NCBI GenBank assembly: GCA_048886185.1
Contig: JBHLKY010000009.1
Span: forward strand, 90,001-122,000
Length of the DNA: 32,000 nucleotides
Source of the DNA: Candidatus Hermodarchaeota archaeon
GTDB lineage: Archaea; Asgardarchaeota; Heimdallarchaeia; Hodarchaeales; Hodarchaeaceae
Direction of reading: 5' to 3'
Shown: piece after piece, positions 1 to 32,000 of the stretch
Numbering within the stretch: the first letter of the stretch is position 1
How the letters are laid out: each line of letters starts with the position of its first letter
The notes under the pieces: generated by a model
Database searches by the model: none
What the model was told of the DNA's origin: nothing
The model's input: only the letters and a program-made list of their open reading frames with translations
Position numbers and translations under genes: made by a program

Positions 1-2
1 AT

Positions 3-3000
3 TTTCCAGAACCAAATTATAATTTCGATGCTGAAGTTCAATGGGTATCTGCTGATTTTACGAAATCAAATGCTACACTGGCTATCTATACTGGTAATTT
101 AGGAATAGAGGCATTAAAAGTTGATGTGTGGAATGGATCATGGAATACGATTATTCCTAACCTGGTAGCCAATTCATGGAATAATATTAGCGTAGTGAAT
201 TATTTAACAACTTCAACTTTCACTATTAGATTCAAAGGTACGAATGAAAGCTCAGATACAACCCAGGATCAATGGAATATTGATGTGACACTACTCCACA
301 CTTGGGATAATGATGAAACTCCTCCAATGATAAATGATTTTTTCGTTGATGATCTAGGTACAGGTATCGGAATTTTTTGGGCGAATGTCACAGATTCTCA
401 ATCTGAGGTTGCAGAAGTAGATCTTGAAGTAAATTCAGTTGAATATTCTATGAACTATAATGGATCTTTATGGGTCAAACAAATCTCAGTCAATTATGGC
501 CAATATTATGAATTCCAAGTCATAAACGCTTCAGACTCAGAAAACTATATTCTCTCTCCCTCCGAAATAAGAAATCACACATTTGACTATGATTCCACAA
601 TTCCAACGGTTGAAAATTGGGAATATTATCCAAATATTGGTATTAATGGAACTTTTAAAGCGAATGTCTCTGATACTTGGGGTGAAATAGACACTGTTCT
701 TGTGAATGTTACAGAGGTTGATGGGATTCCTCGTAATGATTTATGGGCGATAATGGGTTTAACAGCCTCGGGTTACATCAACAATACACTTTTTTTGAAT
801 AAGAATAAAGTATTCAACTTTACTATCTTTGTTAATGATACTTCAGGAAATTCATATACATCATTAAAGCATACTGGAAGTGGTCCCAACCATCCTCCAC
901 AAGCATCTAATCTCTCTCTAACAATCGATCCAAGAACTAATGAATCTTTAATAGCAAATTGGACATTCTCCGATGTAGATGGAGACGATGAGCCTTTGAA
1001 TAGTTGGATTATACGCTGGTATAAATCTGGAGTACTTCAGGACTTATATAATAACCTAAAGATAATTCCCTCTACAGCAACTTCAAAAGGAGAAATATGG
1101 AATTATACACTTCAGGTATCTGATGGAGACAAGTACTCACTTCAATACAATTCACCGCCTACAACTATTATTAACACCCCTCCTGAAGCAATTAATGTAA
1201 CAATTACTTCTAAACCAACAAGTAGTGATGAATTAGTAGCAGGATGGACCGCGAGCGATATAGATGGGGATAATCCAGATAATTATCTACATGTTACCAT
1301 AATCAGATGGTATCTTTGGACTGGAAGTTGGACTGAAATTCCGGGATTAATGAACTCTACTTATGTTACAGCAGGTAATTTAACACGGAGTCAAACTTAT
1401 CGCTTTAAATTAGAGCTTTTTGATGGAGAGGAGTACTCGAAGGTCTATATTTCTCCAAATACGACAATATTAAACTCATTGCCAATTTTAACGGCTACAC
1501 CGACTTTTAATAAAACTACAGATATATTTCCAACAGATAATATAAATATCACATACTCATATAGTGATCCAGATGGCGATCTAGAAGAGACTACTCAACG
1601 AATTGTGTTATGGTATTGGAATGGTGAACTAAATTCGTCAAAAACAAATAATGTGACTTTATTAAGCTCTGAGACATCCTCGGGAGAGACTTGGCAATAT
1701 CGACTACAAGTTTATGACGGATTCAATTATAGCATAATTTACACATCAATTTTAATTTCAATTGGTGCTTATACAAATAATATACCTGAAGTTCAGAATA
1801 TTACATTAACTGGGGGGATAAATACAACCACTGTCGATCTTGTTGCCAGTTATGATTTTTTTGATCTTGATGGGCATCAAGAAGTTGAAAAAGAAATAAT
1901 TTGGTTTATGAATGGTGATATACAACCTGATCACAATAACTCATTGATAATTGGTTCTAGCTTCACAGTTAAAGGTCAAATTTGGAATTTCACCATCAAA
2001 GTTTTTGATGGTTTAAATTGGTCTTCCCAATATGTGTCTAATGAATTGATTATTCAGAATTCTATACCAAAAGTCACTGATATCCAAATTACATCAAATA
2101 CGACAACTATCCATAATTTAACCATTACTTGGGATATTTTTGATGCTGATAATGATGATGAAGATAGCTTTAACCTTAGATGGTATATCAATAATATTTA
2201 CAATAGTTCTTTTGATGATTTATCAGAAATCTCTTCATTAAACACAAAAAAAGGAGAAGAATGGATCTGTTCAATAAGAATATATGATAGCGAAAATTAT
2301 TCAATATGGTATAATTCTTCTACAACTCACATTTTGAATACACCCCCTCTAATCCAAGATTTAGAGCTAACAGGCGGTGAGAATACAAGTCAAAACATTA
2401 TTTTGAATTATGAATTCATTGATGACGATAATGATTCAGAAAACGTTGCAATTAATTGGTTTTACATAGATGGGTCGATTATACCTGGTGAGACTGGTGT
2501 TGAACTCCCCAATACCTATTTTGTTGCAGGAAATATTCTATACGCCCAAATAATTCCGAATGATGGTGAAGTTTCAGGAAATATTTATCGAACCGAATAT
2601 ATCCAGATAGGGAACGCAATTCCCCAAATTATCGGCAGTCCAGAGATTCTGGGCTTCAATGGAAGCTCTATCTATTTTGCTGCGGTACCTCTTTATGTGA
2701 ATTATACAGCAGAAGATTTAGACAGCCCAATTTATATTTATGATATAGAAATCGATGAAAACGGACTTGTATCTAATTCGAATTATAAGTGGTATAAGGA
2801 TGGAGACATTGTGAGTGAATTAACTGGCCCAACTGTACCAACTTATTACTTGTCCAAAGGCGATACTTGGATAGTAAGTGTCCAAATAAAAGATAGGTTC
2901 AATGATGTTAGTTTTTGGAAAAATTCTTCAACAATAGTGATTGGGAATACACCTCCTGAAATTGGATCATTTACTTGGTCAACAAGTTCCCCAACTGTAC

Positions 3001-5471
3001 AAAATGATTTGTCCTTTTCATATACTTATTATGACCTTGATTCTGATTCCGAAAGTAAAAGTCAAGTCATAATTTTTTGGTACAAGAATGGAACAGAAAT
3101 AGCACGGAATCAAAGTACCTTATCTAGTTTCCTATTTAATAGAGGAGATGAGATTAACGTTTCAATTCGTGTATCGGATGGAGAAGACTACAGTCTCTTT
3201 TACAATTCAACAACAGTCATTGTGGTTAATGCAATTCCTGAAGCTTATAACCTTGCTATTACACCGAGTAATCCTTATACTTATGATACATTAGCATTAG
3301 ATTATGATTTCATAGATTATGATAATGACAATGAAAGCTCTGAATGGATTATTCATTGGGTTCGAAATGGGCTTCCTGTTTCTGAATTTGTAAATAAGAC
3401 AAAGGTAAATGCTTCTTATACTTCAGCAGGTGAAGTATGGTTTGCTTACCTAACAGTATTCGACTCTCTAGATTATAGTCAAGAGTATACCGTGCCTTAT
3501 AAGATCATTTTGAATTCAGCCCCCCGAATATTAAGTGTTTCTATCAATGAGAACACTAATACTAGCTACGCAGATTCTAATCTGTTTTTAAATCCGAATG
3601 AAGATATAACATTCTATGATCCCGATCTGGATCCAATATTAGGGTATACAATTACTTGGGTAAGAAATTATACATTTCAGCCAATTTATACAGATCAAAC
3701 TACAATTTTGAATTCTGAACTTAGTAAAGGAGACGTATGGTTTGTTATTGTGAGAGTATTTGACGGAAAAGACTGGTCGAGTAATCAATCGTCTCAAGAA
3801 GTATTTATTATTAATAAATCCCCCGAAGTTCTTGATTTGAGGGTTATAAATACGGCTTTTTCTGATTTCTTACTTGAAAATGAAAACATTGTGTTAGCTT
3901 ATACGTTTCTAGATATAGATTATGACACAGACAGCTCAGTAATTAACTGGTATCGCAATCAAACTTTACTCCCTGAGTATTCTAATTTGACAGTAATCCC
4001 AGCCAGTGCAACCTCTCCGGGAGATATTTGGTATGTTGAAATTCAGCCATATGATGGTGAATCATTTGGTACTCAAATGAACATTTCAATGCATATAGAA
4101 AGCCATCCAATGATTAATGAGATCAGTATTGAAATTAATTTAGATAAAGAAGGTCATTATACTTTCTTGATTAATGTTACAGATCCGAGAAATCCGATTT
4201 CAGAAACCATTTTGATTTTCAGCTTCCAGAATGATACATTAGAACAAACGAAATGGGCTGAATTCAATGGTTCAGAATGGATCTTAGATTATGAACTAGA
4301 AAACTATTCTCTTCTAGGAAATTTAGTAAAGATAGAAGTAATAGCGATTTCAGAAGTCTATTATTCAACTAGGTTTGAAATATCTTCATCGAGTATTTTT
4401 TACTATGAAATGGAAGATAATGTTGCTCCTCGTGTAATAGACGCATTTTTCGAAAAAGATGATGAGTCGAATCCGAGATATTTAACTTTTTATACGCAAA
4501 TTGAAGAATTTGGAATAGGTGTTGATGAAGTCATTCTTTATTACTATTTTCAACCTTACACTGAGGGAAGTGGAGCCAGTAATACTAACTGGCTCAGTTC
4601 TTCAATGATTTTTCAAAATAGAAGTATTATGGATGGTTTAGAGTACTGGGCAGTAGTAGTAGATTTTAATCATAACAACTCTAATTTTGAAATTCTTTAT
4701 TATATTTCAACCTCCGATCTTTCTGGAAACAAAAATGCACTTGCGTTTGATATAAGAGATTTTCCTCAACGTATCAGTGAGAATAGATTTATTTATAAAT
4801 CTCCTGGATTACCAGAATGGCTAGTAATTCTCTCATTTATTTTGGTGTTCTGCATTTTAATTGGATCTGTTGCCTACATTAAGTTCATCCGTAAGCCTGA
4901 ACTCGTTGGTTTTGATAAAAAAGTAGTAATGAAAAATGTTACCAAAATAAGTCATGAAGAAGTAATAGCTTCTATGGATCTTCATACACTTGGAATTGTT
5001 CTTTCTTATTTTGACCAGAGATCGGGACCCCTTCCCTTAATTGTAATTCCAGATCTATTACAAGATAATATAGCACCTTTAATAGCACTTTCAGATCGTT
5101 CATTCAACAGTTGTGGTTTTGCCAGTGATTTCACCTCTAAAACCTTTTCAAGTTTTGATTACTCTTTGGAAAGCCTTATACGCGTAAATTCAATGTCCTA
5201 TGGTTATTCAATAGAAAATCCAGAAGCAAGAGGGGGAGCTGAGCATTTTACTGTGAATATTCTCGTTGTTCCTGAAATATTTCCATTAATCAATCAATTC
5301 AAGGAAGAACTACAGGATTCTGTTCATGACATCCACATGTTGATGACAATTGAACCTGAAAATAAGAGTGGAATCTTATCATCGGTCGTTAATCTTAGGG
5401 AAAAAGTCTCATATATTGTTTTATCCTATAAGGACATTTATCAAACTACCGAGTTGATCGAGGAAGGATGA
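3..5471 (+). CDS. Giant single-pass cell-surface glycoprotein (5'-partial): beta-rich extracellular domains, 11 Ig/cadherin-like repeats, TM helix, cytoplasmic longin/uDENN-like domain
   Basis: The frame is open from base 3 (FPEPNYNFDAEVQW...), so the GTG at 126 is internal and the true start lies upstream of the window. Many N-x-S/T sequons, N-x-x-P...DxDGD...W repeats, hydrophobic LVILSFILVFCILIGSVAYI followed by KFIRK, then a ~190-aa tail. Confidence 0.9.
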   Translation, partial: FPEPNYNFDAEVQWVSADFTKSNATLAIYTGNLGIEALKVDVWNGSWNTIIPNLVANSWNNISVVNYLTTSTFTIRFKGTNESSDTTQDQWNIDVTLLHTWDNDETPPMINDFFVDDLGTGIGIFWANVTDSQSEVAEVDLEVNSVEYSMNYNGSLWVKQISVNYGQYYEFQVINASDSENYILSPSEIRNHTFDYDSTIPTVENWEYYPNIGINGTFKANVSDTWGEIDTVLVNVTEVDGIPRNDLWAIMGLTASGYINNTLFLNKNKVFNFTIFVNDTSGNSYTSLKHTGSGPNHPPQASNLSLTIDPRTNESLIANWTFSDVDGDDEPLNSWIIRWYKSGVLQDLYNNLKIIPSTATSKGEIWNYTLQVSDGDKYSLQYNSPPTTIINTPPEAINVTITSKPTSSDELVAGWTASDIDGDNPDNYLHVTIIRWYLWTGSWTEIPGLMNSTYVTAGNLTRSQTYRFKLELFDGEEYSKVYISPNTTILNSLPILTATPTFNKTTDIFPTDNINITYSYSDPDGDLEETTQRIVLWYWNGELNSSKTNNVTLLSSETSSGETWQYRLQVYDGFNYSIIYTSILISIGAYTNNIPEVQNITLTGGINTTTVDLVASYDFFDLDGHQEVEKEIIWFMNGDIQPDHNNSLIIGSSFTVKGQIWNFTIKVFDGLNWSSQYVSNELIIQNSIPKVTDIQITSNTTTIHNLTITWDIFDADNDDEDSFNLRWYINNIYNSSFDDLSEISSLNTKKGEEWICSIRIYDSENYSIWYNSSTTHILNTPPLIQDLELTGGENTSQNIILNYEFIDDDNDSENVAINWFYIDGSIIPGETGVELPNTYFVAGNILYAQIIPNDGEVSGNIYRTEYIQIGNAIPQIIGSPEILGFNGSSIYFAAVPLYVNYTAEDLDSPIYIYDIEIDENGLVSNSNYKWYKDGDIVSELTGPTVPTYYLSKGDTWIVSVQIKDRFNDVSFWKNSSTIVIGNTPPEIGSFTWSTSSPTVQNDLSFSYTYYDLDSDSESKSQVIIFWYKNGTEIARNQSTLSSFLFNRGDEINVSIRVSDGEDYSLFYNSTTVIVVNAIPEAYNLAITPSNPYTYDTLALDYDFIDYDNDNESSEWIIHWVRNGLPVSEFVNKTKVNASYTSAGEVWFAYLTVFDSLDYSQEYTVPYKIILNSAPRILSVSINENTNTSYADSNLFLNPNEDITFYDPDLDPILGYTITWVRNYTFQPIYTDQTTILNSELSKGDVWFVIVRVFDGKDWSSNQSSQEVFIINKSPEVLDLRVINTAFSDFLLENENIVLAYTFLDIDYDTDSSVINWYRNQTLLPEYSNLTVIPASATSPGDIWYVEIQPYDGESFGTQMNISMHIESHPMINEISIEINLDKEGHYTFLINVTDPRNPISETILIFSFQNDTLEQTKWAEFNGSEWILDYELENYSLLGNLVKIEVIAISEVYYSTRFEISSSSIFYYEMEDNVAPRVIDAFFEKDDESNPRYLTFYTQIEEFGIGVDEVILYYYFQPYTEGSGASNTNWLSSSMIFQNRSIMDGLEYWAVVVDFNHNNSNFEILYYISTSDLSGNKNALAFDIRDFPQRISENRFIYKSPGLPEWLVILSFILVFCILIGSVAYIKFIRKPELVGFDKKVVMKNVTKISHEEVIASMDLHTLGIVLSYFDQRSGPLPLIVIPDLLQDNIAPLIALSDRSFNSCGFASDFTSKTFSSFDYSLESLIRVNSMSYGYSIENPEARGGAEHFTVNILVVPEIFPLINQFKEELQDSVHDIHMLMTIEPENKSGILSSVVNLREKVSYIVLSYKDIYQTTELIEEG
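888..4097 (+). repeat. 11 tandem ~92-111 aa Ig/cadherin-like protein repeats
   Basis: Units start NHPP, NTPP, NSLP, NNIP, NSIP, NTPP, NAIP, NTPP, NAIP, NSAP, NKSP. Each has a D-x-D-(G/N/S)-D-like motif, an I-x-W-Y/F strand, a (K/S)G(E/D)xW motif and a (V/I)xDG..(Y/W)S hairpin. Confidence 0.85.
4821..4880 (+). other. Transmembrane helix of the giant surface protein
   Basis: 20 hydrophobic residues LVILSFILVFCILIGSVAYI followed by basic KFIRK (positive-inside rule). Confidence 0.85.
4989..5468 (+). other. Cytoplasmic longin/uDENN-like domain
   Basis: LGIVLSYFDQRSGPLPLIVIP resembles the uDENN first beta-hairpin (hhhxxFDxxxGPxxxxxxP). ENPEARGGAEHFTVNILV resembles the DxxARG(F)xRxxxhxh motif of folliculin/SMCR8 uDENN. 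Recognised by eye only. Confidence 0.6.
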
Positions 5472-5758
5472 TTTTATCATATTCACAAATTCGAATTATT
5501 CTTGAATTCAAAATAGAGAAACTATTCATGAGAAATATGTTGGGTTTTATCAATATAGTAAGAAAACTCATTTATAAGGAAATTTGAGGCATAGTAAATA
5601 TCCTCCTCAAAGCTATTATGAATGCTAATGGGTATAAGATTTCTTCTGCAAATGGATTCTATTTTTATTATTATTGTTTTTGCAAAGATCAGGTTTGATA
5701 ACTTTCTTCCTCCGTTTGTATGAATGATTTCTTTTTACTTAAGCACCCTTTCATCCAA

Positions 5759-5786
5759 TTCATCATGATAGAATTTTTATGATGAA
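5759..5786. promoter_or_regulatory. Perfect 8-bp inverted repeat TTCATCAT-N12-ATGATGAA flanking a TATA-like TTTTTAT, upstream of oah
   Basis: Read directly at 5759-5766 and 5779-5786, 42 nt before the oah ATG. A regulatory role is inferred. Confidence 0.35.
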
Positions 5787-5828
5787 ACAAATTTCTTCAT
5801 CCTTACCTTAATAACAATCTTTGGACGG

Positions 5829-6938
5829 ATGAATATCTTGAAGAATCACGATCTTTGGAAGAATGAACATTTTGGGACTGAACCTCCCTGTATAACATAT
5901 GAACTGAAACCATTGCTTACTCCTCAAGGGGAGATAATCGAAGAGCTTTATTCTGCTTGGATTATACTTAATAATCCTGCCCAATTAAATTCTTATAACA
6001 CAGAAATGGTTAAAGGGGTCATTGCAGGATTTTCTCGAGCGTCAATGGATCGAAGTGTAGTTGCTGTTGTTTTTACTGGTGCTGGGGATCGAGCTTTTTG
6101 TAGTGGTGGAAATACAAAAGAATACGCGGAATATTACTCTAGTAAACCAAATGAGTATGGATTGTATATGGATCTCTTTAATGCAATGGTTGATGCGATA
6201 CTAAACTGTAAAAAACCAGTTATCTGTAGAGCTAATGGTATGAGAATTGCAGGAGGACAGGAGATAGGAATGGCTGCTGATCTGACAATTTCTGCGGACA
6301 CTGCGATTTTTGGTCAAGCTGGACCACGTCACGGTTCTGCTCCAGATGGTGGGTCTACTGATTTTCTTCCATGGTTTTTAGGTATTGAAGATGCAATGTA
6401 TAACTGTGTTTCCTGTGAAATGTGGAGTGCGTACAAGATGAAAAGGCTTGGTTTGATCACAAAAGTTGTACCAGTACTTAAAAACAATAATGGTGATTTT
6501 ATCCGAAATCCTACAGTCTATACTGATAAATACGTCAAGAATGGCGATATTGTTTATGGAGAATTCTTAACTGGCCAAGAGTTTAAAGAAGGAAGAGAAG
6601 TTATGAAAAACTGTAAAATCGATTTAACTCCTTTAGATAAAGCTGTGAATGATGTAATTTGGAATTTTACAAATTTATTTCCAGGGTGCTTAATGAAGTC
6701 TATTGATGGCATTCGAATGAAAAAGAAATTCTTTTGGGATCAAACAAAGCTTGCAAATCGTCATTGGTTATCAGTTAACATGATGACCGAAGCTTTATTA
6801 GGATTTAGGGCTTTTAATGAAAGAAAACAAACTGGAAAAGATGTGATTGACTTCATAAAATACAGAAAACTTATAGCTAAAGCACACCCATTTAATCAAG
6901 ATCTTGTTGATGCTGTTCTCCCTAAAACCAAGGAATGA
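5829..6938 (+). CDS. oah: 6-oxocyclohex-1-ene-1-carbonyl-CoA hydrolase (ring-opening, benzoyl-CoA pathway; crotonase fold)
   Basis: Long (369 aa) crotonase with Oah/BamA-typical segments: LYSAWIILNNPAQLNSY, AFCSGGNTKEYAEYY, GMRIAGGQEIGMAAD, QAGPRHGSAPDGGSTDFLP, CEMWSAYK, NMMTEA, GFRAFN. Confidence 0.88.
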   Translation: MNILKNHDLWKNEHFGTEPPCITYELKPLLTPQGEIIEELYSAWIILNNPAQLNSYNTEMVKGVIAGFSRASMDRSVVAVVFTGAGDRAFCSGGNTKEYAEYYSSKPNEYGLYMDLFNAMVDAILNCKKPVICRANGMRIAGGQEIGMAADLTISADTAIFGQAGPRHGSAPDGGSTDFLPWFLGIEDAMYNCVSCEMWSAYKMKRLGLITKVVPVLKNNNGDFIRNPTVYTDKYVKNGDIVYGEFLTGQEFKEGREVMKNCKIDLTPLDKAVNDVIWNFTNLFPGCLMKSIDGIRMKKKFFWDQTKLANRHWLSVNMMTEALLGFRAFNERKQTGKDVIDFIKYRKLIAKAHPFNQDLVDAVLPKTKE

Positions 6939-6944
6939 TGTGAA

Positions 6945-8153
6945 ATGAGATTTCAAAATACATACATACCTTATGGTTGTTACTGGTCTACGCCCTTCGT
7001 TCGTTGGCAAGGTAGCTTCTCCAGCTTAAATGCTGTTCCTTTTGCAGCTGAAATGACAATCAAGGCTTTAAAAGCACGTAATATTTCTCCTGGTTCATTT
7101 GATTCACTTTATCTTGGAATTACAATACCACAGAAGCATAGTTTTTATGGTCAAACGTGGTTTGCAGGTTTGATCGGAGCTCCCGAGATTACTGGACCTA
7201 TGATTGCCCAAGCTTGTGCAACTTCTGCTCGAATCATCGGTAATGCTTCTTCCGAGATCGAAGCTAGTAGTCCAAGGCATCGATCTATCCTAGCTGTGAC
7301 TTGTGATCGCACTAGTAATGGGCCTCACATACTATATCCCAATCCTCTTGCCCCAGGTGGTAAAGCTGACATAGAAAACTGGGTCTGGGATAACTTTGGT
7401 TATGATCCATATGCCAGAAATCCAATGATACAAACAGCAGAAAATGTTGCTAAAGAAGCAGGAATCACTAGGGAAGAGCAGGAAGAAATCGTTCTATTAC
7501 GCTATAATCAGTATAACGATGCCTTAGACAACAACTCATCTTTCCTTCGTAAATTTATGATTTCACCTATTGAAGTAAAATCCGGGAAGAAGACTATTGC
7601 AACTGTTGAGGGTGATGAAGGAGTTTTCCCTACTACTGCAGAAGGTCTTGCAAAGTTAGTACCTGTTCTCAAGGAGGGAACAGTAACGTATGGAGCTCAA
7701 ACACACCCATCTGACGGTAATGCTGGTATGATCTTAACATCAAGAGAGAAAGCTCAAAAAATCAGTCTTAACAAAGATTTTGAGATCCGAATCTTATCTT
7801 TTGGCCAAGCTCGAAGTAAAAAAGGATTTATGCCTATGGCACCAGTCCCCGCAGCTAGAAATGCCTTGGAATCGGCACAGATCTCAATTGAAGACATTAG
7901 CTGCGTTAAAATGCACAATCCATTTGCTGTGAATGATGTATACTTCAGTCAAGAAATGGGAATAGCTAAAGAAGATATTAACAATTTTGGTTCTTCTCTT
8001 GTTTGGGGTCACCCTCAAGCACCAACTGGCATGCGTCTGATTATTGAACTTATTGAAGAGCTTGCTTTAAAGAACGGAGGCTATGGGCTCTTTACAGGGT
8101 GTTCTGCTGGTGATTCCGCAGCCTCAATGGTTATTGAAGTCAGTAAGGTTTAA
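6945..8153 (+). CDS. Thiolase (acetyl-CoA C-acyltransferase), probably 3-oxoacyl/3-oxopimeloyl-CoA type
   Basis: QACATS (nucleophilic Cys), HNPF in place of the NEAF motif, VWGHPQAPTG, C-terminal GCSAG. Begins 6 nt after the oah stop. Confidence 0.88.
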   Translation: MRFQNTYIPYGCYWSTPFVRWQGSFSSLNAVPFAAEMTIKALKARNISPGSFDSLYLGITIPQKHSFYGQTWFAGLIGAPEITGPMIAQACATSARIIGNASSEIEASSPRHRSILAVTCDRTSNGPHILYPNPLAPGGKADIENWVWDNFGYDPYARNPMIQTAENVAKEAGITREEQEEIVLLRYNQYNDALDNNSSFLRKFMISPIEVKSGKKTIATVEGDEGVFPTTAEGLAKLVPVLKEGTVTYGAQTHPSDGNAGMILTSREKAQKISLNKDFEIRILSFGQARSKKGFMPMAPVPAARNALESAQISIEDISCVKMHNPFAVNDVYFSQEMGIAKEDINNFGSSLVWGHPQAPTGMRLIIELIEELALKNGGYGLFTGCSAGDSAASMVIEVSKV

Positions 8154-8209
8154 GTTAATCGAATAAATTTAAACAGGCCTTAGATCTGTCCAAATGGTTT
8201 TAATAAGAG

Positions 8210-9103
8210 TTACCTGAAAGAACGTGGTTCAGGTGGTTGTTTAGAGTAATCATAGAACCCTTTACCAGTTTTTCTACCAAAATGGCCCGCACGAACCATT
8301 TTTCGTAAAAGAGTTGGTGCTCTGTATTTTGAATCCTGAAACTCTCCATACATGTAATCAGCAATGAAAAGTGCTGTATCAAGTCCAACAAAATCCAACA
8401 ATGTTAAAGGCCCCATTGGATGGTTCAAACCTAAAGTTATTGCTTTATCAAGATCTTCAACAGTAGCTACACCTTCTTGAAGAGTGAAAATTGCTTCTAA
8501 TAAAAATGGAAGAAGAAGACGATTAACTGCGAAACCAGGAGCTTCATTAACGAGAACTGTTTCCTTACCAAGCTTTTTTGAAAGCTCATCAGTAAAAAGA
8601 TATGTCTCGTCGGAAGTATCATATCCTTTGATGATTTCAACTAAACGCATAACAGGGACTGGATTAAAGAAATGCATCCCTATGAACTTTTCAGGACGTT
8701 TTGTTGCAGAAGCCATATCTGTAATTGATATTGATGATGTATTTGAAGCAAAAATACACTCTGGTTTACAAATCTCGTCCAATTCGGCGAAAACTTCCCT
8801 TTTTAGATCTCTATTCTCGATAATTGCTTCAATAACAACATCAGCGTTATATGCAGCAGCTTTCAAGTCAGTAGTGCCTTTGATTCGATTAACAATCTGG
8901 TTCATCTCCTCTTGGGTCATCTTTCCTTTATTAACTCCTCGAGATAAATTCTTTTTAATATTATTCATTCCATTCTCTACAAAACGATCTTCAATGTCTC
9001 TTAATGCAACTTCAAAACCAGCTTGGGCACAAACCTGTGCAATACCGTTACCCATCAGGCCTGCACCCATTACACAAATTTTCTTTACATCTTCAACTTT
9101 CAT
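8210..9103 (-). CDS. hbd: 3-hydroxybutyryl/3-hydroxyacyl-CoA dehydrogenase
   Basis: GAGLMGNGIA Rossmann motif, VIEAIIEN, ASNTSS, GMHFFNP, GFAVNR, HPMGP, GRKTGKGFYDY. Confidence 0.92.
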   Translation of the reverse strand: MKVEDVKKICVMGAGLMGNGIAQVCAQAGFEVALRDIEDRFVENGMNNIKKNLSRGVNKGKMTQEEMNQIVNRIKGTTDLKAAAYNADVVIEAIIENRDLKREVFAELDEICKPECIFASNTSSISITDMASATKRPEKFIGMHFFNPVPVMRLVEIIKGYDTSDETYLFTDELSKKLGKETVLVNEAPGFAVNRLLLPFLLEAIFTLQEGVATVEDLDKAITLGLNHPMGPLTLLDFVGLDTALFIADYMYGEFQDSKYRAPTLLRKMVRAGHFGRKTGKGFYDYSKQPPEPRSFR

Positions 9104-9133
9104 ATTGAATGAACTTCCTAAATATGATATATA

Positions 9134-10717
9134 TCAAGAATTCTGTTCTTCATTATAACGTTCTCGGAGTATCCGATGAATGATTTTTCCTGATCCTGTT
9201 CTAGGTATATCGTCGTAATCAATGAATATAATTCTCTTAGGGACTTTAAATCTTGGTAGTTTATCTCGACAGTATTCTCTGATTTCATTTGCTAACCTAT
9301 CTGATGGTTCGCTACCCAAGGTTAAAGCACAGATTGCCGTGACTGCTTCACCCCATTTAGGATGTAATAATCCCACTACAGCGCACTCTAAAACATCTTT
9401 GTGGCTCGTGATGATCTTTTCGACTTCTGATGGGAATACATGTTCACCTCCTGTGATGATCATATTCGCCTTTCTGTCAACCAAGTAGTAATAGCTGTCC
9501 TCATCTTGTCTCGCCATGTCACCAGCGCTAAAGAAGTCACCATCCATACTCGCTGCTGTTTTCTCTGCCAGTTTGTAATAATGAGTCATTTGCATAGGAC
9601 TACGAGAGAATAGTTCACCTATTTCACCAATTGGTACTGGTTTCCTAGTATCAGGATCAAGTATTCGAAGTTGATCTGAACCAATACATTCTTGACCAAT
9701 GGATCCAACTTTCTTGAACTGATCTTCAGGTCTTAGAATAGTTACCAGACCAGCTTCAGTTGAACCATATGCTTCATAAAGCCGAACTCCCTTGAACAAT
9801 TTCATCACACCATATTTCATCTCTTTAGTGGCTGGCGCAGAGGAGGTGAGGAGAGTCTTTACTGAGCTGAGATCATATTTTTCTTTAATTTCATCTGGAA
9901 GGCTTAGAATTAGGTTATAATGAGTTGGAATTAAGGAAGTAAAGGTTATTTTCTCATGATCGAAGATCTGAAGAACCTCTTCTGGATTAAAACCATATTC
10001 CAGATGAATATAGACAGGAGCACCGATGTAAGTGAAAACGAAAGAGTAAAAAGTGCTGTTCACATGTGATAATGGCATAAGGATTAAGCCATAATCTTGG
10101 GGAGTGAAAGAAAATTCAGCTGCATTAATTAGAAAGAAAGAAATATATGAACGATGAGAACGAACCACCCCTTTGGGTCTACCTGTTGTTCCTGAAGTAT
10201 AAAGCAAAATCCATGGATCCTCTGGATCTACCTCAATTTTTGGATAATTTTCTTCCCCATCTTTGATAATATTTTCATAGTAACTCCAATTTTCTGCAAT
10301 TGGTATGTCATCTAGGCAAATATGATCAAGAGAGTCCAATCTGAAATCTACTACTAGATCCCAGTTTTTAATGGTAATCTCATAGTATCTAGACTCTACA
10401 ATAACCATTTTGCATTCAGCATTATTTACAATCCAGTAAAGATCTTTAGGAAGAAGACGAAAATTCAATGGAACAATAATAAATCCTGCTTTTGCAGCAG
10501 CTCCATATATTTCCATAAATTCAACTCTGTTATTCATAAGAACAGCAATTTTATCGCCTTTTCTTAGACCTCTTTTGAGTAAACCATTTGCAAGCTTATT
10601 TGTCCTTTCATCAAACTCTTTATTAGTTAGAGAATGATTTATATCTTTAAATGCAAGTTTATTGGGATATTTGAAAGCATTGATACGTATAATTTCACCT
10701 AAATGTAGCCAGCTCAA
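9134..10717 (-). CDS. AMP-forming acyl-CoA synthetase (long-chain fatty acid or aryl/CoA ligase family)
   Basis: YTSGTTGRPKG, YGSTEAG, GDMARQD, IITGGEHVFPSEVE, PRTGSGKI. The likely start is the TTG at 10717 (SD-like GAGG upstream), not the ORF-track start at 10837. Substrate unknown. Confidence 0.9.
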   Translation of the reverse strand: MSWLHLGEIIRINAFKYPNKLAFKDINHSLTNKEFDERTNKLANGLLKRGLRKGDKIAVLMNNRVEFMEIYGAAAKAGFIIVPLNFRLLPKDLYWIVNNAECKMVIVESRYYEITIKNWDLVVDFRLDSLDHICLDDIPIAENWSYYENIIKDGEENYPKIEVDPEDPWILLYTSGTTGRPKGVVRSHRSYISFFLINAAEFSFTPQDYGLILMPLSHVNSTFYSFVFTYIGAPVYIHLEYGFNPEEVLQIFDHEKITFTSLIPTHYNLILSLPDEIKEKYDLSSVKTLLTSSAPATKEMKYGVMKLFKGVRLYEAYGSTEAGLVTILRPEDQFKKVGSIGQECIGSDQLRILDPDTRKPVPIGEIGELFSRSPMQMTHYYKLAEKTAASMDGDFFSAGDMARQDEDSYYYLVDRKANMIITGGEHVFPSEVEKIITSHKDVLECAVVGLLHPKWGEAVTAICALTLGSEPSDRLANEIREYCRDKLPRFKVPKRIIFIDYDDIPRTGSGKIIHRILRERYNEEQNS

Positions 10718-10996
10718 CGTAAATCCAACCTCTTGAAATATAATTGTATTTAATGACCTTTTAACTGATTTGACGTCAATTTTGAATTGTTTGGGAAGTG
10801 AATTGGAATGAAATCGGAAGCTTTCTGATTTTAACAAAAGAAAAAATGTTGAATTAAGTATTTTATTAATCGATATAAAATTCTTAAAGACTGCTTTTTG
10901 GGCACTAATATTAATTCCCTTTGTAATCTTTTCAATTGTTACTTTATAGTTTTTAAATAACTAAACAATGATTTTCTCTCCTTAAAATATATATTA

Positions 10997-11008
10997 AATT
11001 AAGTATTT
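10997..11008 (+). promoter_or_regulatory. TATA-like element AATTAAGTATTT upstream of iorA (second exact copy at 10852-10863)
   Basis: Matches archaeal TTWAWW-type boxes. The same TTAAGTATT core occurs upstream of the galactokinase-like gene. Confidence 0.4.
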
Positions 11009-11042
11009 ATGCTCTTCAGAGACTTTTAATGCTTTTCTTCTC

Positions 11043-12968
11043 ATGGTTGAAGGCATAATGGCGAGAATTGAGGATATTTTTGAGAATGTGAGTGATAGAA
11101 CTCTGGTTTTGCTAGGAAATGAAGCTATAGCCCGAGGAATTATAGAAGCTGGTGTGGCTGGTGTCTTCACTTATCCTGGAACTCCCTCATCTGAAATCCC
11201 AAACACTCTATATGCAGCACAGCCCATATTAAAGGATATAGGATATGATCTATATCTTGAGTGGAGTGCAAACGAAGCTGTTGCTCTTGAAAGTGCCTAT
11301 GGTTTCTCATTACTGGGTCATCGGGTAATTTTTGTCTGTAAACATGTTGGATTAAATGTTGCTGCTGATCCTTTTATGACTCTTGTCAATGCAGGTGTTA
11401 TAGGTGGATTGGTTCTTATTGTAGCTGAAGATCCTCATATGCATTCCTCACAGAATGAGCAGGACAATCGTTGGTATACAAAGATCTCAAATGCTCCCAT
11501 GTTTGAACCAAGTGATGCTAGAGAAGCAAAAGCAATGTTAAAAGATGCATTTCGTGTTAGTGAAAAGTATCAAGTTCCTGTTATTTTAAGAACTGTAACT
11601 AGAATTTCGCACTCACGTACAGATGTACACCTCGAACCCATCACTTTTCCAGAGTTTCGTCAAGCTATCTCTCTCGAAATAGATCCAAGACGGTTTGTAT
11701 GTGTACCTAGTAATGCACGTCAAAATAAACAACGGATACTAGGGATGATTAACGACATTTCAAGTTATTTGGCCGATTCCCCTTGGAACCGAGCGGAAGA
11801 GGGAGATGAGGAAACATTTGCTTTCATTACATGCGGATCAGCATATAATTACTTAAAAGAAGTCTTGATTAAACTTAGAACAAGTTACCCAATATTAAAA
11901 ATAGGTCTCTCACATCCTTTCCCAGAGTATCAAGTTACTCAATTCCTAAAGAAATATTCCTCTTCCAAAATCATAGTTGTTGAGGAGGCAGATGATGTTT
12001 TAGAGACTTTTGTAAAAAAACTAGCATTTGAGATTGGATTTGAAAATAAGATAATTGGAAGGAGAGAAGGAATCACTCCTTCTTATGGAGAACTAACAAT
12101 ACGTAAGGTTTGGAATGGTTTAACCAAAACTATGAATCTTGATTTATATCCTACAGAGATCCCTCAAGATCGATCTGATTTGACATTTGCACGGCCTCCA
12201 GTTTTATGTCCTGGATGTCCACATCGAGCGACATTTTATGCACTGAATAAAGCTATCCCTAGAAGACACCGTATAATATCTACTGATATAGGTTGTTATA
12301 CTTTAGGTGTTGCTCCTCCACTTTCTGCTGGTAACGTGACCATCTGTATGGGATCTTCTTTAGGAATTGGTTCTGGACTGGCCCATAGTCCAGGTTTAAA
12401 AGATCCAGTTGTATCAATTATTGGTGACTCAACTTTTTGGCATACTGGATTACCTGGCCTTGTAAACGCTGTTTACAATAAAAGCAATCTTTTATTGTTG
12501 GTTGTGGACAATTCAGCTACAGCTATGACTGGTTTTCAACCAAATCCTTCATCTTTTACTTCCCATTCTTCTGTTGAACCCCTATCCATTGAGGAAGCGG
12601 TTCGAGGCATTGGTGTTAAACATGTAGTAACAATTGATGCTTACAACCCCAAAGTATCAATTGAAGTTATTAAAGAAGCCATTAAGCACGAAGGAGTCTC
12701 AGTAATCGTATCCAAGGGAGAATGTGTAATTCAATCCACGCGGAGGGAGGGATTACCAAAAACCAGTTATTATATAGAAGCAGATCGTTGTGTTGGCTGC
12801 TATGCATGTGTTAACATGATTGCATGTCCAGCTATCATATGGTCAGATCGTATAACAACTGAAGAAGGTAAACCCATTCCAATGATCGATCAATCTTTAT
12901 GCACTCGTTGTGGGTTATGTGCTTCAGTATGCCCTTATGGTGTGATAGTAGAAAAGTCTGAGATTTAA
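11043..12968 (+). CDS. iorA: Indolepyruvate (arylpyruvate):ferredoxin oxidoreductase alpha subunit
   Basis: LLGNEAIARG, YPGTPSSEI, KHVGLNVAAD, SSQNEQD, LCPGCPHR, DIGCYTLG, TPP-binding GDSTFWHTG, C-terminal 2x[4Fe-4S] (CVGCYAC...CP; CTRCGLCASVCP). Alternative start ATG at 11058. Confidence 0.95.
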   Translation: MVEGIMARIEDIFENVSDRTLVLLGNEAIARGIIEAGVAGVFTYPGTPSSEIPNTLYAAQPILKDIGYDLYLEWSANEAVALESAYGFSLLGHRVIFVCKHVGLNVAADPFMTLVNAGVIGGLVLIVAEDPHMHSSQNEQDNRWYTKISNAPMFEPSDAREAKAMLKDAFRVSEKYQVPVILRTVTRISHSRTDVHLEPITFPEFRQAISLEIDPRRFVCVPSNARQNKQRILGMINDISSYLADSPWNRAEEGDEETFAFITCGSAYNYLKEVLIKLRTSYPILKIGLSHPFPEYQVTQFLKKYSSSKIIVVEEADDVLETFVKKLAFEIGFENKIIGRREGITPSYGELTIRKVWNGLTKTMNLDLYPTEIPQDRSDLTFARPPVLCPGCPHRATFYALNKAIPRRHRIISTDIGCYTLGVAPPLSAGNVTICMGSSLGIGSGLAHSPGLKDPVVSIIGDSTFWHTGLPGLVNAVYNKSNLLLLVVDNSATAMTGFQPNPSSFTSHSSVEPLSIEEAVRGIGVKHVVTIDAYNPKVSIEVIKEAIKHEGVSVIVSKGECVIQSTRREGLPKTSYYIEADRCVGCYACVNMIACPAIIWSDRITTEEGKPIPMIDQSLCTRCGLCASVCPYGVIVEKSEI

Positions 12969-12994
12969 TACAAATGATCTGAAAGGAGTTTAAA

Positions 12995-13456
12995 ATGAAA
13001 CAATTAAATCCGAAATGGTGTGAATGGATTCTTCCTATAATAAACTCGAATCCATTTTTCTCTTTTTTTGGTATCAAGCTTAACGAATTTAGATATGGAG
13101 AGTCGTTCTTAGAACTTGATATAAAGGAAAATCACCTCCAATTACATGGGGTTATTCATGGTGGTGTTTCTGCTGCATTGATTGATGCTGCAGGAACTTT
13201 AGCTGTAGTGACTCAGATAGAGGGACTTAATAGTGCTACCACAATCGATATGAAGGTAAATTATTTATCAAGTGCCAAAGAAGGTAAAATTCTAGCATAT
13301 GGCCATTGTATTAAGCTTGGGAACACGATTGGTGTATCAGAAGCAACAATCAGGGATGAAGAAGAGAAAATCATCGCTCATGGATTAGTAACAGTGATGA
13401 TAAGGCCTCCTATTGATTTCCCAGGGGTGGATCAAATACCTCCAAAATTTTTGTGA
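12995..13456 (+). CDS. PaaI-family hotdog-fold acyl-CoA thioesterase
   Basis: HLQLHGVIHGGVSAALIDAAG motif, TIDMKVNYL, AAAGGAG SD upstream. Confidence 0.88.
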   Translation: MKQLNPKWCEWILPIINSNPFFSFFGIKLNEFRYGESFLELDIKENHLQLHGVIHGGVSAALIDAAGTLAVVTQIEGLNSATTIDMKVNYLSSAKEGKILAYGHCIKLGNTIGVSEATIRDEEEKIIAHGLVTVMIRPPIDFPGVDQIPPKFL

Positions 13457-13487
13457 TTTAGATGCTATTGAAGTTATAGGTGATAAT

Positions 13488-14084
13488 ATGGAATATCAAA
13501 TTTTCCTTGCTGGCGTGGGAGGACAGGGAATACTTTCTGTAACTGATATAATATGTAAATCTGCTGTTGATATGGGTTTTAGGGTTCATGGTTCTGAAAC
13601 ACATGGTATGTCTCAGCGAGGTGGGAGTGTTTTCTCAAATGTTCGTTTTGGGGATGTATTTTCACCACTGATCATGGAACGTGATTCTGATGTCCTTCTT
13701 GCTTTTGAACCAACAGAAGCTTTACGATATGCTCAATTTGTAAAACCAAAAGGGATTTGTCTTGTAAATACACATCCCATTCCTTCTCCGAGTTTTACAT
13801 TAACTAAAAGTAATTATCCTGAAATTGAATCCATTATAACAGCTTTAAAGGCTTATAGTCCTCACATTGTTCCAATTAATGCTACAAAACTAGCAACTGA
13901 TTTAGGAATGGCAATTGTTCAAAATATTGTTATGTTAGGAGCTCTATCAGCAGTAGAAGGGCTCCCTCTTTCAAAAAGTTCTCTCTTAGTGGCATTAAAA
14001 AAGCAATTTAAGGCTAAACATTTTGATATCAACCTTGAGGCATTTCAGGCAGGGCATCAAGCCTATGTGGATAGCCTTTGTTGA
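13488..14084 (+). CDS. iorB: Indolepyruvate:ferredoxin oxidoreductase beta subunit
   Basis: AGVGGQGIL, SETHGMSQRGGSV, FEPTEALR, NIVMLGAL. True start ATG 13488 with AGGTGA SD; the ORF-track start 13413 overlaps the thioesterase gene. Confidence 0.93.
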   Translation: MEYQIFLAGVGGQGILSVTDIICKSAVDMGFRVHGSETHGMSQRGGSVFSNVRFGDVFSPLIMERDSDVLLAFEPTEALRYAQFVKPKGICLVNTHPIPSPSFTLTKSNYPEIESIITALKAYSPHIVPINATKLATDLGMAIVQNIVMLGALSAVEGLPLSKSSLLVALKKQFKAKHFDINLEAFQAGHQAYVDSLC

Positions 14085-14131
14085 CAAGTTATATTCCCGA
14101 ATGTTTTTCTCTTGATGAATAAAATGCTGCT

Positions 14132-15712
14132 ATGATTTGTGTTACACCCTCAGAAGGGTTTTATGAGTTGATTAAGAATATAATAGGACGAAATCTTCCT
14201 GAAAGGCTTTTTGGTATAGAAATTATTCCTTATCAGGGTATTCATGCCTCAAGAACAAAAGGAAGGAGCCGAATTGGTACGAAATATCAACCATATGTTG
14301 TCACTAGAGACACAAAACGATTCTATGATGATGTTGACCACCTTTTAGGGTATCATTTTCTTGAGCTATTTGACGGTATGACAATCTCTTTTCATCATAT
14401 CCTGAGAAATGGAGATGGTGTCTTATTACCTATCATTGATTCTTTCGCGTCCTATGGAATTAGAAATATCACATTAGCTTCTACAGCTTTATTCCCTGTT
14501 CATTCACCTCTTTTGGAGCACATAGAGACTGGTGTTATCGGACGAATTGAAGGTAGTATGAATGGTCCAATTGGTCAGGCTATATCTAGGGGAGATGTGA
14601 ATATTCCCACTATTCTTAGATCACATGGGGGCCGCGCGCGAGCAGTTCAAGAAGGGAGTTTACATATTGATGTAGCTTTCATTGCTGCTTCTGCAGCTGA
14701 TTTTCTCGGAAATTTGACTGGTATTGAAGGGAGAAATGCTTTTGGTAGTCTTGGATATCCCCTTGAAACAGATTCACTCTACGCAGATGTAGTCATAGGA
14801 GTTACTGACACTATTCTTGATTATCCCCTAGAAAATGTAAGTATCCCTTCTAGTCGGGTTGATGCGATTCTTGAAGTTGATTCAATTGGTGATCCTTCAA
14901 AAATAGCATCAGGAAGTTTGAATAGAAAATTATCGCCCGATCGGCTTGAAATTGCTGAAAATGCAGTTCAAGTGATGTATCATTCAGGATTTCTACAAGC
15001 TGGATTTAATTGGCAGGCTGGCGCAGGGGGCATGTCCTTGGCAACCACTAAATATTTGAAAGATCTGATGGTTGATAAAAATCTAGAAGGTAGTTATATC
15101 TTTGGTGGAATTGCAAAGAATTCTGTCGAATTATTGGAAGCAGGCCTTTTCAGGATAATTTATGATGCCCAATCATTCGATTCTGAAGCAATTGACTCTT
15201 TAAAAAATAACTCTAATCATGTTGAAGTTTCAATAGATCATGCTTATAATCCTTTCAATAAAGGTTGTATTGCCAACAATACTGATTTCTCTGCTTTAGG
15301 GGCCACTGAAGTTGATGTTAATTTTAATATCAATGTCAATACTTTTAGTGATGGTACTCTAAACTCTGGAATAGGTGGACATCAGGATGCAGCTCGCGCG
15401 AAAATTAGTATGATTCTATTGCCATTGGTACGCAAAGTACCTTGTATCATTGATAATGTTGTCACAGTTTCTAGTCCAGGGGATTGTATTGATGTTATTG
15501 TGACAGATGGTGGAATAGCCATCAATCCTAAACGAGTAAAGTTGAAAAAACGTTTGGAAAAAGCTGGATTAAATATTCAATCCATAGATGATCTAAAAGA
15601 AGAAGCCATAAACTTGGCAGATCCAATAAAAGCCAATCTGACCGATAAAATTACTACATTAGTGGAATATCGGGATGGTACTCATTTGGATGTTATTTAT
15701 CAAATAGAATAG
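14132..15712 (+). CDS. citF: Citrate lyase alpha subunit / citrate CoA-transferase
   Basis: GMTISFHHILRNGD, LRSHGGRARA, HIDVAFIAA, GSLGY, QAGAGG, ATEVDVNFNINV, GIGGHQDAA, SPGDCIDVIVTDGGIAINP, VEYRDGT. The start may be the TTG at 14168. Confidence 0.88.
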   Translation: MICVTPSEGFYELIKNIIGRNLPERLFGIEIIPYQGIHASRTKGRSRIGTKYQPYVVTRDTKRFYDDVDHLLGYHFLELFDGMTISFHHILRNGDGVLLPIIDSFASYGIRNITLASTALFPVHSPLLEHIETGVIGRIEGSMNGPIGQAISRGDVNIPTILRSHGGRARAVQEGSLHIDVAFIAASAADFLGNLTGIEGRNAFGSLGYPLETDSLYADVVIGVTDTILDYPLENVSIPSSRVDAILEVDSIGDPSKIASGSLNRKLSPDRLEIAENAVQVMYHSGFLQAGFNWQAGAGGMSLATTKYLKDLMVDKNLEGSYIFGGIAKNSVELLEAGLFRIIYDAQSFDSEAIDSLKNNSNHVEVSIDHAYNPFNKGCIANNTDFSALGATEVDVNFNINVNTFSDGTLNSGIGGHQDAARAKISMILLPLVRKVPCIIDNVVTVSSPGDCIDVIVTDGGIAINPKRVKLKKRLEKAGLNIQSIDDLKEEAINLADPIKANLTDKITTLVEYRDGTHLDVIYQIE

Positions 15713-15730
15713 AATTTGATCTTCGTTTCC

Positions 15731-17872
15731 TCAAGCAAGTAGTTTTCTAGGTTTCTCGCCTTTGTATAATGCTTCTGAAAAATTGATTCTACGCATTTGT
15801 GGTTGAGATGTGATCTCCTCAAAATAATGAGCAGATAATCCTGCAATCCGACCATATATGAACACTGCTTTTGCAAGATTCGGATTAAGTCCCATGTCTG
15901 CAATTATGGCACCAATAACCCCATCAACGTTGATGGGAAGATCTATACCGCGTACTCTTTTAAAAATATCCGTAATGATTTTTGAAATCTCAATACACTC
16001 ACCTGCTATTCCCGCATGTTTTGCTTTAATCCATAAGACGTCCCGACGAGGATCTCGTGTGTGAAATCGGTGTCCTAGGCCTTGAATTCTTTTTCCTTCC
16101 TTCATATATTGACTGATATTTTCTTGGACTGCTTCGGAAAGATCTATACTCTTTTCTTTAGCAAGTGCTACACATTTCAGAAAAAATTGTGCGGCTTTTG
16201 CTCCAGCTCCTCCATGAACATCCGTTATCGCACTAACTCCTTGGGCGACAGCTACTTCATAAGCAGCTCGTACTGTAGCAGCAATAATCGTTGCTTGAGC
16301 TGAGGGTGGGGTTACTCCATGATCTACACTAGCTACTATCATTGCTTCAAGTACACCAGCTTTTTTCTCATCTATAACAGTTTCTCCTGTGAGAATCTGA
16401 TATATAATATGAGAGAAAGGTCGTTTTATGTCAATATTTTCTAGTATGTGTAAATTTCCAAATATTGAAGCCAGATATCCTGCTACACGACCTAAACAAA
16501 ACATCAACTGATTAGGAGGGTTCTTACTTTCTTGAATGCAATAATTTGTCAATATTTCATCCTGTAACAAATATTTTGCTATTGTTTTTGAAATATCTTC
16601 ATTTTCAATAATATTCACTTTGGGAACAGGTAATTTAGTAGCTTTTAGAGAAATCTGTTCCAATTCATTGGTCTGTTCCAATTTAGGAAAATTTCCTTTT
16701 ACAAGTAAATAAGCTGTTTCAATGAAAGTTTTCTTCTTAATTATGTCTTTAAGAGGGTACCCAGCTATTATTAAGTTATTTGGCTGAACTTTGGTAATAA
16801 GAGTTGCCCATCCTGCTTTTTCAGGCGGTTCTTCCCATGTTTTTATCATCTTTTCTTGATATCTTGTGACACTGAAATATTTCCAACCTTGGAGAATTTC
16901 CTTGACAGTTTCGACTAATTCATACTGACTATTGACAACAGTTACACCTGCTTTCTCTAAAGCTTCTTTTTTAGTTTTAAAGGTACCATAATCTTGTCCA
17001 GGTGTGATAATGGCCCCAGCATGCCCCATTGTTTTTCCTGAAGGTGCATTTGCACCAGAAATTAATGCGACGATCGGTATTGGATATTTCTTTTTATTAG
17101 CAATGATATCATTTGCAAGAAGTTCTTCTTGACTACCCCCAATTTCACCTGCTACCACAATGAGGTCTGTGTTTGGACATTGTTGAATGAGGGGAACGAT
17201 GTCAATAAATCTTGTTCCTATTGCTCCATCTCCTCCTATCCCTAAGACAGCGTTTTGTGCTATACCAGCACTCGCTAATGCGTCCGATAGATGGTAGAGA
17301 ATTGCTCCACTCCTTGAAATTATTGATACTCCACGTGGTCCAAATTCCCCCTCAGTTTTTTCTTCTGGATAAAAAATATCAGGAAGCATACCAATTTTTA
17401 TTCCCTCTGGTGGAAAAATAATCCCAGGTGTATTTCCACCAAAAAGTAGAGTATTGTGTTTTCTCGCTGCGACAATTATATCACGAACATCTTTTAGAGG
17501 GATACCTTCGGTTATTAAGACAATAATCGGGATACCTGACTCAATTACTTCAATCGCTACATCTCTTACTCCTGAATAATGTCTCCAGATACTTGAAACA
17601 GCAATATTTGGATGCTCTTTGAGACATTCTTTAACTCTGTCATAAACAGGAATAACTTCGTGAATTCGAGTGCCTCCTCTTCCAACAGAAATACCAGCTG
17701 TTACATTAGTGCCAAAATCTTTCATTAACCCAGCATGCTTTATACCTTGGCTTCCAAGACCAATAATTACAGTTTCAATCTTCTTAGTTTTTTGAATGTA
17801 GCTAGCTAATTCAGGACGGATTTGTTTGATGAGAAAATATAATACGCCTTGATCTACAGGAATCTTTTTCAT
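15731..17872 (-). CDS. ATP-citrate-lyase-alpha-like fusion: SucD-like CoA-binding/phospho-His domain plus citryl-CoA lyase/citrate synthase-fold domain
   Basis: N-half: ITEGIP, GGNTPG, SRSG, GIGGD, GEIGG, MGHAGA (phospho-His). C-half: WATLITKV, VDHGVTPPS, HGGAG, GLGHRFHTRDPR, PINVDG, GRIAGLSAH. Confidence 0.85.
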   Translation of the reverse strand: MKKIPVDQGVLYFLIKQIRPELASYIQKTKKIETVIIGLGSQGIKHAGLMKDFGTNVTAGISVGRGGTRIHEVIPVYDRVKECLKEHPNIAVSSIWRHYSGVRDVAIEVIESGIPIIVLITEGIPLKDVRDIIVAARKHNTLLFGGNTPGIIFPPEGIKIGMLPDIFYPEEKTEGEFGPRGVSIISRSGAILYHLSDALASAGIAQNAVLGIGGDGAIGTRFIDIVPLIQQCPNTDLIVVAGEIGGSQEELLANDIIANKKKYPIPIVALISGANAPSGKTMGHAGAIITPGQDYGTFKTKKEALEKAGVTVVNSQYELVETVKEILQGWKYFSVTRYQEKMIKTWEEPPEKAGWATLITKVQPNNLIIAGYPLKDIIKKKTFIETAYLLVKGNFPKLEQTNELEQISLKATKLPVPKVNIIENEDISKTIAKYLLQDEILTNYCIQESKNPPNQLMFCLGRVAGYLASIFGNLHILENIDIKRPFSHIIYQILTGETVIDEKKAGVLEAMIVASVDHGVTPPSAQATIIAATVRAAYEVAVAQGVSAITDVHGGAGAKAAQFFLKCVALAKEKSIDLSEAVQENISQYMKEGKRIQGLGHRFHTRDPRRDVLWIKAKHAGIAGECIEISKIITDIFKRVRGIDLPINVDGVIGAIIADMGLNPNLAKAVFIYGRIAGLSAHYFEEITSQPQMRRINFSEALYKGEKPRKLLA

Positions 17873-19155
17873 ATGGATGCCTCCTTCTTGAATTCAAAAC
17901 CTCTTCTGATTCCTTCCTTAATTACATCAGCCATGATCTTTTCATTCCCAACGACCATATCCAATAATTTTAAAGGCTCTGGGGTTTCGATTCTTGCTTT
18001 TTCAAGGTAGCTTTTCGCTGATGGTAGGTCAGTTCCTACCATTCTGCCATAAATTGGAATTATGCGTTCTTTATTACGATATCGTTCTCTTAAAGCCTGA
18101 ATTAATCCTCTAATGAATACATCACAGCTTGAGATGCCCCCAAATCTCGATGTGATGATGATATCAGTTAGGGGGTAATCCATTAAGAGATGAAACATTT
18201 GAGCTACTCGATTTTGTGGGGGTCCTCCTCCACTATCCATAAAATTAATGGGAACCACTTTACCATCAAAGAACTTATTACCAATATTCACAACTTCATC
18301 TATAGAAAATATCCCGTAACCTGCTCCCCCTGGAACAAGACCCACATGTAATACTTTTTCATCCTTGATTACATCATTGGAAAGTAGGTCTACATATGGA
18401 AATCCTTGGCTATAGGCTTTTTCTTCATTAGATGTTGGCTCAGCTATGTCATGTCGTCTGCTGGTTATTCCTAAAGTCTCCAAGAGCTTACTTTGCCTAT
18501 ATAAACCGTTATCATCGAGAACGATTTTTGCATCAGCAGCAATAACATTATCAGGCGTAATTATTACTGGATTGATTTCACAAAGCTTTGCATCAATATC
18601 CTGATACATTCGATAAGTTTTGTTAATAATTGAGGCAAGAGTCTCCTTCTGCTTTTTAGATAATTGGAGATCTTGATCTAATATTTCTGTAACTTCTCCT
18701 ATAATATTAGTTTGTAAAGCTCTATCATTGTTAATTATTTCCCTCTTTATAATCGTCTCAGGTCGATTTCGTGCAATTTCCTCAATATCTACTCCTCCAG
18801 AAGCGCTAACAACCAGAACATTATTGAAAGTATTTGGATCAGTTGTTACTCCTATATAACAACCCCCACGCTCTTCAACTGCTTCTTCGAAAAAAACTCT
18901 TTCCACTGGATGATCCTTGATTCGCAAATTCAAAAGCTCTGATGTTATATTTTTGGCTTCATTTAATGTATTAACTTTCTTTATTCCTCCTGCTTTACCT
19001 CGTCCCCCGATTAAAACAACAGCTTTTGCCATCGCAGGAAATTTCAGATCGAGTTTTTCGACTTCATCGACAGAATGAACGACACCAAATTGTTTTGGGA
19101 TTGGAATACCATTCTGTTCGAAAACTCTTTTCGATTCATGTTCATAGAGTCTCAA
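17869..19155 (-). CDS. ATP-grasp CoA-ligase beta subunit (SucC/citryl-CoA synthetase/AclB-like)
   Basis: MRLYEHESK, KAVVLIGGRGKAGGIK, SASGGVDIEEIA, EINP, DAKIVLDDN, NFMDSGGG, FGGISSCD, RMVGT. TTG start. Its stop overlaps the alpha-gene ATG (ATGA). Confidence 0.88.
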   Translation of the reverse strand: MRLYEHESKRVFEQNGIPIPKQFGVVHSVDEVEKLDLKFPAMAKAVVLIGGRGKAGGIKKVNTLNEAKNITSELLNLRIKDHPVERVFFEEAVEERGGCYIGVTTDPNTFNNVLVVSASGGVDIEEIARNRPETIIKREIINNDRALQTNIIGEVTEILDQDLQLSKKQKETLASIINKTYRMYQDIDAKLCEINPVIITPDNVIAADAKIVLDDNGLYRQSKLLETLGITSRRHDIAEPTSNEEKAYSQGFPYVDLLSNDVIKDEKVLHVGLVPGGAGYGIFSIDEVVNIGNKFFDGKVVPINFMDSGGGPPQNRVAQMFHLLMDYPLTDIIITSRFGGISSCDVFIRGLIQALRERYRNKERIIPIYGRMVGTDLPSAKSYLEKARIETPEPLKLLDMVVGNEKIMADVIKEGIRRGFEFKKEASI

Positions 19156-19419
19156 TTTGAGTCTTCCTAATATTCATTACACTTTGTTGAATAAAAGTAA
19201 TAATGAATGAAGTCTTTTGGAAAATAGATGATACAAACTATGAAAAAATAGTTCTGTTTTATCATTTTTTTTAACTTCTAGCAAAGATGAAAACTATTCC
19301 TAGGTTCGTTTTAAGTAGAACTATACTCCATCCTAAAAATTTTCTTAGTGTTCATTTATAGAAATGTCAGATTTATACATAAGATTCTTGATCAATGATT
19401 CCCTCATAAGTACTTCTTT

Positions 19420-20034
19420 TTATTTCCCTAGGAATAAGCGTTGTTCCCATTCATCAATTGCTTCGTGGATATCCTCTAAATATTTCACTTTCTTAGCACG
19501 AACATCACGATTAAAACTAGCAATGTCGTAAAGTAGTCGTGAGGACTGACTAGTTTCTGCAAGAGCATCTCTAAATTGATCGATAAAATCAGGAATTCTT
19601 TCAGGAGACTTTTCCCAAAAATTCGATATATTTTCTCTTAAAGATTGAATCATAATACGTAGATCACCTGCTTCAGAGACAGTGATTAATGTGCTTGCCC
19701 TTTCTTGAATTCTGCTTTTTATTTGTTGAATAAAGCGTTTCGCAGCCTCACTACGATTTTTCACTATTCCTGCAGATATCCAATTTTCAGTAACCACTTC
19801 AATAAGTTGAAAGACGGCTGCGTCTTCATTTCCTTGTATTTCAGGGAGATAATGAAATAATCCTAATTTAGTAATGACAAAACGGAAATTTGAGCTAAGA
19901 TATTGACGTTCACGAGGAGCAAGCTCAATTCGTTTCAGCAAATCGCGAAAGTCCTTTGCACTCTTTCTTCCAGATTGAAAATCGATCGTTAAATGTGGTT
20001 TAATTTTTTCGCAAACCTGATCGACTACTCTCAT
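19420..20034 (-). CDS. Hypothetical, predicted helical protein (204 aa)
   Basis: Long ORF with AAGGTG SD and ATG, no competing ORF. No family recognised. Confidence 0.7.
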   Translation of the reverse strand: MRVVDQVCEKIKPHLTIDFQSGRKSAKDFRDLLKRIELAPRERQYLSSNFRFVITKLGLFHYLPEIQGNEDAAVFQLIEVVTENWISAGIVKNRSEAAKRFIQQIKSRIQERASTLITVSEAGDLRIMIQSLRENISNFWEKSPERIPDFIDQFRDALAETSQSSRLLYDIASFNRDVRAKKVKYLEDIHEAIDEWEQRLFLGK

Positions 20035-20227
20035 TGCTAGACACCTTAAATTCTTAACAAATCCGAACTTAATATTCTACTGTGTTATGTAGATTATATA
20101 TTCATAGATAAAATAATCAAAAAGACTTTTTAATTTGAATCTTTATTTAAATAGAAAATGTTTTGTTATACATCATATAATTCAGAAAAATATATCTAAT
20201 TCTATCTTAGAATTATGAATAAAGATG

Positions 20228-20243
20228 AAGAAAAAGAAAAAAA
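20228..20243 (-). terminator. Possible oligo-T archaeal terminator downstream of alba
   Basis: The minus strand reads TTTTTTTCTTTTTCTT about 90 nt after the alba stop. Confidence 0.3.
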
Positions 20244-20331
20244 GGTTTGGTTACTCTATCCTTGGTAGAGAGCAATCTCTTTCTCTTAGTGCTACTAAAC
20301 CAATTTTTCTGAAAAAAACGAAAAATAGGTA

Positions 20332-20610
20332 TTATATTTTTGTGATAGTAATTTCTATTGCACTAACGTTTGAAAGATTTCCTTCTCGCGTTTCAATTTG
20401 TTCTGTATCTATTTGGATATCTGTAACATCAACGCGATCTTTCATGAACCTACGTCTTAGAACTTCAGCAACATCAACAGCTCGACTAATCGCGCGACCT
20501 CGGGCTTTCAGAACAATCGCTTCGGCATCCCGATTAAACTGTGTCACACAAGCCATTACATAAGCAGTTACTGGTTTATTTCCAATGAAAACAGTATTTT
20601 CCTCTGCCAA
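20332..20610 (-). CDS. albA: DNA/RNA-binding protein Alba
   Basis: [37 protein letters not shown] start with AAGGAG SD. Confidence 0.96.
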
Positions 20611-20808
20611 AATTGTTATTCTCCTTGTAATTCTCTTTGTGGTTCAATGTTTTCAAGTTAAATCTTCGCATCACTGAGATGTGATTATTCATTTGTACTT
20701 CAGCAGTTGACTTGAAAAAGCTTTCTAGGTTTATATTAATATTTGAGTACACCTTGATTTTTGAGTTTTGTCATTAAATGTGTATATTTATATAATGAAT
20801 TAAAAAAA

Positions 20809-21456
20809 TCAAAGAGGCTCATCTTGGATACCTGTAAAATATCCCAAAAGATTGGCAGCAATATGGATGATGAATGTGATGGGAACTTGAACCATGAACC
20901 ATTCTATTCGCCATGGAATCAACGGATATACAAATATCATACCCAATACCAAGAATCCAAGCTGATCTAGAAAGATAAATGGATGACCTCGTTCAATTCC
21001 GCTTCGACGTTTAATAAACGATCCAATTAAGTCTCCAATCAATCCTCCAAAAGCCATCAACCCACCAGTAAAGAATCCTAAAAATAATTTGTTAGAGAAA
21101 ATGCCTCTAGCATTCATGAAGGAAAGAAATTCGAAAAAGATTCCTGATTCTAAAAAATCTTGATATAAAAGCCTTAAAATAAGATTATCATCCAAATATA
21201 TTGGAGTATGAAGAATAGTGCTCATCCATGCCATAAGAAACGTAAGTAATCCTCCTATAAAGCCACCAACAAATGTTCCAGCCCAAAATCCTCGGATGGT
21301 CTTTCCATCACCCAAAATTCTTCTCCCATCACTCCAGTATCGGTTTCCATCAATTGGTGAGCCTCCTCCAAGCATCGTGGGTGCAGCATTACCAAACCAT
21401 AGTGGTAATACGAATAAAGTGCTGTCAAGGATAACTTGAATTAAACTTTCAGCCAA
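20809..21456 (-). CDS. carS: CDP-archaeol synthase (CDP-2,3-bis-O-geranylgeranyl-sn-glycerol synthase)
   Basis: GNAAP, PIDG...DGRRILGDGKTIRG, GDLIGSFIKRR, FLDQLGF; multiple TM segments. Confidence 0.92.
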   Translation of the reverse strand: MAESLIQVILDSTLFVLPLWFGNAAPTMLGGGSPIDGNRYWSDGRRILGDGKTIRGFWAGTFVGGFIGGLLTFLMAWMSTILHTPIYLDDNLILRLLYQDFLESGIFFEFLSFMNARGIFSNKLFLGFFTGGLMAFGGLIGDLIGSFIKRRSGIERGHPFIFLDQLGFLVLGMIFVYPLIPWRIEWFMVQVPITFIIHIAANLLGYFTGIQDEPL

Positions 21457-21674
21457 AGCATCAAGTCCTGATTATTTATGCAGAGAGAAGAACATTTTTC
21501 CTGACTGAAGAAAAATATATTTCTTTTAGTGTGATTTCCCACCATTTTTTCTACGTTTTTAATTCTAATGGATTAACCTTTTAACTCTTTTCAACTACTA
21601 TAACGATATAGCTTATAGTTGTGATCTTAGCATTCATGTACTGTTGAATTATGACTAATTTCTATATTAATGTT

Positions 21675-22223
21675 TCAATAAAATGATTTAGAAGAATATC
21701 TACTCAATTTGATAAATATTCTTTCATCTCCACCAATAATTTCGCCTTTAGTTAAATAGAACACTGAATTAGTCCTATCTTGACTAATAATATTGAGTGA
21801 ATTGGATTCAATGGATTTAATTATTCCTATTAACGTTCTCCAGCAAGAAATAGCAGGATAAGGAAGTTTTTCTGGCTTGGCATATAAATGGATTTCATTC
21901 AATTCTTGGATGTCTAATTGATAAGGTTGAGACAAGATATTGAAAAGCAAAAAAGGATACAGGGGATTATTTTCCTGAAAATCTAATGTTGTCTTTCTAA
22001 TAATCATACGAGTGTGCTTATTGTTAACGAAAAGATCATCTTGGTCGATCCAATACTGTAAATTTTCTTGAATTGCTTCTAGTTCTCCTTTACTTGCTCC
22101 TGTTTTTCTAAGATTAAAATAATTCTTTGATGGGTCAGAATAATAAAAGTAAAGAGTTTGCTGAATTTGGCTTTGAGTTATAATGAAAAAAGATTCCACA
22201 AAAATCGGTCTTTCCTTAGACAT
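21675..22223 (-). CDS. Hypothetical protein (182 aa), resembles an uncharacterised conserved archaeal family
   Basis: ATG ORF with no competing gene. The segments ENLQYWIDQDDLFVN and GEIIGGDERI look conserved from memory; not verified. Confidence 0.6.
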   Translation of the reverse strand: MSKERPIFVESFFIITQSQIQQTLYFYYSDPSKNYFNLRKTGASKGELEAIQENLQYWIDQDDLFVNNKHTRMIIRKTTLDFQENNPLYPFLLFNILSQPYQLDIQELNEIHLYAKPEKLPYPAISCWRTLIGIIKSIESNSLNIISQDRTNSVFYLTKGEIIGGDERIFIKLSRYSSKSFY

Positions 22224-22296
22224 CAGTTTTCCGCCTTGATCATAAAAACGATTTCAAAAATTTTTATATTAAATTACTTTCTACTAGAGCTGAAAC

Positions 22297-23349
22297 ATGA
22301 TGAACGTCTTACCACTAGGAAAAGCTCCCTGGTCTTTACTTATTAAGCTCGTCAAAAAGCATGGATTTAGAAACAAAGGGATTTTACAAATGGCCGAGGA
22401 GGGAGTAGACGTTGCAGTCTTGGATCTCCAAACAGTTATTGCAGAAGTAAATGAGATTTATAAAACCCAAAGTATTCCTTACTTAGTTTATAAGGCGGAT
22501 CCAATTACATTCCCTACTTCGAATCCCGCAAAGTACCTCATTATTGTTAATAAGAATGATTTGGCTACAGCTGGAGCTCTTCCCTATGGAATTACTGTTA
22601 CTTTTCTCCTACCTCCAAATTCAACAGAAAAATCACTTTTTGAACTTCAAACTAGTCTTTCTACAACATGTGATGAACAACGTATCTCAATTTTGGGAGG
22701 ACATACTGAAATAACCCAAGAGGTTCAGAATCCTATTCTATCGGCTAGTATGATAGGCTTTGTTCCTCCTGAATTCTATATTCCCCGTGATCCTCGAGTA
22801 GGAGACAGTATAATTTGTTCGGGTTGGATTGGGGCAGAAGGCACAGGAATTCTCCTAGAAGAAGCAGGAAATTTACTAGCAAATCTTTTAGATCCAAAAG
22901 AATATCATCATGGTCTTGAAATTGGGAATAATTTGGATATTTCAAAACAAGTAATTGAGTGTAACCGTAGGTGGCACGATGATCTTCATTTGGTTCATGA
23001 TGCTACAGAAGGAGGAATCTTTGGTGCATTATACGAATGTTTGTCGTCAAAAGGGTTTGGGAGTGAAATAGAATCAAGAAAAATCCCTATTGCTCCTGTG
23101 ACGAAGAAAATATCTGATATTCTGAAAATAAATCCTTTTAAGTTACTAGCTTCAGGAGCAGTCATTTTTGTCTGTAATCAGAAGAAAGCGCCAATAATTG
23201 TGGAATTTCTAAGAGAAAAAAACCATCCTGTTGAAATTATTGGGACGGTAACAAACCGTGGAAGTTTAATACAAGTTGATGGAAATCCTATTCAGCCACC
23301 TGAAGCTGATCATGTAATTAGAGGTTTAGAACAGATATTGAAATTATAG
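22297..23349 (+). CDS. AIR synthase (PurM/HypE/ThiL superfamily)-related protein
   Basis: ADPIT, VNKNDLATAGA, ILGGHTEIT, HDATEGG, LASGA. Function unknown. Confidence 0.82.
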   Translation: MMNVLPLGKAPWSLLIKLVKKHGFRNKGILQMAEEGVDVAVLDLQTVIAEVNEIYKTQSIPYLVYKADPITFPTSNPAKYLIIVNKNDLATAGALPYGITVTFLLPPNSTEKSLFELQTSLSTTCDEQRISILGGHTEITQEVQNPILSASMIGFVPPEFYIPRDPRVGDSIICSGWIGAEGTGILLEEAGNLLANLLDPKEYHHGLEIGNNLDISKQVIECNRRWHDDLHLVHDATEGGIFGALYECLSSKGFGSEIESRKIPIAPVTKKISDILKINPFKLLASGAVIFVCNQKKAPIIVEFLREKNHPVEIIGTVTNRGSLIQVDGNPIQPPEADHVIRGLEQILKL

Positions 23350-23362
23350 AAATCTACTTGAG

Positions 23363-25375
23363 GTGCTTTTACTGAATTTTCTAAAACTTACTTTCTCATG
23401 TATAATCTTAGCTATTTTGGGGACAGGGGGAGTTTTTTTTCAGTTTTGGTCACAAGTAGGAAATGATGAATTATTTTCTTCAATTCCTATAATTGATGGA
23501 AATACATCCGTTTCAAGTCTTTATAGAGTCAATCCACGACCATCTATCAATACAGAAATGTCAACTAAAAGTGTGGATGTTGATCAAGACTGCTTATCTC
23601 CTCCAAAGCGAATTAATCAAGTACAAGGAAATACAGCTCTTTTCTGGGTTTTAAATATTGGAACAATGAACCATTATCTTATTAATGCCACTCTAGAAGT
23701 TACTGGGCCTCATTGTTTAATTTATTCGAATCTTTCCACCATTACTGAATCCACACTTTTAATGATGAACGACTCGTTCGAATCAATTATCTATCCCAGA
23801 CTTTCCGAGTTCTTCGGTCTCCCTCCAGACATTGATTCTAATAAAAAAGTTATTTTGCTAGTTTATGATATCCTCGATGGACTAGGTGGTGGGACTTATG
23901 TTTCTGGATTTTTTTATCCACTGAATCAATATCTTAACTCTGATCTTCCACCAAATCAACGCTATAGTAATGAAGCAGAAATCATTCATATTGATGGAGT
24001 TGAGGGATTGTCACACCTCATTGCAGGTGAATTTGCTACCTTAGCTCATGAATTTCAACACATGATCCACTTTGGACGTGATGACGATGAGGATCTTTGG
24101 TTGGATGAAGGTGCATCAATGTTTGCTGAATTTCTGATTGGAGAAGATCCCTTTATCGATGGCCCCTATAAACCGCAATTTAGTTCAAATGCAGAAACAT
24201 CGTTAACTTATTGGGATTATTATAACAATCAAGGTTTAGTATTGGCCAATTATGGAGCTGCTTTTGCTTTTTTCCTATACCTTGCTGAACACTATGGAGG
24301 TTCAACCATAATTCAAACCCTTGTCAATTGTCCTGAAAATGGTATTATTTCTATAGAGGAAGCATTAGGTTTCTTATCGTTTAGAGAAATCTTTCGAAAT
24401 TGGACAATAGCTAATTTTCTTGATGATACATCATTTGCGGATGGATTATACGGATATTACAACATTTCTCTCTCTATGTCTGTTGAAGAATCTTATAACA
24501 CAGTATCTGTAATACGAACAGAGAATTCCGTGCCCTATTGGGGTACAGATTATTTGAAGTTTACTAATCGAATGAATTTACCATTTAACTTCGAATTCAA
24601 AGGTGATATTACCTCTGATTTCATAGTAACGGCGATTCTTTCCAATACCACTACTCCACCTTTTAACTCCAAAGTTATTCCTATTAATATTTCTTCCACT
24701 GAATTTGGTACATTTTCAATTGATCCTTTTGGTTCTGTGGATGAAATAATCATAGTTATAAGCGCTTACACTCAACCTGGGAATAATGATCATAATAACG
24801 AAGAACCTGCCCCATCACAAGCTTATTGGTTTTTAGTCAATCCCTCTACAATTACTATAGTGACTGGTAATTTAACTTTCCTTGAAAATGGTGATTTCCT
24901 CAGGATTTGGAATGTTACAGTCTTTGATGAGAATGGGTTATTGTGGCAGGATGCAGATGGAGCTATTTATGACATTCAGACGGAATTAGGAGTTTCTACT
25001 GGAATTACAGGAAATTTAACATTCAATTTTGAAACGAATACTTGGGAGACCACAAACATTTTGATTTCAGCATTACCAGAGGGATGTTATCGCGTTTTGT
25101 ACCATTTCTTCAACGAGTCTTGTTCTGGTTTTGTCTATTCTGAGTTGTTTACTATTACAACTGTCTCTTCAAACTCAACTTTCAGCAGTAATCCTCAATC
25201 AACATTTATTTCATTGAGTAGCACCTCTGAAGAATCATTATATTCATCCAGAGACACCTTTGAAACATCTCAGCAGTCCTCTGTCAAAGTGAATCCATCA
25301 ATAAATTTCTTGTTGATTATCATAGTTTTGACAATGAGTCCTCTCATTGTTAATCGAAGGAGGAAATCTCTTTAA
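23363..25375 (+). CDS. Secreted, membrane-anchored zinc metallopeptidase (HExxH...E gluzincin; M30/immune-inhibitor-like)
   Basis: N-terminal hydrophobic signal, LAHEFQHMIH (24047-24061), WLDEGAS, NYGAAFAFFLYL, Ser/Thr-rich linker, C-terminal hydrophobic stretch plus RRRK. Start codon uncertain. Confidence 0.8.
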   Translation: MLLLNFLKLTFSCIILAILGTGGVFFQFWSQVGNDELFSSIPIIDGNTSVSSLYRVNPRPSINTEMSTKSVDVDQDCLSPPKRINQVQGNTALFWVLNIGTMNHYLINATLEVTGPHCLIYSNLSTITESTLLMMNDSFESIIYPRLSEFFGLPPDIDSNKKVILLVYDILDGLGGGTYVSGFFYPLNQYLNSDLPPNQRYSNEAEIIHIDGVEGLSHLIAGEFATLAHEFQHMIHFGRDDDEDLWLDEGASMFAEFLIGEDPFIDGPYKPQFSSNAETSLTYWDYYNNQGLVLANYGAAFAFFLYLAEHYGGSTIIQTLVNCPENGIISIEEALGFLSFREIFRNWTIANFLDDTSFADGLYGYYNISLSMSVEESYNTVSVIRTENSVPYWGTDYLKFTNRMNLPFNFEFKGDITSDFIVTAILSNTTTPPFNSKVIPINISSTEFGTFSIDPFGSVDEIIIVISAYTQPGNNDHNNEEPAPSQAYWFLVNPSTITIVTGNLTFLENGDFLRIWNVTVFDENGLLWQDADGAIYDIQTELGVSTGITGNLTFNFETNTWETTNILISALPEGCYRVLYHFFNESCSGFVYSELFTITTVSSNSTFSSNPQSTFISLSSTSEESLYSSRDTFETSQQSSVKVNPSINFLLIIIVLTMSPLIVNRRRKSL

Positions 25376-26457
25376 GTACCTGATTTGTGTAGAATACCTT
25401 TTGTATCCATTTTCATGATATAAGAAGCGCCTACTCTCTGCAAATTGTTTTTTATTTGGATTGCACGCTTTTGTTTATCAGAAATGGCAAATATACATCC
25501 TCCAAATCCTGCTCCTGTCATTTTTGCTCCAAAAGCGCCATTCTGAAGCGCAATCTTACACATTAAATCTAATTTAGGAAGGGACACTTGATAATTCTCT
25601 CGCAGAAAAGTTTGTTGCTCTGAAAGGAGTTTTCCAATGGCCATTAAATTAAGATTTTTCCTTTGTAATTCTTTTAGAGCTGCCATGGTGTTATCTCGTA
25701 TTCCGATAACTCCTGTCAATCGTTTTTGCTGTAATCGAGTTAATTTGCTTGATTTAATATCATCCTCGTTTAATTCGTTAAGATTTGGGTTATTTAAGTC
25801 TTCTAAAGCCCTGAATATACTTTCTTGGACGTTTTTTAAAGGAATATCAGCTTTTCTTTTAATTCCAGAATCAGCAATAATTATGTATGTGTTCTGTGGA
25901 AGTTGAAGTGGAATTATATTAGGTCTGAACTTTGAAGTCATATGAAATATCTTCCCTAAAGCACAAGAATATTGATCCATTCTCCCACATGAGATACCCA
26001 TAATGTCATGTTCGCAAATATAAGCTATCTCAGCTATATTCTTTAGATCTAGCTCTTGATCAAGCAGTATATTGGAAATAAAATAGACCATTGAAGTTAG
26101 AAGTGCGGCAGAAGACGAAAGTCCTGCTCCAATTGGGATATCACTTTTGATTGTAATTCTTGATGGTAGAAGAGTGGAAGATGGAAGAGAGTCTGATTGA
26201 TTCCAGAAATAGATGAAAACCGCCCTTAGATAGTCAAATGGTGATTCCATTAATTCTGGAATGGAGTTAAGTGACAAGGTCTCAGATTTAAAATCATCGC
26301 TTATCAATTCCACCTTGGTGGATCCTTCACAAAGTTTATAATATAATCTGAGTCGCCTATTGATAGCCATTGGGATGACAGGTAGGCCTAGATAGTCCTG
26401 ATGTTCACCAAAAAGGCAAATTCTGCCAGGTGCGCTAATGGACCCTACTCTCTGCAT
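25372..26457 (-). CDS. Galactokinase-like GHMP sugar kinase
   Basis: SAPGRICLFGEHQDY, PIGAGLSSSAA, CGRMDQ, GAKMTGAGFGGC. The EHxDY motif favours the galactokinase branch; substrate not certain. Confidence 0.85.
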   Translation of the reverse strand: MQRVGSISAPGRICLFGEHQDYLGLPVIPMAINRRLRLYYKLCEGSTKVELISDDFKSETLSLNSIPELMESPFDYLRAVFIYFWNQSDSLPSSTLLPSRITIKSDIPIGAGLSSSAALLTSMVYFISNILLDQELDLKNIAEIAYICEHDIMGISCGRMDQYSCALGKIFHMTSKFRPNIIPLQLPQNTYIIIADSGIKRKADIPLKNVQESIFRALEDLNNPNLNELNEDDIKSSKLTRLQQKRLTGVIGIRDNTMAALKELQRKNLNLMAIGKLLSEQQTFLRENYQVSLPKLDLMCKIALQNGAFGAKMTGAGFGGCIFAISDKQKRAIQIKNNLQRVGASYIMKMDTKGILHKSGT

Positions 26458-26477
26458 ACTGAAGTATAAATTTTTAA

Positions 26478-26490
26478 TACTTAAATTTTT
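26478..26490 (-). promoter_or_regulatory. BRE/TATA-like promoter (AAAAA-TTTAAGTA) ~21-28 nt upstream of the kinase ATG, consistent with a leaderless transcript
   Basis: The minus strand reads AAAAATTTAAGTATTAAAAATTTATACTTCAGT-ATG; no SD. Confidence 0.5.
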
Positions 26491-27149
26491 ATTTATTTTT
26501 ATGAAGTTATTGAAAGTCTCTAAGCTAATGAAATTAGAATGAGAAGAATACAGGATATTTATTATAGCAATTAGGAGACTCAGTTTAGAATTCTTGAAAA
26601 TTAGTGCCTTCTAAGAATTTAAAACCATTTTAATGTTTTTGTATCTAGAATAATGAAAATATAAAGGAATGCACAATGTGACTATTAAGGAACCATTAAG
26701 ATAGATTAATACACCTTTTTTAGTGAATATGATTATTTTTAATCACGAACTCACTAAAGTTCAGGTTTATTGAAACGCAAAAAACATATTTATTCCATTA
26801 AAAGAAAAAGGGAAAAAAAGTGGAAAGCCTAAAATCCGATCTTCTTTTTACTTTTCATTATCAAATGAATCGATTTAACATTAAAGAGAAGGTGGTTACA
26901 TCGTTTCAAAGAGAGTGAACATCTAAGCGACTGTATTCTGGTTCACTCCTGGTAGAACTTCAAGAATTATACTCTTTTCCTTTTCAGCTCCTCGTTTGCC
27001 CAATAAAGTATTTTAATGCCCTTAGAAAGAGACAAAGTATAAGCTAAAAATCACCGCTATACACATATAATCAAACAGAAGCAAAATGTTTATAGTTGAA
27101 TTGAGGATTTATGACTATTGAATCTAATACACTTAAAGGAGACAAAACT

Positions 27150-28010
27150 ATGACCCTTAAAATTAAGGTGGATAAATTAGATTTATTTTCTAAGGTACTG
27201 AATGCTGCTGCTGCTGTTTTAGAAGACGAAGGTACATTCTTAATTACCCCGCAAGATGGTATGACTCTACGTAACATGGATAAATCACGATTTGCTATGG
27301 TTGACCTGAAAATTCAACCCGCTTATTTTACTGACGAGTTTATATGTGATAAAGAGTACCTCGTTACAATCCAGATGCAAGATTTAAGGAAAATTCTTCA
27401 AAGAGCCAGAAAAGATGATACATTGACTTTAGAATTGGATGAGTCCAATGACACATTTAATTTTCTTTATGAAGGCCTTGTAAAAAGACGTTTTGTGCTA
27501 CCTCTCACGATGGCTGAAGAGAATGTTCTTCCTGATCCAACAGCGTTAAAACATGATGCACAGGCAAAATTACGTGGTGGGGCACTAACTGAATTTATTA
27601 AGGATGCAGCGATTATTGGTGGAAGTATTAAAATCACTGCTGAAACTGGAAAATTAACCTTTAGTAGTTCTCAAGATAAGAGAGAGGTTAGAATTGAAAT
27701 TCTTAGTGGCTCCGATGAATCAGAAGCTTTTGATATTACAGCTGAAGACTTATGTTCCGCACTATATTCTATTGACACATTTAAAAATCTAATCTTAGTA
27801 GACCAAGCTTTTTCAAGTGTCCAGCTTGCATTTAGTACTGATCATCCCCTGAAACTCGTTTATGAAAACGCAGAGGGAATTACCTTAGGATATCTTCTCG
27901 CACCAATGCAACCTGAAGTTGAGGAAGAAGAAGAAGATACTGAAGACGCGTATGCAGACGAAGATTGGGATGAGGAAGAAGATGAGGACTGGGACGAAGA
28001 CGACGAGTAG
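27150..28010 (+). CDS. pcn: PCNA sliding clamp with a C-terminal acidic extension
   Basis: RNMDKSRFAMVDLKI, YSIDTFK, DHPLKL, YLLAP. Lies directly upstream of the RFC genes. ATG 27150 has an AAGGAG SD (alternative start 27111). Confidence 0.88.
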   Translation: MTLKIKVDKLDLFSKVLNAAAAVLEDEGTFLITPQDGMTLRNMDKSRFAMVDLKIQPAYFTDEFICDKEYLVTIQMQDLRKILQRARKDDTLTLELDESNDTFNFLYEGLVKRRFVLPLTMAEENVLPDPTALKHDAQAKLRGGALTEFIKDAAIIGGSIKITAETGKLTFSSSQDKREVRIEILSGSDESEAFDITAEDLCSALYSIDTFKNLILVDQAFSSVQLAFSTDHPLKLVYENAEGITLGYLLAPMQPEVEEEEEDTEDAYADEDWDEEEDEDWDEDDE

Positions 28011-28061
28011 AATACAATAAAATAAGAACAATTCTAGTATAGATGAAATAAGTGGAAAGAA

Positions 28062-29048
28062 TTGGTCAATATTGAACGAATGTGGACTGAATTATTTAGA
28101 CCAAAGACTTTAGATGATGTTGTTGGGCAAACAGAGATTGTTGAACGCTTGAAGCAATTTGTACGACGTGTAGACTTTCCCCATATGTTATTCTCTGGTC
28201 CTCCAGGTGTTGGTAAAACGACTTGTGCTGAAGCAATTATCAATGAAATCTATCCTCCACCTGAACGTGGCGGTAATGTAAAACGCCTAAATGCCTCTGA
28301 TGACCGAGGCATAAATGTTGTTAGGCAAGACATAAAAAATTTTGCTAGAATTCTTCCATCAGGTTCTTCCAGTTATAAAATCATTATTCTTGACGAAGCA
28401 GATCAAATGACTAGTGATGCTCAACATGCCCTTCGACAAACAATGGAACGCTATAATGAAATCACACGGTTTATTCTTATCTGCAATTATAGTTCAAAGA
28501 TAATCAGTCCAATACAATCGCGATGTGCCATTTTTCGTTTCACAGGACTTGAAAAAGACGATATAAAGTCACGACTTCGATATATAGCAAAAAATAAGCA
28601 TTTAAAAGTCGATGAGGAAGCATTAGAAGCATTATATGAAAGCTCTGAGGGTGATCTCCGTCAAGCAATTAATGCCCTACAAGCTTCTGCTTCTCTTACT
28701 TCTGAAGTCACTGTAGATGTGATATATCAAGTTCAAGGATATGTTAAACCCACTGAAGTGAGAGCTGTGATTATGGAGTGCTTGGAAACACAGCCTAATT
28801 TTTCGAGAGCCCGTAAACATATTCAAGTATTGATGGAATCTTATGGACTTTCTGGTCAAGACATTGTTAGACATCTAAATAGAGAGCTAAACCGGATATC
28901 TAATGATGAGATACTGGAATTGGTTAAGCTAGAAGCAATATCAATGCTTTCAGAAGTAGATTATCGAATAGCTACTGGAGCTAATCCACAAATCCAATTA
29001 GATGCATTTTTGGCCAAATTAATAACAGTGGCGCAAAATCAGGGATAG
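28062..29048 (+). CDS. rfcS: Replication factor C small subunit
   Basis: WTELFRPK, GPPGVGKTT, LNASDDRG, IIILDEADQMT, SRC arginine finger, GDLRQAIN. Start is TTG 28062 or ATG 28080. Confidence 0.96.
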   Translation: MVNIERMWTELFRPKTLDDVVGQTEIVERLKQFVRRVDFPHMLFSGPPGVGKTTCAEAIINEIYPPPERGGNVKRLNASDDRGINVVRQDIKNFARILPSGSSSYKIIILDEADQMTSDAQHALRQTMERYNEITRFILICNYSSKIISPIQSRCAIFRFTGLEKDDIKSRLRYIAKNKHLKVDEEALEALYESSEGDLRQAINALQASASLTSEVTVDVIYQVQGYVKPTEVRAVIMECLETQPNFSRARKHIQVLMESYGLSGQDIVRHLNRELNRISNDEILELVKLEAISMLSEVDYRIATGANPQIQLDAFLAKLITVAQNQG

Positions 29049-29056
29049 GTGATTTC

Positions 29057-30688
29057 TTGGGTTCAGCTTGGGTGAAGAAACATGCCCCAAAGCGTCGCTC
29101 AGAGGTTATTGGTAACAAAGAAAGTGTTAATTCTATCATAGCTTACTTAAATCGTTTTCGTAACCCTCAACTGCGATCTAAACTTAATAAAAAGGCATTA
29201 TTGTTGTATGGTCCACCTGGAATAGGCAAAACTAGTTCAGTTCTTGCTATCGCTGAAGGGTTGAACTTTGATGTTGTTGCGGTTAATGCATCTGATGATA
29301 GAAATAAGAAGTCTCTTCAGAGTATCCGAAATGCTTCAATATTCAGTTCTCTAAAAGAAAATTTAGACTCTAAAATAATAGGACAGATTTTATTAATCGA
29401 TGAAGTTGATGGATTGAGTGGAACTGCAGATCGCGGAGGAATAAGGGAAATTATTGAAATAATAAATTCTACAAGAGTTCCTCTGATCTTAACAGCAAAT
29501 GACATTTCCCCACAGAAATTTAAAACACTTAGGAAATATTGTGAGCTGCGTGAGTTTAAAAATCCTTCATCTAAAGAAATCCTTGAAATTCTCCGTCGAA
29601 TTGCTCAAGCCGAATCTGTTTCAATATCTGATGAACTTCTGTTAAAATTAATTAGAATGAGTCAAAATGACATTCGTGGTTCAATTAATTCTTTACAATC
29701 TCTTTCTTCTGGAAGAAAGGAAATTGTTGAAGAAGATCTAAGTATAATTGCCTATAGAGACACCACAGCTGATTTTCGTGAATTCCTCAGAACCTTATTT
29801 GTGGAAGCTGATGGAGAGAAAGCATACAAGCAAACACGCCTATTTAATGATGTAGATTATAATAAATTACTTCTTCTTCTCAGAGATTTATCGATTCACT
29901 TCCTACCCAAACACAACTATAATCAAATAGCACAAGTTTATGAGATTCTAGCTAGGGCTGATGTAGCTTTAAGCCGCGCTCAAAGAGAAATGGTTTGGTC
30001 ACAATTAGCTTATTTCTATGTCTATTGTACAAAAGAATTAGCTAGTGTGATAACACCTGCTGTTTCATTACCTTCTCTCCCTGACTGGCAATTACAGATC
30101 CCTTCCTACTGGATTACCTTATCTCGTCAAAAAAAAGGACTAAAAATTGCCACTAAAGTCGGCCGTGTTTGTAACGTATCATCACAAGCCGCGATCGAAT
30201 ACTATCTTCCTTATCTACGATTTATTTTTCAACACAATCAGGAACTTGCTGTAGAACTGGCATTAGAGTTTCAATTTTTTGAAATTGAACCTGGAAAGCG
30301 TAAAACAAAGATCGTTTGGAATGGTGAAATAGATTATTTCATTAAAGATAAGGAAGCAAATCGAACTATTAAACAGAGGATCCGAGAGATTTATCCACAG
30401 ATAGAGCGATTCCAAAAACAAGAAATTGATACTATAACATTACAACAGATTAAGGAACAACAGAGAATACAAAGGAAGAAGTTAGAAGCGAAGAAAGATG
30501 AAGAACCTGCAACTAAAGCAAAACTTTCAAGGAAAGCTAGAAAACCTAAGGTGATAAACCAAAATATAAATGAAAATAAGCGAAACAGTAAGGAACCAGA
30601 GAAAATTAAAGACATCTCTGAAAAAGATCCGCAGAAAGAAGAGAAGAAAAAACCTGCAGCTGAGAAAAAGTTGACAGATTATTTTTAA
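29057..30688 (+). CDS. rfcL: Replication factor C large subunit
   Basis: WVKKHAPK, GPPGIGKTS, NASDDR, IDEVDG, DIRGSIN, charged linker, terminal PIP-like EKKLTDYF. TTG start with AGGTGA SD. Confidence 0.93.
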   Translation: MGSAWVKKHAPKRRSEVIGNKESVNSIIAYLNRFRNPQLRSKLNKKALLLYGPPGIGKTSSVLAIAEGLNFDVVAVNASDDRNKKSLQSIRNASIFSSLKENLDSKIIGQILLIDEVDGLSGTADRGGIREIIEIINSTRVPLILTANDISPQKFKTLRKYCELREFKNPSSKEILEILRRIAQAESVSISDELLLKLIRMSQNDIRGSINSLQSLSSGRKEIVEEDLSIIAYRDTTADFREFLRTLFVEADGEKAYKQTRLFNDVDYNKLLLLLRDLSIHFLPKHNYNQIAQVYEILARADVALSRAQREMVWSQLAYFYVYCTKELASVITPAVSLPSLPDWQLQIPSYWITLSRQKKGLKIATKVGRVCNVSSQAAIEYYLPYLRFIFQHNQELAVELALEFQFFEIEPGKRKTKIVWNGEIDYFIKDKEANRTIKQRIREIYPQIERFQKQEIDTITLQQIKEQQRIQRKKLEAKKDEEPATKAKLSRKARKPKVINQNINENKRNSKEPEKIKDISEKDPQKEEKKKPAAEKKLTDYF

Positions 30689-30730
30689 GAAGAAAATGCT
30701 TAATAGATTATGAATTTTTTTAGAATATTT

Positions 30731-31999
30731 TTAAATCTCATTTAAACGATAATTTGCTTTTTGTAGGATAAACCAAATCTCAAGTTCCTCTGCTTCTTTA
30801 GATATTCTTTTTAGAGCATTAATTCCTGTTGATTCATTACCAGTTATTAACCATAAATTAGCTCTAAGGAGATTAGAATCAAGTATGAAAGATTGTGATC
30901 CTGACATCATTGCACTTTCTTCTACAATTCCACAATGTTTCTCTGCTATTTTTAAATTACCTTTCTCCATCTCAATATAAGCTAAATTTAAGTTTGCATC
31001 AATTATAACCTTTAGATCTGCTAAATCTGTTTTTGTAATCTCTAATGCTTTCTTATACCATATTTGAGCTTTTGAAAAGTCTTGCATTAATAGGTAAATA
31101 TATGCCATGCTAAGATAGATACGTGAGAGACAATGAATGGAATTCCATTTGAGAAAAACTTTTTCTGCGCTATTCAATAATTTCAATGCTTGAGATTCGT
31201 GAGCATGTAATGCTAGGAGTTCTGCCAACAAGACAACATTTAATGGATTCAATGAGTTTTTACTTTGGAATAATGGTTGTATAATTCTAATAGCTTGAGA
31301 AAAATCTCTAAGATTACGGTATAAAGTGGCTTCAGCTCTTAAGAATCGATTGAAAGCTGGTGAGCTGGGTATTGACAGATTTTCAAATTCTTCCTTTTTA
31401 GCAAAATAAGTCTTTGCTTCTTCAAATTTTCCACGAAAGACCGAAATATGGCCTTTCATTCGATTAATCTCCAAAATTATACGATGTCTGTGCTCATCTG
31501 AGATTTTGAGGTGGCTAATTGTCCGTTCAGCAAAATTAATGTGTTTTTCTGCTTTCAGCCAATAGTTGAGACCAATCAAAGTTTGGGCATAATTCAAGTT
31601 TGCATCAAGGAAATATAATCCTTTCATCTGATCATCTGCTGCGCGAATGGTTGAATTTAGGTGGCGGAGAGCCCATTCTTGTGATTCGTTGAAACGACTT
31701 AAATTACGGAAGAAATGACTTAATCTTTCTTCAGATATCATTACAGCGAAATTTTGCTTCGATCGTGAGAACAGATCGATTTCTAAAGCTAGATTGTCCA
31801 AGGTCTCCTTATACATTCCTTGTCTCCAATAAGCATTGGATATTTCTGTATAGCAAGCTGCGACATGAATGTTATCTCTGAGGTCTTCGTATATTGCCTT
31901 TGCTTTATTTAAAAAACGGAGTCCATCTGAGATAGTTGTACTTCTTTGTCTTAATAGTGAGCCTACAATAAATGCAAACCTTGCTCCAGCTTCCTTACC
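30731..31999 (-). CDS. TPR/helical-repeat protein (5'-partial)
   Basis: The frame stays open past Met 31816 to the window edge (GKEAGARFAF...AACYTEISNAYWRQG-MYKE). TPR-like helices such as LSRIYLSMAYIYLLMQDFSKAQIWYKKALEI and ANLNLAYIEMEKGNLKIAEKH. Confidence 0.8.
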   Translation of the reverse strand, partial: GKEAGARFAFIVGSLLRQRSTTISDGLRFLNKAKAIYEDLRDNIHVAACYTEISNAYWRQGMYKETLDNLALEIDLFSRSKQNFAVMISEERLSHFFRNLSRFNESQEWALRHLNSTIRAADDQMKGLYFLDANLNYAQTLIGLNYWLKAEKHINFAERTISHLKISDEHRHRIILEINRMKGHISVFRGKFEEAKTYFAKKEEFENLSIPSSPAFNRFLRAEATLYRNLRDFSQAIRIIQPLFQSKNSLNPLNVVLLAELLALHAHESQALKLLNSAEKVFLKWNSIHCLSRIYLSMAYIYLLMQDFSKAQIWYKKALEITKTDLADLKVIIDANLNLAYIEMEKGNLKIAEKHCGIVEESAMMSGSQSFILDSNLLRANLWLITGNESTGINALKRISKEAEELEIWFILQKANYRLNEI

Positions 32000-32000
32000 T

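Follow-up and report, generated by a model that had tools for sequence, protein, structure and literature searches.

The reading frame on the forward strand at 3..5471 of the window (the whole 32,000-nucleotide stretch of DNA analysed, from an Asgard archaeon of the order Hodarchaeales) encodes most of a giant protein that, by its predicted topology, is a type I, receptor-like, single-pass surface protein with a cytoplasmic C-terminus. Structural modelling identifies its tail as a longin domain nearest the FLCN/NPRL2/SMCR8/C9orf72/Lst4 group, and a Rag-type GTPase is encoded next door. The favoured reading, given a probability of about 0.55, is that the tail recruits one or more Rag-like GTPases to the membrane and stimulates their GTP hydrolysis in the manner of FLCN, while the ectodomain would tune the switch.

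Architecture of the giant protein

The frame runs open through the 5' end of the window, and the full protein (P0002) comprises 2,122 residues when read from a TTG start at C9:89103, 898 nt 5' of window base 1, with an alternative in-frame ATG at C9:89076. Only two hydrophobic segments are found in it (Kyte-Doolittle 19-residue mean of at least 1.6), namely a signal-like N-terminus at about residues 9-33 and the single transmembrane helix (Table 1). The ectodomain, of roughly 1,870 residues, carries 68 N-x-S/T sequons, where composition-preserving shuffles give 31.8 +/- 5.1 (2,000 shuffles; maximum 50). Its density is 3.6 per 100 residues; the genome as a whole has 0.8 and the tail 1.0. The signal-like N-terminus, the single membrane helix, the basic residues that follow it and the enrichment of sequons on the N-terminal side only together predict that the tail lies in the cytoplasm and not outside the cell. 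The layout given in the preliminary description, a large repeat ectodomain, one membrane helix and a cytoplasmic longin tail, is one on which the reading frame, hydrophobicity, sequons and AF2 model agree, and none of the outcomes that it had named as refuting turned up.

The repeats display an acidic D-x-D-G-D cluster together with W-Y/F-x-N-G and G-D/E-x-W motifs. They resemble Ig_2/Big_9/PKD clusters of the Atlas (feature similarity 0.90-0.94, at low recognition), of whose members 10-54% carry those domains, and are probably Ig/PKD-like beta-sandwiches, an assignment taken as a lead only. Pfam recognizes no Ig-like, PKD or cadherin domain in the ectodomain, and a search of the whole window protein and of the tail returned zero families. 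That the ectodomain is glycosylated and serves as an adhesin, as it was originally labelled, we infer.

Table 1. Positions in the window of the giant-protein gene and the parts of its product
Feature	Position	Strand	Remarks
CDS of giant surface protein	3..5471	+	C-terminal 1,822 of 2,122 codons; stop TGA 5469-5471
Distal non-repeat ectodomain	3..896	+	Continues 5' of the window to the signal-like N-terminus; without Pfam family
11 tandem repeats of ~93 aa	897..4100	+	HMM built iteratively from the protein's own sequence; domain E-values 1e-24 to 4e-38
Membrane-proximal ectodomain	4101..4808	+	Similarity reaches here in repeat-ectodomain paralogues C10, C1, C37, C18 and C74
Single transmembrane helix (predicted)	4809..4886	+	Residues 1903-1928; then basic stretch IRKPELVGFDKK
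Cytoplasmic tail, 194 aa (predicted)	4887..5468	+	Residues 1929-2122; AF2 model, VIA-align, Atlas fold matches
F-D-Q-x-x-G-P-x-P motif (FDQRSGPLP)	5010..5036	+	Strand 1/strand 2 turn; G47 codon 5025-5027, P48 codon 5028-5030
P-E-A-R-G-G loop, NPEARGGAEHFTVNIL	5217..5264	+	Between strands 4 and 5
Candidate arginine finger R115	5229-5231	+	Codon AGA; R2043 of the full protein; R in 78/80 homologous tails
Invariant arginine R171	5397..5399	+	Last tail helix; 80/80 homologues

Fold and motifs of the cytoplasmic tail

Modelled by AF2 with an 80-sequence alignment (pLDDT 92.4, pTM 0.88), the tail displays a longin fold in which two short helices lead into the longin core (strands 34-43, 47-54, 86-94, 98-110 and 118-127 and helix 62-76, in tail numbering) and three C-terminal helices complete the chain; a model made from the single sequence was unusable (pLDDT 36). 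An exhaustive VIA-align search with the alignment-based model bears out the longin assignment and puts the longins of GAP complexes on top, with ranks 1-8 all occupied by GAP-type longin entries at Z 9.0-13.2. The best match is the longin of the Lokiarchaeota Roadblock-Longin protein (8yqg; Z 13.2, rmsd 3.0 Å over 141 residues, 15% identity), followed by GATOR1 (8fw5; 10.8), C9orf72-SMCR8 (7o2w; 10.8), Lst4 (4zy8; 10.4), SEA (8adl; 10.3), the FLCN complex (6nzd; 10.2), 6lt0 (9.6) and 6ulg (9.0). The fold is shared with the longins of FLCN-FNIP (Lst7-Lst4), NPRL2-NPRL3 and C9orf72-SMCR8 at Z 9-11 over 127-153 residues. Other longins score lower (DENND1A 8.7; AP sigma, TRAPP, VAMP7 and Ykt6 6.8-8.5), the TRAPP and Mon1-Ccz1 longins being also among the matches, and Roadblock entries fall well under the longins at 6.0-6.6; two extra helices do stand at the N-terminus of the tail, and a roadblock begins helix-first. 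A fold search of the Atlas led likewise to SMCR8, uDENN FLCN/SMCR8-type, Avl9 and Heimdall PF11704 clusters.

Two further searches yielded candidates that were set aside. Foldseek E-values rank LOV/PAS folds first, yet at a TM of about 0.3 and rmsd of 13-36 Å, and a PAS/GAF reading is rejected because the exhaustive aligner gives GAF/PAS-like ligand-binding folds a Z of at most 6.4. Run against the sequences of the PDB, the family profile and a paralogue tail produced chance-level matches only, over short segments (best E 0.009, to a de novo designed helical protein, and about 0.07, to exotoxin A; reverse gyrase also matched).

Both motifs noted in the preliminary description are present, the first of them inside the interval 4989-5051 that it had assigned, and their conservation over 80 homologous tails (G47 and P50 in all 80, R115 in 78, P48 in 77) indicates that neither is there by chance. 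The arginine fingers of the known GAP longins are R164 in FLCN, which reaches the gamma-phosphate in PDB 8dhb, R78 in NPRL2 and R147 in SMCR8. As in these eukaryotic proteins, the tail bears GP at the turn between strands 1 and 2 and A-R-G in the loop between strands 4 and 5. G47-P48 sits between strands 34-43 and 47-54, matching the published placing of the GP motif just ahead of the second strand or where that strand begins (PMC12290439). In GAP longins the arginine finger is spatially adjacent to this motif, and the GP motif and loop arginine together set them apart from other longins (PMC12290439); R115 is a candidate for that finger.

Folliculin (PF11704) is the sole Pfam family to recur among the homologous tails, with weak matches in 23 of the 80 (best E 1.9e-4) and two paralogues scoring 18.7-19.2 bits, under the cut-off of 23.3. 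The one protein of the genome above that cut-off is a folliculin-like protein (C6:93398-94711), to which the tail family aligns by hhalign at E 3e-6 with both motifs in register, the GP motif facing FDEEHGP and the loop facing PEARG. Since PF11704 does not score the window protein itself, the homology of its tail to folliculin rests on this profile evidence together with structure.

The eukaryotic GAP longins belong to soluble proteins that continue into a DENN or another C-terminal module and are recruited to lysosomes as heterodimers, whereas here the longin is the C-terminal end of a single-pass giant with nothing after it, the protein ending about 60 residues past the longin core in helices. 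Of the uDENN/longin module proposed earlier, the longin fold and the FLCN-type placing of the GP and arginine motifs along the chain stand, but the DENN module that would lie C-terminal to the longin is absent. The 8yqg protein, a dimeric roadblock-longin without a membrane segment according to its entry title, is also unlike the window protein, and no paper on it turned up in the literature searched. Soluble Asgard longins of the FLCN/SMCR8 type and NPRL2-like type are already published (PMC12290439; Liu et al. preprint 10.1101/2020.10.19.343400); they have the motif pair in common with the tail, but are cytosolic or fused to DENN or two-component domains, whereas the tail is membrane-anchored. 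The original suggestion of a new system is accordingly narrowed to the membrane-anchored receptor form, of which no description was found in the literature searched.

Rag genes beside giant longins

A gene for a 300-residue Gtr1/RagA-type GTPase (Rag300) ends 51 nt 5' of the giant gene on the same strand, or 24 nt when counted from the alternative ATG, and the gap contains a GGTGA Shine-Dalgarno-like box. A 564-residue Rag-domain gene (Rag564) lies upstream, divergent from the giant gene. Residues 9-201 of Rag300 match PF04670 Gtr1_RagA (E 2e-38), its P-loop GxxxxGKS, DxxGQ and HKxD motifs are invariant, and a C-terminal domain of roughly 100 residues follows. This linkage makes a GTPase of the Rag family the likely client here too, as for the eukaryotic GAP longins. 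Since the likely partner is encoded by a separate gene, before the start of the window, the receptor-to-GTPase pathway is not contained in one protein as had been proposed. The tail profile gave zero hhalign matches to Rag300, Rag564 or a 740-residue Rag protein, which indicates that none of the three hides a tail-like longin, and no obvious candidate for a second longin partner (FNIP/NPRL3/C9orf72-like) is present at the window locus. An Atlas feature search of the C-terminal part of Rag564 produced leads only. After the C10 paralogue comes a weak longin gene.

The three-part neighbourhood of giant, Rag300 and Rag564 recurs in relatives. The Rag300-giant order of this locus is repeated in G190:C28 and G238:C112, giant longins accompany Rag genes in other orders in G102, G280, G107, G119, G181, G136, G238, G262, G208 and G190, and family f3 adds G026, G142, G163, G202, G205 and G097, so that the adjacency takes several arrangements across two archaeal families. 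By the author's count, 19 of 35 Rag300-subfamily genes share their contig with a tail match no more than about 12 kb away; those lacking one mostly lie at contig ends. The genome search also recovered paralogous membrane-anchored longin tails on different ectodomains, as the preliminary description had anticipated. The form combining ectodomain, membrane helix and longin is found mainly in the window's class, in families f1, f2, f3 and f7; outside these families it is represented by one f4 genome and by two matches in G025, beyond that class. Weak tail-profile matches in other Asgard classes are to open frames of 247-482 residues.

Asgard genomes encode dozens of small GTPases together with longin and roadblock proteins. 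Regulator-GTPase pairs are seldom evident from genome layout (Tran et al., PMC10933270), and the clients of Asgard GP-motif longins were left undecided between Rag and Arf-related GTPases (PMC12290439). The present locus supplies a specific candidate pair, the giant's tail and the 300-residue Rag encoded about 50 nt upstream. Co-folding of the tail with Rag300, GTP and Mg gave an ipSAE of 0.56 (runs 0.55-0.59) against 0.00 for the best control, with contacts agreeing 100% between runs and a partner pLDDT of at least 83; the mark falls in the band up to 0.60, in which only 7 of the 80 solved complexes passed, along with both passing mismatched pairs (of 110). The model lends weak support to the pairing and may reflect memory of the solved FLCN-Rag and GATOR1-Rag complexes.

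Proposed mechanism and competing roles

In the favoured reading, the tail would hold Rag300, or a Rag300/Rag564 pair, on the cytoplasmic side of the cell membrane, where R115 would stimulate GTP hydrolysis by the Rag as in FLCN, NPRL2 and SMCR8, and the local nucleotide state of the switch would change when the ectodomain makes contact or is clustered. Against a GAP stand the silence of Pfam on the window protein, the absence of a DENN module, the lack of an obvious second longin partner at the locus, the many paralogues with no Rag gene nearby and a co-fold pass that lies in the weak band and yielded no interface. Eukaryotic longin GAPs are heterodimers, and among longin and roadblock platforms GEFs and scaffolds outnumber GAPs.

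The strongest competitor, with perhaps one chance in four, is an anchor or scaffold comparable to Ragulator (LAMTOR), also a membrane-tethered platform of the roadblock/longin superfamily beside Rag GTPases, in which the tail would recruit Rags lacking a lipid anchor, through their C-terminal roadblock domains and without catalysis, to places that the surface protein marks. Longin and roadblock domains do pair as platforms, and no terminal-Cys lipidation signal was seen in the small GTPases of Lokiarchaeon MK-D1, a different genome from that of the Rags considered here (PMC10933270). The 8yqg longin is a dimer, and both the gene linkage and the weak co-fold pass are compatible with binding of any kind. 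Ragulator itself is lipid-anchored, built of roadblock dimers and without an ectodomain, and roadblocks reach a Z of only about 6-6.6 against the tail. An anchor leaves unexplained the GP motif and loop arginine kept in 77-80 of 80 tails.

It is rather unlikely that the tail works only for its own surface protein, in dimerization, protrusion sorting or attachment to a cytoplasmic lattice or cytoskeleton, with no dedicated GTPase and with the Rag neighbours as members of a shared regulon. SNARE longins and AP sigma function without GTPases, and Rag genes are missing within 10 kb of 7 of 9 paralogues in the window's genome and, across five further genomes, of about two in three; the CP070760 (G241) orthologue has no Rag gene nearby, and the distant member P0075 no GTPase gene at all in its vicinity. 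However, Rag adjacency in at least seven paralogue lineages or arrangements from two families far exceeds the expectation of roughly 4% within 10 kb, and the structural neighbours of the tail are longins that regulate GTPases, not those of SNARE or AP proteins. Least credible is a GEF for a Rag-like or other small GTPase, after the manner of the DENN, TRAPP and Mon1-Ccz1 longins, for although these are among the structural matches (DENND1A at Z 8.7), they rank under every GAP-type longin, and the DENND and TRAPP longins are reported to be without the GP motif (PMC12290439).

A more far-reaching version of the favoured Rag GAP reading is held only tentatively: the giants might be true outside-in receptors, in which engagement of the glycosylated ectodomain would cluster the FLCN-like longin tails and so turn off a Rag300/Rag564 heterodimer located there, at the plasma membrane, an archaeal precursor to the Rag-FLCN/GATOR1 nutrient switch of the lysosome. 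Were this so, the extracellular face would be topologically equivalent to the lysosome lumen. Eme et al. 2023 (cited in PMC12290439) place Hodarchaeales, the order of this archaeon, closest to eukaryotes. If the tail is indeed a Rag GAP, the Rag-longin switch would be older than eukaryotes and would first have been wired to the cell surface, not to an organelle.

Architecture of the giant surface protein

The giant gene (window 3-5471, + strand) is a single open frame, open at the 5' end of the window, that extends upstream in the genome and encodes P0002, a surface protein of 2,122 residues. Its start is a TTG codon at C9:89103, preceded by a GGTGA box, with an in-frame ATG 27 nt farther upstream. 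Only two segments attain a 19-residue mean hydropathy of 1.6, namely an N-terminal signal-like segment, which begins MKSLLRIYHRIRS and continues as a hydrophobic run, and a transmembrane (TM) helix (Table) followed directly by IRKPELVGFDKK and the remainder of a 194-residue C-terminal tail.

The ectodomain contains tandem repeats, each bearing an acidic D-x-D-G-D cluster along with W-Y/F-x-N-G and G-D/E-x-W motifs. A Pfam search of the ectodomain returned no families, and a language-model look-up pointed to Ig_2, Big_9 and PKD clusters (0.90-0.94, at low recognition), which serves as a lead only. It carries 68 N-x-S/T sequons, where its own composition would predict 31.8 +/- 5.1 and the highest of 2,000 shuffles reached 50, and their density per 100 residues is 3.6, against 1.0 in the tail and 0.8 genome-wide. 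This sequence pattern is consistent with, while not proof of, an N-glycosylated exterior and a cytoplasmic tail.

Table. Features of the giant-longin locus in the window's genome (G000, contig C9, with the window at C9:90001-122000; L025, the surrounding region in its own coordinates) and arrangements of Rag-type genes around tail matches in other genomes (genome:contig)
Feature	Location	Strand	Evidence or detail
P0268 gene, 564 aa	G000:C9:85875-87569 = L025:6876-8570	-	N-terminal Gtr1_RagA domain, E 1e-29
Rag300 gene, 300 aa	G000:C9:88149-89051 = L025:9150-10052	+	Gtr1_RagA, E 2e-38
11 tandem repeats of ~93 aa, P0002 ectodomain	residues 599-1666, window nt 897-4100	+	HMM iterated on P0002 itself, domain E 1e-24 to 4e-38
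TM helix of P0002	residues 1903-1928, window nt 4809-4886	+	hydropathy
Rag gene directly upstream, order as in the window's genome	G190:C28, G238:C112		Rag 82% identical in G190:C28
Rag gene ~100 nt downstream of tail	G102:C1, G280:C4		
Long Rag-domain gene convergent, then Rag300-type gene	G102:C4, G280:C4		both genes seen
Same convergent layout	G107:C48, G119:C49, G181:C78, G136:C30, G238:C28		inferred from ~2.6-kb spacing
Rag gene divergent upstream	G262:C350, G208:C28, G190:C188		
Rag-type gene ~2.5 kb beyond tail	G142, G163, G202, G205, G097		family f3
Rag-type gene past tail	G026		family f3; 501-aa Rag-domain gene in between

A longin fold in the predicted cytoplasmic tail

Two motifs in the tail, both of which are present (nt 5010-5036 and nt 5217-5264), had led the preliminary description to propose a folliculin/SMCR8-like longin. 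Searching 1.84 billion representatives with HMMER recovered 146 relatives, in proteins reaching 5,809 aa, and in essentially all of them the domain occupies the extreme C-terminus, the exceptions being a few short and probably fragmentary hits. Modelled alone, with no alignment, the tail folds poorly (pLDDT 36); AlphaFold2 supplied with an 80-row alignment of homologous tails (A1) gives a model of pLDDT 92.4 and pTM 0.88, in which two short helices precede a strand-strand-helix-strand-strand-strand core and three further helices. A LOV/PAS identity ranked top by Foldseek E-value, yet its superpositions are very poor and the best TM-scores belong to longins.

An exhaustive VIA-align search places the longin of a Lokiarchaeal Roadblock-Longin protein first (8yqg; Z 13.2), followed by GATOR1 (10.8), C9orf72-SMCR8 (10.8), Lst4 (10.4), the SEA complex (10.3), the FLCN complex (10.2), 6lt0 (9.6) and 6ulg (9.0). 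Lower rows hold DENND1A (8.7), the AP, TRAPP and SNARE longins (6.8-8.5) and roadblock and GAF folds (~6). All of the top eight rows are GAP-type longins, and a fold search of the ESM Atlas returned SMCR8, "UDENN FLCN/SMCR8-type", Avl9, a Heimdallarchaeota cluster with PF11704 and NPR2-bearing clusters, bearing out the proposed assignment. As modelled, the tail is a longin domain of the folliculin group.

PF11704 (Folliculin) recurs in 23 of the 80 tails, with a best E of 1.9e-4; no other Pfam family recurs. The one protein of the window's genome above the PF11704 cut-off, a soluble protein encoded at C6:93398-94711, aligns with A1 by hhalign at 88% probability (E 3e-6), pairing FDQRSGP of the tail with FDEEHGP and PEARGG with PEARGR. 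Conservation in A1 is high at G47 (80/80), P48 (77/80), P50 (80/80), R115 (78/80) and E119 (76/80), and the model presents G47-P48 at the turn between strands 1 and 2 and R115, the candidate arginine finger, in the loop linking strands 4 and 5. The GAP longins FLCN, NPRL2, SMCR8 and C9orf72, as well as a class of Asgard longins, are marked by an arginine finger next to a GP motif that sits where the second strand starts, and Rag or Arf-related GTPases have been raised as possible partners of the Asgard class (PMC12290439). R171 in the last tail helix (window 5397-5399) is invariant (80/80), which makes it more conserved than the candidate arginine finger.

Linkage to Rag-type genes and distribution of the family

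The gene for Rag300, a Rag-like GTPase, lies directly upstream of the giant gene on the same strand, with 51 nt between its end and the TTG start. Its P-loop, DxxGQ and Rag-typical HKxD motifs are invariant across 57 homologues. Relatives of this GTPase carry the label Hodarchaeales, and one is from Heimdallarchaeota LC_3. Divergently upstream lies P0268, which shares 42-43% identity over its length with Rag-domain proteins of 740 aa (C10) and 661 aa (C32); all three belong to a "long Rag" family. Rag300 and P0268 may form a putative Rag heterodimer. Residues 200-564 of P0268 point weakly to GatB/YqeY-type helical domains by language-model look-up at 0.85, below the lead level of 0.9.

The two Rag genes and the giant gene interrupt a beta-oxidation-type cluster (window 5829-10837 and L025:2371-6849), with an acyl-CoA dehydrogenase, ETF beta/alpha and a second acyl-CoA dehydrogenase upstream, and an enoyl-CoA hydratase, thiolase, 3-hydroxyacyl-CoA dehydrogenase and AMP-forming acyl-CoA ligase downstream. 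Window 11043-14084 encodes a 2-oxoacid (indolepyruvate/pyruvate-type):ferredoxin oxidoreductase pair (a TPP + 4Fe-4S subunit and a POR gamma-like subunit) with a 4HBT thioesterase gene between. Window 14132-19155 carries an ATP-citrate-lyase-like or citryl-CoA synthetase/lyase set: a CitF-like gene (+) and, after it, two minus-strand genes whose domains are ATP-grasp/CoA-ligase and citrate-synthase. The products of 19420-20034 (-, 204 aa), 20225-20563 (+, 112 aa), 21675-22223 (-, 182 aa) and 23363-25375 (+, 670 aa) gave no Pfam match reaching E 0.001, and 27111-30688 holds a set of replication clamp genes, with a PCNA-like gene (299 aa) and the small and large RFC subunits in a row.

The window's genome contains nine tails, each ending a giant frame. 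Five paralogues share the P0002 repeat type (30-36% identity; 41-52% tail-to-tail among repeat-sharing paralogues); one of the five, on C74, is 40% identical to P0002 but overlaps it over the membrane-proximal region and tail only. Two strongly matching C13 copies have the tail in common with P0002 and little or none of its ectodomain. TM-longin tails on different ectodomains, for which a search had been suggested, do occur. For the third, weak C13 copy BLAST returned no match. The three giant C13 genes stand in tandem in one orientation (G000:C13:154-14398), each ending in a tail, the third weakly similar (E 5e-10). Among public tails the nearest, at 87% identity, is from "Candidatus Heimdallarchaeota archaeon bin272", with further ones in Hodarchaeota MAGs, and in the sister genomes G062 and G102 the tail lies on open frames of up to ~10,400 aa.

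Across a set of 301 genomes from the phylum, the tail has strong matches in giant frames in 19 of 20 genomes of the window's genus (1-11 copies each), in two families of its class (20 of 29 genomes in f3, 9 of 11 in f7), in one genome of family f2 and, outside the class, twice in a single genome (G025, family f22). The profile matches other classes only weakly, in open frames of 247-482 aa that are consistent with soluble longins already known.

Setting tail-match coordinates against PF04670 and Rag300 match coordinates gave the arrangements in the Table. Of the 35 genes in the Rag300 subfamily, 19 share a contig with a tail match no more than ~12 kb away, and for many of the others the contig ends within a few kb. 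Across the six genomes that were listed completely, which are related and not independent, a Rag-domain match falls within 10 kb of 9 of 33 tails, where Rag gene density predicts ~1.3. The differing arrangements argue for selection on the linkage despite the relatedness of the genomes. The linkage has exceptions: seven of the nine paralogues in the window's genome lack any Rag gene inside 10 kb, and the G241 orthologue has none near; one distant family member has no GTPase neighbour, and another is preceded by a small Ras-like gene. That the tail serves a role unconnected with GTPases is considered improbable.

Predicted role of the tail

Co-folding of the tail (A1) and Rag300 (with its own alignment, A2) with GTP and Mg gave an ipSAE of 0.56 (runs 0.55, 0.56 and 0.59) against 0.00 for the best control, which amounts to weak support; contact agreement across runs was 100% and partner pLDDT at least 83, and no interface was returned. 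In calibration against 80 solved complexes and 110 mismatched pairs, 58 of the former and 2 of the latter reached the mark, with 7 of the 80 and both passing mismatches at or below 0.60, counts that are rough here given the supplied alignments and riding ligands. Model memory of the solved FLCN-Rag and GATOR1-Rag complexes may lie behind the score. The result modestly strengthens an expectation that the gene linkage had already raised.

The main rival, in which the tail acts as a Ragulator-like anchor with no catalysis, is less likely, and a GEF function is very unlikely. The Asgard occurrence of the GP-motif longin class and its motifs has been published (PMC12290439), as have NPRL2-like longins fused to two-component domains; a literature search found no description of the membrane-anchored giant-receptor form or of its Rag linkage. 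The most likely reading, at a probability of roughly 0.55, is that P0002 is a receptor-like protein of the cell surface and that its longin tail both binds and regulates the neighbouring Rag-like GTPase, probably acting as a GAP through R115.

What the first reader, a model, noticed from the sequence alone, without database searches (positions are those of the whole stretch)
5829..8153. Anaerobic benzoyl-CoA ring-cleavage module (oah + thiolase) in a probable Asgard archaeon
Seen: a full-length Oah with its characteristic motifs, coupled to a thiolase. Established: Oah/BamA is the diagnostic ring-opening step of anaerobic aromatic degradation; in cultured archaea the pathway is best known from Ferroglobus, and for Asgard lineages it is only a genomic prediction. 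The usual partners (benzoyl-CoA reductase, dienoyl-CoA hydratase Dch, dehydrogenase Had) are not in this window. Either the pathway is split across the genome or Oah serves an alicyclic substrate such as a cyclohexene-carboxyl-CoA.
Basis: partly seen in the sequence, partly recalled or inferred. Interest (0 to 1): 0.62.

Follow-up and report, generated by a model that had tools for sequence, protein, structure and literature searches.

The report
Asgard benzoyl-CoA ring-opening gene pair
An Asgard archaeon of the Hodarchaeum group carries an intact gene for the enzyme that opens the benzene-derived ring without oxygen, next to a thiolase, and the rest of the pathway lies 24-40 kb upstream on the same contig; the reading is right, but this pathway was already predicted for Asgard archaea in 2021.

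Summary
[quoted passage not shown] Six bases downstream, 6945-8153 (+) encodes a divergent thiolase that keeps its catalytic residues.

The host is an Asgard archaeon of the genus that includes Ca. Hodarchaeum mangrovi.

- bzdN, bzdO and bzdQ, all above their NCBIfam cut-offs, plus a second ATPase, 30-33 kb upstream;
- a Dch-like hydratase and a Had-like dehydrogenase 24 kb upstream;
- an acyl-CoA dehydrogenase/ETF set about 5-9 kb upstream.

In sister genomes these genes form one contiguous cluster.

Most likely function: ring opening within an ATP-dependent class I (bzd-type) benzoyl-CoA pathway. The adjacent thiolase and 3-hydroxyacyl-CoA dehydrogenase would then carry out beta-oxidation of the ring-opened product.

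What this work adds:
- Oah is rare in Asgard genomes (16 of 301), while BzdO is common (45 of 301).
- The cluster's content most resembles that of Thermoplasmata.

The pathway was predicted for Hermodarchaeota in 2021, and this scan already reported the neighbouring window. I class it as a new member of a known kind, of modest interest.

The parts
5829..6938 (+). [quoted passage not shown]
   Evidence: TIGR03200 scores 564.5 bits (cut-off 464.45) over model positions 1-360 of 360; BadI scores 109 and MenB 97. The Pfam ECH_1 domain covers only residues 44-216. It is the single copy above the cut-off in the genome. It is 70-88% identical to proteins that NCBI names Oah in Hodarchaeales and Heimdallarchaeota.
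6945..8153 (+). Divergent thiolase, 402 aa, 6 nt downstream of oah. Candidate 3-oxopimelyl-CoA (or acetoacetyl-CoA) thiolase.
   Evidence: Thiolase_N and Thiolase_C domains. TIGR01930 scores 185 bits, below the 240.55 cut-off. The catalytic Cys, His and Cys align to thiolase 4dd5. The fingerprints CAT(S/G), HNPF, GHP (GHA in one) and C(S/A)AGD are conserved in 22 orthologues. It lies directly downstream of oah in all 15 Oah-positive genomes of the genus.
8210..9103 (-). 3-hydroxyacyl-CoA dehydrogenase (Hbd type), 297 aa, convergent with the thiolase. Candidate 3-hydroxypimelyl-CoA or 3-hydroxybutyryl-CoA dehydrogenase.
   Evidence: 3HCDH_N and 3HCDH domains. NF004474 3-hydroxybutyryl-CoA dehydrogenase scores 421 bits (cut-off 408). 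It sits next to the thiolase in the Hodarchaeum loci (80-90% identity), and an Hbd-type gene neighbours the thiolase homologue in three Thermoplasmata loci.
9134..10837 (-). Acyl-CoA ligase (AMP-forming), 567 aa, co-directional with hbd. Candidate activator of the acid substrate.
   Evidence: AMP-binding and AMP-binding_C domains. Its best model is NF004837 at 405 bits, below the 476 cut-off. It scores only 163 bits on the benzoate-CoA ligase model TIGR02262 (cut-off 375). It is conserved beside hbd in all Hodarchaeum loci, and a 47-52% identical ligase lies near oah in Anaerolineales and Bacillota loci.

Best explanation
The 369-aa protein is a true Oah/BamA. [quoted passage not shown] In this Hodarchaeum-type Asgard archaeon it is the last step of the upper part of a complete ATP-dependent class I (bzd-type) benzoyl-CoA pathway, spread over about 45 kb of one contig.

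Proposed route:
1. An aromatic acid is activated to benzoyl-CoA by a ligase. The ligase is not assigned; the cluster ligase at 9134-10837 is the candidate.
2. BzdNOPQ reduces benzoyl-CoA to the cyclic dienoyl-CoA. Electrons come from a small Fe-S protein and a NuoG/GltD-like, BzdV-like protein.
3. The Dch-like hydratase and then the Had-like dehydrogenase act on the dienoyl-CoA.
4. Oah opens the ring.
5. Two dehydrogenase/thiolase pairs (Hbd with the oah-adjacent thiolase, and the OB-fold/SDR fusion with an SCP-x-type thiolase) and the nearby acyl-CoA dehydrogenase/ETF genes take 3-hydroxypimelyl-CoA through glutaryl-CoA and crotonyl-CoA to acetyl-CoA.

What is shown: family membership of Oah, BzdN, BzdO and BzdQ; the operon structure; conserved synteny; co-occurrence.

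What is inferred: the roles of the Dch-like and Had-like proteins; which thiolase takes the C7 substrate and which the C4 substrate; the identity of the activating ligase; and that the pathway is expressed and supports growth.
For: - Oah scores above the equivalog cut-off over its full length.
- BzdN, BzdO and BzdQ score above their cut-offs, and a second ATPase is present, on the same contig. An Fe-S protein and an 843-aa NuoG/GltD-like protein follow bzdQ.
- The Dch-like and Had-like genes have Dch or Had as their top NCBIfam hit. They are 43-48% and 32-35% identical to the genes in the canonical dch-had-oah arrays of Betaproteobacteria and Rhodocyclales.
- In G238, G292, G181 and G119 the genes lie in one contiguous cluster of the form AOR-Fd-HdrD-like-dch-had-thiolase-OB/SDR-(ACAD)-oah-thiolase/hbd-ligase (G119 holds the dch-to-ligase part). 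G292 and G181 extend to GNAT, and G292 to the two bzd-type subunits as well.
- Co-occurrence within the genus: the thiolase is present in 15 of 15 Oah-positive genomes, Had-like in 14 of 15, and BzdO in 11 of 15. The thiolase is missing from all 6 genomes without an Oah match, Had-like from 5 of them and BzdO from 5.
- An ACAD whose best specific hit is the non-decarboxylating glutaryl-CoA dehydrogenase model (364 bits, below the cut-off) lies with ETF genes between the two cluster halves.
- The genome encodes a haem-copper oxidase subunit I. This fits the established pattern, stated from my own knowledge, that ATP-dependent class I reductases occur in organisms with respiratory capacity.
- An archaeal precedent with a type I reductase exists in Ferroglobus placidus (PMC6500515).
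Against: - There is no biochemical or expression evidence.
- The Dch-like protein (187 bits, cut-off 292.5) and the Had-like protein (223, cut-off 338.65) are below their equivalog cut-offs.
- No ligase reaches the benzoate-CoA ligase cut-off; the best scores 234 bits against 375.
- No ACAD reaches the glutaryl-CoA dehydrogenase cut-off, and glutaconyl-CoA decarboxylase was not searched for.
- Four Oah-positive relatives, including one that is 94% complete, show no BzdO. The oah-thiolase/hbd-ligase module may therefore work without the reductase.
- The genome is a 75-contig assembly with about 5% estimated contamination, although this contig is clearly archaeal.
Confidence: 0.78

Rival explanations
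1. Oah and its three neighbours (thiolase, hbd, ligase) form a self-sufficient module for alicyclic acids such as cyclohexane- or cyclohex-1-ene-carboxylate. Acyl-CoA dehydrogenases would bring these acids to the dienoyl-CoA level. The module would then work independently of, or in addition to, benzoyl-CoA reduction.
For: - The four-gene module is the most conserved unit, and the oah-thiolase pair is present in 15 of 15 Oah-positive genomes.
- Four Oah-positive relatives (G102, G136, G241, G280) have no BzdO match.
- The locus L050 (Heimdallarchaeota bin272 chromosome) has the module without dch or had within 6 kb.
- In three sister genomes an ACAD lies between oah and the SDR gene. The one tested (G292) gives partial hits to cyclohexanecarboxyl-CoA dehydrogenase models: 262 and 250 bits, far below their cut-offs.
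Against: - In this genome a complete bzd-type reductase above the cut-offs sits on the same contig and is contiguous with the cluster in sister genomes.
- The ACAD scores higher on the glutaryl-CoA dehydrogenase and acryloyl-CoA reductase models than on the cyclohexanecarboxyl-CoA models.
- The genomes lacking BzdO are incomplete (70-94%).
- Alicyclic use would still pass through Dch, Had and Oah, so it adds to the main reading and does not replace it.
Confidence: 0.15
2. The pathway runs in reverse. It would act as an electron sink and make cyclohexanecarboxylate or benzoate from crotonyl-CoA or acetyl-CoA, as in Syntrophus aciditrophicus.
For: Asgard archaea are mostly described as syntrophic fermenters. 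The window neighbours include amino-acid fermentation genes (iorAB) and beta-oxidation genes that are reversible in principle.
Against: - From my own knowledge: the reductase here is the ATP-hydrolysing class I type, whose reaction is effectively irreversible, whereas Syntrophus uses the class II system.
- The only AOR-family protein in the cluster is closer to true aldehyde oxidoreductases (365 bits) than to BamB (254 bits).
- A haem-copper oxidase is encoded, so an electron sink of this kind is not obviously needed.
Confidence: 0.04
3. The gene pair is bacterial contamination binned into an archaeal genome.
For: - Estimated contamination of the assembly is 4.96%.
- Oah is 66-73% identical to bacterial proteins.
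- GC content rises slightly over the pair, to 0.39 against about 0.33-0.35 upstream.
Against: - The same 215-kb contig carries the archaeal genes CarS, PCNA and RFC, and RagA/Gtr1 GTPases.
- The pair is present in 15 genomes of the genus, including single-contig chromosomes.
- All Hodarchaeum Oah sequences form one well-supported clan, separate from all bacterial sequences.
Confidence: 0.01

Closest known systems
bzd cluster of Azoarcus/Aromatoleum sp. CIB (bzdNOPQ reductase, ferredoxin bzdM, bzdV, and the dch, had and oah homologues bzdW, bzdX, bzdY). The gene names are from my own knowledge.
   Same: The reductase subunits are the bzd type. They pass TIGR03190, TIGR03191 and TIGR03192 and fail the Thauera-type models. 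A small Fe-S protein and a GltD/NuoG-like oxidoreductase follow the reductase genes. The order of chemistry is the same: hydratase, dehydrogenase, ring hydrolase.
   Different: The host is an archaeon. Here the cluster is split into parts over about 45 kb by unrelated genes, including an ECF transporter, RagA GTPases and an orphan ORF of more than 1800 aa. No BzdA/BadA-type benzoate-CoA ligase scores above the cut-off. Dch and Had are divergent and below their cut-offs. An AOR, an HdrD-like protein, an OB-fold/SDR fusion and a divergent thiolase are added.
Benzoyl-CoA pathway of Ferroglobus placidus, the archaeal case with experimental support (Schmid et al. 2015 and 2016, as cited in PMC6500515)
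   Same: It is an archaeon using an ATP-dependent type I benzoyl-CoA reductase, followed by Dch, Had and Oah.
   Different: F. placidus is a hyperthermophilic Fe(III)-reducing member of the Archaeoglobi with measured enzyme activities. The present case is an uncultured Asgard genome with 35% GC and no experimental data. I made no direct sequence comparison with the F. placidus proteins.
Predicted benzoyl-CoA pathway of Hermodarchaeota (Zhang et al. 2021, PMC8163825)
   Same: It is a genomic prediction of Bcr, Dch, Had and Oah plus beta-oxidation in Asgard archaea. That paper also reports Bcr genes in three Heimdallarchaeota genomes and suggests horizontal transfer.
   Different: The lineage here is the Hodarchaeum genus of Heimdallarchaeia. 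In my sample Oah was found only in this genus and in one genome of another Asgard family. That genome's Oah branches elsewhere, with Thermoplasmata and Methanomassiliicoccales. This suggests separate acquisitions.
Oah-containing clusters of uncultured Thermoplasmata/Thermoplasmatales (loci L054-L059, L062)
   Same: This is the closest match in gene content. The seven loci hold Oah (71-73% identical) and dch (52-56%), and the six that are long enough hold the SCP-x-type thiolase (60-65%); the same thiolase type (58-61%) is in three of them, bzdN (63-64%) in four and bzdO (64-66%) in four.
   Different: Gene order differs, and the alcohol dehydrogenase in the had position is only 27-31% identical. 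The tree does not resolve which lineage was the donor.

Membership tests
[quoted passage not shown] | Full-length match to the equivalog model above its curated cut-off | tested here: met
   564.5 bits against a cut-off of 464.45, model positions 1-360 of 360, residues 4-364. The genome search gives 564.1 bits.
   BadI TIGR03210 scores 109 bits and MenB 97-99 bits, and both cover only residues 42-218. The best solved structure is MenB, aligned over residues 43-217 only. In the tree the protein lies inside a set of 94 Oah sequences, separated from two paralogous crotonases of this genome by branches of more than 5 substitutions per site.
[quoted passage not shown] | C-terminal extension of about 150 aa beyond the crotonase core | tested here: met
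   Pfam ECH_1 and ECH_2 cover residues 44-216, while the Oah model extends to residue 364.
[quoted passage not shown] | Genomic association with dch, had and a benzoyl-CoA reductase | tested here: met
   All are on the same contig, 24-40 kb upstream. In sister genomes dch, had and oah are contiguous, and two loci also reach bzd-type genes.
[quoted passage not shown] | [quoted passage not shown] | not testable with these tools
   This needs an enzyme assay.
Thiolase I/II (acetyl-CoA C-acyltransferase, TIGR01930) | Thiolase_N and Thiolase_C domains with the catalytic Cys, His and Cys | tested here: met
   PF00108 and PF02803 match. The nucleophile Cys (QACATS), the His (GHP) and the second Cys (GCSAG) align to 4dd5 and are conserved in 22 orthologues.
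Thiolase I/II (acetyl-CoA C-acyltransferase, TIGR01930) | Score above the subfamily cut-off, and the canonical fingerprints CxS, NEAF, GHP and CxG (fingerprints from my own knowledge) | tested here: not met
   185.1 bits against a cut-off of 240.55. The fingerprints read CAT, HNPF, GHP and CSA. It belongs to a divergent thiolase subfamily that is common in Anaerolineae.
Thiolase I/II (acetyl-CoA C-acyltransferase, TIGR01930) | Specificity for 3-oxopimelyl-CoA | not testable with these tools
   Context only. Close relatives sit in generic beta-oxidation clusters without Oah.
Class I benzoyl-CoA reductase, bzd type (TIGR03190, TIGR03191, TIGR03192) | Subunits N, O and Q above their equivalog cut-offs, plus a second BcrAD/BadFG-type ATPase, in one operon | tested here: met
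   BzdN scores 489.3 (cut-off 453.8), BzdO 695.7 (448.6) and BzdQ 409.8 (380.2). The fourth gene matches CoA_E_activ at 217 bits. All lie at G000:C9:56631-60819 on the minus strand.
[quoted passage not shown] | Match above the equivalog cut-off | tested here: inconclusive
   Dch is the top hit, but at 186.7 bits against a cut-off of 292.5. The protein is 43-48% identical to the dch genes of canonical betaproteobacterial and Rhodocyclales dch-had-oah arrays. It is adjacent to the Had-like gene.
[quoted passage not shown] | Match above the equivalog cut-off | tested here: inconclusive
   Had is the top hit, but at 223.3 bits against a cut-off of 338.65. The protein is 32-35% identical to the had genes of canonical arrays. 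It co-occurs with Oah in 14 of 15 genomes.
Class II benzoyl-CoA reductase (BamB) | An AOR-family subunit closer to BamB than to aldehyde oxidoreductases | tested here: not met
   The cluster AOR scores 365 and 348 bits to AOR structures (9mqx, 1aor) and 254 bits to BamB 4z3w. Other AOR paralogues in the genome were not examined.
Benzoate-CoA ligase (TIGR02262) | Match above the equivalog cut-off | tested here: not met
   The best match in the genome is 234 bits against a cut-off of 375.25. The cluster ligase scores 163 bits.

The most novel reading that the evidence does not exclude
Among Asgard archaea, a bzd-type reductase is widespread, but the ring-opening Oah is confined to the Hodarchaeum genus and one other lineage. 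If so, Hodarchaeum, in the order proposed as the closest relatives of eukaryotes and here also encoding a haem-copper oxidase, would be one of the few Asgard groups able to mineralise aromatic rings completely. It would do this with a cluster exchanged as a unit with Thermoplasmata. The many Oah-less Asgard 'benzoyl-CoA reductases' would then do something other than benzoate degradation.
Probability: 0.3. Interest if true: 0.55.

Novelty: new member of a known kind. Interest (0 to 1): 0.36.

Why it matters
Oah/BamA is the accepted marker gene for anaerobic breakdown of aromatic compounds. Its presence, together with an intact bzd-type reductase, makes Hodarchaeum a credible degrader of aromatic compounds in sediments. 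It also gives a concrete substrate, benzoate, to try in cultivating this slow-growing group.

The contrast within Asgard genomes matters for interpretation. BzdO was found in 45 of 301 genomes and Oah in 16 of 301. Published claims of aromatic degradation that rest on bcr-like genes alone may therefore overstate the capacity.

The finding does not change what is known about the pathway itself.

Tried and rejected
- Thauera-type BcrB model (TIGR02260). It found only two genes, and both score better as 2-hydroxyisocaproyl-CoA dehydratase HadB/HadC (237-279 bits) than as BcrB (147-167 bits). I rejected them as reductase candidates. This search missed the real bzd-type genes, which surfaced only when I annotated the neighbourhood of the sister-genome clusters.
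- The AOR next to the cluster as a class II BamB. Rejected, because it is closer to true AORs.
- Outgroup rooting of the Oah tree with two paralogous crotonases. The outgroup branches are 5-8 substitutions per site, so the root, the apparent paraphyly of the Hodarchaeum sequences and the donor lineage are all unreliable. I use only the unrooted split. I ran no AU test and no careful (bootstrap) tree.
- Named reference Oah sequences (Thauera, Geobacter, Syntrophus, Ferroglobus). None could be obtained as tool-derived sequences, so they are not in the tree.
- NarG. No match was found. Other anaerobic terminal reductases were not searched for.
- Papers on cultured Hodarchaeales. The main text of the bioRxiv preprint 10.1101/2025.02.26.640444 contains none of the words benzoyl, aromatic, benzoate or cyclohex.
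- Bacterial promoter and terminator scans were not run, because they do not apply to archaea.
Full report
**Observation**

[quoted passage not shown] It scores 564.5 bits against a curated cut-off of 464.45.
- The sister crotonases score far lower: BadI 109 bits and MenB 97-99 bits, and they cover only the N-terminal core.
- Pfam sees only the crotonase core, residues 44-216. The best solved structure is MenB over residues 43-217. The C-terminal extension of about 150 residues that the Oah model covers is therefore present, and no Oah structure exists in the PDB copy.
- This is the only copy above the cut-off in the 4.84 Mb genome.
- The second ORF has both thiolase domains but falls below the general thiolase model, 185 bits against 240.55.

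**Host**

- The nearest Oah homologues (77-88% identity) are named Hodarchaeales, Hodarchaeota, Heimdallarchaeota and Promethearchaeota. One carries the label Hermodarchaeota. The thiolase homologues, down to about 70% identity, carry mostly the same labels, with a few labelled Thor- or Odinarchaeota.
- A same-genus contig (92,013 bp) is the Ca. Hodarchaeum mangrovi record.
- The window also encodes CarS, PCNA and RFC, and RagA/Gtr1-type GTPases lie just upstream.
- Contamination is therefore not a tenable explanation.

**The missing partners**

The window is G000:C9:90001-122000. The Thauera-type BcrB model found only genes that score better as 2-hydroxyacyl-CoA dehydratases. The Dch and Had models pointed to adjacent genes at C9:70.6-72.5 kb. 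Each has Dch or Had as its top hit but lies below the cut-off: 186.7 against 292.5, and 223.3 against 338.65.

I then fetched the Oah loci of four sister genomes. In three of them (G238, G292, G181) the locus shows one cluster with this gene order; the G119 locus holds the part from dch to the ligase:

- AOR, ferredoxin, HdrD-like protein
- dch-like, had-like
- SCP-x-type thiolase, OB-fold/SDR fusion
- an ACAD in three of the genomes
- oah, thiolase
- hbd and the ligase, in the opposite orientation

In G292 and G181 the cluster continues beyond the AOR with a GNAT gene, and in G292 with two HGD-D-family genes as well. In this genome the equivalent genes are:

- BzdN: 489.3 bits, cut-off 453.8
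- BzdO: 695.7 bits, cut-off 448.6
- a second activase-type ATPase
- BzdQ: 409.8 bits, cut-off 380.2

They lie at C9:56.6-60.8 kb. A small Fe-S protein and an 843-aa NuoG/GltD-like (BzdV-like) protein follow them. Between the two halves of the cluster sit two ACADs with ETF alpha and beta genes. One ACAD has its best specific hit to the non-decarboxylating glutaryl-CoA dehydrogenase model, at 364 bits against a cut-off of 470.

It is not met.

**Conservation and distribution**

In a sample of 301 Asgard genomes:

| Gene | Genomes with a match | Where |
|---|---|---|
| Oah (E <= 1e-100) | 16 | 15 in this genus (G000 plus 14 of the 20 other sampled genomes), 1 in another family; none in the other sampled families of the same order and class |
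| BzdO (above cut-off) | 45 | five families |

Oah, and not the reductase, is therefore the rare gene in this phylum.

Within the genus (15 Oah-positive genomes):

- The thiolase orthologue lies immediately downstream of oah in all 15. It is absent from the 6 genomes without an Oah match.
- Had-like is present in 14 of the 15, and in 1 of the 6 without an Oah match.
- BzdO is present in 11 of the 15.
- The four Oah-positive genomes without BzdO are 70-94% complete. They keep a reductase-independent (alicyclic) role open.

**Phylogeny and relatives**

- A quick maximum-likelihood tree of 94 Oah sequences puts all Hodarchaeum sequences in one clan, split from the other 74 with SH-aLRT support of 100.
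- The other Asgard Oah (G025) groups with Thermoplasmata and Methanomassiliicoccales. This suggests separate acquisitions.
- The outgroup branches are too long to trust the root or to name a donor.
- Thermoplasmata loci are the most similar in content. Dch (52-56% identity) is in all seven and the SCP-x thiolase (60-65%) in six; the same thiolase type (58-61%) is in three, bzdN (63-64%) in four and bzdO (64-66%) in four.
- The canonical betaproteobacterial and Rhodocyclales dch-had-oah arrays match the Dch-like protein at 43-48% and the Had-like protein at 32-35%.

**The thiolase**

- It keeps the catalytic Cys, His and Cys.
- Its fingerprints are CAT(S/G), HNPF, GHP and C(S/A)AGD, conserved in 22 orthologues apart from GHA in one. 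The canonical fingerprints, from my own knowledge, are CxS, NEAF, GHP and CxG.
- Its closest relatives outside archaea are Anaerolineae proteins at 64-67% identity. These sit in ordinary clusters of CoA-transferase, ACAD, a dehydrogenase and a thiolase, without Oah.
- It is therefore a beta-oxidation thiolase recruited next to oah in this lineage. It is not a ring-cleavage-specific enzyme.
- The cluster holds two dehydrogenase/thiolase pairs: Hbd with this thiolase, and the OB/SDR fusion with the SCP-x thiolase. This matches the two oxidation/thiolysis rounds needed after ring opening, at the C7 and C4 levels. Which pair does which round is not decided.
- An SDR immediately downstream of oah is common in the bacterial loci. 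This slightly favours the SDR pair for the C7 step.

**Mechanism and energetics**

The most likely flow is:

1. acid to benzoyl-CoA (ligase unassigned);
2. BzdNOPQ;
3. Dch-like hydratase;
4. Had-like dehydrogenase;
5. Oah;
6. beta-oxidation to acetyl-CoA.

No ligase reaches the benzoate-CoA ligase cut-off; the best scores 234 bits against 375, and the cluster ligase scores 163. The cluster AOR is closer to true AORs than to BamB, so there is no sign of a class II reductase here. The genome encodes a haem-copper oxidase subunit I at 450 bits, and NarG was not found. From my own knowledge, ATP-dependent class I reductases occur mainly in organisms with respiratory capacity, which fits. The experimentally supported archaeal precedent, Ferroglobus placidus, also uses a type I reductase (PMC6500515).

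**Prior knowledge**

- Zhang et al. 2021 (PMC8163825) predicted Bcr, Dch, Had and Oah plus beta-oxidation in Hermodarchaeota. They also noted Bcr in three Heimdallarchaeota genomes.
- A 2021 study of Mar Piccolo Asgard genome bins found bcr but no dch, had or oah (PMC8072921). This agrees with my counts.
- NCBI already names these proteins Oah.
- Earlier notes of this scan on the neighbouring window of the same genome reached the same conclusion about the bzd operon and the cluster. I reproduced those points independently.

**Verdict**

This is a new member of a known kind. It matters modestly, mainly because Oah is the discriminating and rare gene among Asgard genomes and because it suggests a cultivation substrate.

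Noticed in passing
Genomes G079, G060, G122, G096, G067, G073 (Asgard family f17), BzdO matches listed: BzdO-type genes that score above the cut-off carry exactly one in-frame TAG (TAA in one genome) in six genomes of a single Asgard family. This may be stop-codon recoding or a non-standard residue, not decay.
   Followed up: no
Asgard phylum sample: BzdO above the cut-off occurs in 45 of 301 Asgard genomes (families f14 21/68, f17 10/19). Oah occurs in only 16 of 301. Most Asgard bzd-type reductases therefore lack the canonical ring-opening partner and may have another role or another downstream route.
   Followed up: partly
window 3-5471 (+): An open frame of at least 1822 aa runs off the window start and has no Pfam match at E <= 1e-4. 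It is a large orphan protein lying between the RagA-type GTPase genes and oah.
   Followed up: partly
window 11043-14084 (+): The indolepyruvate:ferredoxin oxidoreductase genes iorA (TIGR03336, 658 bits) and iorB are separated by a hotdog/PaaI-like thioesterase gene (12995-13456) that overlaps the listed start of iorB. This is an unusual insertion, and it may release arylacetate from the arylacetyl-CoA product.
   Followed up: no
window 14132-19155: A CitF-like citrate lyase alpha/CoA-transferase gene (14132-15712, +) lies opposite a two-gene set on the minus strand. That set encodes a succinyl-CoA-synthetase-like beta subunit and an alpha subunit fused to a citryl-CoA lyase domain, an arrangement like ATP-citrate lyase or citryl-CoA synthetase/lyase.
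   Followed up: no
L027:9875-11569 (-) and L027:12149-13051 (+), which is G000:C9:85875-89051, just upstream of the window: Two Gtr1/RagA-family GTPase genes (eukaryotic signature proteins) lie between the two halves of the benzoyl-CoA cluster. In sister genomes the cluster is contiguous without them, so the adjacency appears incidental.
   Followed up: partly
G000:C1:45387-46727 (-): A haem-copper oxidase subunit I (PF00115, 450 bits) is encoded in the same genome as an oxygen-sensitive class I benzoyl-CoA reductase.
   Followed up: no
G000:C17:12316-14711 (L028:8316-10711, -) and G000:C9:47575-48807: Two further HGD-D family loci score best as 2-hydroxyisocaproyl-CoA dehydratase HadB/HadC. 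One sits next to two SDR genes, and the other is a lone alpha-type subunit with an activase gene about 1.5 kb downstream. Genes like these could be mistaken for bcr.
   Followed up: partly
P0001 (window 5829-6938) against the PDB: No solved structure of any Oah/BamA is in the PDB copy. The best hit is MenB, which covers only the crotonase core.
   Followed up: no

Follow-up and report, generated by a model that had tools for sequence, protein, structure and literature searches.

The window analysed here is a stretch of 32,000 nucleotides from genome G000, which is 96.1% complete and belongs to the genus Ca. Hodarchaeum. The features on which the analysis turns are given below, the first six in window coordinates and the last two elsewhere in the same genome.

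11043-14084, + strand: iorA, a paaI-type thioesterase gene and iorB (TIGR03336, TIGR00369, TIGR03334), as context
14132-15712, + strand: citF paralog a (citF-a), a CitF-family CoA-transferase gene (Pfam PF04223, TIGR01584 and a structure match)
15713-15730, no strand: gap of 18 bp separating the convergent stop codons
15731-16819, - strand: Ccl-type lyase domain with a citrate-synthase fold, residues about 352-713 of a fusion protein (best PDB match 6hxp)
16868-17872, - strand: SucD-like half of the fusion, with CoA-binding and CoA-ligase domains (Pfam PF02629, PF00549, PF13607)
17869-19155, - strand: SucC-like ATP-grasp subunit, in a 4-bp overlap with the start of the fusion
L004:9790-11403, contig C12 of G000: citF-b, a second orphan citF, 51% identical to citF-a
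L245, contig C1:86000-105900 of G000: TCA cluster of aconitase, IDH, canonical aclAB, sdh, fumAB and sucCD

The open reading frame of citF-a encodes 526 amino acids when counted from its first ATG. As its orthologs are 511-516 aa long and the public gene call gives 514 aa, the TTG at 14168 is the probable true start. The product matched the Pfam CitF model PF04223 with an E-value of 3e-135 and 452 bits (cut-off 27) and the TIGR01584 citF model with 501.4 bits, which is at the cut-off of 501.45. Its AlphaFold model (pLDDT 93) matched the CitF structures 2hj0 and 1xr4 with TM-scores of 0.91 and 0.87, and 66 alignment positions were invariant between citDE-linked and orphan CitF groups. The protein belongs to the CitF family and not to a CitDEF complex. 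Values of dN/dS were 0.06-0.08 (about 0.07) for citF-a and 0.05-0.14 across both citF paralogs, indicating purifying selection. The full-length profile match and the low dN/dS agree with the original prediction that citF is intact, and with the reading frame preserved in this way the gene was rejected as a pseudogene or vestige. A foreign contig is unlikely, as its GC content resembles that of the host and synteny is kept in 8 relatives. A sequence signature of carrier-free CitF was dropped, since a citDE-linked CitF (L161) shares six of the seven candidate positions, and a locus-orphan CitF (P0097) does not show the RG to RK change at 435 that makes up the seventh.

The convergent ligase-lyase fusion gene terminates at 15731, placing it 18 bp from the end of citF as first described, while the gap in relatives measures 8-26 bp (n=7) or 128 bp (n=1). 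Since citF-a and the fusion are convergent in the window, they are not co-transcribed. The fusion gene lies on the minus strand and encodes 713 aa, with a SucD-like N-terminus and a citrate-synthase-fold C-terminus. The lyase domain found its best PDB match in the citryl-CoA lyase (Ccl, EC 4.1.3.34) of H. thermophilus (6hxp, E 2e-34), segment 32-47 of which is matched twice; an insertion of about 100 residues (window 16370-16680, minus strand) duplicates the first Ccl helix region. This insertion gives the fused lyase the length of a citrate synthase and is found throughout the fusion group. With the domain interrupted in this way, the fusion reached 200 bits against the NCBIfam citryl-CoA lyase model (cut-off 245). 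Residues H518, H553, H601, R609, D650, F671, R675 and R694/R695 are conserved across the fusion and standalone Ccl groups, and the set and its spacing agree with those listed for E. coli citrate synthase in PMC13147460.

The SucD-like half carries the phospho-His motif GHAG (H284), has intact ligase motifs and is closer to the alpha subunit of succinyl-CoA synthetase (SCS; E 5e-57) than to AclA (E 7e-33). The citrate-binding loop of ATP-citrate lyase (ACL), GGxIANFT / RRGG, is absent from the SucC-like subunit of the window, where SRFGGISSCD and GRMVG are present, and the canonical ACL loop is carried by AclB on contig C1. The substrate loop SRFGGISSCD has an Arg that is absent from the genome's own SucC; it is kept in 16 of 16 fusion-linked SucC-like subunits and is one of three invariant loops, together with PGGAGYG and NFMDSGGGP. 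RFGG also occurs in 3 of 6 ligases adjoining standalone ccl genes. A second ligase type, with the loop SGSGVASQEQ, stands beside ccl in L184, L213 and L241, and the loop types may represent two uncharacterised citryl-CoA-synthetase-like families. An exact copy of 100 bp of the sucC-like gene (window 18475-18574) occurs in an intergenic region of contig C2 (L260:3123-3222), as either an assembly artefact or a small repeat. A 204-aa ORF on the minus strand (19420-20034), downstream of the ligase-lyase unit, is conserved in that position among close relatives; it had no Pfam match, as was the case for the window ORFs at 126-5471 (+, 1781 aa) and 23363-25375 (+, 670 aa). A scan for promoters and terminators gave counts near chance, with a bacterial consensus applied to an archaeal host.

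The partners of bacterial citrate lyase, citC, citD, citE, citG and citX, were not found in G000 by family models run over the whole genome. HMMs built from archaeal citD, citE and citX reached a best E-value of 0.06 there, and TIGR00124 (citC) gave only short N-terminal matches far under the cut-off. The absence of cit genes near citF, on which the original prediction was built, thus extends to the 96.1%-complete genome, and no citCDEXG set was found elsewhere in it. The genus set comprises 22 genomes, mostly incomplete MAGs from the same genus as Ca. Hodarchaeum mangrovi, and these relatives are not independent of each other. Within it citD, citE, citG and full-length citC were found in 0 of 22 genomes and citF in 19, mostly as two paralogs of about 51% identity. 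The same searches recovered citD and citE in 10 of 10 citF-bearing genomes of f4 and f6, two further families of the class, which served as the control. Otherwise citF was nearly absent among 400 genomes of the phylum.

A Ccl-type lyase adjoins citF-a in all 16 assembled loci, as a standalone gene in 7, as the fusion alone in 7 and as both in 2. Two further citF-a loci, on contigs ending inside citF, were excluded, and in one genome the assembly is interrupted within the fusion gene by a gap. The standalone ccl gene encodes 253-269 aa and lies head-to-head with citF-a. Its product passes the NCBIfam citryl-CoA lyase cut-offs (274 against 212) and matched 6hxp with an E-value of 4e-57. All 18 Ccl-type genes found in the genus are citF-a neighbours, and genomes G001, G012 and G016 have neither citF-a nor a Ccl-type gene. 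A head-to-head pair of citF and ccl was also present in one outlying relative. The fusion-only genomes group as one clade in the CitF tree, and the two genomes with both lyases are its sister; the standalone-only genomes and the outlying relative branch outside these two groups. From this branching, the standalone Ccl looks to be the older partner, replaced by the fusion in the sub-lineage of the window, and the simplest history would run from a standalone pair through gain of the fusion to loss of ccl. A third arrangement was found in a sister CitF clade, where fumAB, citF, a sucC-like gene and the fusion follow each other in one direction. The expected co-occurrence of citF and the fusion therefore stood in one direction only: citF-a is always beside a Ccl-type lyase, but in family f3 the fusion stood without citF in 15 of 18 genomes, and citF was found in 0 of 31. 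As it stands there without citF, the fusion needs no CitF and is self-sufficient in most lineages.

Scanning metagenomes with the Ccl alignment yielded 80 ccl loci, many of them short or closely related and many of one lineage. Fifty of these contained citF, mostly in the order HD-citF-ccl-leuCD, and 10 others a SucD-like CoA ligase, which never occurred together with citF; citD or citE were found in none of the 80. The HD, LeuCD and IDH families surround both a canonical citDEFG operon and the citF + ccl loci, and in family f3 LeuCD/IDH genes stand ahead of the fusion. That three cleavage modules are interchangeable within a single aconitase/IDH setting suggests citrate or a close analogue as the substrate. 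An HD-domain protein of about 185 aa recurs next to each of the three types of citrate-cleaving module (L259:16219-16779, L161:8552-9106). The Hodarchaeales pair and the HD-citF-ccl-leuCD pair lie apart in the ML tree, yet a single clade was not rejected by the AU test (p 0.24), so that separate origins of the two were not retained. Genes for citF with neither citDE nor ccl nearby were located at L257, L258, L162 and L159, which come from Thermoplasmata, from a contig without assignment and from a relative lying outside the Hodarchaeales clade; two such loci were seen in Thermoplasmata. Lone CitF may be common in the CitF subfamily.

Based on the observed gene content, linkage, conservation and fold, CitF-a and its Ccl-type partner are predicted, with a probability of roughly 0.6, to form a carrier-free two-enzyme citrate lyase, for which we infer the activity, the substrate, the direction and a fused domain that accepts free citryl-CoA. 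CitF-a would be a free-standing CoA-transferase acting on free CoA esters and not on a CitD carrier. In the first step it would interconvert acetyl-CoA + citrate and acetate + (3S)-citryl-CoA. In the second, as the fold and conserved residues suggest, the Ccl-type lyase would cleave citryl-CoA to oxaloacetate and acetyl-CoA and so regenerate the donor. CitF and Ccl both act on (3S)-citryl-CoA. The net reaction would be citrate ⇌ acetate + oxaloacetate without ATP, CitC, CitD, CitG or CitX, and since acetyl-CoA would be recycled catalytically, the carrier, maturation and activation genes would all be dispensable. This net reaction is near equilibrium. It could proceed either way, as citrate breakdown or as citrate formation from acetate. 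An acyl carrier is the normal partner of CitF-family enzymes, which are reported to accept CoA esters in vitro as well (PMC9813914, a secondary statement; PMC9196870), and cleavage of citryl-CoA by Ccl amounts to about -2 kJ/mol (PMC13147460).

In the deeper-branching members of Hodarchaeum the lyase would be the standalone Ccl head-to-head with citF, while in the lineage of the window, where no standalone ccl is present, the fused lyase domain would be fed by ATP-dependent and ATP-independent routes. The earlier idea of two entries into one lyase is kept as a proposal, but the entries would not be equivalent, as the CitF route recycles acetyl-CoA and yields acetate. With no net acetyl-CoA gained, this route could not stand in for ACL in carbon fixation as an alternative that needs no ATP. 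No ordinary citrate synthase was found in G000, where the fusion and AclA are the only citrate-synthase-fold genes, so that citrate formation from acetate would be possible there; a true citrate synthase is present in many relatives. A doubtful extension of the scheme has CitF, Ccl and the fused ligase share one free citryl-CoA pool that would link citrate, acetate, acetyl-CoA, oxaloacetate and ATP, with CitF and Ccl in reverse making citrate from acetate and oxaloacetate and so providing an ATP-free entry to an oxidative TCA cycle in genomes that, like G000, have no ordinary citrate synthase.

The bacterial citrate (pro-3S)-lyase CitDEF with CitC, CitG and CitX (EC 4.1.3.6; 1xr4 from Salmonella, 2hj0 from S. 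mutans) shares CitF (39% identity, TM about 0.9) and the proposed net reaction with the system described here. In contrast to it, the present system has no CitD, no CitE TIM-barrel lyase and no maturation or activation enzymes; its lyase has a citrate-synthase fold, and its intermediates would be free CoA esters. With the citryl-CoA synthetase/lyase route (CCS/CCL) it has in common a Ccl-type lyase with conserved catalytic residues and two steps via citryl-CoA, and the CCS-like architecture recurs in the neighbouring SucC-like/SucD-like pair. It differs in that citrate activation by CoA transfer rather than by ATP would give no net acetyl-CoA, and in that the lyase is fused to a ligase alpha subunit and carries the insertion. 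The two-subunit ATP-citrate lyase AclAB (6hxj, 6hxi) has the same domain order as the neighbouring two-gene unit, whereas the ligase parts of the latter resemble succinyl-CoA synthetase more closely and do not have GGxIANFT, and contig C1 encodes the canonical AclAB as a separate unit. Carrier-free CoA transfer followed by retro-aldol cleavage is known from succinyl-CoA:malate or citramalate transferase paired with malyl- or citramalyl-CoA lyase. In those pairs a family III transferase takes the place of CitF, and a lyase of the CitE type or another kind that of the citrate-synthase-fold enzyme. An account of CitF paired with Ccl was not found in the open literature, which excludes most subscription journals.

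Several observations count against the carrier-free citrate lyase. Canonical AclA is encoded in 20 of 22 genomes of the genus, so that an additional citrate route would be redundant, and citF-b is equally conserved yet has no lyase neighbour. Other orphan citF loci likewise stand without ccl, the fusion manages without citF in most lineages, and its convergent orientation in the window speaks against joint transcription with citF-a. The redundancy with ACL keeps alive an explanation that we consider unlikely, namely that the carrier-free transferase and lyase chemistry is the same but its substrate is a citrate analogue, either 2-methylcitrate or homocitrate or, with lower likelihood, citramalate. 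The LeuCD-type dehydratases and the IDH-family enzyme of the module would supply this analogue, and citrate itself would be left to the canonical ACL. These dehydratases and the dehydrogenase reach no specific NCBIfam cut-off, the best match of the latter being homoisocitrate dehydrogenase, and the ligase loop is unlike those of both SCS and ACL. The class I fumarases (fumAB) neighbouring citF in the sister clade would also fit, as such fumarases hydrate mesaconate as well. Moreover, the known CitF-type relatives include citramalate lyase (PMC9196870). However, the equivalents of the oxaloacetate-binding His and Arg residues are all kept, which disfavours citramalate, and the closest solved relative of the lyase is a true citryl-CoA lyase. 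The shared module around canonical citDEFG and the position of citF-b beside AcnA also speak for citrate.

Adjacency to the lyase could also be incidental, with CitF-a a lone acyl-CoA:acid CoA-transferase serving amino-acid fermentation by IorAB and PaaI, but this is improbable. In the window, iorA, paaI and iorB do lie a short distance upstream of citF-a in the same orientation, and orphan citF genes often stand in unrelated contexts. Yet iorAB is upstream of citF-a in 8 of 18 genomes, all in one sub-clade, while the Ccl neighbour is present at every assembled locus in three orientations, and genomes have either both citF-a and a Ccl-type gene or neither. Pairing of CitF-a with the ligase half is less probable still. 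In that case the reversed ligase would turn citryl-CoA into citrate, CoA and ATP, a citrate version of the acetate:succinate CoA-transferase/SCS cycle that follows stoichiometrically if both activities exist and for which the ligase motifs are intact; but the 7 genomes pairing citF-a with a standalone Ccl have no such ligase there, and four ADP-forming acyl-CoA synthetase alpha homologues and two AcsA genes in G000 make the cycle unneeded. Continued use of a protein carrier that bears no relation to CitD or is absent from the assemblies is very improbable, for although small carriers are easily missed in incomplete MAGs, the searches that found no citD, citE or citG in the genus recovered citD and citE in every control genome and no small conserved ORF recurs at citF loci.

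The second paralog, citF-b, is kept in at least 15 Hodarchaeum genomes and has an altered N-terminal motif, GFIHNLRYGD against SFHHxLRxGD. No lyase neighbour was present at the citF-b loci of the genus. The gene adjoins a cut-off-passing AcnA in 5 genomes and HD and IDH genes in 4, and in G000 it is 8-21 kb from HD, IDH and two pairs of LeuCD genes. G012 carries citF-b as its only citF. The product of citF-b might use the lyase domain of AclA.

If the carrier-free citrate lyase is real, it would add a further route of citrate interconversion, made of known parts, to ACL, CCS/CCL, reversed citrate synthase and CitDEF, and would give a physiological role to the in vitro CoA activity of CitF. It occurs in an Asgard order often placed closest to eukaryotes, and the genus offers a natural series of standalone lyase, both lyases and fusion only. 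The reading of MAGs would change as well: an isolated "citF" is mostly interpreted as a broken citrate lyase, and a "citryl-CoA lyase" found alone as a marker of the reductive TCA cycle or as citrate synthase. Genomes of family f4 carry two citDEF operons (L120, L122, L124, L126, L128, L130, L133), one with icd, acn and citX and the other without citX or TCA neighbours; the second operon might act on another acid.

Follow-up and report, generated by a model that had tools for sequence, protein, structure and literature searches.

The fusion gene and its surroundings

The window analysed here is a 32,000-nt stretch of contig JBHLKY010000009.1 (positions 90,001 to 122,000) from a Candidatus Hermodarchaeota archaeon of the Hodarchaeales. 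The ORF and its translation define a fusion gene of 713 aa on the minus strand (15731..17872). Pfam matches divide the protein into a succinyl-CoA synthetase (SCS) alpha-like CoA-ligase half (residues ~30-330; CoA_binding, Ligase_CoA, and Succ_CoA_lig) and a lyase domain of citrate synthase (CS) size (residues 355-713), with Citrate_synt matching at 357-691 (profile positions 10-352 of 357). The SucD-like half, assigned from PDB and NCBIfam scores, is encoded at 16883..17785 (minus strand) and carries the phospho-histidine motif GHAGA (17012-17026, minus strand). The lyase domain (15734..16810, minus strand) combines a full CS fold with a signature of the citryl-CoA lyase (CCL) type, as judged from an AlphaFold (AF2) model, VIA superposition, and its motifs, which all lie on the minus strand: DHGVTPPS (16301-16324), VHGGAG (16202-16219), GLGHRFH (16061-16081), INVDG (15920-15934), YGRIAG (15839-15856), and QMRRI (15785-15799). 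The TGA stop of a SucC-like ATP-grasp beta subunit of 428 aa (17869..19155, minus strand; Pfam ATP-grasp_2 and Ligase_CoA) and the fusion-gene start codon ATG overlap in an ATGA. Convergent with the fusion gene is an orphan citrate CoA-transferase gene, citF (14132..15712, plus strand), which scores 452 bits with Pfam CitF and 501.4 bits with TIGR01584 (cut-off 501.45). No CitD or CitE/HpcH was found in the 96%-complete genome. The orphan CitF is a probable ATP-independent supplier of citryl-CoA. The window is also rich in acyl-CoA genes.

Both ligase halves are closer to SCS than to the ligase parts of citrate-cleaving enzymes. Among PDB entries the alpha-like half matches SCS alpha best (2yv2, 197 bits), followed by AclA of ATP-citrate lyase (ACL; 6hxj, 117 bits) and the CCS small subunit (6hxq, 104 bits); it scores 219 bits against NCBIfam SucD (cut-off 336), and the beta subunit scores 225 bits against SucC (cut-off 370). 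A Pfam search of the beta subunit gave no match to Citrate_bind (PF16114), a domain matched in this genome only by the canonical AclB of contig C1. The greater closeness of the ligase half to true SCS alpha than to ACL or CCS suggests a separate fusion. Elsewhere the genome encodes true SucCD and canonical AclAB, so that the SucC-like/fusion pair is a third paralogue; on contig C1, SucD is above its cut-off, the adjoining SucC is just below (355 bits vs. 375.55), and the canonical ACL copy lies at C1:92222-95305. Only two PF00285 genes are present, the fusion gene and the canonical AclA, and a PF00285 search found no classical CS in the 96%-complete genome.

The extra segment of the lyase domain

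A 106-aa segment of the lyase domain (residues 397-502; 16367..16684, minus strand) has no counterpart in short CCLs or ACL and is present in CS. The original prediction gave its length exactly and placed all the landmarks correctly, with W355 at 16810, the AYLLVKGNFP end at residue 396, and the start of KKAGVLEAMIVASVDHG at residue 503. On the upstream side the segment is abutted by helix A (TFIETAYLLVKGNFP; 16685..16729, minus strand), which aligns with the single CCL helix and with the CS helix FEE.AYLL..G.LP, and at the segment end lies helix B (PFSHIIYQILTGETV; 16376..16420, minus strand), the "echo" of helix A. DSSP applied to the AF2 model resolves the segment into five helices plus this second "repeat" helix.

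Occupancy of the segment was counted in a 97-sequence MAFFT alignment over the columns of domain residues 54-141. These columns hold 87-88 residues in the family to which the domain belongs (hereafter "long CCL") and 87-98 (~92) in 13 CS, but 0 in 31 short CCLs, two short fused forms, and seven ACL modules, in agreement with the prediction that CCL/ACL lyase domains lack this stretch and CS has it. The alignment to the PDB CCL 6hxp is split in two (CCL residues 5-47 pair with domain residues 11-53, and CCL residues 33-252 with domain residues 142-367), and the NCBIfam CCL models likewise match the domain as two separate stretches. Pfam Citrate_synt, by comparison, gives one unbroken match (10-352) here and only 8-58 and 164-355 in short Asgard CCLs. 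The domain is also colinear with CS 1vgp, and its AF2 model (pLDDT 95.6) superposes by VIA on CS and methylcitrate synthases with Z 33-36 and rmsd ~3.3 Å over 330-349 aligned residues. The segment coincides in position and fold with the large-domain helices of CS; the refuting outcome named with the original prediction, a failure to superpose on those helices, did not occur. Within the segment D438 (LLQD) and G461-R462 (LGR) are invariant in the family, and E425 and S428 (EDIS) nearly so; in domain numbering, D94 matches D in 10 of the 13 CS and L116-G117-R118 matches (I/L)-A-K in 12 of the 13. When the segment alone was searched against Pfam (106-aa and 88-aa cuts), only chance-level matches and no Citrate_synt match appeared. 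A segment HMM run on CS, CCL, and ACL sequences and shuffled controls scored CS no better than the shuffles, and gave weak matches (~10 bits) on the ACL C-terminal helix F..GR..G..AH. Since the segment alone has no significant sequence similarity to CS, its homology is argued from its position and fold and from a handful of motifs that align. We conclude that the segment corresponds to the CS large-domain helices that are missing from ordinary CCLs and ACL lyase modules.

The likeness of helices A and B had been taken as an echo of internal repetition. The echo is there (TFIETAYLLVKGN vs. PFSHIIYQILTGE, three identities in 13, with the single CCL helix aligning to either copy), but it does not rise above chance in a profile test of helix A against helix B (hhalign E 0.17, not significant), ordinary CS carries the same echo, and internal repetition finds no significant support in this comparison. 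In a second hhalign comparison, of segment helix 106-129 with helix 322-345, E was 0.002-0.005 at a probability of only 7-12%, and we treat this likeness as unproven.

A long CCL-like family with a probable place between CS and short CCL/ACL

At least 550 relatives of the lyase domain occur in GTDB species genomes of Archaea and Bacteria, fused or stand-alone, and the best 80 of these all span domain residues 1-367. The original prediction called the segment an insertion, but it is the norm of this large family rather than a feature of one gene, and in our reading it is not of foreign origin. The nearest relatives outside the family are CCLs of 250-280 aa with 30-40% identity. Long-family genes nearly always have an orphan citF or genes for SCS-like ligases as neighbors: the beta/alpha-lyase pairing is found in ~65 of the 80 best loci, and citF is a neighbor in distant lineages (L014, L032, L033, L046, L069, and L077), including loci of stand-alone members (L014, L069, and L046). 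At locus L070 a stand-alone member lies near separate SucC-like and SucD-like genes and aconitase-family genes. The NCBI name for the long family is "citrate/2-methylcitrate synthase".

Seven catalytic and binding residues (H174, H209, H257, R265, D306, R331, and R350) are invariant in 42 of 42 long-family rows and match the CS columns; we take them to be H238, H274, H320, R329, D375, R401, and R421' of pig CS. At the same positions ACL has F for H209 and Y for R350, and the ACL-type short module (DHGPAVSGA, with F at the second His position) is absent from the lyase domain. The DHGVTPPS motif contains a one-residue indel relative to CS that is common to CCL and ACL. The NCBIfam CS models score 49-88 bits on the domain, below their cut-offs of 330-590, and the best CCL model, NF004866, scores 200.2 bits (cut-off 245). 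The closest characterized relative by sequence is the Hydrogenobacter thermophilus CCL (PDB 6hxp; NCBIfam PRK06224), the best core match at 122 bits; it covers just 242 columns but with 34% identity, compared with 17-24% for CS. The motifs of the domain are of the CCL type, as the original prediction stated. The long CCL is a distinct and widespread clade of the CS/CCL superfamily, in which the whole fold and the entire catalytic set of CS go together with a CCL/ACL sequence signature. Because every CS catalytic residue is kept, lyase-only and hydrolytic chemistry look alike in the sequence.

In the careful tree CS is split from all other sequences at 100/100 with the lyase domain on the CCL/ACL side, which answers the possibility, raised with the original prediction, that phylogeny would show nothing more than a usual CS or methylcitrate synthase. 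The long family is monophyletic (100/100) and ACL forms a separate clade (100/100). Free maximum-likelihood trees, quick and careful, put the long clade within the short CCLs at support values below the threshold, and the careful free tree set two short CCLs outside the long clade and the rest (92/93). These free topologies were not relied on because constrained searches found better trees: requiring all short forms to make one clade raised the likelihood over that of the free trees, by +11.6 in one comparison (p-AU 0.60) and by +14.8 in the other (p-AU 0.77). The best unrooted tree found, of the highest likelihood reached but not proven, would run CS - long family - short CCL/ACL. With the long clade between CS and the short CCL/ACL, a single ~104-residue indel flanked by two similar helices would separate the two architectures. 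The domain had been proposed as an intermediate between CCL and CS; as topology this agrees with the best tree, but the tree is unrooted and does not give the evolutionary direction: an ancestor that had the segment, followed by a single loss in CCL/ACL, may account for it instead of a gain on the way from CCL to CS. Stand-alone and fused members are interleaved in the tree, and, together with the closeness of the ligase half to SCS alpha, this gives no support to "still fused" as the ancestral state. The reverse proposal, that the fusion is derived, was also dropped: stand-alone forms are basal in the quick tree, and the base is a polytomy in the careful one.

The homodimer model gave an ipSAE of 0.81 vs. 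0.01 for the best control, a mark that 20 of 30 proteins with structures solved as one-chain pairs attained, as did one of 23 solved as single chains. Runs agreed in at least 91% of contacts with partner pLDDT of at least 86, and the predicted interface comprises domain residues 73-99, 177-209, 258, and 348-353; the C-terminal Arg extends to the partner chain, as in CS. The pass may reflect mere likeness to CS, whose dimers are solved. Two segment helices (domain residues 83-103) would contribute to this CS-type homodimer, and the long-CCL enzyme would then be a dimer, unlike the D2 tetramer of CCL/ACL.

Compared with known systems, the lyase domain shares with H. thermophilus CCL the DHG-x-x-PPS motif, the His/His/Asp plus Arg set, the same side of the CS split, and linkage to an SCS-like citryl-CoA synthetase. 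CCL differs in being ~260 aa with the ~104-residue segment wholly missing, the domain scores below the NCBIfam CCL cut-off (200 vs. 245), and, in contrast to the D2 tetramer reported for solved CCL, it is CS-sized and predicted to form a CS-type dimer. With CS and 2-methylcitrate synthase (PF00285; 1a59, 1vgp, 3hwk, and 1aj8) it shares the colinear fold, similar length, a segment of equal size at the same place, the identical catalytic and substrate-binding set, and the predicted dimer. It is set apart from them by low identity, the long fully supported branch between, and the CS motif DHE/G-x-N-AST; moreover, CS hydrolyses citryl-CoA and is neither fused to nor clustered with CoA ligases. In type I ACL (AclB/AclA of Chlorobium and Methanothrix, human ACLY; PDB 6hxj, 6hxi, and 6hxh) an ATP-grasp beta gene is likewise followed by a translationally coupled CoA-binding/phospho-His alpha fused to a CS-superfamily lyase. 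That enzyme differs in its short lyase, in F for the second catalytic His and Y for the C-terminal Arg, and in the Citrate_bind domain of AclB, while here the lyase has the size of CS and the ligase halves lie closer to true SCS. Clusters of "SCS alpha/beta + citrate synthase", separate or fused, were described in Planctomycetes (OTU-14 and DG20) as putative citrate-cleaving CCS/CCL-ACL enzymes (Thiel et al., 2017; PMC5459899). Such clusters occur in Planctomycetes, Spirochaetes, and Phycisphaerae, and the same taxa are among the long-family relatives, a comparison by description only. A "type II ACL" was postulated for Magnetococcus (Mmc1_3638/3639) and the tubeworm symbionts (Endoriftia) (Hugler and Sievert, 2011); neither taxon is among the best 80 of the at least 550 relatives. 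Both sets of papers leave the CS-sized lyase domain unmentioned, and the likeness is again by description only.

Proposed function, alternatives, and meaning

We favor, with moderate confidence, the reading in which the segment represents CS helices, the domain belongs to the long-CCL clade, and the whole is a second, SCS-derived ACL-like enzyme with a CS-type dimer. The fusion protein and its translationally coupled SucC-like beta subunit would form this enzyme, with the lyase domain as its likely citryl-CoA lyase half. The ligase would convert citrate, ATP, and CoA to citryl-CoA via a phospho-histidine, and the CS-fold domain would cleave citryl-CoA to oxaloacetate and acetyl-CoA; the overall reaction would be near equilibrium and may reverse, and the adjoining orphan CitF could supply the same lyase without ATP. 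The CitF and SCS-like ligase context supports citryl-CoA as the probable substrate. With no Citrate_bind domain of the ACL kind in the beta subunit, the citrate specificity of the ligase is drawn from context only. Also counting against the favored reading, a canonical ACL is already in the genome, leaving the need for a second citrate cleaver unexplained, and the free trees put the long clade inside the short-CCL radiation.

The same enzyme might instead run in reverse as an ATP-conserving citrate synthase that replaces the missing classical CS, with acetyl-CoA and oxaloacetate condensed to citryl-CoA and the SCS-like half recovering the thioester energy as ATP. The PF00285 inventory of this genome fits such a role, as do the full CS fold and catalytic set kept in the lyase domain, and Desulfobacter runs ACL synthetically to make ATP. 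A further point in its favor is that the ACL reaction lies near equilibrium, cleavage having a value of about -8 kJ/mol (PMC13147460, table). Among 81 Asgard genomes sampled, classical CS is absent from all seven that carry the long fused form, and the long form is absent from all 13 that carry CS, although this pattern may reflect few events only, the related genomes not being independent. Genomes G083 and G084 likewise have the long form and ACL without CS, but the long form and classical CS coexist in G081, G082, and G085. A Re-citrate synthase or a reductive route could meet the needs for citrate and 2-oxoglutarate, and the neighboring CitF suits citrate breakdown at least equally, and for the reversed direction we consider the case unlikely on balance. 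Quite unlikely, in our view, is a substrate other than citrate, for instance 2-methylcitrate together with propionyl-CoA, or some other analogue of citrate. This reading would account for the coexistence of canonical ACL and/or CS with the long form in several genomes, the SCS-like ligase without Citrate_bind, the NCBI family name, the abundance of acyl-CoA genes across the window, and the Myxococcales locus L070, in which the stand-alone form follows LeuCD-type aconitase-family genes. It fits poorly with the recurrence of CitF beside family members in distant lineages, with the H. thermophilus enzyme as closest characterized relative, and with the invariance of all CS oxaloacetate-/citrate-binding residues, though methylcitrate synthase has the same residues. 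An ordinary hydrolytic CS that merely happens to be fused to a SucD-like half is highly improbable: length, fold, catalytic set, and predicted dimer are those of CS, but the domain branches apart from CS with CCL/ACL at full support, scores far below the CS model cut-offs, bears the CCL/ACL-type DHG(V)xPPS signature with its one-residue indel, and is consistently linked to citryl-CoA-making enzymes, a linkage that would be futile for a hydrolytic synthase.

Verschueren et al. in 2019 reportedly proposed, by comparing two end states, that an ancestral reverse-cycle citryl-CoA lyase gave rise to the CS of the Krebs cycle. According to a review, a derivation of CS from CCL has been proposed. The long-CCL family is a third, living state beside these two, with a CCL-type signature and CS-type architecture and catalytic set, and its members are usually connected with a ligase or transferase that forms citryl-CoA. 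The family could show how CS and the citrate-cleaving enzymes are related, and it makes testable whether the ~104-residue block sets dimer vs. tetramer assembly, whether it determines lyase-only vs. hydrolytic chemistry, and whether it was gained or lost. For Asgard archaea, Thermoplasmatota, Bathyarchaeia, and many phyla of uncultured bacteria, TCA/rTCA reconstructions can go astray because annotation pipelines name these genes "citrate/2-methylcitrate synthase" or "succinyl-CoA synthetase alpha". A bolder and rather doubtful view is that long CCL is a surviving transitional form linking citrate cleavage and synthesis, a CS-architecture enzyme still handling citryl-CoA as a free or channelled intermediate, and that it acts as an ATP-conserving CS substitute in Hodarchaeales and other CS-less anaerobes. 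If true, such a form would root the CS/CCL tree experimentally, and reconstructions of Asgard, and hence pre-eukaryotic, central carbon metabolism would change.

The extra segment of the citrate-synthase-sized lyase domain

The fusion ORF (window 15731..17872, minus strand, by ORF calling and translation) encodes a 713-aa protein. Pfam matches CoA_binding, Ligase_CoA and Succ_CoA_lig in its SucD-like half, and Citrate_synt in an unbroken run in its C-terminal lyase domain (residues 357-691; profile positions 10-352 of 357). On re-reading, the landmarks of the original prediction proved exact: W355 lies at window 16810, residue 396 is the last of AYLLVKGNFP and residue 503 the first of KKAGVLEAMIVASVDHG, and the 106 residues between the two motifs correspond to window 16367-16684. 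Domain positions below are residue numbers minus 344, and the domain was analyzed as protein P0002 (residues 345-713).

The 106-residue segment had been described as extra to citryl-CoA lyase (CCL) and ATP-citrate lyase (ACL) and as citrate synthase (CS)-like in place, and the comparisons bear this out. The strongest hit to the domain among solved structures, the H. thermophilus CCL 6hxp (122 bits), gives a split alignment, with CCL residues 5-47 on domain 11-53 and 33-252 on domain 142-367, and CS 1vgp is colinear with the domain (26-366 to 22-366). Likewise, the NCBIfam CCL models match in two stretches and the CS models span the whole length at low score, while the Pfam CS model covers only positions 8-58 and 164-355 on short Asgard CCLs. 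We aligned 97 sequences with MAFFT, among them 42 members of the long family (the clade with a CCL/ACL-type signature and a CS-sized lyase domain). Across the columns spanning domain residues 54-141, these 42 members have 87 residues and 13 CS have 87-98, while 31 short CCLs, 2 fused forms of the short type and 7 ACL modules have none.

By itself the segment has no significant sequence similarity to CS: a Pfam search with it alone gave no match, and an HMM of the long family's segment found nothing above shuffled controls in CS. In the global alignment, the long-family-invariant D94 stands opposite D in 10 of the 13 CS, and the equally invariant L116-G117-R118 opposite (I/L)-A-K in 12 of them. 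Homology of the segment to CS is argued from these motifs together with position, length and fold. The AlphaFold2 model of the domain (46-row input alignment, mean pLDDT 95.6) has helices at 54-69, 83-93, 95-103, 108-126 and 130-135 in the segment, followed by a helix at 142-151. The top Foldseek matches are citrate and methylcitrate synthases, all in full-length alignments; 6hxp aligns over 242 columns with 34% identity. In VIA-align the model pairs with CS and methylcitrate synthases at Z 33-36 and rmsd 2.7-3.9 A over 326-349 residues. Fewer than 45 residues are left unaligned, and therefore the 88-106-residue segment must superpose on the large-domain helices of CS, as predicted.

A homodimer model of the domain reached ipSAE 0.81 against 0.01 for the best control. 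Among proteins of solved structure, 20 of 30 one-chain pairs and 1 of 23 single chains met this mark. Contacts agree between runs to at least 91%, partner pLDDT is at least 86, and the predicted interface comprises residues 73-99 (within the segment), 177-209, 258 and 348-353. CS is a helical-sandwich dimer in which a C-terminal arginine enters the partner's active site. The predicted homodimer resembles this arrangement, and since CS dimers are already solved, the score may reflect mere likeness.

The echo claimed between helix A directly upstream of the segment (TFIETAYLLVKGN) and helix B at its end (PFSHIIYQILTGE) is real but weak in sequence (3 identities in 13; profile-profile E 0.17), and it is visible in ordinary CS too. 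The single CCL helix can be aligned to either copy, so the indel boundaries fall at two similar helices, which is compatible with unequal recombination. A second weak likeness, between segment helix 106-129 and helix 322-345 (E 0.002-0.005, probability 7-12%), is unproven as a repeat.

Place in the superfamily

The domain's core resembles CCL, with identity of 34% to 6hxp vs 17-24% to CS. Its DHGVTPPS fits the CCL pattern DHG-x-x-PPS and has, in common with CCL and ACL, a one-residue indel relative to CS. HMMER, run exhaustively over 1.84 billion representatives, placed the domain's own family on top (45-55% identity, as ~370-aa stand-alone and ~715-aa fused forms), followed by 250-280-aa CCLs at 30-40% identity in two-stretch alignments. 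For the trees we removed the segment and both flanking helices and kept 246 shared columns. In the careful tree CS separates from all others (100/100), the long family is monophyletic (100/100), and ACL is monophyletic (100/100) inside the short CCLs. The domain is therefore not an ordinary CS or methylcitrate synthase in phylogeny.

In unconstrained searches the long clade fell among the short CCLs, at support values below the threshold (92/93 and 92/61). Constraining all short forms (CCL and ACL) to one group raised the likelihood in both data sets (+11.6, p-AU 0.60; +14.8, p-AU 0.77), so that the highest-likelihood order obtained is CS - long family - short CCL/ACL. On this unrooted tree the order would require one ~104-residue indel: the segment may be ancestral and have been lost once, or may have been gained once toward CS, the latter being the Verschueren direction as summarised in PMC9871338. 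The proposed CCL-to-CS intermediate thus stands as to position in this best tree, between CS and short CCL/ACL, and the unrooted tree gives it no direction. The clade is distinct and widespread, architecturally CS and phylogenetically CCL.

Other forms were seen beside it. In P0142 (482 aa, CCL-like), ~160 unmatched residues separate two matches to the long-family HMM (11-76 and 134-365); this larger, different insertion at the same site suggests an indel hot spot. P0153 (575 aa) and P0259 (555 aa) join a SucD-like half to a short CCL module without the segment, and group among short CCLs, away from ACL and the long family; from this branching, the ligase alpha-lyase fusion seems to have arisen several times. 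CS-like proteins of 325-335 aa at loci L097, L098 and L099 (Asgard genomes G045, G080 and G053) form a separate long branch, with D in the first catalytic His column (H174) and H for G210, one copy having an in-frame TGA. They are a divergent CS-fold subfamily, perhaps non-catalytic or of different chemistry.

Gene neighbourhoods and putative function

At least 550 relatives occur in GTDB species genomes, the best 80 all spanning residues 1-367. Carriers include Heimdall-, Hod- and Borrarchaeal Asgards, Thermoplasmatota, Bathyarchaeia and Undinarchaeales among archaea, and Bipolaricaulota, Zixibacteria, Aminicenantes, Myxococcota, Planctomycetota, Gemmatimonadota, Spirochaetes and others among bacteria. 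A SucC-like gene precedes the SucD-lyase fusion in ~65 of these 80 loci. Citrate CoA-transferase (CitF) adjoins the fused form in the window, its close relatives and three further loci (L032, L033, L077), and stand-alone forms in L014, L069 and, as a second copy, L046; loci where CitF stands beside a long-family gene include ones from Thermoplasmata, Undinarchaeales and Bipolaricaulota/Thermotogae-labelled genomes. In L014 (Thermoplasmata MAG, 3127-6225) the genes for an HD-domain protein, for CitF and for a stand-alone long CCL are closely spaced on a single strand, with overlaps or gaps of 1-4 bases. In the Myxococcales MAG locus L070 (2369-9572) the stand-alone form is flanked by aconitase-family genes and separate, divergent ligase genes, in the operon-like order aconitase-family protein (600 aa), LeuCD-type large (420 aa) and small (160 aa) subunits, long CCL, SucC-like (495 aa) and SucD-like (321 aa) proteins; the 495-aa protein has no Pfam match and is very divergent (3ufx_B, E 1.6e-9). 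Citryl-CoA is taken as the substrate chiefly because, in all of these arrangements, the domain's partner is an enzyme expected to produce citryl-CoA; another substrate, such as methylcitrate, is an unlikely alternative.

In the window an ATGA overlap joins the beta-subunit gene to the fusion gene. The beta subunit lacks Citrate_bind and falls under the SucC cut-off (Pfam, NCBIfam); the alpha half carries the phospho-histidine motif GHAGA and is closest to succinyl-CoA synthetase (SCS), which scores 197 bits, compared with 117 bits for AclA and 104 bits for the small subunit of CCS. A 204-aa ORF without a Pfam family (19420-20034, minus strand), immediately upstream of the beta-subunit gene, occupies the same place, with 85-88% identity, in close relatives from Hodarchaeales/Heimdall (L004-L006, L008). 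The source assembly (G000; 4.84 Mb, 96% complete) holds three paralogous ligase systems, including, on a contig other than the window's, canonical AclB (with Citrate_bind) and AclA (with the short lyase module) at G000:C1:92222-95305 and, ~10 kb away, SucD above cut-off with adjoining SucC (G000:C1:104323-106311). We consider the window's pair most likely to be a second, putative ATP-citrate-lyase-like enzyme, derived from SCS and having a CS-shaped lyase half.

The identical enzyme running toward citrate and gaining ATP is a serious alternative. None of the 42 long-family rows departs from H174, H209, H257, R265, D306, R331 and R350, which agree with CS (in ACL, F stands at H209 and Y at R350); with the full residue set as in CS, sequence alone is silent on citryl-CoA hydrolysis. 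No classical CS was found in the source genome, and in a sample of 81 Asgard genomes CS occurs in 0 of 7 with the long fused form, the long form being absent from all 13 that bear CS. However, these related genomes are non-independent observations, and outside the sample the long form and CS do occur together.

Alongside the putative citrate-cleaving enzyme, CitF would feed the CS-shaped lyase independently of ATP. The source genome has two CitF copies, at window 14132-15712 (plus strand, convergent with the lyase gene) and G000:C12:111298-112692, and CitD and CitE/HpcH were not found in it; this suggests a carrier-free citrate lyase of CitF and a CS-fold lyase.

Relation to described enzymes

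Planctomycetes clusters of SCS alpha/beta and 'citrate synthase', separate or fused, were proposed as putative citrate-cleaving enzymes and placed between CCS/CCL and a postulated type II ACL (Thiel et al. 2017, PMC5459899); likened by description, they probably belong to the long family. Our literature search found no paper noting the CS-sized lyase domain, and databases name the family 'citrate/2-methylcitrate synthase' or 'succinyl-CoA synthetase alpha subunit'. The long family makes the relationship between CS and CCL open to bench testing.
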